Assembly: GCF_004010195.1 (NCBI RefSeq)
Contig: NC_057719.1
Span: 93,948,659-94,012,658, forward strand
DNA length: 64,000 nucleotides
Reading direction: 5' to 3'
From: Chiloscyllium plagiosum
Lineage: Eukaryota
Part shown: positions 1 through 64,000 of the stretch, one piece after another
Position numbering within the stretch: the stretch's first letter is position 1
Layout: every line of letters begins with the position of its first letter
Program-made: the position numbers and the translations under genes
The notes under the pieces: model-generated
Told to the model about the DNA's origin: nothing
The model's database searches: none
The model's input: the letters and a program-made list of their open reading frames with translations, nothing else

Positions 1-465
1 ACCCTCAGTGCCATATCTCCGTATTTTCTGCAGTGGCCTACCATGGGGAACCTTATCAAACGCCTTTCTAAAATCCATATATACCACATCTACCGCTTTG
101 CCCTCATCAACCTCCTTCGTCACCTTTTCAAAGAATTCAGTAAGGTTTGTGAGGCACGACCTGCCCTTCACAAAACCATGCTGACTATCCTTGATCACAT
201 TATTCCTATCCAGGTGTGCATAAATCCTATCCCTTACAATTCTCTCTTTGCCCACAACAGAAGTGAGACTCACCGGCCTATAGTTACTAGGGTTATCCCT
301 ACTCCCCTTTTTGAACAAGGGAACCACATTTGCTATCCTCCAGTCTTCTGGCACTACTCCTGTAGACAAAGAGGACATAAAAATCAAGGCCAATGGCTCT
401 GCAATCTCCTCCCTTGCTTAAAGAGAATCCTAGGATAAATGCCATCAGGCCCAGGGGACTTATCT
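1..465 (-). mobile_element. CR1 LINE RT fragment
   Basis: Minus strand carries KIDKSPGPDGIYPRIL, VVPLFKKGSRDNPSNYRPVSLT and QHGFVKGRSCLTNLTEFFE..VDVVYMDF. Confidence 0.88.
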
Positions 466-3400
466 ATTTTCACCTTTTCCAGGATTTCCAACACCTCTTC
501 TCTACATACCTCAAAGCCATCCATCTATGCCTTGGTAAAATTCTGACTTTATGGTTCCAATTCTAATCTTAGCACTCTTTCCATTACAAACATGTTCATC
601 ACAACATTGTTCTTGTCTCTAAAGTGAATTCATGACAGGGCCAGTGTGTCAAAGAAGTAATGTCGATGGACATGTAATTCAGAGCCCCAGGTTGCTACAC
701 TAAATACACTGTTTCAAATACTACCTCAGATGATATCAGAACTTAAATTCAAATGACAGGAATTGGAAATAAAAACTAATTTCACTAATAACAGCACCAG
801 CATTTTGTCAATAAGTTTAGCTATTTCACTGGTGTTCTGTGGCAAGGAAATCTAGCATTGTTACCTGGACTGGCGTAATACTGATGTCAGACCCACAGCA
901 ATGTGCTTGTCTCTATACTACCTGAAAGAATGGCCTCACAGTAAATGGCATTTAGTGAGGTCAACAAGTGCTGTCCTTAGCAGCGGTGCTGGTATTCCAT
1001 GTAATAACAACATTAAACGTTAAATACAACAAAAAATAATGTAAGCGATCAGAAAAAAAACAATGAGAAAATGCCACAGAAACGGAGCAGATTTGGCACC
1101 CTTGGGTCGAGTGAAAAATATAATTGACATTTCGAGTCCACTGACCATACATCATAACTGAACACAGCTTGAAAATACTGTGATGGATGTTGTTGACAGG
1201 GATGTCTATTATGAAGGGGAGGAGTGCTTTCAATAGATAGGGAAAGAGAGATATATAAGAAAATAAGCAAACAAAGGAACTGAAGATGGTCAGTTGGAAT
1301 GGAAATAGAAAACGAGATTAATCTTATTTAGAGTCATAGATTCGTAGATATGTACAGCATAGAAACAGACTCTTCGGTCCAACCCGCCAAAGTCCATGTT
1401 TAAAGTGAATTATGTCCCTTTGTCTGTCTTCCCTGAGTGTGACCATCTTCTTTTATTCATTAATGTAATGCTGAGACAGTATGTAATTCCCTTTCCTCAT
1501 TGTCCTTGAGAAGATGTTGGTGAGCGGCCTTCCTGATCCACTGCAGTCCGTGAGCTGTAAGTAGTCAGTACTTACGTCTCTGTAGTTTCATTTCTTTGAG
1601 GCTTTGTAGTGAGCGATATAACTGAGCGGCTGGCTTTTCCATTTCAAAGCGCAGTTGAGAATCAAATGCATTGCTGGAATCACATGTAAGCCTGTCTAGC
1701 TGAAGGTGGTAAATTTCATTCCCTAGAGTATATTAGTGTGCCAGGTAGGATTTTCTGACAATCGACAATGGTTTCATAGCTTCATTTGATTTTACTGAAT
1801 TCAAATTCCACCACTTGCCGTGATGGGATTCGAATCCGGGGTGGAGATCAGCATCTGGGTCCTTGGATTAACAAACTTGAGATAATACTGTGAGGACATC
1901 GTCTTCACAGCATTTCCAACCATCTCCATTGTCAATAGTGTTGCTGTAGATGAGGCTATATTTGAAACACAGGAATGACTTTGCAAAACATACCATCCTT
2001 CTTAAGTTTGCATTTATTAGAAGTTTAGAGGATTGGAAGGGCCCTTGGTGAAAATGAGCTGTGTGTCTTTGGTCATGAGTAACGAACAGAATTCATAAAA
2101 GGCATCAAGTAATCAACACATTAAATTATGAACTGTCCTTCATTACAAAAATGATTCAAGCATAGGAGTGAAGACAACTTCCTGCAGTTTTAGAGTGTTG
2201 TTCAGAAGGTACTTGGGGCATAGTTTACAGATTATCTCTATAAGAAATGATCACCGTGCTACAGAGAGCCGGTGTAAAAGAGTTTCACCGGACAAATCCG
2301 TGTGGTGATGGTATCATGAGGAGACTGTGAAGGAAATAATCTGTATCACGACAAGAGAATAAAATGTGATTGCCTTTAAACTTGAGGGTTATGGACCAAT
2401 ACTCATTATTTTCATAACAAAATATTGATAGTGTTAAATAAAACATGTGTTTTACCACGATAAATATTTTCACATTTGGGCAAATATGTAGGAAGGAAAC
2501 GATTAGAAGGATATGGGAAAAGTGCAGGGAAATGGGGTTAGCATGGATGGACATTTTTGTCAACATGGAACAGTTTGGGCCTAACAGCTTTCTCCATTCT
2601 GGAGGACTCTATGACTCTATGATACTGTACTTCCCTGAGTGGAGGCTCTTGTTCGTTAAGAGAGAGCTTCAGATTCTGAAAGAACTCTCACCGCCTCAAT
2701 GTGCAGTTGGTGTGTTACCTGCACTGAACGTCCTGTCGTTCACAAATCTGTAAGCAGCCACACTCTGAAAGAGTTCGCCATTCCCAACGGCTTCTGACCT
2801 TGATACAGAATACTGGTTTGCCTTCTGGGAGATGGGAGATGCCTCCTTGAGACTTGGCACAAACCATCCGCGGTCCCTCCTCACAGTCAACAAACTATGG
2901 TACAGTTAATGTAACACGTGTCTTCCATTAACAACGGAGCTGGGTTAAACAACATGGAGCAGTCTGTATGTGCAGTCTATGCTTCAATGGTTTGTCATGT
3001 TGGAGCAGTCTGAAGGGGCTGAATGGCCTTTTCTCTTCATGTGATAGTGTTTCGGGGGGATGAATGACGTCCTCCGGGTCCCAGGGAAAAGGTTCACAGA
3101 CATTATTGGGCGACCCTCGGTTCCTGCTTATCAGCGTGATGTACTGACTAGATTCTTTATCTTCCTGTGCGATATTAGACAGGCAGGGGGCTGGAAGAAC
3201 ACAGCAAGCCAGGCAACATTGAGTTCTACAATTTGAAATAACCTCCCTTCCAATCCCCCACATCCGTTCGCAGTCCCTCACCTTCCCTTCCATTCCTCTG
3301 ATCAACCCTTCTTCCAGCTACCAAACGGAATCAGTCAACCCATCGTCGAATCCAGTGGTACCCCACTATTCAAATTCCTGCGAAACCAGTTTAAGATGCT

Positions 3401-4047
3401 GTATGAGCTTCTCTGTTTTTTTTAACTGTGGAAATATCCAGGGTCTAGTCGCACTGTTACATGAATGTTGCCGACACTTCAACAAACTGAACTTGAATGT
3501 TGTCCAGGTTTTGACACGTTAGCACCTGAGGAGGTGACACATTGTACTGAACATTGTGTAATCTTCACATAACATCCCCAGCTCCGATTGTATGACGGGG
3601 GGAAAGACATTGATGAAGCAGCTGAAGATACTTATGCCGATGAAGCTACACTGTCGAGGTATCCAGTGTAACAGAGATGTCCAGAGACTGAGAGGATTGC
3701 TGTCCACCAACCACATTGTGTTCTGAATGACCCATCTCGTGGGGAGTATACACCTGATTTCCATTAAGTTGTCTTGTTCAGTCTCCTTGACACCTTCTTC
3801 AGTCAAATCCTGCTGTGATGTCAGGGGTATAGTCACTCTGACGCTGTGTTCACATCGTTTGTTCATGTCAATAGGTCACGGTATATGTGTGGGGAGTGTT
3901 TCCTTCTCTCAGAGGGTAGTGACTGTTGGGGCCTTTCTGTCCGAGACACTACATCACTGAAACTTTTGGGGGCGCGGGGTGGTGTTAATGGATTTTGACA
4001 CTTCGGGGAGTTGAGGGCTGCAACGAATTGGGCATGAAAGAGATATG

Positions 4048-4187
4048 AGCTGAAAATGTGTTGCTGGAAAAGCGCAGCAGGTCAGGCAGCATCCAGAGAA
4101 CAGGAGAATCGACGTTTCGGGCATAAGCCCTTCTTCAGGAATGAGGAAAGTTTGACCAGCAGGCTAAGATAAAAGGTAGGGAGGAGG
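4048..4187 (-). mobile_element. Penelope-like terminal fragment
   Basis: Near-identical to the terminus at 9226-9365 of an RT-bearing Penelope-like element and to the insert at 27232-27329. Confidence 0.75.
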
Positions 4188-4729
4188 TTATCACTTTGTC
4201 CATGAAAGAGATATTGCGGCCGAGAACAGATCAGCCCTGACCTTACTGAAGGGAAGGGCAGTTTTGACAAGCTATTTAGCCTGGTCTTGTTCCAGTGTAC
4301 CCCATAGACCAGTTTCTATGTTGCTTCTTCTATTTCCTGTGTTGCTGACATCAAGTAGCTAAACAAACTGATACTGTTGCTGCATGATCTAAACTGGGTC
4401 CAGTTTGATCGACTTGAGGGGTTTATTGGCTTCTTTGTGTTATTGTATATCAGTGTCCAGGGGCTTAAAACATCATTCTGTTCTGGTGTAACTGAAATCT
4501 ATATATACTAAATCTACCGCCCTTCAAGAAAGTGAGCACTGCAGATGCTGGAGATCAGAATAGAAACGTGTGGTGCTTGAAAAGCACAGCAGGTCAGGGA
4601 GCATCCGAGAAGCAGGAGAATCGATGTTTTGGACATTCCTTATGATGGGATTATTCCAGAAATATCGACTGTCCTGCTCCTCTGATGCTGCCTGATCTGC
4701 TGTGCTTTTCCAGCCACACATGTTTTGAC

Positions 4730-7665
4730 GTCTATCGGCCCACCCTACTCAACTTTCCTGGTCACGTCGCCAAATAACTTAAACAAATTCATCAGGTGTG
4801 AACTTCCACTCACAAAGTCATGCTGACTATTCCTCATAAAACTCTATTTTCCAAATGAATGCATATCTTATCCCTGAGAATTTTCTCAAATAACGTACTG
4901 ATCACAGATGTTAAGCTTCCTGGTCTATAGTTTTCCAGGGATATGCTTTTCAGTCCTTCTTCAATAAGGGCACAACATATGTTATCCTCCAGTTTTCCAG
5001 GATCTCACCTGTGCTTAATGATGATCAACATGATCAGCCCGGGTCCCCGCAATTTTTTCTCTAGCCCCTTGCAGTGTTCTTGCATCTATCTGGAATATCT
5101 GGGATTTATCCAACTTCAAACATTCTAGTACGTTCAATACCTCCTCTACTGTGATATGGACTGCCCCTGAGATATCACCACTAACTTCCACAAATTCCCA
5201 AGTATTCGTGTCTTTCTCCACGGTAATCACAGAGGAGAAATATTTGTTGCGGACATCGCCCATCTCGTATGGTTCCACACATACATGCCCACTTCGGTCT
5301 TTGAGTGGTCCTATTCTCTCACTAGGTAATGTTTTTCCTTTAATATAATTAAAGTACCTCGCTGGATTCATCTTGATCTTTTCGGCCCGACTAATTTCCT
5401 TCTTCCGTAATCTCCTGTCTCCCCTGCACATCTCCAGTGATTCCCTTGACCCCACCTGTTTAGAACTGAGCCATGCCTCCACTTTTTTTCTGGTCAATGC
5501 TTCAATATCTCTTATCATCCAGGGTTCCCTGTTCCTGTCAACTTTCTTTTCACCCTCACAGGAATATATAGATCTTGAACTTTTGCTATCTCACTTTTAA
5601 AGGCTTCCCCCTTGCCGGAGGTCTCTTTGCCTGCAAACAAACTACTACATTCAACCCCTGCAAAGTCCTTTCTAATTCCATCAAAATTCGCCTTACTCTA
5701 AGTTAGAACTTGATTCTGTGACCAGTTTTTTCCTTCTCCATAGCTGTTTTAAAATTAGTAAAACGATGGTCACTGGTCCCAAAGTATGCATTCACGGTCA
5801 CCTCACTCATCTCTCCTGACCTATTTCTTAAGCGTGCGTCAAAATTTGCCGCTTCCTGATTAGGACCCTCTATATACTGCTTGAGGAAACTTTCCTGACG
5901 CACATAATGAATTCCGTCCCATCAAATCCCTCAACGCTCTGGCAGTCCCAGTCTGTGTTATAAAAATTAAAACCCCTATTACAACAACCCTATTGTTCCT
6001 GCAAGTATCTCCAATCTCTGTAAATATTTGTGTTCCTCTAATTCCTGTTGACTATTTGGGGACCAACAGTACAACCAAATAATGTCACCATCCCCTTCTT
6101 ATTTCTTAGTTCAACCCACAAGCCCTCCCTAGTTGATCCTTTAGTTGTTTTATCTCTGATCATTGCTATGATACACCCCTTAATCAGAAAAGCAACTCCC
6201 CTCCCCTCCTTCCACCATTCCTCTCCCTTATAATGCAAATTACACTAGTACATTAAGCTGTCAGTTCTATCCATCCCTCAACCATGTTTCCGTATTGGCG
6301 ATACTATCCCAGTCCGACGTATCGATCCATGCCCTGAGTTCATTGGTCTAATGTGTCAGCTCTTTGGAATTGAAATAAATGCAATTTAATCCAATAGGCA
6401 TTCCTTGCTCACTGTTGTGTTCTAGCCTGACCTGTCTCTTCAACGTACTATTTCTGATTACTGTATCTCCTTCCAGTCTTGCACTTGCCTCCCTGGTCTT
6501 GAGGATACCATGCTCCCCCCGTCCCCCCGCCGCCGCCATTCTAATTTAAACCCTCCCTTGTAGCACGAGCAAAACTGGCTATGGAGATATTTGTTCCCCC
6601 CCCTCCCCAGTGCATGTGTGACCCATCCCTCTTGAAAATGTCAACTTCGTCACAGAAAAGATCCCAATGATCTAAATTTCTAAATCCCTCCCCCCTGCAC
6701 GATTTTTTTAGACAAGTTTATATATGCTATATTCTCGTATACTTACCTTCACTATCTCATGACACTGGAAGTAATCAGGAGATTACCACTGTCGAGGTCT
6801 TGATTTTTAACTTTTCTCCTCGCCCTCAGTAATCACTCTGTAGGACCTCATTCCTATATCTACCTGTATTATTTGTGCCAAAGTGAACAATGACTTCTAG
6901 CACCTCACCCTCCACCTTGAGAATATTCTGCAGCCGCTCGGAAACATCCTGGACCCTGACACCTGAGAGATAACACCATTCTGGATTCCCATTTGAGGCC
7001 ACAGAATCTCCGATCTGTCCGTCTAATAATCGACTCTTCCATCCCAAAGACGCTGTTTATCTTTATTCTTACCGGCTGTGCCCCATGGCCAGTTGTGCTG
7101 CAAGTAACCTGGCAACTGATGTTTTCCCCTGAACAGTCATTTCCCAACACTGCCCCCCCCCCTCCAAAATCAGTATCCAGAATGGTATACTTGTTTTCAA
7201 AGGAAATGGCCGCAGAGTAATTCTGGACTCTCTGCCTACTCCCTTTGCCATTCCTGATGGTCGCCCATCAACTCACTGCCTGGAACACGACAGGGAGCAG
7301 GGAATACCTTTTTGGATTAAATTGTGTTTATTTAAATGCAACAGGGCTGACAGGTAAGGGTAACGAACGCAGGGAGTGGATCTTTACATGGGACTGCGAT
7401 ACGTCAGTCATTACAGTAACATGGCACAGGGAGGGACTTGGGTGCGACCACCTTACGAAAGCTCTTTTCTATTAAGTTCTCAGTGTCTCGGATGATCCTG
7501 AATGTGTCAACCTCCAGTTCCCAAACACGGACTCCGATGAGCTGCAGCTGTGTGCACGCCCCACATGTGTAGTCATCAGAGACAGTGGAAATCTCCGTGA
7601 GCTCAGAGATCCCACAAGGGGAATATGTGACTGCCCTAACTAATATCTCAACTGCAATAAGCCTA
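4730..7665 (-). mobile_element. CR1 LINE (decayed ORF1 zinc-finger/esterase region, APE endonuclease, start of RT)
   Basis: GDSV..VIVHFGTNN (SGNH esterase-like), GLNCIYFN, GRGVAFLIK, LWVELRNKKG, FGTSDH, IGPLKDRSG and YFSSVIT motifs, broken by many frameshifts. Confidence 0.88.
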
Positions 7666-9225
7666 GACTCATAGAGTCATAGAAATGTACAGCACGGAAA
7701 CAGATCCTGAGGTCCAACTCGTCCATGCCGACCAGATAGCCCAACGAATTAAAACGACTTCATTTGAGCTTACCAGTACATTTGGCTGAGCTGTTGCTTG
7801 CTGTCGCTTCTTGAGGCAAAGCATTACTACCTATTCTGCTACTAACAGAATGTCTATCGATCGACCACTGCACATTTAGGTTTGGTTATGGAAATGGGAG
7901 AAACACTATAGTGATGTTGTATTTTGGCCTTAAACACTCCTTACCGCCAGGCCCATGGCGATCTGTTCTTCAGTGCTTATCACAGCTTGGCCTTGGAGGG
8001 TGGCTGTCTGAGGACATCCTTCTGGTAGTGTTGACTGCGCGGATACAAATCTTCACCCCTCCAGCCAATCCGTGATGTCACAGTCCTCTGGTATTTTACG
8101 TCTAATAGTACTGCATTTATGAATTCCTTGAATCTATTGATTGCATTCCAAACTATTTCTCTCTCCGGAAAAAGAGAGATTGATGTTCCAGTGAATACAG
8201 GCGGTTGGAAAACGTTTACCATTAGACATGAGAATGACAGTATGCCCATCCGCTCGCTGAGTCTGCTTTATCTTTCAATTGGAGTATATCTATTCTGATA
8301 ACCTTCCATTCCATTTTCCGGCATTTTCCCCTCAATCTTTGTTTAAAAACATGTTCGTTTCAGCCTTGAAGATATTTAGTCGTCCAAACTCAATAGCCTT
8401 CACAATTTTCTGCAATTGTTTCCTACCACTGATGTGAAACATGGTAGTCTTTAATCCCATAGCTTTTTCTTGAGCACTCTGTGTGAAAGTTGAAACTATA
8501 TTAGATGTTGTCCTGTGGAATCACATCAACTCTGTGGCCAGAGACAAAAAAAAACAAAGTTGAAGAGCCCGTAATCTCCTCCCTCATCTTCCACACGGTC
8601 TAAGATATAGTTCATCCAAGTGTCGGGATTTGCCCACTTTTTATCCTGCATTAGCTTTCAATTTTTCTCAGCTTCTGTATCTATTTGCACAAGATTACAC
8701 TGTCAGGAACTGACAGTAAATCCAGGAGCTGCTTCTCCAAAGTTAAGACCAATATGTAGTCCGTGATTAACATATTCTCTGGCTCTGTGCACAGGCTGCC
8801 TTCTCGGTCCCTAATACTCCCTATTCTTTCTCTTGTTACGCTCTAACCCTTAATATACCGATAAAAAGTCTTTGGATTCTTTAAAGTATTGCACGCGAAT
8901 GTTTTTATCACCCCCCTTTTGCTCGTCTATTTACTAATTGAGTTTAGCCCTACACGTTCTCTATTCTTCTGGGTATTCCATTGATCTGCTCACTTTATTG
9001 CTCCTTTAAGCTTCTCTTTCATTTTTAATTCTGTTCTGAATATTTGTAGACAACCAAGGTTCTCTGGGCTTGTTTTCCTAAATTTAATCTTTGGCAAAAG
9101 GTGTCGCAGTGATACCCTCATCAATTCCATTTTGAGCATGTGATACCCACCACCACTTACATGCTGTTCTGCTACAGTTTCACCCAGAAGTATCAGTACT
9201 GTGGCCAGACACGATCTTTTTTTTA
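5705..9225 (+). repeat. Segmental duplication copy A (paralogous to 59440-63460)
   Basis: Colinear high similarity across the CR1 5' part, an inverted APE fragment, a SINE/LINE tail, non-repeat-like sequence and a second decayed LINE. Confidence 0.93.
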
Positions 9226-10722
9226 TCTGAAAATGTGTTGCTGGAAAAGGGCAGCTGGTCAGGCAGAATCCAAGGAACAGGAGAATCGACGTTTCGGGCA
9301 TAAGCCCTTCTTCAGGAATGAGGAAAGTGTGTCCAGCAGGCAAAGATAAAAGGTAGAGAGGAGGGACTTGGGGGAGGGGCGTTGGAAATGCGATAGGTGG
9401 AGGGTGGTCAAGGTGAGGGTGATAGGCCGGAGTGGGGTGGGGACACAGAGGTCAGAAAGAAGATTGCAGGTTCGGAAGGCGGTGCTGAGTTCGAGGGATT
9501 TGACTGAGACAAGGCGGGNNNNNNNNNNNNNNNNNNNNNNNNNNNNNNNNNNNNNNNNNNNNNNNNNNNNNNNNNNNNNNNNNNNNNNNNNNNNNNNNNN
9601 NNNNNNNNNNNNNNNNNNNNNNNNNNNNNNNNNNNNNNNNNNNNNNNNNNNNNNNNNNNNNNNNNNNNNNNNNNNNNNNNNNNNNNNNNNNNNNNNNNNN
9701 NNNNNNNNNNNNNNNNNNNNNNNNNNNNNNNNNNNNNNNNNNNNNNNNNNNNNNNNNNNNNNNNNNNNNNNNNNNNNNNNNNNNNNNNNNNNNNNNNNNN
9801 NNNNNNNNNNNNNNNNNNNNNNNNNNNNNNNNNNNNNNNNNNNNNNNNNNNNNNNNNNNNNNNNNNNNNNNNNNNNNNNNNNNNNNNNNNNNNNNNNNNN
9901 NNNNNNNNNNNNNNNNNNNNNNNNNNNNNNNNNNNNNNNNNNNNNNNNNNNNNNNNNNNNNNNNNNNNNNNNNNNNNNNNNNNNNNNNNNNNNNNNNNNN
10001 NNNNNNNNNNNNNNNNNNNNNNNNNNNNNNNNNNNNNNNNNNNNNNNNNNNNNNNNNNNNNNNNNNNNNNNNNNNNNNNNNNNNNNNNNNNNNNNNNNNN
10101 NNNNNNNNNNNNNNNNNNNNNNNNNNNNNNNNNNNNNNNNNNNNNNNNNNNNNNNNNNNNNNNNNNNNNNNNNNNNNNNNNNNNNNNNNNNNNNNNNNNN
10201 NNNNNNNNNNNNNNNNNNNNNNNNNNNNNNNNNNNNNNNNNNNNNNNNNNNNNNNNNNNNNNNNGTGGAAGGTGTTGGTAAAGTGGATGAACTGTTCAGC
10301 CTCCTCGTGGGAGCACGAGGCAGCACCGATACAGTCATCGATGTAGCAGAGGAAAAGGTGGCGGGTGGTGCCAGTGTAGCTGCGGAAGATGGACTGTTCC
10401 ACATAGCCTACGAAGAGGCAGGCATAGCTGGGGCCCATGCGGGTGCCCATGGCTACTCCTTTGGTTTGGAGGGACCTCCACCCACTTCCTTCAAACCAAA
10501 GGAGTAGCAATGGGCACTGCATGATACGCTGTATATGGAGTTTGGTGGGGTGGTAGGTGAGGACCAGTGGGGTTCTGTCCTGTTGGCGGTTAGAGGGGCG
10601 GGGCTCAAGGGCGGAGGAGCGGGAAGTGGAAGAGATGCGGTGGAGGGCATCGTCGACCACGTCTGGGGGGAAATTGCGGTCCTTGAAGAAGGAGGCCATC
10701 TGGGTTGTACGGTTTTGGAACT
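9226..10722 (-). mobile_element. Penelope-like retroelement (RT region, rearranged, spans gap)
   Basis: LQTKGVAMGTRMGPSYACLFVGYVEQ..CYIDDCIG is PLE-type RT. A thumb segment reads DRTPLVLTYHP. Terminal motif at 9226-9320. Confidence 0.88.
9519..10264. other. Assembly gap
   Basis: Run of N. Confidence 1.
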
Positions 10723-11199
10723 GAGATAGCAGTACTAGCCACCGTGCCACCGTGCCACTGCTGTTACCCAGCTGCCTTTCTATGAAACAAAACTGTAACT
10801 CTGGTACTGAATAATATTTGTTGAATTGTAATGTCTTTTTTAAATAACGTATTCATTAAATGAAACTTTCCAGAACTGAACAGTCAGCTACACATACAAT
10901 GAATTCCTGCTGACTAATTCCCTGCTCAGTGTGCAGAGGGGACAGCCCCCAGTAATGGAGAGAGTCAGGACTGCAGATCCTGGTGATTAGAGTCAAAAGG
11001 TTTGGTGTCTTTACAGCACAGCGCGTCAGACAGCATCCGAGGAGCAGGAGAGTGAAAGCTTTCGACATTAACCCTCCATCAGGAAGGCATTGGTGCCTTC
11101 ACATTTTTTTCCATTCCATGATTCATGGAATATTTGGAACCATACTTTCTCAGAAGGGAAGCATTCTATATAGCCCTGAAATGGCAAGCAGTCAATCAG

Positions 11200-12120
11200 T
11201 TGGTTGGACAAGGAATAGACAAAGTGAGGTGAAGTACATGTAAGGATAGATAAATCCCCTGGGCCAGACAGGAAACAAGCGAGGTTACTTCACGAAGTGA
11301 GGGAAGAGATTGTTGTGCCTTTGGCGATGATCTTTGCGTCCCCACTGTCCACTGAAGTACTGCCAGATGATTGGAGTGTGGCACGTGTTATTCCCTTGTA
11401 TCTGGAAAGGGGATAGGGATGCCTCTGGAATTACAGGCCAGTCAGTCTTGCATCTGTATTGGGCAATGTATTGGAGAGGATTCTGAGAGACGCAATTTAT
11501 AGTAACTTGGAAAATCATAGTTTGATTAGGAATAGTCAGCATGGCTTTGTGACGTGCATGTCAAGCCTCACACAACTTATTGAATTCTTTCAGGATGGGA
11601 CCAAACACATTGATGAAGCTAGAGCATTGGATTTGATGTACGTGGATTTAAGCAAGGTGAGTGATAAGTTATCCCAAGATCGGCTCATTCAGAAAGTAAG
11701 GAAGCATGGGATACAGGGAAACAAGGAACTCTGTCTGTGTGGATACAGAATTGTCTGGTCCATAGAAGACCGACGGTGGTAGTACATGAAAGGTTTTCAG
11801 CCTGGAGCTTGTTGACCAGTGGTGTTCTGCAGGAATCGGTTCTGGGACTTCTGCTCTTTGTGATTTTTATGAATGACTTGGTAGATAAAGTGAAAGGGTG
11901 CTTTAGTAACTTCTACGATGTTACAAAGGTTTTTTGGAGTTGTGGATAATGTGGAGGGCTGTTATAGGTTGTAATGGGACATTGACAGGATGCAGAACTG
12001 GGCTAATAAATGGCAGATGGAGTTCAACCTGAATAAATGTGAAATGATACATTTTGGAAGGTCTAATTTGAATGCAGAATACAGAGTTAAAGGTAGGAGT
12101 CTTGGCAGTGTGGAGGACTG
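11200..12120 (+). mobile_element. CR1 LINE RT fragment
   Basis: VLERILRDAIYSNLENHSLIRNSQHGFV..LIEFF..DLMYVDLSK, then SGVLQESVLGLLLFVIFMNDL and WQMEFN. Confidence 0.88.
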
Positions 12121-13279
12121 TAAGATGTGAATTATGATTATTCAACTGAACGATAAACTTTGAAAATAATTAGTTTGATTCTATATCCACGGAACTAAAA
12201 TATAAACACCTGTCAAGATTTTCTAACACAAAAATAAAGAACGCACATTTTATTTTATGTCGAGCAACCAACATGATGTCTAACTATTTTGGCGATCAGA
12301 ATTACATATTCGATGCCAGGATTCAAAACAATGCATTGTCACTCCAACATTTTGAAAGTGGTTGGCTTTTGAATGTTCAGAGTGAGCAAAAAGATTGAAA
12401 AATTCAATAGAATTAGCGTTCGTATACATTTATATATAATCAATCAGATTAATTTCTCACTGAAATGTACGAGTTTCAGCTATTTGCCAGCAATTTAGAA
12501 ATGGCTATAATTCAACATGCACAGTGAATATTAAACAAAATAAATGATTTGTGTTATCAAATTTGAGTGAACAATAATTTGAAAACTTTGAATTTTTAGA
12601 AAGAAAGATATTTAATATGAAATGTGACAGTGAAAAATAAATTACGAATATATTATCGTGTGTGATAAGTCAGACTTTTTCAAAGAGATTTGTGCAAAAT
12701 TAATATTTATTTTATTAATGGAATACAACATTTAAAATATTCATGTTCTGATCAATAATTAGACTTCATAATGAAGCCGACCTTGCAATACTTGCATTTT
12801 AAATGCTTATGCTGCACCAATTAATCGTATATGTGCGAGCATTTACAATGGGATATAATCGGATACTGACTGTTATTCACATCTGAAACATGATACAGTA
12901 CAACACTTTAAAGTACAGGAGGAGGCCAGTGGCTACTGTGTATGCATCAGCCCCAGCAATGTCTCCTAAGTGTCTCCTATTTGCCAGCCCGATCTCTGTT
13001 GCCCGTTAAATGAATAATTTCTAAATATATACCTAGTTCTTTTTTCATTTTGATCCACAAATCTCCCGGGCAATCCTTTCCAATTCCTAACAACTATCTC
13101 AATAAAGAGGTTTTTTCCTTATATCATTCCTGGATCTTTTGCTGACAATCTTGAAATTAGAACTCATTGATGCTGCAGTGTCAACTAATGGAAGCAGTGT
13201 ATTCCTATTTTATTCTGCAACTTGTTTTCATCCGTTTGAGCACTGCACTAAGTTCACATCTTTGTTCTGCTCCAGGAAG

Positions 13280-13750
13280 AATAAGCCTTGCAAGAATTGT
13301 AACAAATTCTACATCGGAAAAACACACAGAAAACTAGCAACCAGGATACGTGACCATCAATTAGCCCCAAAAAGTCATGACCACTGTCATTAGTATCATC
13401 ATATAGGGAGAAGAAAGTGCACCACTTTGACTGGATCTGCACATCCGTCCTAGGCCATTCCAAACAGAGACATGCCCAAGAATTCCGAGAAGCATGACAT
13501 TCCAACCGGAAATCCATCAACATACGCATTGATTTTGACTCCATCTACCACCCCTTGAGAAATAGAGCTGGAAATGTCATCATCAACACAGGAAATTACA
13601 TCACTAATTCAAAGAAGCCTAAACACTTAAATCACAAGTGGGACATAACACCAACACGTCACCGGCGTCTCATTGTTGACGTTCCCTAGTATGTGACAAA
13701 CCGTCTGAAAATAAACTCTACAGCTGAGCGAGCAAACTGACATCCAGAAT
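13280..13750 (+). mobile_element. Penelope-like GIY-YIG 3' fragment
   Basis: PCKNCNKFYIGKTHRKLATRIRDHQLA..HHFDW; related to 39427-39896. Confidence 0.8.
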
Positions 13751-14964
13751 AAGCCCAATTTCTCTCTTCATTCCTTTAACTAAATCCGTCGTTCCAGTTA
13801 TCATTATGATTATTTAGAAGGTTACTGGTATTTTTCTGCAAAGTTATACGCAATCTGTGAGTGTGTGTGTGTGTGTGTCAGAGAGAGAGAACAATCCTCT
13901 GCAATTTCTGGATTACTCCCCGTGCCATGTGGGAAAGTAGTAAGGATGTTTAACAGTTTTGCTTAACACATTGTTAAAAAACTAGTTCAAGCGTGGGGGT
14001 TTCAGAGTTTTGGATCATTAGGATCTCTTCCAGGGCATGTGGGACCTGGACAAAATGGGCAGGTTGCATATTAAGCGGAGAGCACCAACATCCTTGTGGG
14101 AAGGTTTGCAAGTGTAAGTCGAATAAATTTAAACCCACAAACCATGAAAGCGGGAACCAAAGCAGCAGGTCAGAAACTGAGCAGAAGGTAGAGGTGAACA
14201 GGGCACCAGGCACGACCAGTATAATGACCATGCTGAGGGAAGGAATCATATCAGTACAAAATATGAGTTGGAATAAATGTTAGAGATGAGGCATAGGTTT
14301 TTCTGGGATTAACAGATAAGGATGGAGAGTATGGGGGACATGAGGAAATGAGGTGTGTGAGATCAGGAAGCTCGTGCACAAGAAAATATTAAAGGGGAAA
14401 TAAGTTGGGAAGGAGTGGGGTGGGATTTGCTGTGAAGAACAATTGGCAGTAAAGCACAGGAAAACTTGCTGTTTGTCAGAGTGGGAAACCTGGGAAGGAA
14501 TGTATTATGCTTCAGAGAAATGGCACCCTTATAGCTAGAAGTCTGAATTATAATGAAGGCAAATTTGTTTCCACGATATTGCTGTAGTGAAAATAATGGT
14601 AGCAGACAGCTGGAATAATGTCAGTGCTGTTGTTGGACGATGCTTACACTGAGCATGTGAATTACCGTGGATGTTCCCAGAGTTGGCTGGGCTTCCCTAA
14701 GTTGAGTAAGTGTTGATACTCCATGGGATGTTGCTGGTTTGTAATATAAACGCGGTTACTGAGGACAGTCAAAGGAACAAACCAACAATTTGCATTGACA
14801 ATTCTTTCAGAATATATCAGTGTTCATGGCTGCCACCACATAGAATCATTGAATAAAACTGCGAGCCTGCACCACAAGTGCATTTCCAAATTCTTTTTAA
14901 AAGGTTTGTGAGGTTACGTGCCTCAAGCACCCTCCGAGGCAATGCATTCTAGAAGCATACCACC

Positions 14965-15285
14965 AGGGGCAGCACTCCTGCCTCACAGCACTGGGACTCA
15001 GGTTTGATTCCAGCTTCGGGTAACTGTCTGTGTGGAGTTTGCACATTCTCGCCATGTCTGCGTGGGTTTCGTCCGGGTGCTCCGTTTTCCTCCCACAACA
15101 CAATTATATGCAGGGTATATGAATTGGCCATGTTAAATTGCCCGTAGTGTTCAGGGATATGTAGGTAAGGTGCATTCGTCAAAGGTAAATATAGGAGGAA
15201 TGGGTTTGGGTGAATTACTCTATGGAGGGTCATTGTGGACTTGTTGGGCCAAAGGGGCTGTTTCCACACTGTGGGGATTCTGTAT
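14965..15285 (+). mobile_element. HE1-like V-SINE
   Basis: tRNA-like head (GCCTCACAGC..GGTTTGATTCC), V-domain TGTCTGTGTGGAGTTTGCACATTCTC..GGGTGCTCCG, and a CR1-like tail GGGCCAAAGGGGCTGTTTCCACACTG. Confidence 0.82.
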
Positions 15286-17499
15286 TCTATGTCTATACCA
15301 CCCTCTCAGTTCAAAACGGACTCCGCAAATCCTCTCTCAAACCTCTGCCTTTCACTTTAAGCATGTGTCTCTTTGTTTTTGACCCAACGACCAAGGGAAA
15401 CAGCTGCTGACTGTTCATCCTCTCCATACCCCTCATGCCCTTGTACACCTGTATCAGGTTCTCTCCGCAACCTTCCCTGCTGCAAAGAAAAAATGAGCAA
15501 ATTTATCCCTCGCCATTAACAGTTTGAGTACTCAATTGTCTTGTTAATTCAGATGTGCATCATTTCACATTTGTCAGTGTTAAACTTCATCGGCAATTGA
15601 TCTGGTTATGGAAATCATCTGTTTATATCGTCCTGTACCCTAACCGTTTTTTCGTCACTGTGAATTACCCAGCTAGTCTTTGTGTCATCCATAACATTAT
15701 TTATCATTCCACAGCCATCCATCTTCCACATTCTCACCATCATCATTTAGGAATATTACAAACAAACCTTGATTTCCTTCTGTTCTCCAGATGCTACTCT
15801 CAGAGCTAGAATGAAGAATTCCAGTGTCTTGCTGTTCAGATTTTGGCGAATTTACAGAAGGATGTAGTTAACACCTATTATGAGGGAGCCATAAATAGCA
15901 TTTTCGACTCAGAGTTTAATTCACCTGTGCTCATCTGCATGTCTTATTCGCTACATGTCTTATTCGTAAAGCTTGTAATTAGTTTAGGATGAACTACGGT
16001 TTGGCACCTTGCATTGGAGCATTAGCATTTGGCATGGCAAAGTTCTTTGTAACATTCCCTGCAATAGTCAGAGTTGAAGAAATTATTCATCTGCAGAATG
16101 GACAGAGACTTGTTTGTTTGAATCAGTGAGTATGATGAGAATAAATAATCAATTAAATTCTGCGTCGTGGACAAATTTTAGGAGATCAAATCATATGCTC
16201 ATGTCTACCTTAAATTGGAAGCAAATACATACTGTAAACAAATATTCAGAAATGTTGAGACAATACACTAAGGGAGAAAAAACGTCATCTGCACTTGCTG
16301 GGGATCCAGAAATACAGAGTACATGTAAAATCTGATCAACAATCAAGTGATAGAAAATGAAGTAAATGAAATATTTTCTTAATTTTGAATGGAAACCAGA
16401 TCTCGATTTTCCTGAACAGTGATTTTTTTCAAAATTTCTCACTTCCCTAAAACCAAACATTTCCCTATCGCTGACACTTCACCTGCCACACCTCCTCCTT
16501 CCTACTCTTTCCTTACACTCCTACCTCCCTTACACTATCCCTTCTGCTGCTGCATACTCTTCCACTGATGCTATCTCTTCGCACATTTTTTCTGCCACTC
16601 CCAATGTATGTTAAACCATTTCCCCAGTTACCTCCTCTTCCCCCTGGCTATCCATGCACTTTTTATTTCCCAACTGGGATGATGGGAGCTGCTGGTTTCG
16701 GTGTTGCTATTGGTCATCAGTGAATGACAAGATTAAGATTATCAATATCCAAGACGAACAGGCAATAGTGCGTGTTTTTCACTGTCCGATTTGCCATGAA
16801 CAGGGTGGCTTTGTTCCCCATGGTGCAGAGTAGAGCTTCTTTCTCTCTCTCTGTCACAGCGCTTAACCAAACAGCCTCATCATAAATAGGACAAACCTCA
16901 CCTCAGAATCAGAAGTTCATGCACCAGTTTTCCCTTAAACATTGTGAGGGAGAGTGAGCACATTGTTCAAACAAGCTGTGTTTGATCTGTTTGCTCTTTA
17001 TTATGTTAATTGATTTTCCAATGCCATTTGAGGCAAGATCAGAGTGAATTCCCTTGTATTTGACGCATGTGGCATCAAGGACCCTGCACAAACTGTGGTC
17101 AACGGGAATCGGAGGAAATTCTGTGCTGGTAATTTCCTCATTGAACAATAACACCTTCCCCAGAGCTATTGGGAATGACAAATAAACTGCTCTTGCTAAT
17201 GCCTTCCAAAAGAGGTAAATTTATCCTGTTAATAACATCATGACATATGGTGTTTTCGCAGTTTGGTCTAAAGTCTCAGAAAAGTGGGATCTTGCAGTTT
17301 GAGTGTCATTCCAGTGAAATCAGGACGTTACACAATGATAACGGTCCTGATTATTTTCACTCAGTTCCTTTCTGAGGACTGCTTGCGCGATGTCAGTGCC
17401 TCTGAGTTCAACATTTTCTCTGTCCAGCAGCATCTCATCTCATTTGCTAAAGGCTGCACCAGTCCACAATTATAATTTATTGCCCGACTCATTCGCCCT

Positions 17500-19848
17500 G
17501 CTAACCAGATGTACTAGGCCCACAGTTTGCAACAACATAGAGATGCCCATGACCCTCTGGAACCCGCTTCCCCACCCGTGCTTTCCACACTGACTCCATC
17601 CCCTCCCCCAACCACACCTCCTGTCGTAAAAACACCATCTCTCCTGAACTTCTACTCTCTGATGCTGAATGTTCTGTACTCAGCAAAGATCTGAACTTTA
17701 CCTCTCTGTGCCCCCACTTTAATGAATTTCGGGCTCAACATGACGGTGAACTCTCCTTCCATGGTCTTCACCTCAGTCTCTATTTCTTTGGGCAAGATTC
17801 CTCTCCCTGTCGCATAGACCCCATCATCTAGCTCCAACACTCTTCCTCCACTTCGACCCCTCCCCCCTCTACCATTTTACCGGAGTCAATCTATTCATTG
17901 AAAACGCTCAACGTGACATTGGCTGCCTTAATTTCTCTTCATCCTACTCACCCATACCAACCTATCACAGCCTGAACAGACTACTCCCCGTGCGCTTAGA
18001 CCCAACCCTGACTGTGATATTCAGCCTGGGCCAATAAAGGTGGTGCTGCTGTGGTGTGATGGACTGATCACCATATTGTAGAGGCTGAGCACCACTCTTA
18101 AATACTCCTCTTATCTGAGGTCCATTAGCCTACCATGAAACATCAGGGCACTTTATCAACTACGATAACTGTCCTCATTTCACCACAACTAACATTCCCA
18201 AAGCTGATGGTCCTCTGATAACCGAGCCCACTTCTATCCCCTCATGGAAGTCCACAAACAGAATTGTCTGGGCAGACACATTGCTTAAGCTTGCACCTGC
18301 CATACAGAGGGGATGCATAGATATATACGTGGGCCCCAGTTATATCTGTTTCTTCATGTGGTACGTAGACCATTCCCTGTTCCAGTTCTACTCCAGCCCC
18401 CATCCACAACTTTTTCTCTGATACAGTTATCATCGCTGCTGCTTCTCCCTCTTATCCAGAATTGGAAAAGTTTATCTGTTTCTTCATGTGGTACGTAGAC
18501 CATTCCCTGTTCCAGTTCTACTCCAGCCCCCATCACAACTTTTTCTCTGATACAGTTATCATCGCTGCTGCTTCTCCCTCTTATCCAGAATTGGAAAAGT
18601 TTATCACTTCCAATTTGCACCCCTCCCACACCTTCACCTGGTCTACCTCTAACACCTCCCTTCCTTTCCTCGACATCTCTGCTTCTATCTCTGGGAATAG
18701 ACCAGCTACTGATTAACAGTATTAACCCACCGACTCCTAAAGCTATCTGGAGTATACATCCTCACATCCTGTTTCCTGCAAATACTGTATTTCTTTCTCC
18801 CAGCTCATCCATCCCCACTGCATTGCTTCTTATGATGCCAAATTCAACAAGGAAGCCTTTGAAATGTCCACCTCATTCCTCAAACAAAGATTCCCCAGCA
18901 CTGTTGTCCACAGAGTCCTCAACTTGGTCATACCCATCTCCTGCACTTCTAGCCTCCACTTCCGCTTCCCTCCATCAACAGAGTTCCATGTGGTATTACT
19001 GACCATTCCACCAGCATTCACATGCAGAGGATCAGCAGACCGCATTTCCTCGCCCCTCCCCCCACAGCCACCACCAGACACATTTAACCTCCCCTCCCAT
19101 GTCCGCCTTCGAGAGGGATCATTCCCCCCAGGACACACTGGTCTGCTCTTTATTCAGTCCCACCATAGGTCCACTTCTCTTACCCCTGCCGGAGGTTTGA
19201 CACTTTCCCATTTCCCTCCCCCCTCCTCAGGATCCAAGAATGCAACTATACTTTCCAGGTGAAGCAGAACCTTACCAACACTTCCCAAAATCCGGTCTAC
19301 TACATTCGTTGTTCACAATGTGGTCACATCTACATCGGGGAAACGAAGGGTATACTGGGTGAACGCTTTGCAGAAATTTCATGTTGTACCTCTGCAAAAG
19401 ACCCTGAGCTTCCAGTTGCCTGCCAGTTTAACTGCCCATCCTGTTCCTTGGTCAATATCTCTGTTTCAGGCTTGCGGCAGTATTACAGGAAAGTACAGCG
19501 CAAGCTGGAAGAACAACACCTCATTTTCCATGTGCGGACCCGGCAGCCTGTTAGACTCAAAATCAAGTTCAATAATTTTCAAGCCTGAACTCCCCAATGT
19601 CCTAGCTCCCTACCCATACACCAGACCGAGTTCTCACATCGCCTTTACTCACCATCCATTACTCACCCCATGTTGTTAGATGCTAACAGTCTCTATTAAC
19701 AGCTATCCAGTCCCTTCTGCGTATCAACCAACATTTTTCAAGCTACCATCAGCTCGGAGAAGAGTGTCATATCATATTCGATATGTTTCTTTCTGCAGAT
19801 AATTCCTCATCTGTTGCATTTCTCCACCATTTTCTGTTTGTATTTCAG
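17500..19848 (+). mobile_element. Penelope-like retroelement, long decayed copy (RT + GIY-YIG)
   Basis: VLSKDLNF, GPSYICFFMWYVD, LPFLDISASI and VYYIRCSQCGHIYIGETKGILGERFAE..RKLEEQHLIF. Its 3' end abuts the tandem array. Confidence 0.85.
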
Positions 19849-22800
19849 ACGTGTGTATACAGCGAGTACAGTAGGTGGCTGAGGACACAACCGTGGTGTA
19901 CGGGAGTACAGTAGGGAGCTTAGGACACAGCCGTGGGTGCACAGGTAGAAAGGTAGGGGACTAAGGGCACATCCGCGGATGTATAGGGAGTACAGTATGG
20001 GATTGACGGCACAGCCCTGTGTGTGCAGGGAGTACAGTGGGGGGCTGTTGGCACAGCCGGGATGTACAGGTAGTACAGTAGGTGGCTGAGGACACAGCCG
20101 TGGTGTACGGAGAGTACAGTAGGGAGCTAAGGACACAGCCGTGGGTACACAGGTAGAAAGGTAGGGCGCTGAGGGCACATCCGCGGGTGTATAGGGAGTA
20201 CAGTAGGTGATTGACAGCACAGCTGCGTCAGCGCAGGGAGGACAGTGGGGGTCTGAGGTCACAGCTGGGATGTAAGGTAGTACAGTAGGTGGCTGAGGAC
20301 ACAGCCGTGCTGTAGAGGGAATACAGTCGGGGTCTGAGGACACAGCCGTGGGTGTACAGGTAGAACAGTAGGGGGCTGAGGGCACAGTAGTGTGCTGAGG
20401 GCACATCAGCGGGTGTATATGGAGCACAGTAGGGTATTGACGGCACAGCCATGTGTGTACAGGGAGTACTGTGGGGGGCTGACGGCACAGCCAGGATGTA
20501 CAGGGAGTATAGTAGGGGGCTGAGGGCACAGCCCTGTGTGTACTTGGAGTGGAGTAGGGGACTGAGGGCACAGAAGTGAGTTCATTGGGAGTAGAGTAAG
20601 GGGCGGAGGGCACAGCCATGTCTGTCCAGGGAGTAGAGTAGGGGGCTGAGGGCACAGCTGAGGTGTACTGGGGACACCATAGGGAGCTAAGGGCTCCACC
20701 GTGTGTATACGGGGTGTACCATAGGGGGCTGAGGACACAACCTTGGGTGAATTGGGAGTACAGTAAGGGATTGAAGCTAAAGCTGAGGTGTGCAGGGGCT
20801 ACAGTAGGGGGCTGAGGGCAAAGCCAGGGTGTATTGAGAGCACAGTAGGGGACTGAGGACACAGCCATGAGTGTACAGAGGGTGCAGTAGAGGACTGACG
20901 GCTCAGCCGCGTGGATAGAGGGTACAGTAGGACGCTGAGGGCACAGCCGTGGGTGTACAGGGCGTACAGTAGGGGGCTGAAGGCACAGGTTGTACAGACA
21001 GAGCATTAGGGGGCTGAGGACATAGCCGTGGTTGTACAGGAAGTACAGTAGGGGACTGAAGGCACAGCCGTGTGTGCACAGGGAGTACAGTTGGGGGACG
21101 CGGGCACAGCCATGTGTGTTCAGGGAATACAGTAGGGGGCTGAGGGCAAAATCAGAGTGAACTGAGAGCACAGTAAGGGGCTGAGGACACCGCTGTGGGA
21201 ATAAAGAGAGTACAGTAGGGGGCTGAGGGCACAGCCGTGGGTGCACAGGAAATACAGTGGGGAGCTGAGGGCACAGCGGAGGGCGTAGAGGGACTGCAGT
21301 AAGGGACTGAGGACACAGCCGTGGGTGTTCAGGATGTACAGTAGAGTGCTGAGGGCACAGCCGTGGTGTAAAGGGAGTACAGAAGGCGGCTTAGGGCTCA
21401 GTGGAGGGTGAACCGGGAGTACAGTAGGGGACTGAGGGCACAGCCGTGTGTGTACTAGGAGTACAGTAAGGGACTGAGGGCACAGCCGTGGTGTACAGGG
21501 AGTACAGTAGGAGGCTGAGGGCACAGCTGTGTGTGTACTAGGAGTAACGTAGGGGACTGAGGGCACAGCCGGGGTATACAGGGAGTACAGTAGGGGGCTG
21601 AGGGCACAGCAAAGTTTGTACAGGGAGTACAGTAGGGGACTGAGGTCATAGCAAAGCGTGCACATGGAGTGGAGTAGGGAGCGGAGGGCTCATCTGGGGT
21701 GCACAGGGAGTACAGTAGTGGGCTGAGAGCTCTGCCATCGTTGTACAGTGGGCACAGTGGGAGGCTGAGGACACAGCCATGAGTGTCCGAGGAGTAGAGT
21801 AGGGGGCTGTGGATACAGCTGTGGTTGCATAGGGGATCCAGTAGGGTGCTGAGGATGCAACAGTGGGTATACAGAGAGTAAATAGGGGACTGAGGACACA
21901 GCAGTGGCCGTTCTGGTGGAACAGTAGGGGCTGACAATGCAGCAGTGGGTGTACTGTGAGTACAATACGGGGCTGTGGACACATCAGTGTGGTACAGATA
22001 GTAGAGTAGGCGGCTCAGGGCACAGCGGCGCGTGTAGAGGGAGTACTGTAGGCGACTGAGAGCACAGCCGTGGTGTACAAGGTGTACAGCAGGCAGCTGA
22101 GTGCACAGTGGAGGGTGTACCGGGAGTACAGTAGGGACTGAGGGCACAGCCGTGTGTGTACAGGGGTTACAGTAGGGGGCTGAGGGCGCTGCAGTGCGTG
22201 TATGGGGAGTACAGAAGGGGGCTGAGAGCAAACCTGTGTGTATAAAGAGAGTATAGGAGGGGGTTGAGGGCACAGCTGTGTGAGCACAAGGTGTACAGAA
22301 TGGGGCTGAGGGCATAGCTGTGTGTGCAGGGAGTACATAATAGGTCTGAGTGCACAGCTTTGTGTGTACAGGGAGTAGAGTAGGGGTCTGAGGACACAGC
22401 CGTGTGCATAAAGAGAGTACAGGAGGGGGCTGACGACACAGCTGTCTGTGTGCAGGGTGTACAGAAGGGGCCTGAGGGCACAGCTCTGGGTGTACAGTGA
22501 GTACAGTATGTGACTAAGAGCATAGCGTCGCGTGTAGAGGGAGTGCAGTAGGCGACTGATGACACAGTCGTGGTGTACAGGGAGTACAGCAGGCAGCTGA
22601 GTGCACAGTGGAGGATGTGCCGGGCGTACAGTGGGGGACTGACGGCACAGCCGTGTGTGTACAGGAGTTACAGTAGGGGGCTGAGGGCGGTGCAGTGCGT
22701 GTATGGGGAGTACAGAAGGGGGCTGATGACACAGCTGTGTGTGTTCAGGGAGTACAGAAGGGGGCTGAGGGCATAGCTGTGTGTGTACAGGGAGTACAGT

Positions 22801-24540
22801 AGGGGGCTGAGGATACAGCTGTGTGTGTGCAGGGAGTACAGAAGGGGGCTGAGGGCATAGCTGTGTGTGTACAGGGAGTACAGAAGAGGGCTGAGGACAC
22901 AGCCATGTGTATAAAGAGAGTACAGGAGGGGGCAAAGTGCACAGCTGAGGTGTACATGGTGAATAGTAGGGGGCTGAGGGCACAGCTGTGTGTGCACAGG
23001 GAGTACAGAAGAGGGCTGAGGACACAGCCGTTTGTATAAAGAGAGTACAGGAGGGGGCTGAGGGCGCAGCTGTGTGAATACAGGGTGTACAGAAGTGGGC
23101 TGAGGGCACAGCTGTGTGTGCAGGGTGTACAGAATGGGTCTGAGTGCACAGCTGTGTGTGTACAGGGAGTACAGTAGGGGTCTGAGGACACAGCCGTGTG
23201 CATAAAGAGAGTACAGGAGGGGCTGAGGACACAGCTGTCTGTGTGCAGGTTGTACAGAAGGGGCCTGAGGGCACAGCTCTGGGTGTACAGTGAATACAGT
23301 ATGTGGCTAATGGCACAGCGGAGCGTGTAGAGGGAGTGCAGTCGGCGACTGATGGCACAGCCGTGGTGTACAGGGAGTACAGCAGGCAGTGGAGTGCACA
23401 GCGGCAGGTGTAACGGGAGTACAGTAGGGGACTGAGGGCACAGCCGTGTGAGTACAGGGGTTACAGTAGGGAGCTGAAGGCACAGTCATGGTGTACATAG
23501 AGTACAGAAGGGGCTGAGTGCACAACCGGGGGGCACAGGGAGTACAGTAGGGGGCTGAGGGGACAGCCGTGTGCGTATAGGGAGTACAGAAGGGGGATGA
23601 GGGCAAAAGCAGAGTGAACTGAGAGTACAATAGGGGCTGAGGACACAGCAGTGGCTGCACAGGGAATATATTAGGGGGATGATGGCACAGCTGTGTGCGT
23701 AGAGGGAGTATAGAAGGTGGCTGAGGGCACAGCCATGGGTGCACAAGAAGTACAGTGGGGAGCTGAGGGCATAGCGGAGGGCGTACAGGGAGTACAGTAG
23801 GGGACTGAGGGCACAGCTGTGTGTGTATTAGGAGCACAGTAGGGGAAAGAGGGCACAGCTAGGGTGTACAGGGAGTACAGTAGGGGACTGAGGTCACAGC
23901 AAAGGGTGTACATGGAGTACAGTAGTGAGCGGAGGGCTCATCTGGGGTGCACAGGGAGTACAGAAGTGGGCTGAGGGCACTGCCATCGTTGTACAGTGGG
24001 TACAGTGGAAGGCTGAGGACACAGCCATGAGTGTCCGTGGATTAGAGTAGGGGACTGTGGATACAGCCGTGGTTGCATAGGGGATACAGTAGGGTGCTGA
24101 CGATGCAACAGTGGGTATACAGGCAGTACATAGGGGGTGCGGACACAGCAGTGGCCGTCCTGGTGAACAGTAGGGGCTGACGATGCAGCAGTGGGTGTAC
24201 AGCGAGTACAATACGGGGATGTGGACACAGCAGTGTGGTACAGAGAGTACAGTAGGCCGCTCAGGGCACTGCAGCGCGTGTGGAGGGAGTACAGTAGGGG
24301 ACTGAAAACACACCGTGGTGTACAGGGAGTACAGCAGGCAGCTGAGTGCACAGCAAGGGTGTACTGGGAGTACAGTAGGGGACTGAGGGCACAGCCGTGT
24401 GTGTACAGGGGTTACAGTAGGGGGCTGAGGGAACAGTCATGGTGTACAGAGAGTACAGAAGGGGGCTGAGTGCCCAGCTGGGGTGTACAGGGAGTACTGT
24501 AGGGGCTGAGGGCACAGGTGTATGTGCACAGGGAGTACAG

Positions 24541-24604
24541 NNNNNNNNNNNNNNNNNNNNNNNNNNNNNNNNNNNNNNNNNNNNNNNNNNNNNNNNNNNN
24601 NNNN
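24541..24604. other. Assembly gap within array
   Basis: Run of N. Confidence 1.
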
Positions 24605-27231
24605 CTGGGGGCACAGCCGGGTGGTGCACAGGGAGTACAGTGGGGGGCTGAGGGCACAGCTGTGCGTGCATGGGGAGTACAGTAGGGGGCTGAGGGCAAA
24701 GCTGTGTGTGCACATGGAGTACAGTAGGGGGCTAAGGACAGAGCCGTGTGTATATAGAGATTACAGGAGGGGGCTGAGGGCACAGCTGTGTGTGTACAGG
24801 GAGTACCGTAGGGGGCTGAGGACAAATCGTGTGTATCAAGAGAATACAGGAGGGGGCTGGGGACACAGCTCTGTGTGTACAGGGGATACAGTATGCGGCT
24901 GAGGGCACAGCGAATGTGTAGAAGGATTACAGTAAGCGACTGACGGCACAGCCATGGTGTACAGGGAGGACAGCAGGCAGCTGAGTGCACAGCGGAGGGT
25001 GTACTGGGAGTACATTATGGGACTGAGGGCACAGCCGTGTGAGTACAGGTGTTACTGTTGGGAGGTGAAGGCACAGTCATTGGGTACAGAGAGTACAGAA
25101 GGGGGCTGAGTGCACAGCCGGGGTGTACAGGGAGTGCAGTATGGGGGCTGAGGGCACAGCTGTGTGTGCACAGGGAGTACAGTAGGGGGCTGAGGGCACA
25201 GCTGTGCGTGTATGGGGAGTACAGTAGGGGGCTGAGGGCACAGTTGTGTGTGCACAGCGAGTACAGTAGGGGGCTGAGGGCACAGCTGTGCGTGCATGGG
25301 GAGTACAGTAACGGGCTGAGGACATAACCAGGATGTACAGGGAGTACAGTAGGGGCTGAGGACACAGCTGTGTGCGTACAGAGAGTACTGTAGGGGTCTG
25401 AGGGCACAACTGGGATGTTTAGGGCGTTTAGCAGGGGACTGAGTGCACACCAGGGGTGTAAAGGAAGTACAGTAAGGGGCAGAGGACACAGCTGTGTGTG
25501 CACAGGGAGTACAGTAGCGGGCTGAGGGCACAACCATGGGTGTACAGGGGTTACAGTAGGGGGCTGAGGGAACAGTCATTGTGTACAGAGAGTACAGAAG
25601 GGGGCTGAGTGCACAGCCAGGGTGTACAGGGAGTGCAGTATGGGGCTGTTGGCACAGCTGTGTGTGCACAGGGAGTACAGTAGGGGGCTGAGGGCACAGC
25701 TGTGCGTGTATGGGGAGTACAGTAGGGGGCTGTGGGCACAGTTGTGTGTGCACAGCGAGTACAGTAGGGGGCTGAGGGCACAGCTGTGCGTGCATGGGGA
25801 GTACAGTAACGGGCTGCAGAGAGTACTGTAGGGGTCTGAGGGCACAACTAGGGTGTTTAGGGGGTTTAGCAGGGGACTGAGTGCACACCAGGGGTGTAAA
25901 GGAAGTACAGTAAGGGGCAGAGGACACAGCTGTGTGTGCACAGGGAGTACAGTAGGGGGCTGAGGGCACAGCTGTGCGTGTATAGGGAGTACAGTAGGGG
26001 GCTGAGGGCACAGTTGTGTGTGCACAGCGAGTACAGTAGGGGGTTGAGGACACAGCTGTGCGTGCATGGAGAGTACAGTAACGGGCTGAGGACACAGCTG
26101 TGTGTGTATACAGGGAGTACAGTAGGGGTTGAGGGCTCAGCTGTGTGCGTACAGAGAGTACAGTAGGGGGCTGAGGGCACAGCTGGGGTCGACGTGGAGT
26201 ACAGCAGGGGACTGAATGTACAGCCGGGGTGAACAGGGAACACAGTAGGGGGCTGTGGACACAGCCATGGGTGTACACGTGTTACAGTAGGGGGCTGAGG
26301 ACATGGCTGTGCGCGTATGGGGAGTGCAGTAGGGGCTGAGGACACAGCCAGGGTACAGACGGAGTACAGTAGGGTTTGAGGGCACTGTTGTGTGCGTACA
26401 GAGAGCACAGTAGGGGGCTTAGGGCAGCTGTGATCGGCATGGAGTACAGCAGGGGATTGAGTGCACTGCTGGGGTGTACAGGGAGTACAGTAGGGGGCTG
26501 AGGACACACCCATGGGCGTACAGGGTGTGGAGTAGGGGGCTGAGGGTACAGCCGCGGTGTACAATCAGTACAGTCGTGGGGTGAGGGCACAGTCGTGGCT
26601 GTACGGGGAGCACAGTAGAGGGCTAAGAACATAGCCGTGGGTGCACAGGGAGTACAGTAGGAGGTTGAGGACACAGCCATGGATGTACAGGGAGTACAGT
26701 ACGGGGCTAAGGGCACAACCGGGGTGTACGGGGAGAACAGTAGGGGGCTGAGGGCACAGCTGTGTGTGTACAGAGAGTACAATACGGTGCCTAGGGCACT
26801 GCCGGGGTGGACATTGAGAACAGCAGTGGATAAGGGCACAGTTGTGGATGCATGGGTAGTACAGTAGGGGGCTGAAGGCACAGCTGGGGTCTGCATGGAG
26901 TACAGTACGGGGCTGAGGGCACGGCCGAGGTGTAGAGGGAGTACAGTAGGGGGCTGAGGGCACAGCCATGGGTGTACAGGGAGTACATTAGGGGGCTGAG
27001 GACACAGCTGTGCGTTTATGCTAATTACAGTAAGGGAGCTGAGGACAGAGCCATGAGTGTACAGGGTGTATTGTAAGGAGCTGAGGAGATAGCCATGGGT
27101 ATACAAGGTGTAGAGTGGGGTCTGAGGACACAGCTGGGGTGTACATGGAGCACAGTACAGGGATGAGGGCACAGCCAGGGTGTAGTGGGAGTACAGTAGG
27201 GGGCTGAGGGCACAGCCGAGGTGTACATGGA

Positions 27232-27329
27232 TCATTCCTGAAGAAGGGCTTATGCCCGAAACTTCGATTCTTCTGTTCCTTGGATGCTGCCTGACCTGCT
27301 GCGCTTTTCCAACGACACATTTTCAGCTC
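27232..27329 (+). mobile_element. Penelope-like terminal fragment inserted in the array
   Basis: Reverse complement of the 4048-4145 and 9226-9320 termini, flanked by TGTACATGGA on both sides. Confidence 0.85.
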
Positions 27330-30300
27330 TGTACATGGAGTACAGTAGGGTGTAGAGGGAGTACAGTAAGGGGCTGTGGGCACAGCCATCGTTGTACAGC
27401 GGGTACAGTGGAGGTGCTGAGGACACAGCCATGAGTGTCCGGGGAGAACAGTATGGGGATATGGACACAGCCATGGTTGCATAGCGGGTACAGTAGGGTA
27501 CTGAGTGCATAGCCGTGGGCGGACAGGGAGGACAGTTGGGGGCTGAGTGCACAGCCAGGGTGTACAGGGAGTACAGTAAGGGGCTGAGGACACGGCCACG
27601 GGTGTACAGGGAGTACAGTAGGGGACAGAGGACACAGCTGTGTGTGTATGATAAGTACAGTAAGGGGCTGAGGAAACAGCCATGGGTGTACATGGAGTAC
27701 AGTATGGGGCTGAGGGCACAGCCAAGGTATAGAGGGAGTATAGTAGGGGGCTGAGGGCACAGCCGGGGTGTACATGGAATACAGTAGTGGACTGAGGTCA
27801 CAACCAGTGTGTACAGGGAGTACAGTAGGGGGCTGTGACCAGTGTGTACAGGGAGTACAGTAGGGGGCTGTGGGTAAAGCCATCGTTGTACAGCGGGTAC
27901 AGTGGGGGGCTGAGGACACAGCAGTGAGTATACGGGTAGAACAGTATGGCGCTAGGGACACAGCCGTGGTTGTACGGGGGTACAGTAGAGTGCTGAGGGC
28001 GTAGCCGTGGGCGTACATGGAGAACAGTTGGGGGCTGAGTGAACAGCCGGTGTGCAGAGGGGGTCCAGTAGGGGGCTCAGGACGCATCAGTGGGGATACA
28101 GAAGTTGCAGCAGGTGGCTGAGGGCACAGCAGAGGGTGTACAGGGAGTACAGTAGGGGACTGAGGGCACTGCAAAGCGTGTACAGGGAGTACAGTAGGTG
28201 ACTGAGGGCACATCTGGAGTGTACAGCGGTTACGGTATGGAGCTGAGGGCACAGTCATGGTGTACAGGGAGTACAGTACGTGGCTGAGGGCACAGCTGTG
28301 TGTGCACAGGGATTATAGTAAGGCGCTGAGGGCAGAGCCATGTTTGTACAGACGTTTCATTTGGGGGCTGAGGGCACAGCTGTGCATGTATGGGGAGTAC
28401 AGTAACGGGCTGAGGACAGAGCCGGGGTGTTCAGGGAGTACAGTAGGGGGCTGAGGGCACAGCGTGTGTGTACGGAGAGAAGAGTAGGGGGCTGAGGGCA
28501 CAGCAGGGGTGGATATGGAGTACGGTAGGGGATGAGGGCTCATCTGGGGTGTACAGGGAGTACAGTAGGGGACTGAGCGCACAGCAAAGGGTCTACAGGG
28601 AGTACTGTAGGGGACTGAGGGCACATCCGGAGTGTACAGGGGGTAGAGTCGCGGGCTGAAGGCATAGCCATGGGTGTACAGAGAGTACAGTAAGAGGCTG
28701 AGGGCACAGCCGGGGTGGAGAGGGAGTACAGTAGCGGGCTGCGGGCTCATCCGGGGTGTACAAGGAGTGCAGTAGTGGGCTGAGGGCACTGCCATCGTTG
28801 TACAGGTGGGTACAGTGGGAGGCTGAGGACACAGCCATGAGTGTCTGAGGAGTACAGTGGGGGGCTTTGGACACAGCTGTAGTTGCATTGGGGATAGAGA
28901 AGGGTGCTGAGGATGCAAAAGTGGGTATACAGGGAGTACGTCGGGGGCTGAGGACACAGTAGTGGCCATCCTGGTGGAACAGTAGGGGCTGAGGATGTAG
29001 CGGTGGGTGTACGGCGTGTACAGTATGGGGCTGTGGACACAGCCGTGATTGTATAGGAGTACAGTAGGTGGCTAAGGGTACAGCGGAGCGTGTAGAAGGA
29101 GTACAGTAGAGGACTTGGGCACAGCCGGGTTGTACAGGTGGTCCAGTAGGGGGCTGATAACACAGCTGTGGGGTACAGGGAATACAGCAGGCAGCTGAGT
29201 ACACAGCGGAGGCTGCACCAGGAGTGCAGTAGGGGACTGAGTGCATAACTGTGTGTGTACAGGGGTTACAGTATGGGGCTGAGGGCACAGTCATGGCATG
29301 CAGAGTGTACAGTAGGGTGCTGAGTGCACAGCCGGGGTGTACAGGGAGTACAGTAGGGGGCTGAGGGCACAGCTGTGTGTGCACAGGGGTTACAGTAAGG
29401 GGCTGAGGGCAGAGCAATGGGTGTACAGGGGTTACAGTAGGGGGCTGAGAACACAGCTGTGCATATATGGGGAGTATAGTAACGCGCTGAGGACACAGCC
29501 AAGATGTTCAAGGAGTACAGTAGGGAGCTGAGGGCACAGCTGGGATGGATATAGGGTACAGTAGGGGACTGAGGGCTCTTCCGGGGTGTACAGAGAGTAC
29601 AGTAGGAAGCTGTGGGCACAGCCGTCATTGTACAACGGGTACAGTGGGGAGTACAGTAGGGGACTAAGGGCACATCCATAGTGTACAGGGGGTAGGGTCG
29701 GGGGCTGAGGGCATAGCCATGGGTGTATAGAGAGTAAAGAATGGGGCTGAGGGCACAGCCAGGGTGGAGAGGGAGTACAATAGTGGGCTGAGGACACTGC
29801 CATCGTTGTACAGTGGGTACAGTGGGAGACTGAGGACACAGCCATGAGTGTCCGGGGAGTAAAGTAGGGGGCTGTGGACACAGCCGTGGTTGCATAGAGG
29901 ATAGAGTATGGTGCTGAGGACGCAACAGTGGGTGTACAGGGAGTACATAGGGGACTGAGGACACAGCAGTGGCCGTCCTGGTAGAATAGTAGGGGCTAAA
30001 GATGCAGCAGTGGGTGCACAGCGAGTACAGTATGGGGCTGTTGACAGAGACTTGGTTGTATAGGAGTATAATATGGGGATGAGGGCACAGCCGGCATGTC
30101 GAGGGAGTGAGTAGGTGACTGAGGGCACAACTGGAGTGTGCATGGAGTACAGTAGGCGGCTAAGGGCACAGTAGAGTGTGTAGAGGGTGTACAGTAGGGG
30201 CTGAGGACACAGCAGTAGCCGTACTGGTAGTACAGTAGGGGGCTGAGGACACAGCTGTGTGTGTACAGGGACTACAGTAGGGGATGAGGGCATAGAAGTG

Positions 30301-33300
30301 CATGCATGGGGATTACAGTAGGGGGCAAAGGGCGCAGCCATGGGTGGACACGGGTTACAGCAGGGGTCTGAAGACACAGCTGTGCATGTATGGGGTGTAC
30401 AGTAGAGGGCTGAGGACACAGCTGGGGTGTACATGGAGTACAGAACGGGGCTGAGGGCACAGTTGTGCGTGTATGATAAGTACAGTAAGAGGCTGAAGAT
30501 ACAGCCATATATGTACAAGGAGTATAGTCGGGGGCTGAGGGCACAGCTGGGGTGTACATGGAGTACAACACGGTGCAGAGAGCACAGTCAGGGTGTAGAA
30601 GGAGTACAGTAGGGGGCTGAGGGCACAGTTATCGTTGTACAGTGGCTACAGTGGGAGGCTGAGGACACAGCCATGAGTGTACAGGGAGTATAGTAGGCGG
30701 CTGTGGACACAGCCGTGGTTGTATGAGGGGGTACAGTAGGGTGCTGAGGACGCAGCAGTGGGTATACAGGGAGTACAGTAGGGGACTGAGGACACCGCTG
30801 TGTGTGAATGTGGTGCACAGTTGGGGGCTGAGGACACAGCCGGGGTGGACAGGGAGTATAATAGGGGGCTGAGGGCACAGCTGGCTTGTCAAGGGAGTAC
30901 AGTAGGTGGCTGAGGGCACAGCTGGGGTGTACATGGAGCACGGTAAGGGGCTGAGGGCACAGCTGGGATGTAGAGGGAGTACAGTACGGGGCTGATGGCA
31001 CAGCTGGGGTGTACATGGAGTACAGTATAGGGCTGAGGGCACAACCGTGTGTGTACAGGGAGTACAGTAGGGGGCTGAAGACACAGCTGTACATGTATGG
31101 GGAGTACAGTAAGAGGCTGAGGACACAGCCATGGGTGGACATGGAGTACAATAGGGGACTGCGGGCACAGCCGTGGGTGTACACGGGTGACAGTAGGTGG
31201 CTGAGGACACCGCTGTGCGTGTATGGGCAGTACAGTAAAGGGCTGAGGACACAGCCATGGGTGTACAGGGAGTACAGTAGGGGGGTGAGGGCACAGCTGA
31301 GGTGTACATGGAGTACAGTACGGGGCTGAGGTCTCAGCCATGTGTGTACAGGGAGTACAGTAGTGGGGTGAGGGCACAGCTGAGGTGTACATGGAGTACA
31401 GTACGGGGCTGAGGACACAACCATGGGTGTACAGGGAATGTAGTAGGGGTTTGAGGGTACAGCTGGTGTGTAAATGGAGTACAGTAGGGTACTGAGGTCA
31501 CAGACAGGTTGCACAGTAGGGTACAGCAGGAGGCTGAGGACATAGGAAAGAGTTTACAGGGTGTACAGTAAGGGATTAAGGGCATAGCCGTGGGCGTACA
31601 GCAAGTACAATTGGGGGCTGAGTGCACATAGTGGGGGTAGAAGGTGTACAGCTGACGGCTGAGTGCACAGTGGAGGGTGTACAGGGGGTACAGTAGGGGA
31701 CTGATGGCACAGCAAAGGGTGTACAGCGAGTACAGCAGAGGAGTGAGGGCACATCCGGAGTGTACAGGGAGTAGAGTAGGGGGCTGAGGGCACATCCGTG
31801 TTTGTACAGGGTGCACAGTAGAAGGCTGAGAGCACTGCTGTGGGTGTACAGTGAGTACAGTATAGGGCTGAGGACACAGCCGTGTATATACAGCGGGACA
31901 ATGGTGGCTGAGGGTACAGCCACGTTGTACAGTCAATACAATAGAGGGATGAGGACACAGCCGTGGGTGTACAGGGGGTAAAGTAGAGGAGTGCGGGCAC
32001 ATCCGGAGTGTACAGGGTATAGAGTAGGGGGCTGAGGCATGGCGTGGGTGTACAGGGAGTACAGTAGGGGGCTGAGGACACATCAGTGGGGCTATTGGAA
32101 GTGCAGCAGGTGGCTGAGGGCACAGCGGAGGGTGTACAGGAAGTACAGTATGGGACTGAGTGCACAGCAAAGGGTGTACAGCGAGTACAGTCGGGGATTG
32201 GGGCACATCAGGAGTGTACAGGGGAGAGTAGGGGGCTGAGGGTATAGCCATGGGTGTACGAGGGATTAGAGTAGGGGACTGAGGGCACATTCAGAGTGAA
32301 AAGGGTGTATAGTACAGGGCTGAGGGCATAGCCGAATGTGCACAGGTAGTGCAGTTGAGGGCTGAGGGCACTGTCGGGGTGTACGGGGGTCCAGTAGGGG
32401 GCTAAGGGCACATCAGTGGGGTTACAGGGAGTACGGTAGGTGGCTAAGGGTATAGCCGTTTTTGTACAGGGAGTACTGTTGGGGTCTGAGGGCACAGCTG
32501 GGGTGTACATGGACTACAGAACGGGGCTGAGGGCACAGCCATGGGGGTACAGGGAGTACAGTAGGGGGCTGAGGGCACAACCGTGTTTGTACAGGGTGCA
32601 CAGTAGAAGGCTGAGAGCACTGCTGTAGGTGTACAGTGAGTACAGTATAGGGCTGAGGACACAGCAGTGGATATACAGCGGTACAATGGTGGCTGAGGGT
32701 ACAGCCACGTTGTACAGTCAGTACAGTAGAGGGCTGAGGACACAGCCGTGGGTGTACAGGGGGTAAAGTAGGGAGCAGATGGCTTAGCCATAGATGTACA
32801 AGCAATGCAGTTAGTGGCTGAGGACACAGCCATGGATATACAGGTGATGCAATAGTGGGCTGAGGGCACAGGCATGATGTACATTCAATACAGTAGGGGG
32901 CTGAGGGCACAGTCGTGGCTGTACGGGGAGTTCAGAAGGGGGTTGAGGACACAGCCTTGGGTGTACACAGGGTACAGTAGGAGGCTGAGGACACAGCCGT
33001 GGGTGTACAGGGAGTACAGTAGTGGGCTAAGGGCACAGCCTTGGGTGTTCAGGGAGTACAGCAGTGGGCTGAGAACACAGACATGCGTGTACAGGGCGTA
33101 CAGTAGTGGGCTGAGGGCACAGCCGGAATGTACTGGGAGGACAGTAGGGGGCTGAGGGCACAGCTGTGGGTGTACAGGTGAACATTGTGGTCTGAGGGCA
33201 CAGTCGTGTGTGTAATGGGAGTGCAGTGGATGGCTGAGGACACAGCCGTAGGTGTACAGGGGGTACAGTAGACGGCAGAGGGCATAGCCGTGGGTGTACA

Positions 33301-35344
33301 GTCAGTACAGTAGGGGGCTGAGGGCACAGACGTGGCTATACAGGGTGCACAGTAGGGGGCTGAGGACACAGCCGTGGGTGTACAGGGAGTACAGTAGTGG
33401 GCTAAGGGCACAGCCTTGGGTGTTCAGGGAGTACAGCAGTGGGCTGAGAACACAGACATGCGTGTACAGGGCGTACAGTAGTGGGCTGAGGGCACAGCCG
33501 GAATGTACTGGGAGGACAGTAGGGGGCTGAGGGCACAGCTGTGGGTGTACAGGTGAACATTGTGGTCTGAGGGCACAGTCGTGTGTGTAAGAGAGGGCGT
33601 ATAGTAGTGAGCTGAGGGCTCATCTGTGGTGTACAGGCAGTACAGTAGTGGGCTGAGGGCACTGCCATCGTTGTACAGTGGGTACAGCATGAGGCTGAGG
33701 AAACAGCCATGAGTGTCCGGGAAGTACAGTAGGGGGCTGTGGACACAGCTGTGGTTGCATAGGGGATAGTGTAGGGTGCCGAGGACGGAATAGTGGGTAT
33801 GCAGGGAGTACATCAGGGGCTGAGGACACAGCAGTGGCCGTCCTGGTAGAACAGTAGGGGCTAAGGATGCAGCAGTGGGTGTCCGGCGAGTACAGTAAGG
33901 GGCAGTGGACACAGCCGTGATTGTATAGGGAGTACAGTAGGCGGCTAAGGATACAGCGGAGTGTATAGAGGGTATACAGTAGGGGGCTGAGGAGACAGCA
34001 GTGGCCGTACTGGTAATACAATAGGGGGCTGAGGACACAGCTGTGTGTGTACAGGGAGTACAGAAGGGGATGAGGGCACAGTTGTGCATGCATGGGGAGT
34101 ACAGTAGGGGGCTGAGGGCACAGCCGTGGGTGGACAAGGGTTACAGCAGGGGGCTGAGGGCACAGCTGTGCATGTATGGGGAGTACAGTAGAGGGCTGAG
34201 GACACAGCCAGGGAGTAGAGGGAGCGCAGTAGGGGCTGAGGGCACAGCTGGGTTATACATGGAGTACAGAACGGGGCTGAGGGCACAGTTGTGGTGTACA
34301 GGGAATACAGCAAGGGGTTGAGGGCACAGCAGAGGCCTTACTGGTAGCACAGTAGGTGGCTGAGGGCACAGCTATGGGTGTACACAGGTTACAGCAGGGG
34401 GCTGAGAACACAGCCATGGGTGTACATGGAGTACAGTCGGGGGCTGAAGGCACAGCTGGGGTGTACATGGAGTACAGTATGTGGGTGAGGGCACAGCCGG
34501 CGTGTAGAGGGAGAAAAATAGGGGGCTGAGGGCACAACCGGGGTGGACATGGAGTACAGTAGTTGACTGAGGTCACAGCCGGGGTGTACACATGGTTCAG
34601 TAGGGGGCTGATGACACAGCAGTGGGGTACAGGGAGTACAGTATGCAGCTGAGTGCACAGCGGAGGGTGTACCTGGAGTGCAGTAGGGGACTGAGTGCAC
34701 AACCGTGTGTGTACGGGGGTTATGGTATGGGGCTGAGGGCACAGTCAAGGTGTACAGAGAGTACAGAAGGGTGCTGAGTGCACAGCCGATGTGTACAGGG
34801 AGTACAGTAGGAGGCTGAGGATACAGTAGTGGGTGTACAGAGAACAGTACGGTGCCTCGGGCATAGCCGGGGTGGACATGGAGAACAGTAGGGGACTGAG
34901 GGCTCATCCTTGGTGTGCAGGGACTACAGTAGGCGGTTGTGGGCACAGAGGTCGTTGTACAGCGGGTACAGTGGGGGCTGAGAACACAACCATGTGTGTA
35001 CGGGGAGTACAGTAAGGAGCTGTGGACACAGCCGTTGTTTTCCAGGGGGTGCAGTAGGGTGATGAGGACCCAGCAATTGGTATACTGGGAGTACAGTAGG
35101 GGGCTGAGGACACAGCAGTAGCTGTACTGGTAGTACAGTAGTGGTCTGAGGACACAGCTGTGTGTGTACAGGGAGCACAGCAGTGGGTGAGGGCACAGTT
35201 GTGCATGCATGGGTAGTACAGTAGGGGGCTGAGGTCACAGCCTTGGGTGTACAGGGAGTATATTAGTGGGCTGAGGACGCAGCTGTGCGTTTACACTAAG
35301 TACAGTAAAGGGGCTGAGGACACAGCCATGGGTGTACAGGGTTT

Positions 35345-35460
35345 CGTCATTCAATGTGATCATGGCTGATCATCCTGAAACAGTATCCTGTTCCTGCCTT
35401 ATGTCCGTGACCCTTGATTCCACAATCCTTGCGAGCTCTACCCAACTCATTCTTAAATGA
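35345..35460 (-). mobile_element. CR1-type 3' tail fragment inserted in the array
   Basis: Non-array sequence. Minus strand reads GGAATCAAGGGTCACGG..GGCAGGAACAGG..GATCAGCCATGATCACATTGAATG, typical of LINE/SINE tails. Confidence 0.7.
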
Positions 35461-38400
35461 AGGGGCTGATAACACAGCCATGGGTGTACACGGTGTAGCG
35501 TAGCGGGCTGAGGGCACAGTTGGGGAGTACATGGAGCACGTACGGGGCTGAGGGCACAGCCAGGGTGTATATGGAGTACAGTAGGGGACTGAACCGGGGT
35601 GTAGAGGGAGGACAGTAAGGGGCTGTGGGCACAGCCATCGTTGTACAGCCGGTACAGTGGGGGGCTGAGGACACAGCCGTGAGTGTACGGGGAGAATAGT
35701 ATGGGGATATCGACACAGCCGTGGTTACATAGCGGGTACAGTAGGGTTCTAAGGGCATAGCCGTGGGCGTACAGGGAGCACGGTTGGGGGCTGAGTGCAC
35801 GGCCAGGGTGTACAGAGGGTCCAGTAGGGGGCTGAGGACACATCAGTGGGGGTACAGGGAGTACAGCAGGCGGCTGATGGCACAGTGGAGGGTGTACAGG
35901 GAGTACAGTCGGGGACTGAGGGCACAGCAAAGGGTCTACTGGGAGTACAGTAGGGGACGAAGGGCACATCTGGAGTGTACAGGGGTTCGAGCCGTGGGCT
36001 GAATGCATAGCCATGGGTGTACAGAGATCACAGTATGGGGCTGAGGGCACAGCCGGGTTGGAGAGGGCGTATAGTAGTGAGCTGAGGGCTCATCTGTGGT
36101 GTACAGGCAGTACAGTAGTGGGCTGAGGGCACTGCCATCGTTGTACAGTGGGTACAGCATGAGGCTGAGGAAACAGCCATGAGTGTCCGGGGAGTACAGT
36201 AGGGGGCTGTGGACACAGATGTGGTTGCATAGCGGATAGTGTAGGGTGCTGAGGACGGAATAGTGGGTATACAGGGAGTACATCAGGGGCTGAGGACACA
36301 GCAGTGGCCGTCCTGGTAGAACAGTAGTGGCTAAGGATGCAGCAGTGGGTGTACGGCGAGTACAGTATGGGGCTGTGGACACAGCTGTGGTTGCATAGCG
36401 GATAGTGTAGGGTGCTGAGGACGGAATAGTGGGTATACAGGGAGTACATCAGGGGCTGAGGACACAGCAGTGGCCGTCCTGGTAGAACAGTAGTGGCTAA
36501 GGATGCAGCAGTGGGTGTACGGCGAGTACAGTATGGGGCTGTGGACACAGCTGTGGTTGCATAGCGGATAGTGTAGGGTGCTGAGGACGGAATAGTGGGT
36601 ATACAGGGAGTACATCAGGGGCTGAGGACACAGCAGTGGCCGTCCTGGTAGAACAGTAGTGGCTAAGGATGCAGCAGTGGGTGTACGGCGAGTACAGTAT
36701 GGGGCTGTGGACACAGCTGTGGTTGCATAGCGGATAGTGTAGGGTGCTGAGGACGGAATAGTGGGTATACAGGGAGTACATCAGGGGCTGAGGACACAGC
36801 AGTGGCCGTCCTGGTAGAACAGTAGTGGCTAAGGATGCAGCAGTGGGTGTACGGCGAGTACAGTATGGGGCTGTGGACACAGCCGTGGTTGTATAGGGAG
36901 TACAGAAGGCGGCTAAGGACACAGCGGAGTGTATAGAGGGTTTACAGTAGGGGGCTGAGGACACAGCAGTGGCCGTCCTGGTAGAACAGTAGTGGCTAAG
37001 GATGCAGCAGTGGGTGTACGGCGAGTACAGTATGGGGCTGTGGACACAGCAAGGACACAGCCATGGGTGTACATGGAGTACAGTCGGCGGCTGAGGGCAC
37101 AGCCGGAGTGTAGAGGGAGAAAAATAGGGGGCTGAGGGCACAACCGGGGTGTACATGGAGTACAGTAGTTGACTGAGGTCACTGCCGGGGTGTACAGGTG
37201 GTTCAGTAGGGGGCTGATGACACAGCAGTGGGGTACAGGGAGTACAGTATGCAGCTGAGTGCACAGCGGAGAGTGTACCTGGAGTGCAGTAGGTGACTGA
37301 GTGCACAACCGTGTGTGTACGGGGGTTATGGTATGGGGCTGAGGGCACAGACATGGTGTACAGAGATTACAGAAGGGTGCTGAGTGCACAGTTCGGGTGT
37401 ACAGGGAGTACAGTAGGGAGCTATGGGCACAGCCGTGGTGGATACGGAGTACAATAGGGGATGAGGGCTCATCCGGGATGTGCAGGGAGTACAGCAGGGG
37501 ACTGAGGGCGCAGCAAAGGGTCTACAGGGAGTAAAATAGGAGACTGAGGGCACATCCGGACTGTACAGGGGGTAGAGTCACGATCTGAAGGCATAGCCAT
37601 GGGTGTACAGAGAGTACAGTATGGGGCTGAGTGCACAGCTGGGGTGGAGAGGGAGTACAGTAATGGGCTGAAGAATCATCTGTGGTGTACAGGGAGTACA
37701 GTAGTGGGCTGAGGGCACTGCCATCGTTGTACAGTGGGAGGCTGAGGACACAACCGTGGGGGTGTACAGTGAGTATAGTAGGGGGCTATGGGCACAGCAT
37801 TCGGTGTACAGGGAGTACAGCAGTAGGCTGAGAACACAGACATGGGTGTACAGGGAGTACAGTAGGGTGCTGAGGGCACAGGCAGGGTGTACTGGAAGTA
37901 CAGTAGAGGGCTGAGGGCACAGCTGTGAGTGTACAGGTGAACGTTGAGGTCTGAAGACCCAGCCGTGTGTGTACTGGGAGTACAGTAGGTGGCTGAGGAG
38001 ACAGCCGTGGGTGTACAGGGGGTCAGTAGAGGGCATAGGGCATAGCTGTGGGTGTACAAGGAGTGCGGTTGGTGGCTGAGGACACAGCCATGCGTATACA
38101 GGGGGTACAATAGGGGGCTGAGGGTACAGCCACGGAGTACAGTCAGTACAGTAGATGGCTGAGGGAACAGTCATGGCTGTACGGGGAGCACAGAAGTGGG
38201 CTGAGGACACAGCCGTGGGTGTACAGGGAGTACAGTAGGAGGCTGAGGACACAGGTGTGGGTGTACAGGAAGTACAGTAGGAGGCTGAGGACAAAGCCTT
38301 GCGTGTACAGGGAGTACAGTAGGGGGCTGAGGGCACAGCTGTGGTTGTACTGGTGAACAATGGGTGACTGAGGGCCCAGCCATGTGTGTATTGGGAGTGC

Positions 38401-39019
38401 AGGAGGTGGCTGAGGATACAGCCGTGGGTTTACATGTAGTTCAGCAGGTGTTAGAGGGCACAGCCACTCGTGTACAGGGTGTACAGTAGGGGGCTGTAGA
38501 CACAGCCGTGTGAGCGCACGGAGTACAGTAGGGAGCAAAATGCACAGTCTTGGGTGTACAGGGAGTGCGGTAGGTAGCTGAGGACATAGCCCTGGGTTTA
38601 CATGTAGTACAGTAGGGGACTGAGGGCACAGCCACTCATGTACAGAGAGTACAGTAGGGGGCTGAGGACACAACCGTGGGAGTACAGAAAGTAAAGTAGG
38701 GGCTGAGAGCACAGCCGTGGGTGTACAGGGAGTACAGTAGGGGCTGAGGCCACAGCCTTGGGTGTACTGCTGGAGTGTACAGGGAGTCAGTAGGGGGCTG
38801 AGGGCACAGCTGTGGGTGTACAGCGTGTACAGTATGGGGCTAAGGTCACAGCCGGGATGGACAAGGAGCACCGTAGGAGGCAGAGGACACAGCCATGGGT
38901 GTTTAAGGAATATAGTAGGGTACTGAGGTCACAGCCATATGTGTAAAGGGAATACAGTTGGGGGCTGTGGATACAGCCGTGTGTGTATGGGGAGTACAGC
39001 AGGGGGCTAAGGACGCAGC

Positions 39020-40240
39020 CGTGGTTGTACAGTGAGTACAGTAGAGGGCTGAGAACACATCCTCCAGGAGCTCCAGTGTTGAGTGGTATTGTGTTGAAGG
39101 GGCAGATACCTATCTTCACTGATTGCGATCTGTTGGTCAGAAACCTGGGGATCCAGTTGCAGAGGATGGAGCTGTGTTCAAGGTTACGGAGTGTTAAGAT
39201 CAGTCTGGAGGGGACCGTGGTGTTGAATTTGGAGATGTATTCAATGAGCAGGAGTCTGGTATAGGTGTCCTTGTTGTACAGAGTTTCCAGGTATGAATGC
39301 AAGTCTCGGGATATGGCATCAATTGTGAAACCGTAACATCAGTAGGTAAATTATAGTGGATCAGGGCAGGCTGGGAGATCGGAGGTGAACAAGGCCAGAC
39401 GCAGCCTCTCGAAGCACTTCATGTTTGTTGTGGTTCTGTTCGCCGACCTGGGAATTTGTGTTGCAGACGTTTTGTCCCCTGCCTAGGTGAAATCCTCAGT
39501 GCTTGGGAGCCGCCTGTGAAGCGCTTCTTTGATGTTTCCTCCGGCATTTATAGTGGTTTGTGTCTGCTGCTTCCGATTGTCAGTTCCAGCTGTCCGCTGC
39601 AGTGGCCGGTATGTTGGGTCCAGGTCGATGTGTTTGTCGATAGAATCTGTGGCTGAGTGCCATGCCTCTCGGAATTCCCTGGCTGTTCTCTGTTCTCTCT
39701 CCTATAATAATAGTGTTGTCCCAGTCGAATTCATGTTGCTTGTCATCTGCATGTGTAGCTACTAAGGATAGCTGGTCGTGTCGTTTCGTGGCTAGTTGGT
39801 GTTCATGGACACGGATCGTTAGCTGTCTTCCTGTTTGTCCTATGTAGTGTTTTGTGCAGTCCTTGCATGGGATTTTGTACACTACGTTGGTTTTGCTCAT
39901 GTTTATTGGTGTCTGAACCACTGGGCGGTAGTCATTAAGGCACGTTCCATGGGTTTTCTAACTTACAAGGATGATGTTGGTCTTCCTGAAGCTGTTTGGG
40001 ACTTTGGCGTGTAGAAGGGAGAAGCTGAAGGTGTTTGTGAATACCTTTGCCAGTTGGTCCACACAGGGTCTGAGTGCACAGCCGAGAACAACTTCCAGGC
40101 CCGTTGCTTTCCTTGAGTTGAATCCCAGGAAGACTGATTATGTCTGCAGCGGTGACAGTGGGCACAGGTACATCTGAGGCTGTCGGGGCAGGTTTCAGCC
40201 TGGCAGACGCAGTCATCCATTATAGACATCCCCTCCCCCA
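39020..40240 (-). mobile_element. Rex1/Babar-type non-LTR retrotransposon, RT N-terminal half (decayed, interrupted by a Penelope-like fragment)
   Basis: Fragments read DQLAKVFTNTFSFSL..PNSFRKTNII..LNDYRPV, then MKCFERL, then DTYTRLLLIEYISKFNT..LCNWIPRFLTNRSQSVKIG..LNTGAPGGCVLSPLLYSLY. Confidence 0.85.
39427..39896 (-). mobile_element. Penelope-like element 3' fragment (GIY-YIG endonuclease)
   Basis: NVVYKIPCKDCTKHYIGQTGRQLTIRVHEHQLATKRHD. Flanked by direct repeat TCATGTTT (39419-39426, 39897-39904). Confidence 0.88.
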
Positions 40241-40499
40241 CCTCCCTTCGTCATCATCAACACAGAGTGACATTGGTTGGTGTGAGCACTACACATTTCA
40301 TGTTAAGACAGAGTGACAGCAATAGATGGGATTGTGCACCATCAAGTTTTGTGTCACCATAATGGGGTAAGTTAACAACAAATAGGGCGCACAGTGTGCT
40401 CGAACTGTCAGTGTTGCAGGGAGTGAAGACCATACAAATATAATTCCAGTCAAGCCACTGTTTTAACCTAAATGGAGTCAAGCACTTCAGTCAGGAAGA

Positions 40500-41190
40500 G
40501 CCATACACATGAACCAACTGATCGAAGTTTTTCTCAGTTTACAGATGATATAATGATGATTTTGAGGAAGTGGAAAGGCGACTGAAAGTCCTGAACAGTT
40601 TCGGACTGTGGGAAAACACGTGGCTGATTGAACACAATATGGGAACGTGTGGTATTATGCACTTTCGTCGGCGGAATAGAGGCAGACACTATGTTCTAGT
40701 AGGATCCCAAGAAATCTGAAGCACGAAGGGATGTTGAAGCAGTTGTCCTCTCTTATGGTTAATGTGCAGGTTCAGTTGGCAGTTCGGAAAGCAAATGCAA
40801 TGTTAGCATTCATTTCAAGAGAACAAGAATACAAGAGAGGAGACATACTGCTGAGAATGCAATGGGCTATTGTCAGATGCATTTGTAAAATTGGGAGCTG
40901 TTTTGGGGAGTGATCTGCTGGTGTTGGAGGTGATCCACCTGGGAATGACGTCACGTCATATGAGCAGTCGTTGAGGGCTCTGTGTCCGTAGTCAATGGAA
41001 TTTCGAAGGATGGGGGCAGCGGTGGCTGATTGAAACTGATCGATTACTTCAAAGATTGATACAGTAAGCGTGCAGAAGATATTTCCACAAGTCATAGAGA
41101 CTATGACAATGTAGCACAGTTTCAGAGTGAACAGATGGGCTGAAAGGCTTAACCTACTGGTCCAGCTCATGCCCTTATGGTCATAGGGTC
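40500..41190 (+). mobile_element. Decayed CR1 LINE 3' fragment
   Basis: QVQLAVRKANAMLAFISREQEYKRGDILL, followed by a tail ending ATGGGCTGAAAGGC. Confidence 0.7.
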
Positions 41191-41629
41191 TGTTATTTAG
41201 TGCAGAATTGAAAGCCTCTGACCTGCTCTTGTGACACTTGTATTTTTATGTTGTTTTGACATCACGTTCTGGGCAATGGTAATCCCTGTGATATGGATGG
41301 TGGGAGGATTCAGTATCGGTCAGTAATCCATTAATATTTTGAATATGAGCTGCTGTCTGTGAGTCTCATTTGATGATAATACATCGTCTCTACAATGATT
41401 GTCATTTTCAGTCTGGTATTTTCGAAGGATCGATCATTTGGCGCCAGTGTCGAATTTAACAAAACAGGAGCAAGTTATCACAGCACTCAGGAAAAAGGAG
41501 TCATCGAATACTGAGCACCCTTCTAATAGCAGAAAGGTCGAAAATGTTCAGTATCAGAAACATTGCTTTTCTGTTCGTATTCAAATCAGACAACCCATCC
41601 CATAGAAATCTCAATTTGGAACTACTTTT

Positions 41630-44600
41630 TAAGGATCTTATTTGGATGTGGGCATCGCAGGATGGCCCCCCATTTCTTGCCCGTCCCTAGTTGCCCTCTT
41701 GAGAAGATGGCGCTGAACTGCCTTCTTGAACCACTGCAGTCCACTTGCTGTGCGTTGACCCACAATGCTATTGGGGAGGGAATTCCAGGGTTTTTTACCC
41801 AGCAACAGTGAAGGAAGGCGATACATTTCCAAATCAGAATGGTGACTGGTTTGGAGGGGAGTTTGAAGGTGATGGTGTTTCCACAAATTTGCTACCCTTG
41901 TAAATCTCGATGGAAGTGTTCGTGGGATTGTAATGTGCTGTCTGAGGCTCTTTGGGAAATTTCTGCAATGCGTTTTGTCGATTGCACACACTGCTGCTAC
42001 TGATGGTGGAGGGATTAAATGATTGTAGATGTGGCGCCAATCAAATCGGCTGCTTTGGCTAGGATGGTGACAAGCTTCTTTAGGGTCTGCACTCATTCAG
42101 GCAACTGGGGAATATTCCATCTCATTCCTGACTTATGCCTTGTAGATGTTGGGCAGGCTTTGGATTTTCAGGAGGTGAGTCACTCGTGCAATATTCCTAG
42201 CTTCCGATCTGCTCTTATATTCATGTGAAGAGTCCAGGTGAGTTTCTGGTCAATGATCATTCCCAGGATATTGACGTGGAGGAATTCAGTTACGATAATG
42301 CTGCTGAATACCAAGTAGTTATATTGTTTCTTATTGGTAATGCTCATTGTTGGCATCTGTGTGGCGCAAATGTTATTTGCCATTTGTCACCCAAGCCTGG
42401 ATATGGTCCAGATCTTGTTGCATTTCGGCATGTACTACTTCAGTATCTGAGCATTTGTGAATGGTGCTGAACACAGTGCAGTCATCGTCGAATATCCCCA
42501 CTTCTGACTTTATGATGGAGGGAAGGTCATTGATGAAGCAGCTGAAAATGTTTGGACCGATGACAATTATCCTGATGGACTACTGCAGAAATGTTCTGGA
42601 GCTGAAATGACTGACCTCCACAATCCATGACCATCTTCCTATCTGTCAGGTACGACTCCAATAAGGGAGTGCTTGCCCGCGATACCGTTTTCCCTTGGGC
42701 TCCTTGATGCCACAGAAAGCAGCCTTGATGTCAAGCGCTGGAATTCAGTTCCTTTTTCCATGTTTGAACCAAGGCTGTGATGAGGTCAGGAGCTGAGTAA
42801 CCCTGATAGAACCCAAACTGGGCGTCACTGAGAAAGTTATTGCTGAGCAGTAGCTGCTTGATAACACTGTTGGTGATCCCTCCCATCATTTTACTGATGA
42901 TGGAGAGCAGACTGATGATGCGGTATTTGGCCGCATTGAATTTGTTCTGCTTGTTATGTACAGAACATCCTTGAGCAGTTTTTCCCCCCCATTGTCGGTT
43001 TGTAAACATACTAGAACAGCTTGGCTAGGGGAGCGGGAAGTTCTGGAGCTCAAGTCTTCATGACTATTTCCTGCATGTTATCAGGGCCCAGAGCCTTCGG
43101 AGTATCCAGTGTCTTCAATCGTTTCTAGATATCATTCAATCGAATTGGCTGAGGACTGCTGGCTGTAATGATGGGGACCACCGGAGGAGGCCGAAATGAG
43201 TCATCCACTCGAAACTTCTGACTGAAGAGTGCTGCGATAGCTTCAGCCTTATCTTTTGCACTGATGTTCTGGGCTCTTCCGTCGTTGAAAATAGGGATAT
43301 TTCTGGAGACTCCTACTCCGGTGAGTAATTCCCGATTGGAAGGACTGCAGAGCATTTTTTGTTGGATCGCTTTGCTCTGTCTGTACCTTGCTCTTTTTGG
43401 CACGCAAGTAGTTCTGCTTGGAATCTTAAGCACAGTAACATTATATATATATCTTTATATATAAATACCTCGTTCAGCTCCTGGCGTGGCGTGCCCTCCT
43501 GCACTCTCCATTGAAACAGGGTTGATTCTCTGGTTGATAGTTATGGCTGAGTGGGGGATATGTTGGGCCGTGACATTACAGATTGTGCTGGACTACAGTT
43601 CTGCTGCTATCGATTGTCCACAGTGTCATATGGATGCTCAGTCTTGAATTGCTAGATCTGTTCGAAGTCTGTGCCATTTAGCATGGTGATAATGCCACAC
43701 AACACCGAATAGTTTACTATTCAGGAGAATAAACACAACGGTAGAGTGGTGGTCACTTTTACAGATACTGTCATTGACAGGTAGAACTGCAGTTGGTAGA
43801 TTGGAAAGGATGAAGTCAGGTATTTTTTTTCCCTGTCGTTTATTCCCTCACCATCTGCTGCAGACCAAATCTAGTAGCTATGTCCTTTAAGACCCAACCA
43901 ACGTGATCAGTCGTACTGCTGCCAAACTACTCTTGGTGGTCTACTTTGAAATCCCCAAACAGGATACTTTTTGTGCCCTGTCCACAGTCAGTGGTTTGAC
44001 ATGAAGGAGTACTGGTTCAGCTGAGGAACGATGTTACGTGGTAATCAGTAAAGGCTTCTTTGGCCATGTTTAACCTGAAGCCATGTCCCGTCTGGATCAC
44101 ACTGAGCTGCCCCCTCTGCTGGATCGGTACTGCCTTTGGTACAGAAGGATGGTGTTGATGGTGTCCGGGTTATTTCTGCAAGGTATGATTCCATAATTAT
44201 GCCGATGTCAGGCTGTTGCTTGACTTGTCTGTAAGGCAGTTGTCCGAATGTTGGCACTAGCCCTCAGATGTTAGTAAGGAGGACTTTACAGTTTCAACAG
44301 AGATGTTTCTAATGTTGACTTTTCCGGTGCACAGTTTGATGCCAGCTGGTTCCAGTCGGTTTCATTTCTTTGAGACTTTGTAACGATTGTTGCAACTGAA
44401 TGATTCGCTTGACCATTTCAGAGGGCGCTTGAGAGTCAATGACATTGCTTTGGGTCTGGAGTCACATGTCGGCCAGACCAGATGAGGATGGAAGAGTCCT
44501 TCATTGAAAGATATCAGTGAATCAGATGGGTTTTCTGACAATCAGCTTTGATTTCATTCTCATTAGAAGATTCTTAATTGAAGGGATACCTTGGAATGAT

Positions 44601-44700
44601 TGAATTGAATTTCCACCATCTGCAATGACAGGTTTCGAACGTGGGTCCAAGAACAGGAGTTGATTTTCTGTATTTATAATCAAGCAATAATACCATGAGG
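41630..44700 (-). mobile_element. Decayed CR1-clade LINE, APE to RT to 3' tail
   Basis: KQQPDIGIIMESYL, KDKAEAIAALFSQK, YRIISLLSIISKMM..AQFGFYQGYSAPDLITALVQTW and ILGMIIDQKLTW. Confidence 0.82.
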
Positions 44701-46259
44701 CCCTACTTGGAAACAATGTTGCACTCAGCTGCCATTTCTGGTGTTGTCCTGTTCATTTTCATTGCTTGTATTATCCTGGAATCTCATCCTTCAGTAAATC
44801 CTGATTGAACTACACGGTGATGAATGTCCTCTCGACTGCTCTAATTTCATTCAGTCTGTTTTGTTTTAACAGACATTTCAAGTCAGGTGGGCTTCAGAAA
44901 ATAGCAGGAAGATGTCACTGGTGATTGTGCACTGTACCTGTCACCGTACCAACGGGTCTGCCCAGACACCTAAAGTATTTATTGTGGGTCAGGGAACCTC
45001 AGAATTGTTGTAGCACAGATGGAGGTCGGTCATCCCATCGTGGGGTCACGAGCTCTCCAACTACACAATTAGAGACAGAGAGAATGCGTGGAGTTAGACT
45101 GTGAGAGAGAAATAAACAGAGAGAATGAAAGTGAAGGGAGATAAACAGAGAGAGGATAGAAAGGGGAGTGACTGACTGAGTGGGAGGGGAAGAGCTCTGA
45201 GATAAGTGTGAAGTTGGATAGGTCAGAAGATAGCATGAGGGGATATAAATAGGGACAGACAGAAGTTAGAAGTTTTATTTAGAATTTCCTCTGGACTGCA
45301 AGCCCTTTGTCTGGGTACCATACCTTGTGAGCATTGTGTTGATACTCGTTGTCATCCCAGATTATTTATTTCCAATAGCATCACAGAGTTGTTTACTGAC
45401 AGCTAAACAGAACCGATTAGGCCAATAGAGTGGTTCCACGGAGAAAGCAGAGTTTTTAAATATTAGTGACTGGGGAACATCATCGTCCCTCCGCCCAGTC
45501 TAAAAAACCATGTCCCACAGTCTTTTCCATCGTCTGTCTTTTCCCCAATGTCATAACCACCATGCAATTGAAGTCCATTAAATGACACTTCATCACAGTT
45601 CGTTAACATCGAGAAAATCAACAACATGACCCACACCTGCCCTGTCTGATCCTGGAAGAACAATCTGAATTGTGCTTGTCGCGTACAATTCTCTGTTAAC
45701 ATATCTATGTCTTTACTTTGCTAACTCATGTTTTCTTAGGCACGTTTTGCTACCGGATCATGGATGATAGATGTTCTCTGAAAGTTTTACTGATATTGCA
45801 ATGACTGATCTGTAGCTACAGGATTTATATCTCTATTTCTGTGCAAAGAAGCATATTTATGTTCCGTTAAACCTCTGGCATTACTTCTATATCTGAGGCA
45901 GACTGAATGATGACACATAATCAGTCTGCCATCTTCAACATTCCTTTCTTCAGTCACACTCAGATATCACATCCAGAATGCATAAATGTTCAAAGTTATT
46001 TTGAATTTTAACAAAACAGTGTTGAATTGAAAAGGGTTAACTGGAGCTATTTATTCAGCGATTATGGTTATGTCAGTCTCCATAGATCCTATGCGTCCCT
46101 TGAGAGTTTCTCTCTTCTATCATGAAGGGAATGCTTTCTGTGTTTTATTCCATAGTATGAGCTGGAGCATGACCACCAGCAGTAACAGGGATCCGCAGCT
46201 TCAGGGAGAGCGTGAGGACAGATCAGAAACTGGGAACATTACACTGGAATTTTCCAGCA

Positions 46260-46434
46260 ATGGATCAGAATCTGAGAACATTAGACTGGAATATTCCAAC
46301 AATGGACAGAAGTTTATCCGTTGGCCTTTACTGGCTTTCCCTACCTTGGATATCATTAGCATCGTGGATTGAAAATGTACTGATGGTTATTCAAGCTGGT
46401 TATTATCCTATTCTTGCTATAGTTGGTGTTCCTG
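46260..46434 (+). CDS. First coding exon of a GPR139/GPR142-like rhodopsin-class GPCR (N-terminus and start of TM1)
   Basis: MDQNLRTLDWNIPTMDRSLSVGLYWLSLPWISLASWIENVLMVIQAGYYPILAIVGVP ends at a phase-1 donor CCTG/gttagt. The YYPILAIVGVP motif, and an intron just before the TM1 Asn, resemble shark GPR139-like genes as I recall them. No second exon is seen in the window. Confidence 0.75.
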
Positions 46435-47677
46435 GTTAGTCACTCTGTCTGTCTAGTGAAACAGTGTGAACTGAATTGATGCTCATGATTTGTAAATTTT
46501 GGAATGTCGCAAGTCAACGGTTTCAGTTCTATTCAAAGATTCCGTTCCTTAGAAATTATAAGTAGCAAATTATTATTTACAAGTTGCTCAACAGTATGCG
46601 AGGATGAAACACATTGTTCTCAACCTCCTTGATTCATTTTCTCCTTCAAAGTTTACATCTCCATATCCTCCCCACATACCAATGCTGTCCAGTACCACCA
46701 TTAAGACGTCCCAGTCTCTTCCTCAGCCTCAGTGCAAGTCATGAATAAACCATTGTTTGTGCCTTTGTTAATTCTGGATAGACCTGTTTCAAGTCCCTTC
46801 TTATCACGTTTCCATTGCAAAGTAATTGCACTTGAGATGTTTGACTTGTTCTCTGCACAGAATCTGAAAGATGGAAGACAGCGTATGATAGTCACGTCAT
46901 TTGCTCGTCATCCAGATCCACAGAATAATAATATGTTGCTATTGGCTTGCCTGATGCCCATGAGAGAAGGCAATGAGTCATCCTTTCCCAGAAAGTTCTC
47001 TGTGTAACTGCAAACCCACGGCAGTTTGTTTTGCTATATACTGTCATGTAGAACAGCAGAACCAACACTCAGTTCACGATCAGCTTAACATGCTGGCCTG
47101 ACCAAGGCTGCACACATCCCGTGAGGGACGATCAAAAGGAAAATAACTTCCCTCCTCTGCCTGTATCGCATATTCCTGCAGCTGATTTCCATTCAGGTAT
47201 ATGACCATTCACTGATTTAGGTGCATTATTTGTGATTGAGTCACTCCAAAGAGTGATGTCCATCTCGATAGGCACCTCTGGTGCTGGCTTTATTGATGCT
47301 GACCTATCGATATAAGGATATTTTAAATTCCACATCAGTGGCAGTGCATTGTAAATGAATGCTTTCCGATGTCACACAAAAGAAATGGAGCCAGCAAAGT
47401 AGGGGAAAGGAATTATTGTGATCACACCTGAGAGGGGTATTGAGGCAGTATTTGTGGTATTGTGGACTGATTGTCTCTCCTTTATAAGGAGTGACCTCCT
47501 TACCAGAGAGTGCGTGCAATGGAGTTCCACCAGATTAATCACTGGAATGACGGCACCATGAGGAGTGAGTGAATGTCGATCTGTCGCGTTGTGAGAGCAT
47601 GCGAGGTGATTGCATTGAACCCTGAGTGGGATGGACGATCACTCCTTATATTCTAAACAGACAATGAGAAGTTGATA

Positions 47678-48177
47678 NNNNNNNNNNNNNNNNNNNNNNN
47701 NNNNNNNNNNNNNNNNNNNNNNNNNNNNNNNNNNNNNNNNNNNNNNNNNNNNNNNNNNNNNNNNNNNNNNNNNNNNNNNNNNNNNNNNNNNNNNNNNNNN
47801 NNNNNNNNNNNNNNNNNNNNNNNNNNNNNNNNNNNNNNNNNNNNNNNNNNNNNNNNNNNNNNNNNNNNNNNNNNNNNNNNNNNNNNNNNNNNNNNNNNNN
47901 NNNNNNNNNNNNNNNNNNNNNNNNNNNNNNNNNNNNNNNNNNNNNNNNNNNNNNNNNNNNNNNNNNNNNNNNNNNNNNNNNNNNNNNNNNNNNNNNNNNN
48001 NNNNNNNNNNNNNNNNNNNNNNNNNNNNNNNNNNNNNNNNNNNNNNNNNNNNNNNNNNNNNNNNNNNNNNNNNNNNNNNNNNNNNNNNNNNNNNNNNNNN
48101 NNNNNNNNNNNNNNNNNNNNNNNNNNNNNNNNNNNNNNNNNNNNNNNNNNNNNNNNNNNNNNNNNNNNNNNNNNNNN
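47678..48177. other. Assembly gap (exactly 500 N, probably a placeholder of unknown size)
   Basis: Run of N. Confidence 1.
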
Positions 48178-48735
48178 GTGTGTCAGAAACATCCCAGGAA
48201 TTGTGCTCCATGAGATTTATGTGTGAGGAAAACTCCAGTTCTGAGAATCCGCCATTGGACTATGCACGTGTTGTGTCTGAATACCTGACTGAACGTTGAC
48301 ATTTGTGGCTGATAAATGTTTAGTTGGGCGTTTTAGGTGGTTATTTCTGCATTACTGACCCAAGCTGTCCAGACATTGGGAGTACATTAAGTTTAGACAG
48401 TGTAGAGTCAACTATCAAACTCCATTGCCTGCCTTTTATTGGCTTCTGTCATTACGTGACCTGAGGCTGTGACCCCTGGTGCATAAGCGGAAATGTTCTC
48501 TAATCATTCTGCCTCTGGAGTGTTCCATCAGGCATATGGTGTGAAAGATGGATTTACATTAGTGGGCTGCATGGTAGCACTGCATTAAACTAAATGACTG
48601 GATGAAACACAACCAAACAGAACAAGTGAAAGTATTTGGCTGGGAAAGGAGTCGGATGTGGGAAAATGTATTATTACTGACTGGCCTTCAAGAAAGAATT
48701 ACACAAACTCAAGGTTAGTGCATATTCATTCGAGA

Positions 48736-48741
48736 TTTATT
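48736..48741 (-). promoter_or_regulatory. Candidate polyadenylation signal of membrane IgM transcript
   Basis: AATAAA on the minus strand about 410 nt downstream of the putative TM2 stop. Confidence 0.45.
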
Positions 48742-49149
48742 AACCATTTCAGAAAGCATTTTTATCCGAAAAGTTGATGTAAAAGCTAACAGAAGTGAAT
48801 ATAATGGCTGGATGCCATATTGAGACGAGAACACATGCGCTGTGAGCTGGGAATTTTCTGTACATCAGTAACAGTCACAAGAAAGGGAATACAAAGGCTC
48901 ATCAGAAAGGGTAGGCAACCATTCTGAGTAAGGAACAAATAAAAACAAAACAAACGGGCTGCAAACAACTGGGAAGCTACAAATTCTTCCAACCACAACC
49001 ATCTCAACGATATCAAAGTAAAAACGAAAATCCATCAATAATTGTCTCAATTACACACTGATAAACTGAAATAATCTCACTGTTCGAGTCAGCAACAGGA
49101 CAGATTGTAGTTAGGGGATTCAGAGACCTTGATAAGCAGATCAGGAAAA

Positions 49150-49179
49150 TCAAAGGGGTCCACAACTCATTCCCCCAAC
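49150..49179 (-). pseudogene. IGHM: Probable IgM TM2 (cytoplasmic) exon, coding part
   Basis: Strong acceptor (tttctcttttccag) 139 bp after the TM1 donor. Reads VGGMSCGPL*. AATAAA follows at 48736-48741. Confidence 0.6.
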
Positions 49180-49318
49180 CTGGAAAAGAGAAATAATACA
49201 ATGACGCAGACATTTATGATCAGGGACTTTCAGATTTAATGTTTATTCAATGGCACACTTAGAGATTTCACAAAACATATTGGGCTGCTTGGCGTGAGAA
49301 AGATGTGATTATTCTCAC

Positions 49319-49446
49319 CTTCACCAGAGTGACGGCAGCGCTGTAGAAAATACTCAGGAAGAACAAGGTGATGAACGTGGAAGCAGTTGTCTAGATGTTG
49401 CTGTTATCATCCTCATAGTATTCAATCCAAGTGCGATCTATTGAAT
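49319..49446 (-). pseudogene. IGHM: IgM transmembrane exon TM1 with premature stop
   Basis: Acceptor tttcatag, donor GAAG/gtgaga. Reads DSIDRTWIEYYEDDNSNI*TTASTFITLFFLSIFYSAAVTLVK, with the antigen-receptor TM motif. TAG at 49391-49393 replaces the conserved Trp. Confidence 0.95.
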
Positions 49447-49949
49447 CTATGAAAATAAGGCTGAAAGAACGCATTTACATTGTTTATTGATCCAGATCGA
49501 TCTATCTGCATCCAAGTCATGTAATCGGAGAGCATTACATCTTCATAAAGCAGTCAGGTATTTCTCAAGTGTGACTCTCATCTGTATCTATTAGTGCATT
49601 ATTGACTCTCAGCAAGAAATTACAAATACTAACTGCACATGTTCTTTCTTCATTGTCCATGTCAGAACGTTTTAAATTATTTTTCTTTGAATCTATTATT
49701 TAAGGATATTATTATTTGAGGAATGCTTATTACGAATGATTATTTTAATTATATCATTGTATTTTAAATATAGGCTGTGACAGCAGTTTAGTTGAAAATT
49801 GTGGCCATCACTGAATAAAAGTTCTAATGTGATTCTCATCTTTATGTATTGGTGACCAATTGCTTAGCTAATCGTGAATTTCAGTGACATCACAGTCAGG
49901 ACATTGCTTCATATTTTTGTTTGTAGGATCTGCATATTTAGGAATGAGT

Positions 49950-51050
49950 TTTTGTACATGTGTTCCTTAATTTATTTGATCTACTACTTGGTGTGTTTGG
50001 TTTTCCTTTAATGTTTGTGTATGTGGTTATGAGAGTCTCTTACTTCATTCTTGCCCATGTTGGAGTCTGTGCATGAATAAACATATTCCTGTTCCTTTAC
50101 TGCTGGTGTGCTCATGTGTTTGTGCATCTAAGTTTTGATCTTTTCACATTGTGTATGCATCATCATGCTAATATGCCACTTCGTTGCTGTCTATGCTTAT
50201 CATTTAATGTCTTTGTGAGTGTTCACTTTTCATTCGTGCTATCGAAAATGTGTGCTTATGTGTCTGTTTCAGATCCTACTTACACAGGGTTATTTTCATG
50301 TTTATGCTGAATAAATGTTAGCATGCGATGTTATGTTTTGGTGGATGTTTATATTTATATGATGATGTTTGCTTGTGTGGCAAACTTTCCTAAACCATCT
50401 CCTGATAAGCTTGTTTGTGTTATTGTTTGTGGATGCTTGCTGATGCTTGTGCCCATTATCCTTATTTAATAAACGCCCTTCTATTTGTTGATCTATGCAC
50501 TTGTGCGTCTGCATGTGAGATTCCAAATTTGTGTGTACATGTGACATTGTATATATGCCGATCAATGTGGTATAAAAATAACTAATTAAGCTGCCTTTGT
50601 CATTGAATGTTTGTGATTCTGAAAATGGGAAAATAATGATATTAATTTTTATCTCTGTGCACTTACGTGCCTGTGTGAGTATACATGTGGGAGGACATTT
50701 TTTCAGAATTTGTATCTGTGTGTTCATGCGTGTATTGTGCTGTACGCATTGTGCTGGATGAATGTATATGTATTCATGCCCATTTGTGTGTTACCGTGTG
50801 TCTATGTTTCTCATGATTATGTATGAGTACCCCTGTTCATTTGTGCAAATGATTTTCTTTCGGTGTATGTGAGGTTTTGTATGAGCTTAGGTGAGTGTTC
50901 AAGTACCACTTGCATGTGTGGCTCTGTGCGAGTATGCGTGTGTGACATTTTATCTATATGCACATTTGAGTGTGCACATAAATATGTGTCTTCAGGTGAG
51001 AGCCCGTATATGTGTTATTACGTGTGTATTTGCGATGATCTCTCTGTATC
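49950..51050. repeat. Degenerate TG-rich low-complexity region in the CH4-TM1 intron
   Basis: Dispersed TGTG/TATG/TGCA motifs without a long perfect run. Confidence 0.6.
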
Positions 51051-51818
51051 TGTTCTTATACCAGACTGCAATATTTATTATTCTAATTTATTGTTCTAAT
51101 TTTAATGGATTGCCCATAATTAGATTTGACCTTGGTGTTGTAGGAAACATTTCCAATCGTCGTGGAGAGATAAGCGTTTTATGAGCAACTCTTCTGTTGT
51201 AGTGATAGAATTTCTGTCTCTGAGAGAAAAGGCGTGAGTTCAAATCCCCACTGATAACATTCAACGTTCCCCTCCCCTCTGCTCCACGACAACTTATCTG
51301 TCGACTCTCTTTGGTGTGAAAGTGAAGATACATTCTTTCGACTCATGCGCTGGCGCAAGATCCCTGGAAGTTCCCCAAAAACAAAGGTTACATTCAAACT
51401 GTTCTGCACTCTTTACGATTGGTATGTTCCAATCAAATTTAATTTTAAAATGTCTTAAATTTACATTTCCAAATGGTGCAATGTGTCAGTTTAAAACTGA
51501 CATGAATTTTGTAAGAATGTCCAATCGGGGGAATCAAGAACACCAAGTTCAAAACTCGTGGTCTACCCTTGACATAAAATGGGCATTGTCAGATTTTGTA
51601 ACAGAGGGATTTAAGATGGATAAGGTACTTGGCGGAATCCTGCAATGAGTGAGCTTTACTCTGTCTCTGAACCAGTGTGTATCTGAGCAGGGAACATTAA
51701 CTGCACAAGACACTCGTCCTCGACCTGTTAATAATCCACTTTAATTACACAGATGGAATGTAAGTCAGAGTGAGAAACAATTAATTCAATATTTAACTCA
51801 ATTGGAGGAAAGAAAACT

Positions 51819-51824
51819 TTTATT
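51819..51824 (-). promoter_or_regulatory. Polyadenylation signal of secretory IgM transcript
   Basis: AATAAA on the minus strand about 36 nt after the tailpiece stop. Confidence 0.7.
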
Positions 51825-51860
51825 ACTTCTGTTGAATTATTAAATGCAACTTTGAGATTT

Positions 51861-52252
51861 TCATTGAAATGAATTAACAATGTCCATCAGTGCAAGTGAA
51901 ATGTTTACGAAACTCGGTTTACCGCTGGATTTATCGACTGTACTGTTGATGATCTTCAATGGAATCGCTTCATGTCCCACCACACAGAAGTAAGAAGCAC
52001 CGCTGGCCCACTCCTCCGCTGTAATGGATAACAGGCTGTAGATGAAGAAGGAGGTGTTGTCACTCTCCGCCATCACCTCGGTGTTCTTGTAGTTACTGGG
52101 ATTCACCGGCTTGTCATTGTTTGTCCACTTGACGAAGATCGCTCGGGGGTAGAAACCTCTCACTAAACAGGTGAGGGAGAGAAACCTCTGAGCGGAGATT
52201 TCTTCTGTTGGTGGCAGGAGGACCGACACTGATGGCTCCAGCGGATTAATCA
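51861..52252 (-). CDS. IGHM: IgM CH4 exon plus secretory tailpiece (frame intact, part of pseudogene)
   Basis: Acceptor ttctgcag. Reads [109 protein letters not shown]|[20 protein letters not shown]. Internal donor AGCG/GTAAAC at 51923/51922 serves the membrane form. Confidence 0.95.
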
Positions 52253-52709
52253 CTGCAGAATATTGGAGACAAATAGAAATCAACCAAAAAAAATCCTGAA
52301 CCAATATCACAATTTCACTAAATATTAAAATACACCATGTTTAATTTGGGATTTGTTCACTTTCATTTTCTAAAGGAGCAGAATGTTCCCCTTTTTCTTC
52401 AGTAAAAAAATGTAAAGTTTAATGTGAAAGTTGCCTCCATGTCTCCAGCCCACAACAAGGGCATTCTGTCCAATTGTCATTGCTGATGGTGACGTCACAA
52501 CCCAGACTTCTTCTCACCTTATCTGACTTAATCAGAATACAATATCCTTTGGTCCATCTTTTTCTTAAGCAGCTACTTAGCTGTCCTGCCTTCAGATGCA
52601 TCATTAATGCTCCCAACGGTGTTTGTTCATTACCAATCAAAGCCTGCCATTGATGTAACTGGATCTGGATTACACATGGGACCCTGTGTGCTTTAATCTC
52701 ACCGCTCAC

Positions 52710-53007
52710 CTTTCTCCTTGTGGATGGAGTCGGCAGATTCTGATTTTTACACCACACATTCAAAAGTAACGCCACTCAGCCAGGCTTCAGTGGAAATGTC
52801 TAATTTGCTGATCACGCTGTCGGGATTCTGTCCAGGCTGCTCAGCAATCTCTGATTTCAGAGGTTTCCTTTCTTGTTTCCAGGTCACGTTAACTCCAGAA
52901 GGAAGACTGGACACAACGCAGGTTAACGTCACCGTCACCTCCAGTAAGACTTGTTCTACTGGCGGGTGGGAGGATTTTAACGGTGTTAGGGTGGCACTTG
53001 GTATCTT
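52710..53007 (-). pseudogene. IGHM: IgM CH3 exon (frameshifted, premature stop)
   Basis: Acceptor tttcatag, donor AAAG/gtgagc. Reads [15 protein letters not shown]-(+1 frameshift)[71 protein letters not shown], then a disrupted NQNLPT..DSIHKEK. Confidence 0.92.
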
Positions 53008-53192
53008 CTATGAAACAAAACTCAAAGTCAATGAAAAATGACCCTTTATGATTCACGCAGGTTAACGTCACCGTCACCTCCAGTAAGACTTGTTCTACTG
53101 GCGGGTGGGAGGATTTTAACGGTGTTAGGTGGCACTCGGTATCTTCTATGAAACAAAACTCAAAGTCAATGAAAAATGACCCTTTATGATTC
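52916..53192. repeat. Direct tandem duplication (139 bp + 138 bp) of the CH3 splice acceptor and 5' exon part
   Basis: 52916-53054 and 53055-53192 are near-identical, differing by one substitution and one 1-nt deletion. Confidence 0.95.
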
Positions 53193-54344
53193 AAACACCC
53201 AATTTTCAGATTACTTCTTCACTGGGTAAAGACACCACCTTCAAAATGGCAACTCGAACCATTGCTGAAACGATGCTTACTATTGTTGATGTATTTTGAT
53301 TTGTGAAACATTTGTGATTACCTATAACATACCCTATTTAATTATTCCGAAAGACCACTGGCTTTGTAACAAGTGAAACCTGGGAAAAAAAGTAAAATCA
53401 TCGAAGATACCATCATGTAACCTTTCTTTCAGAGTCTGTCTCTCACTTAAGACCATCTATTGATACTTGTGACAAGAGTAACATGAATATAATGAGTTCA
53501 TTTCCATGTTCATAACCCTTAGGTGCAAATGCTGCTGGTCACGCTGACTGCCAAATCACATCCCAAATTTTGGACAAATTATAATAAACAATAATAATTC
53601 TCTTTGCAGAGTCCTAAAGGATTACAGGAGCGGTGAACAGCCATGGAAATTCTGTCCATTATATTTAATGATCAAAAATACTTTGCGTTATTGGTGTGAT
53701 GTCATTCTCTAATTTATGTAATTGTTCCTCGTGGGCTGTGTTTTGAGTAGATCTGAAAACAAGACATTGAGTACAGCATTGGATAACGAGAAGGACACCC
53801 ATCTCCTTAAGTCTTTCCCTCCATTCAGTTAGTTCATGACTGGTCTGTACTTTCACTATATTTGCCAAGCTGCATTTTAAAATTTCTTCATAAAGCAGGG
53901 GAGAAAACCAAACAAACAAAAGCGTCTTAAGTTAATCTACAAACGCGATGGAAATGTGCACTAATTTTACAGTGCACTCACTGTGTAAACATCACCACCC
54001 GAAACCAGTCTAAATCAGCCTGTCTCGAGTTCCTCGTTCATTCATCCCTATTGTAGCGTTCTTCCCAGAATTTATTCTCCTGAATCATCCACTAATTACA
54101 GAGAGCATTTTAAAGAACTCAGTGAGATCACGTTTATCCCAGTTCATCAAATGTGATACCCACTTGGTCTGTGGTCTGATCCCATAAATGAAGTTAAAGA
54201 GCTCAGTACCAGATAAAAATCGATGTCGTACAATGTCCAAGGCCAACAGTTCATTCCTGAGCAGGGAATGAAGCATTGAACACATTTTGATTTATTTTCA
54301 AGTAAGGGTCGCTGCATATTTTAACCACGTCATTTTGAGATGAC

Positions 54345-54765
54345 AACATCATAAGATAGAGGATCAGATTCAGGCTGTTCAGCCAATCCAGAGTTTAGAT
54401 CAGAATGATGCTGGAAAAACACAGCAGGTCAGGCAGCATCCGACGAGCAGGAAAATCGACGTTTCGGGCTAAAGCCATTCTACTGTCTTCTCCCCGTACC
54501 AAACAAGAGCCGATCTATCTCTGGCTTGAATACACACAATGGCCTGGCCTCCACAGCCGGCTGCAGCAACAAGTTCCACATCCTCATCACCGTCTGGCTG
54601 AAGAAATTCCTCCCCATCTCAGTTCTAAACGGTGCTCCTTTGACCCCGAGACTGTGCCCTTGGATCCTCGTCTCGCCTACCAATCAAAACATCTATTCCG
54701 TGTTCACTCGATCTCAGTCTCTCAGTATTTTCTATGTTTCAATCAGATATCTATCCAATATCTCC
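54345..54765 (-). mobile_element. CR1-like 3' end with a Penelope-type terminal fragment (about 54392-54480) in the CH2-CH3 intron
   Basis: VGETRIQGHSLGVKGAPFRTEMGRNFFSQTVMRMWNLL; embedded GCTGGAAAAACACAGCAGGTCAGGCAGCATCC..CGACGTTTCGGGC. Confidence 0.72.
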
Positions 54766-55094
54766 CCTCCACCCCCAAACCTATCCTTGAAGCGGCTACC
54801 AGGCAAGGGTTCAGCACTCTGAATGCCTTTCCCAGCATGGTCAGGCAACAAACTACTTAACAAAGCTCATTGTCTATATATCTATCTTCAACAGAGAGGA
54901 AACATGCTTTTCTGACTTGCCAAAAGGTTGAGTCATGAGCAATGCGAATGTAACACTTAAACTGAAATGAGATACGTGGCATTTTGGGAAATGAGAAGCT
55001 GTACTGTGCTGTTTACTACGCCTGATAAATTAGTGTGTTTGATTCACATCAGAGTTCACAATGATTTGTAGCTCTCTTAGTTTGTGTCTCTTAC

Positions 55095-55401
55095 CGTGGA
55101 GTGCGGTGATGTTTTTACTTTGAATGTTCTCGCCATGAGTGACCTGGCAGGTATAGACCGCGCTGTTGAACCATTCACCATAAGGGACCATCAGTCGACT
55201 CGTCACCGAGAAGTTCCCGTTTGCCTCACACACGGGAGATGTGAAGAAGCCAGAATCCAAGGGTCGGCCATTTTTTAACCAAATCACGGAGATTGACTTC
55301 GGATGGAAATCGATGATTGAACAGACGACGGTTGCAAACTTGCTGCTTGCGATTTCTGGAGCTCACAGTTCGGAGAAGAGTTGGTTGGAGAATACCTGGA
55401 T
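55095..55401 (-). pseudogene. IGHM: IgM CH2 exon (frameshifted)
   Basis: Acceptor ccgaaag, donor CACG/gtaaga. Reads [15 protein letters not shown]-(frameshift near 55357)[87 protein letters not shown]. Confidence 0.93.
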
Positions 55402-55599
55402 CTTTCGGAAACACATCGCATAAATTATCTGACGAATTTCAGAACAAATTCAATCAGTTCTCAAATATTAAGGTTTCTTGTGGTTAATGGATATAACAAT
55501 CATAATTGTGCAAAGTGCTGGAGAAGCTGGGATCCACACAGAAACATCAGCAGGACAATGTGAAAGGGTAAAATTATAGGATACAGCAAGGGAGTCAAG

Positions 55600-58390
55600 G
55601 AGGCAGAGAAACTATAGGCTGGTTATATCAGAAGGGAGATGCAACGTTGGATGGTATTCGTTTTAAAAACAGAGTCTGATGAACAAGGCAGAAATTACCA
55701 GCATAAATGAGGAAATGATGCGGTTGCTATCACGGAGACATATTGAGAGCGGAGCAGGAGTGGCTATTCAATATTCCAGGATTTAGTGCCTTCAGGCGAG
55801 ACAGGGAAAGATGGAAAAGGATGGGGCCGGGGGTGTGCCGTACAAAATGTTGCGTCTGTCGCAATTCTGACAAGAGTATGTTAGGCTGTAAAGAGAAATG
55901 AAATCATGGATATCTCCTCGAACAAAGGCAAATGGACAGTACTTCAAAACCAAAATACAGCAAACATTACAACTGGGAGAGCACGATAGATCTTACTATA
56001 TTGTCCAAAAGACCAAATGCAAATACATGGGCAAATTTCAGTGACACGTAAATTAAATAGGGGAATGAGAAAAGAGGTTTTTAATTTCATCAGCATCGGC
56101 TTGGATATTCATGTTGTCAAAAATTTAGAGGGAGCACAATTCAGAAAATGCCCCCAGGAGAATATTTTAACAAAGTATGTGTTTAATACTGAGAATTTTA
56201 ATCTAGACCTTGCAAGAGAGGGGTGAACCTTAGGGAATGAAATCGACCCAGTGGGTAAAACATCAATGGTGGAGCACTTTGGAGACAGTGATCGTAAATC
56301 AGTTGGATTTCAGATTGTACTGCAAAGGAATAGAAATTGGCCCCAAGTTCTGAAAAGGGGAAGGGTAATTTTAGTAAGATCAGGCAATGACTTGACCAGA
56401 GTGGACTGGAAGCTGACACTTCTTGGTAAATCTGAGTCAGAGCAGTGTGACACATTTAAGAAAGAGATAGGAAATTCACAGGGAGGACATTTCCCAGGAA
56501 GTCACTGCGTGGGACCAAGAATGCAGCGGGCTCTGGACACCAAAGGGCATGGAGGGTTAGATAAAGAGAAACAAGGGAGGCTTTCGGTCTATACTGAAAT
56601 CTCAAAACAATAGAAATTAGTATGGAGTACAGAACGTGCAAGGGGGAGTTTGAAAGACAAAAGAATTAGAAGAGCAAAAGGGACCATGAGAAAATAATAG
56701 CAGTCAAAATAAAGGAAAATATTTTTAAAAGTTACAGGTTCATTCATAATAAAAGAATTATTCGGGAAACAGTAATGCCCATTAAGTGTTATTATTGGAG
56801 TGGAACCGGAGGATTAGGTTGTGGTCGAAACGAATGTGTTGTGTCAGTGTTCACTAGTAAGACGGACAATGTGGGGACAGAAATCATGGAGGAGTGTTGT
56901 GATGTACTTCCAGAAATTAGGACACATGACGTGATGTTCTGTGTTGCCTTGCTGGATGAAAAGTGGTTATATTTCCTGGGCAGATTGAAAGTATACCAAG
57001 CTGTTGAGCGATGCAAAGGATGAAATAATTGGGTCACTGACAATAATTTAGTATTACTGTCTGGCCACAGCAGTTGTGTCAAGTGAGTGTAGATCAGCCA
57101 ACGTTGCAATGTTATGCAGGACGAAGGAAGGGATAAACAATGAAACCACAGATCTGTCAAGCTAGTCTTAGTGGTAGGGAAAATATTGAGAAGCGGAATT
57201 TGGAAGATCAATCAACAATTGATTGAGAAGAAGTCATGTCTAATAATTTGATGGCAGTTTTCAGAGAGATAACTCGATGTCCAGATGATAGCAATAATTA
57301 GAGCCAATGGGATCCGAGTTAATTTGACAGAATGGATCCAGAACTGGCTGAGTGATGGAAGCAGGGGATAATGGTCAGAGGTTGTCTGCGTGACTGGAAA
57401 TCTATGTCTCGTTGTGTTCTGCAGGTATTGATGTTGATTTCCTTGCTATTTCTTTTATATACCAATGATTGAAACTCCGATGTAGGAAGGTTAACCAGTA
57501 AATTCACAGATGAAAGGAAAATTGTCGTGTTGGTAAGTCATGACCATAATAGCTTTAGTTTGCAGGAGGATATACAAGGGTTGGTTATATGTGAAGAGAA
57601 GTTGCAAATGGAAATCGTTCTGGATAAATGTAAGATGATGTAATTTGGCAGAAGGAAACTGCGAGGTATTACGTTTTGAATGGTGGAACCCTGGAAAGGA
57701 CGGACGATCTTTGGTGTACGTATGCACCGATCTCCTGTAGTACTGTGTATTCTGGATAAAGAGGCTAAGACGGTGTGGAGGATATTTGCTTTTATTAGCC
57801 AAGATATTGACAATGAAGTGTGGGGAGATGATACTGGAACTTAATTAAACACTGGTTAGGCCATACTGAAGCGTTGTGTGCATGTTATTGAAGGGATGTG
57901 ATTACAATGAAGACAGCATTGATGAGATTCGCCAGGATTTTGCCTGCGTTAGAGGGGTTTAGTTATGAACTAGATTAGATAGACGGGGGACGGGGAGTTC
58001 TTTGGAGTAGAGAAGAATTAGGGAGCAGATGGTTGTGATGTCGATGCCAAAATTAATTCCACACAGGGTAAACTGGATGAAACCTTTCCCCTTGAAGGAG
58101 AGATCAATGCCTCAGGGGCACAGGGTGAAGGTAAGGCCAGGAGGTTTAGGAGGATCTCAGGGAAATACAAAATCAAACAGAGGGTGGTGTGAGTCTGGAG
58201 CTCAGTGCCAATAAGTCATGTACAGACTGAGCTGCTCATAATAAGTATGAAGCATTTAGGTGCATACTTGCAAAGGCAAGTCACATCAGGCACTGGATCA
58301 AATGCCGCCCCATGAGACTGGAATAGTTAGGTGGCTGTTATTTATAGACGTGGACTAGATGTACCAAAGTGCTTTTTCCTGTGCTGTATA
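55600..58390 (+). mobile_element. Old CR1 LINE filling most of the CH1-CH2 intron
   Basis: Remnants AVAITET, VEHFGDSDRKSVGF, VSVFTSK, WIQNWL..QGIMVRG and PQGHRVKVR. Confidence 0.75.
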
Positions 58391-58477
58391 AGGTGATTAT
58401 TTGAAAACTGTTATAAATAATGACTTATTCATGTTAATCCGAGATGGTCTGTTTATCTCAGTTCACACAACATGTAC

Positions 58478-58781
58478 CTGGACATGGCCCTTCTTTGGTC
58501 TTGTGTGACCCGCTGTGTTGAAACTCACAGTAGATTTTGCTAGGGCAACCTACCGCTGACTCGGGCAGGGTTAACTGGCTGCTCAGGGTGTAGGTTCCCT
58601 TCTTGTTTCTCACTGATGGTTAAGTCTTCAATCCAGTCGTGATCAGCTCCCCACCTTTCTTCCAGGTTACCTTGGTGACATCAGGTGAATATTCTATTGC
58701 CAAACAACCAAAGATCAGAACCGGTGTTGTGCTCCTGACAGGAGGAGACCAGGCCATAAAGCGAGGGGGGAGACGGTGTCT
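58478..58781 (-). pseudogene. IGHM: IgM CH1 exon (disrupted)
   Basis: Acceptor ttgtag, donor CCAG/gtacat. Reads [21 protein letters not shown]-(frameshift near 58716)[78 protein letters not shown]. In-frame TAA at 58620-58622 replaces the usual Tyr. Confidence 0.93.
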
Positions 58782-59124
58782 CTACAATAGAATGACCAAT
58801 TGAGCATGTTAGTTTCTGTTAATTTGACCTTGTCAGTTGCTGAAATGTATTCTCAGATGTAAATGTTTGACAGTATGCTCCCGCTGAAGTCGACAGCATA
58901 ACTGGAGTTTGTTTTTGTTTCCTACCAGTTGCTGATCATGATCATTGGTTCCCTTTTCAGAAACATGCCCTCGACCTTGAACATTACCATGTAGTTTAGG
59001 AAGAAGAACATCCTGATACCACCCCAGTAACTGTTTGAAGATCTCACCAACTGACACTTTCACTGGATTGCAAGTGAAGAGCAGAGAGGTTTCACAAAAT
59101 ACAAACCAAGGAAATGCAGATTCA

Positions 59125-59430
59125 TCGAAATTCTACAGTGTGTGCAAAAAGGCCATTTGGCTCAACAAGTCCACACCCACCCTTTGAAAGTTAACGGATT
59201 CAGACCAATTCCCCTACACTATTACTCTACATTTACCCCTGACTAATGCACATAACCTCCCAATCCCTGAACACAATATTTGCAATTCCCCCAGCTTACA
59301 TATCTTTGGACAGTGCGAGGAAACGCACACAGACATGGGGAGCAAGTTCCAACTCCACACAGACAGTCACCCAAGGTTGGAATCGAACCCGAGCCCCTAG
59401 TACTGTGAGGCAGCAGCGCTAACCACGGAA
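59125..59430 (-). mobile_element. HE1-like V-SINE
   Basis: Minus strand GTGGTTAGCGCTGCTGCCTCACAG..GGTTCGATTCC..TGTCTGTGTGGAGTT; homologous to 14965-15285. Confidence 0.82.
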
Positions 59431-59439
59431 CTTACAGAA

Positions 59440-62400
59440 TCACACTTAGTTCTGTGATTAGTTTTTCCCCTCTCCATGGCTATTTTAAAATTAAAAAATC
59501 GATGATCACTGGTCCCAAAGTATGAATTGACGGTCACCTCTCTCACCTCTCCTGACCTATTCCTTAAGAGTGCGTCAAGGTTTGCCCCTTCCTGGTTAGG
59601 ACCCTCTATATACTGCTTGAGGAAACTTTCCTGACGCATTTAATGGATTCTGTCCCATCAAATCCCTTAACGCTCTGCCAGTCCCAGTCTGTGTTATAAA
59701 AATTAAAACGCCTGTTATAACAACCCTACTGTTCCTGCAAGTATCTCCACTCTCTGTACATATTCTTGTTCCTCTAATTCCTGTTGACTATTTGGGGAAC
59801 TGCAGTACAACCAAATAATGTCACCATCCCCTTCTTATTTCTTAGTTCAACCCACAAGCCCTCCCTAGTTGATCCTTTTGTTATTTTATCTCTGATCATT
59901 GCTATGACACACCCCTTAATCAGAAAAGCAACTCCTCTCCCCTCCTTCCACCATTCCTTTCCCTCATAATGCACCTTTCCCTAGTACATTAAGCTGTCAG
60001 TTATATCCATCCCTCAACCATGTTTGTGTATTATCGATACTATCCCAGTCCGACGTATCTATCCATGCCCTGAGTTCATCGGCCTAATCTGTCAGCTCTT
60101 TGGAATTAAAATAAATGCAATTTAATCCAACAGGCATTCCTTGCTCTCTGTTGTGTTCAAGCCTGACCTGTCTCTTCAACGTACTATTTCTGTATCTCCT
60201 TCCAGCCTTTCACTTGCCTCCTTGCTCTTGAGGATACCACGTCCCCACCCACCATTCTTATTTAAACCCTCCCTTGTAGCACTAGTAAAGCTGGCTGCGA
60301 AGATATTTGTTCCCCCTCCCCATTGCTTGTGCGACCAATCCCTCTTGAGAAAGTCAACTTTGTCACAGAAAAGATCCCAATGATCTAAAATTCTGAATCC
60401 CTCCCCTTGCACCAATATTTTAGACAGGTATTTATATGCTCTTTCCTCGTATTCTTAACTTCACTAGCTCATGACACTGGAAGTAATCAGGAGATTACCA
60501 CTGTCGAGGTAATTATACATTGAAGAATTGATTGTCTGTTAAGCCTTTCATCTGTTAGAATACAGTGATAGTTTCACTTCTTTCATGTGTAAGCCACACA
60601 ACCTTTTTATTAAAGTTGCATTCTCGGGTTAGCTGTTAACAGTGGTGATAGCTAAACAATATGTTGAAGTTGTTAGCCCCCTGTGTTCTCTGTCTATGAC
60701 CTGATGTTTAGATTGATTCTAATCTAAAAAGTGAGATAACAGAGTTTTACATAAATTCATACAGTTTTTGAGCTCAGAGTTTTACATGAATTAGTGCAGT
60801 TTTTGAGCAAAGTACAATGTAACTCTGCAAGTACAAATTAACCCCACAAATATATGTGTTCATGAGGGTCTTTGTCTGTCTGTGTGTGTCTGTCTGTCTG
60901 TGGTGTGGGTTGTGAGTGTGAGAAAGTGTGTGTGTGTGTGTATGTGTGTATAGTGAGTGCAGAGTGTCTTAAGTCTGTGAGGGGGTGCATGTATGAATGT
61001 GAGAGTGTATGAGTCCATAAGGGTGTGTGTGGGTGTCTGTGTGCGCGTCTGTGTGTACCTGTGTCCGTGTGTATCTGAGAGTGTGTGTGTGTGTAGGAAT
61101 ATCTATGTGTGTTTGTGTAGTGCAATGATGATCATCTGTAATGTGGCATGAACGCGAGGTCCTAGTTGAGGCCCTCCTTATGGGTACCAAACTTAGCTAT
61201 CAGCCTCTGCTCGGGCACATTTCTCTGCTCCCTGTCCCGAAGTCCACCTTGGAGGATGGTCACCCGAAGGTACGAGGCTAAATGTCCCGGACCTTCTTTA
61301 TTCTTACCGGCTGTGCCCCAGAGCCAGTTGTGCTGGAAGTAACCTAACAACTGCTCTTTTCCCCTGAACAATCATTTCCCAACACCGCGCCCCCTCCGAA
61401 ATCAGTATCCAGAATGGTATACTTGTTTTCAAAGGGAATGGCCGCAGAGGAATTCTGGACACTCTGTCTACTCCCTTTGCCATTCCTGGTGGTCGTCCAT
61501 CAACTCACTGCCTGGAACACGACAGGGAGCAGGGAATGCCTTTTGGATTAAATTGTGTGTACTTAAATGCAACAGGGCGGACAGGTAAGGCTAACGAACT
61601 CAGGGACTGGATATTTACATGGGACTGCGATACGTCAATCATTACAGAAACATGGCTAAGGGAGGGATTTGGATGTGACCACCTCACGAATGTTCTTTTC
61701 TATTAAGTTCTCAGTGTGTCGGATGATCCTGAATGCGTCAATCTCCAGTTCCCAAATACGGACTCCGACGAGCTGCAGCTGTGTGCACGTCCCACATGTG
61801 TAGTCATCAGAGACAGTGGAAATCTCCGTGAGCTCCGACATCCCACAAGGGTAATATGTGACTGCCCTAACTAACATCTCAACTGCAGTAAGACTGGACT
61901 CATAGAGTCATAGAAATGTACAGCACGGAAACAGACCCTGAGTTCCAACTTGTCCATGCCAACCAGATAGCCCAACGAATTAAAAGAACTTTATTTGAGC
62001 TTGCCAGTACATTTGGCTGAACTGTTGCTTGCTATAGCCTCTCGAAGCAAAGTATTACTACCTACTCTGCTACTAAACGAATGTCTATCGACCACTGGAC
62101 ATTAAGGTTTGGTTATGGAAATGGGAGAACCACTACAGTGATGTTGTATTTGGGCCTTAAACACTCCTTCCGCCAGGCCCATGGCGATTTGTTCTTCAGT
62201 GCAAGTCACAGCTTGACCTTGGAGGGTGGCTGTCTGAGGTCTTCCTTCTGGTAGTGCTGACTGCGCAGATACAAATCTTCACCCCTCCAGTCAATCCGTG
62301 ATGTCACAGTCCTCTGGTACTTTATGTCTAATAGTACTGCATTTATGAATTCCTTGAATCTCTTGATTGCATTCCAAACTGTTTCTCTCTCCGGAGGGAG

Positions 62401-63460
62401 AGAGATTGATGTTCCAGTGAATACAGGCTGTTGGAAAAAGTTTAACATTAGACATAAGAATGACAGTATGCACATCCGCTCGCTGAGTCTGCTTTACCAT
62501 TCAATTGGAGTATATTTATTCTGATAATCTTGCATTTTCCTGCATTTTCCACACAACCGTTGTTTAAAAAAAACATGTCCAGTTCAGCCTTGAAGATTTT
62601 GTCGTCTAAACTCAACAGCCTGCACAATTTTCTACAATTGTTTCCCTCCCACTGATGTGAGACATTGTAGTTTTTAATCCCATGGCTTTTTTTCGAGCAC
62701 TCTGTGTGGAAGTTGAACCTACATTCGATGTCGTCCTGTTGAATCACACCACCTCTGTTGCCAGAGACAAAACAAAAAAAAAACAAAGTTAAAAGCCTGA
62801 AATCTGCTCCCTCATCTTCCACACGGTCTAAGATATAGTTCATCCAGGTCTTGGGATTTGCGCAATTTTCATCCTGCATCAACTTTCAATTCTTCTCAGC
62901 TTCTGTATCAATTTGCTCAAGGATCAAACTGTCAGGAACTGACAGTGAATCCAGGAGGTGCTTCTCCAAAGTGAAGACCAATATGTAGTACGTGTTTAAC
63001 ATATTCTCTGGTTCTGTGCACAGGCTGCCTCCTCGGTCCCTAATACTCCCTATTCTTTCTCTTGTTACCCTCTAACCCTTAATAAACCGATAAAATGTCT
63101 TTAGATTCTTTAAAGTATTGCCCGCTAATGTTTTTATCACCCCCTTTTTGCTCGTTTATTTATATAATTGAGTTTGGCCCTACACGATGTTTTCTCTTCT
63201 GGGTATTCCATTGATCTGCTCACTTTATTGCTCCTTTAAGCTTCTCTTTCATTTTTAATTCTGTTCTGAATATTTGTAGACAACCAAAGTTCTCTGGGAT
63301 TGTTTTCCTAAATTTTATCTTTGGCATAAGATGTCGCAGTGATACCCTCATCAATTCCATTTTGAGCATGTAATCCCCCCCCCCCCACCACTTAGATGCT
63401 GTTCTGCTACAGTTTCACCCAGACGTAACAGTACTGTGGCTAGACCCGATCCTTTTTTTT
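59440..63460 (+). repeat. Segmental duplication copy B, immediately 5' of Ig CH1 (presumed J-C intron)
   Basis: Colinear with 5705-9225 except that 60511-61293 replaces about 6799-7060 of copy A. Confidence 0.93.
60511..61293 (-). mobile_element. Penelope-like 3' fragment with (CA)n-rich tract
   Basis: LRVTILQGGLRDREQRNVPEQRLIAKFGTHKEGLN (GIY-YIG C-terminus), then a CA/TG-rich tract at about 60870-61120. Confidence 0.8.
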
Positions 63461-64000
63461 ATATGTATAGTAACTGCCTCCCCATTCCAAAAACCTCTTA
63501 TTTTTAAGACTTTTGTTTCGGTCTTTTCCTTAACAAAATCACAATGCGTGATATCATGGTCACTGGTCCTGTAATTCTCTCCCAATCCTGCCTGCAAATA
63601 CCACATTGGGTACCAGCACTGAACCGCCCATTGTTGTATCTTCTACATGTTAATAAAAAAAGCTCTCTTGAATAGATTCCAAGGCATCATTCCCCCCTTA
63701 AACTGTTATCACTGATCTAATGAAGGTTTGAAATTGAAATGTCTGAATATAATGATATTGTTTTTACACACCTCAATAAACTGGTTATATATCTGCTAAC
63801 ATATCTTATTTCATTTGGTGGTCTATAATATATCCACAGCAGGGTGTCTGGCATTGTTTTGATCCTATGCTCTATCCTCAAAACGACACTTGAAGATCCT
63901 TCCAAAATATCACCCGCCTTATTAATAATGCAACACCACCTCCTCTTTTATCCAGCCCCCCCTCCCCCGTGCTGCCTATAATTCTTATATCACAGGATTG
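63460..64000 (-). mobile_element. Decayed CR1 APE fragment
   Basis: GGGVALL, LWIYYRPPN and LGENYRTSDHDI. Confidence 0.7.

What the first reader, a model, noticed from the sequence alone, without database searches (positions are those of the whole stretch)
19851..39302. A 19-kb satellite born from a LINE reverse-transcriptase motif, still attached in frame to its parent element
Seen: the minus-strand ORF 38787-39302 reads through ordinary Rex1/Babar-type RT sequence (..LNTGAPG-GCVLSPLLYSLYNH). It then repeats that 14-codon segment instead of continuing to the catalytic FADD motif, and the same 42-bp unit continues, diverging, to 19851. Known: the motif corresponds to PQGCVLSPLLYSLYTHDCV in this RT family. 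Inference: similarity between the QGCV and HDCV codons 42 bp apart seeded slippage or unequal crossover. This locus keeps the junction between parent element and satellite. TE-derived satellites are known in general, but I do not recall one described from this RT motif.
Basis: partly seen in the sequence, partly recalled or inferred. Interest (0 to 1): 0.85.

Follow-up and report, generated by a model that had tools for sequence, protein, structure and literature searches.

The report
LINE-derived 42-bp tandem array
A 19-kb stretch of a shark-type genome is a decayed tandem array of a 42-base unit copied from a retrotransposon's reverse-transcriptase gene, a clean but ordinary example of a mobile element seeding a satellite repeat.

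Summary
Window 19846-39062 is one uninterrupted, single-orientation array of about 462 units of 42 bp. A 64-N assembly gap sits inside it, so its true length and the phase across the gap are unknown.

The unit consensus translates to GCALSPLLYSLYTH. A variant carried by 168 of 455 units translates to GCVLSPLLYSLYTH, which is 14/14 identical to the motif before FADD in LINE reverse transcriptases. The best of 300 shuffles reached 9/14.

On the minus strand a decayed, 5'-truncated LINE RT fragment runs seamlessly and in frame into the first unit at 39062.

Not supported:
- There is no divergence gradient away from the junction.
- The LINE 3' half (FADD onward) is absent from the window. The far end abuts another retroelement.
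- Read data indicate further tandem copies of the unit elsewhere in the genome, so this locus cannot be called the birthplace.

The array is non-coding and CpG-decayed, about 16% from its consensus, with a few recent local duplications.

LINE ORF2-derived satellites are already in the literature (PMC9659126). This is a new member of a known kind, of modest interest.

The parts
39902..40240 (-). Upstream piece of the decayed, 5'-truncated LINE reverse-transcriptase fragment
   Evidence: tblastn: relative P0098 residues 425-503 match 40134-39898, 46% identity, E 1.5e-14. The outer limit near 40240 is my reading of the sequence.
39426..39901 (-). Very high-copy retroelement fragment (GIY-YIG-like ORF) inserted into the LINE fragment
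   Evidence: ORF 39580-39921 has a sub-threshold Pfam GIY-YIG hit (E 0.048). Raw-read depth is 20-840 per orientation against 0-2 in the flanks. Hundreds of loose ends sit exactly at 39425/39426 and 39901/39903.
39063..39425 (-). LINE RT fragment leading into the motif (...FNT..P...LCNWI..FLT.R.QSV...LNTGAP)
   Evidence: tblastn: P0098 residues 499-639 match 39434-39015, 49% identity, E 2.6e-30. phmmer found 3471 relatives at E<=1e-3, best 2e-42. Alignment A1. Pfam RVT_1 is only sub-threshold (16.3 bits against a cutoff of 29.6).
39021..39062 (-). First unit: the RT motif itself (GCVLSPLLYSLYNH), seamless with the LINE upstream and the array downstream
   Evidence: It is 0.86 identical to the array consensus.
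24605..39020 (-). Proximal part of the 42-bp array
24541..24604 (.). Assembly gap (N) inside the array. Continuity, phase and length across it are unknown.
19846..24540 (-). Distal part of the 42-bp array, ending a few letters into a further unit
36305..36802 (-). Three identical copies of a 166-bp (four-unit) block: a recent local amplification or an assembly effect
   Evidence: successive copies are 1.0 identical and the flanking copies 0.78-0.83.
33591..33890 (-). 300-bp segment duplicated at 36061-36360 with 97.7% identity (a recent exchange within the array)
19259..19588 (+). GIY-YIG-like ORF of another retroelement on the opposite strand. Its downstream end abuts the far end of the array.
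   Evidence: ORF. The Pfam GIY-YIG hit is sub-threshold (E 0.065). The resemblance to Penelope-like elements is recalled, not tested.

Best explanation
The region is a non-coding tandem array (minisatellite or satellite type) whose 42-bp unit was copied from 14 codons of a LINE reverse-transcriptase gene. Those codons are G-C-V-L-S-P-L-L-Y-S-L-Y-T-H, just upstream of the catalytic FADD.

Shown:
- The unit's identity with that motif.
- The seamless, in-register join to a decayed LINE copy on one side.
- The uniform orientation of the units.
- The decay pattern of the array.

Inferred:
- A first 42-bp tandem duplication arose at DNA level by replication slippage or unequal exchange, possibly helped by the short direct repeat G-C-V / D-C-V that brackets exactly 14 codons.
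- Unequal sister-chromatid exchange then expanded it to hundreds of units.
- The array then decayed neutrally, with two unit subtypes, CpG loss, indels and stops in all frames. It has seen occasional local re-duplication since.
- Its far end lost, or never had, the LINE 3' half and now abuts another retroelement.

The unit also occurs in tandem elsewhere in the genome. This array is therefore one member of a LINE-derived repeat family. Whether it is the founding locus is open. No function is indicated.
For: - Array: (214 core hits against 0 expected).
- Motif identity: the consensus is 13/14 and the column-8 T variant (168 of 455 units) 14/14 identical to the RT motif of relatives. In 300 shuffles the maxima were 6 (137), 7 (139), 8 (22) and 9 (2).
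- Register: the LINE fragment aligns to relatives up to the motif and the array starts there.
- Relatives continue THDCV...FADD, whereas the window repeats the unit.
- Non-coding decay: 44-57 stops per frame in about 4819 codons of the proximal part. Divergence from the consensus is 0.165, with ts 1581 and tv 1564. The CpG columns 42 and 1 are the most variable (0.30 and 0.48). CpG o/e is 0.34. Of 236 ungapped units, 44 carry a stop, and mean amino-acid identity to the motif is 0.69.
- Old bulk: pairwise unit identity is 0.69-0.715 at all lags from 1 to 400.
- Recent local events.
- Independent support for the junction region: Logan contigs of run X15 lie on 38794-39084 (9 differences) and 39056-39454 (13 differences). 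A contig of run X1, from another study, lies on 39111-39454 with the same 13 differences.
- Other arrays: raw-read depth summed over both orientations is 36-87 at near-consensus bins against about 0-2.5 in unique bins. Also, 14 (X19) and 32 (X20) reads carry a 42-bp 'goes back' joint. This array holds only 10 places within 1 mismatch of that 37-mer and no adjacent pair of them.
Against: - The DNA-level match between unit and family consensus, the direct repeat, and the relative ages of LINE flank and array are therefore untested.
- The X15 contig bridges 39062/39063 with only 22 letters on the LINE side, under the tool's 31-letter rule. No long read was seen.
- The contigs differ from the window by about 3%, so they may come from an allele or a paralogous copy.
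Part of the excess depth could come from single RT motifs of dispersed LINE copies. The tandem joints cannot.
- The Pfam RVT_1 hit is below threshold.
- A protein search with an array ORF found nothing at E<=1e-5 among 4804 candidates.
Confidence: 0.85

Rival explanations
1. This locus is the single birthplace of the satellite, the LINE copy at 39063-40240 is the actual parent, and other arrays, if any, spread from here.
For: - The junction is seamless, in frame and in register.
- The LINE flank is about as decayed at protein level (49-60% identity to relatives) as the units (0.69 to the motif).
- The ancestral Val-type (column-8 T) units are somewhat commoner in the proximal 200 units (84 of 200) than in the distal 262 (85 of 262).
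Against: - No LINE 3' half lies beyond the far end or anywhere in the window.
- There is no divergence gradient.
- The junction unit's private changes are at background frequency in the array.
- Reads indicate other, more homogeneous tandem copies elsewhere.
Confidence: 0.35
2. Secondary junction. The array belongs to a satellite family born elsewhere. It became joined to this LINE copy later, by homologous or unequal exchange at the shared 42-bp motif. Such an exchange necessarily gives an in-register junction.
For: - Other tandem copies exist in the genome.
- The LINE 3' half is absent.
- Units next to the junction are no closer to the junction unit than distant ones.
Against: - It needs an extra event.
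- The homology available in a single LINE copy is only 42 bp.
- There is no discontinuity in decay between the LINE flank and the first units.
Confidence: 0.2
3. Assembly artefact. The array, its length or its junction with the LINE is produced by mis-joining of repeat-rich reads.
For: - A scaffold gap lies inside the array.
- Three perfectly identical 166-bp blocks stand at 36305-36802.
- One 67-bp bin (38367-38433) has zero or near-zero depth in all four runs.
Against: - Units are individually diverged (about 0.70 pairwise), so most of the array is effectively unique sequence.
- Contigs from two other studies are collinear with 38794-39454.
- Orientation and unit structure are uniform on both sides of the gap.
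Confidence: 0.04
4. Functional G-rich element of the immunoglobulin region: a switch-region-like, R-loop or G-quadruplex-forming recombination target or boundary next to the IgM cluster.
For: - GC skew on the + strand is +0.39 to +0.46 across the array.
- There are 69 G4-type motifs (loops 1-12) in 19.2 kb against 2 in the other 44.8 kb. AGCT density is 6.1 per kb against 3.3.
- IgM C1-set exons lie 10-19 kb away.
Against: - The array lies downstream of the IgM constant exons, not in a J-C intron.
- It is C-rich on the IgM sense (minus) strand.
- WGCW density is ordinary (20.0 against 18.3 per kb).
- The composition follows directly from the antisense of the RT codons.
- Units decay freely.
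Confidence: 0.03

Closest known systems
LINE ORF2-derived satellite DNAs: PROsat of Phodopus roborovskii, Pvc20 of Phoca vitulina, chicken HinfI/SCR1 from CR1. Listed in the table of the review PMC9659126 (passages read).
   Same: A tandem repeat whose monomer is homologous to part of the coding region of a non-LTR retrotransposon.
   Different: Here the unit is only 42 bp, exactly 14 codons of one RT motif. The host is a cartilaginous fish with a CR1/Rex1-like LINE. One array still abuts a LINE copy in register. I did not read the primary papers on those satellites, so their unit sizes and junctions are not compared.
Retrotransposon-derived tandem repeats as a frequent source of plant satellites (Lathyrus sativus, PMC7004042; search listing and start of abstract only), and PisTR-A from the Ogre 3' UTR (named in PMC9659126).
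   Same: Short tandem repeats arise inside a retroelement and are then amplified into long arrays.
   Different: Per the passage of PMC9659126 read, the PisTR-A repeats come from the hypervariable, non-coding 3' UTR of an LTR element. This one arises in a conserved catalytic-domain coding segment of a LINE.
Ordinary vertebrate minisatellites expanded by slippage and unequal exchange (general knowledge, recalled).
   Same: Unit of tens of bp, strong strand asymmetry in G/C, local higher-order duplications and indel-rich decay.
   Different: The array is at least 19 kb, longer than typical minisatellites, and the source of its unit is identifiable.

Membership tests
TE-derived satellite or tandem repeat | Head-to-tail array of many copies of one unit | tested here: met
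   447-462 units, single orientation.
TE-derived satellite or tandem repeat | Unit homologous to a segment of a transposable element beyond chance | tested here: met
   13/14 and 14/14 residues identical to the RT motif, against a maximum of 9/14 in 300 shuffles. tblastn of relative P0010 gives 92 segments in the window, only one of them reaching outside the array (39281-38985, across the junction). DNA-level comparison with intact family copies was not possible.
TE-derived satellite or tandem repeat | Physical junction of the array with the source element | tested here: met
   Met on the 39062 side, in register and in frame. Not met on the 19846 side, where no LINE 3' half exists.
Satellite DNA in the strict sense (abundant, several long arrays) | Further arrays elsewhere in the genome | tested here: inconclusive
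   Excess read depth and 14-32 reads per run with tandem joints cannot be supplied by this array. No other array was seen as sequence, and neither copy number nor location is known.
LINE (non-LTR retrotransposon) reverse transcriptase | RT domain homology | tested here: met
   phmmer found 3471 relatives at E<=1e-3, best 2e-42, and they carry FADD and the downstream RT motifs. Pfam RVT_1 alone is sub-threshold.
   No TE reference library was on hand. The label rests on recall. The review PMC6274825 (passages read) says only that Rex1 is close to CR1 and Babar.
Immunoglobulin switch region | Lies upstream of constant exons and is G-rich on the non-template strand of the Ig transcription unit | tested here: not met
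   The array lies downstream of the minus-strand C1-set exons and is C-rich on that strand.
Expressed repeat protein | Long open frame maintained across units | tested here: not met
   44-57 stops per frame, longest open stretch 409 codons, and 226 of 462 units with indels.

The most novel reading that the evidence does not exclude
The 14-codon RT segment is an intrinsic satellite seed. It is bracketed by the short direct repeat G-C-V / D-C-V, so copies of this LINE family repeatedly and independently sprout 42-bp arrays at many loci of the genome. The resulting arrays are extremely GC-skewed and dense in G-quadruplex motifs, and they influence recombination or replication in the regions where they sit, such as this immunoglobulin cluster neighbourhood.
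Probability: 0.12. Interest if true: 0.55.

Novelty: new member of a known kind. Interest (0 to 1): 0.3.

Why it matters
The locus is a very legible example of how a coding segment of a mobile element becomes a long tandem repeat. The source motif, the register and one junction are all still readable. It could serve as a test case for dating and modelling array growth in slowly evolving cartilaginous-fish genomes. It also flags a repeat family that annotation pipelines may mislabel as LINE coding sequence. It does not change what is known about the origin of satellites.

Tried and rejected
Approaches that led nowhere:
- My first greedy unit segmentation drifted out of phase. I replaced it with a wraparound alignment.
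- blastn self-comparison of the array gave nothing usable. I replaced it with an ungapped diagonal scan.
- Looking for the LINE 3' half found nothing. No FADD or FSDD occurs in six frames. No tblastn match beyond residue 639 of P0098 exists anywhere in the window. The two other RT matches, 411-49 and 11240-11734, are different families at 24-30% identity.
A 28-nt boundary pattern found 0 metagenome contigs. A protein-guided metagenome scan gave 7 loci at only 26-32% identity, which I did not use.
- Looking for ORFs of other arrays in the 5.8-billion-protein collection gave 4804 word-sharing candidates, none at E<=1e-5.
- None of the 150 best RT relatives has two motifs within 30 residues, so there is no sign of the same duplication in those proteins.
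- Rfam at gathering thresholds found 0 families in the window.
- Earlier-findings look-ups by sequence and by several word sets were blank.

Readings rejected: a switch-region reading, because position and strand are wrong, and a repeat protein, because stops occur in all frames.

Literature. Searches found no paper on a shark or Rex1-derived satellite of this kind. These searches cover only the held library. Supplements were not consulted.

Full report
What is there.

Tandem Repeats Finder finds one large array between 19846 and 39053. It reports it as period 42 (20384-39053, 447.4 copies, 67% matches, 5% indels) and as multiples 83 and 125. The region stands out in composition. G+C is 0.56-0.58 and GC skew is +0.39 to +0.46 on the + strand from 20001 to 38000. 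Windows outside the array (1-18000 and 40001-64000) show G+C of 0.33-0.46 and skew between -0.21 and +0.34.

A wraparound alignment to a cyclic unit splits the array into 462 units, 455 of them with at most 6 gapped columns. Read on the minus strand, the column-majority consensus translates to GCALSPLLYSLYTH. Column 8 is C in 270 units and T in 168 units, and the T form gives GCVLSPLLYSLYTH. A 23-nt core with up to 3 mismatches matches 214 times against 0 expected. Every listed match is on the minus strand inside the array, with 14 rows not shown. A six-frame search found no copy of the peptide outside 19800-39100.

The assembly gap.

The Ns at 24541-24604 lie inside the array. On the minus strand the unit stops at column 14 before the gap and resumes at column 22 after it. 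Sixty-four Ns are not 7+42n, and the gap length is only an estimate. Phase, frame, continuity and the real length of the array are therefore unknown. Both sides have the same orientation, unit and level of decay.

The junction.

The minus-strand ORF 38787-39302 (171 aa) exists as described. About 80 residues of RT-like sequence end in ...LNTGAPGGCVLSPLLYSLYNH. They are followed in frame by GCVLSPLLYSPYTH, GCIHSPQLYSLYTY, GCDLSTLLYSLNTH and so on.

Pfam gives only a sub-threshold RVT_1 match (E 0.0084, 16.3 bits, cutoff 29.6). A phmmer search of 1.84 billion representatives with residues 1-94 gave 3471 proteins at E<=1e-3, 734 at E<=1e-10 and 4 at E<=1e-30. The relatives I read continue ...LNTGAPQGCVLSPLLYSLYTHDCV....KFADDTTV.... 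In a 12-sequence alignment, G, L, S, P, L, L, Y, S and L of the motif are invariant.

tblastn of relative P0098 places its residues 425-503 at 40134-39898 and residues 499-639 at 39434-39015. Nothing beyond residue 639 matches anywhere in the window, and no FADD or FSDD occurs in any frame. So a 5'-truncated, decayed LINE copy stops exactly at the motif, and the array begins there, in register.

The LINE fragment is itself split at 39426-39901 by a fragment with a weak GIY-YIG match. That fragment is extremely abundant in the genome. Raw-read depth reaches up to about 840 per orientation, and loose ends pile up at its two borders.

More than chance.

The consensus unit matches the RT motif of the relatives at 13 of 14 residues, and the column-8 T variant matches at 14 of 14. 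In 300 shuffles of the unit, searched in all frames and rotations against six RT proteins, the best scores were 6 (137 shuffles), 7 (139), 8 (22) and 9 (2). The unit also sits at the very point where the adjoining LINE reaches that motif. Together these settle the direction of descent, because the motif is a conserved part of RTs and the array is the derivative.

State of the array.

Units average 0.82 identity to the consensus and 0.73 to the junction unit. Pairwise identity is 0.69-0.715 at every lag from 1 to 400, with a faint excess at even lags. Identity to the junction unit does not fall with distance (bins 0.70-0.76, Spearman rho -0.06, p 0.23). The bulk looks like one old expansion that decayed evenly.

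Divergence from the consensus is 0.165 (1581 transitions, 1564 transversions), or 0.148 without columns 42, 1 and 8. The CpG at the unit boundary is the most variable site, and CpG o/e is 0.34. All three frames carry 44-57 stops in about 4819 codons. Of 236 ungapped units, 44 contain a stop, and mean amino-acid identity to the motif is 0.69. Nothing suggests a coding constraint. The in-frame run at the junction is simply what a 14-codon period gives until the first indel.

Superimposed on this are younger local events:
- A 166-bp four-unit block is present as three identical copies at 36305-36802.
- A 300-bp segment at 33591-33890 recurs at 36061-36360 with 97.7% identity.
- Several 230-650-bp stretches share 82-91% identity.

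The far end.

Array similarity stops at about 19846. Beyond it, on the + strand, lies an ORF (19259-19588) with a sub-threshold GIY-YIG match. Its motif resembles Penelope-like elements, which is my recollection and was not tested. No array and no LINE 3' half lie beyond it. A LINE copy that grew an internal array in place should keep its 3' half after the array. Here that half has been lost, was never present, or lies outside the window or in the gap at 9519-10264.

Independent data.

Runs of the same coded species were found. Four were laid on 38300-40300 at 95% likeness.

Contigs of X15 lie on 38794-39084 (291 bp, 9 differences) and 39056-39454 (399 bp, 13 differences). A contig of X1, from another study, lies on 39111-39454 with the same 13 differences. 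The first contig carries six units plus 22 letters of the LINE side. That is short of the tool's 31-letter rule for bridging, but it overlaps the next contig by 29 letters. This is moderate support for the junction, not proof, and no long read was available. The shared difference of about 3% may be an allele or a paralogous copy. One X20 read carries it, while X19 reads at two of the sites carry the window's letters.

Two near-consensus bins draw far more raw reads than unique bins. Summed over both orientations, 38300-38366 reaches 56 (X19) and 87 (X20), and 38702-38768 reaches 36 and 52. Unique bins reach about 0-2.5. In addition, 14 (X19) and 32 (X20) reads show a joint that goes back 37 letters with 5 letters between, which is two adjacent 42-bp units.

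Within the window the 37-mer concerned has only 10 places at up to 1 mismatch and no adjacent pair. The 30-40-mers of 38702-38768 have at most 3-6 places. The array itself cannot supply these reads, so tandem copies of the unit closer to the consensus exist elsewhere in the genome. Their number, location and flanks are unknown. The tool's minimum partial-fit length is not stated, so part of the plain depth could come from single motifs in dispersed LINE copies.

How it most likely arose.

The period equals the spacing of two similar tripeptide-coding sites in the relatives, G-C-V at the start of the unit and D-C-x fourteen codons later. THDCV follows the motif in 28 of 99 motif occurrences among the 150 best relatives. 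THDCT follows in 20, and only one occurrence has G-C. A first duplication by slippage or unequal exchange between these short repeats is plausible. It is inferred only, because I could not obtain DNA of intact copies.

The units carry GGC rather than GAC at the boundary (column 2 is G in 389 of 455 and A in 43, which is the background G>A level). A crossover inside the shared CTGTGT would have left GAC. Either the breakpoint lay just upstream, or the GGC form was fixed during later exchange.

Growth to hundreds of units by unequal sister-chromatid exchange is the standard model (established knowledge). The local blocks show that such exchange has continued.

Surroundings.

C1-set immunoglobulin exons lie on the minus strand at 51861-52310 (E 1e-21, with a secretory-tail-like end) and 55030-55287. 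The array lies about 10 kb downstream of that gene and is C-rich on its sense strand, so it is not placed like a switch region. Its + strand is dense in G-runs, with 69 G4-type motifs against 2 in the rest of the window. That is a by-product of the antisense of the RT codons.

Comparison with what is known.

Transposable elements as sources of tandem repeats are well documented. The table of the review PMC9659126 (passages read) lists LINE ORF2-derived satellites: PROsat, Pvc20 and chicken HinfI/SCR1 from CR1. The review also notes that non-coding, already repetitive parts of TEs are the commoner source.

My searches and the Rex review (PMC6274825, passages read) turned up no case from this RT motif or from a cartilaginous fish. 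The held library is partial and supplements were closed. The clade label Rex1/Babar is recalled and could not be tested. I could not see its sequence.

Verdict.

Two claims remain open: that this is the parent locus, and the proposed seeding mechanism. This is a new member of a known kind. It is tidy and didactic but not surprising to a specialist.

Noticed in passing
window 39426-39901: A 476-bp fragment with a weak GIY-YIG match splits the LINE copy. It is among the most abundant sequences in the genome: raw-read depth reaches up to about 840 per orientation where unique sequence gets about 1, with sharp borders marked by hundreds of loose ends. Coded organisms B and C hold about 13% of the words of 38600-40400, probably from this element.
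   Followed up: partly
window 39056-39454 and 38794-39084: Contigs from two other studies (runs X1 and X15), and one X20 read, carry the same set of about 13 differences (about 3%) from the window. X19 reads carry the window's letters at two of the sites. This is either a divergent allele or a paralogous copy of the LINE/array junction.
   Followed up: no
window 36305-36802: Three perfectly identical 166-bp (four-unit) blocks sit inside an otherwise roughly 70%-pairwise array. This is either a very recent local amplification or an assembly effect.
   Followed up: partly
window 49150-58781 (exons checked at 51861-52310 and 55030-55287, minus strand): Immunoglobulin C1-set exons of an IgM-type constant gene, one with a secretory-tail-like end, lie about 10 kb upstream of the array on the same strand.
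   Followed up: partly
window 19851-39062, + strand: There are 69 G-quadruplex-type motifs (loops 1-12) in 19.2 kb against 2 in the remaining 44.8 kb, with GC skew about +0.43. This follows from the antisense of the RT codons.
   Followed up: partly
window 9452-10750 (-), 13139-13393 (+), 18338-19850 (+): Several further retroelement fragments carry YIDD-type RT or GIY-YIG-like ORFs. One includes a 129-bp tandem duplication at 18338-18605 (98% matches). One of the fragments spans the N gap 9519-10264.
   Followed up: no
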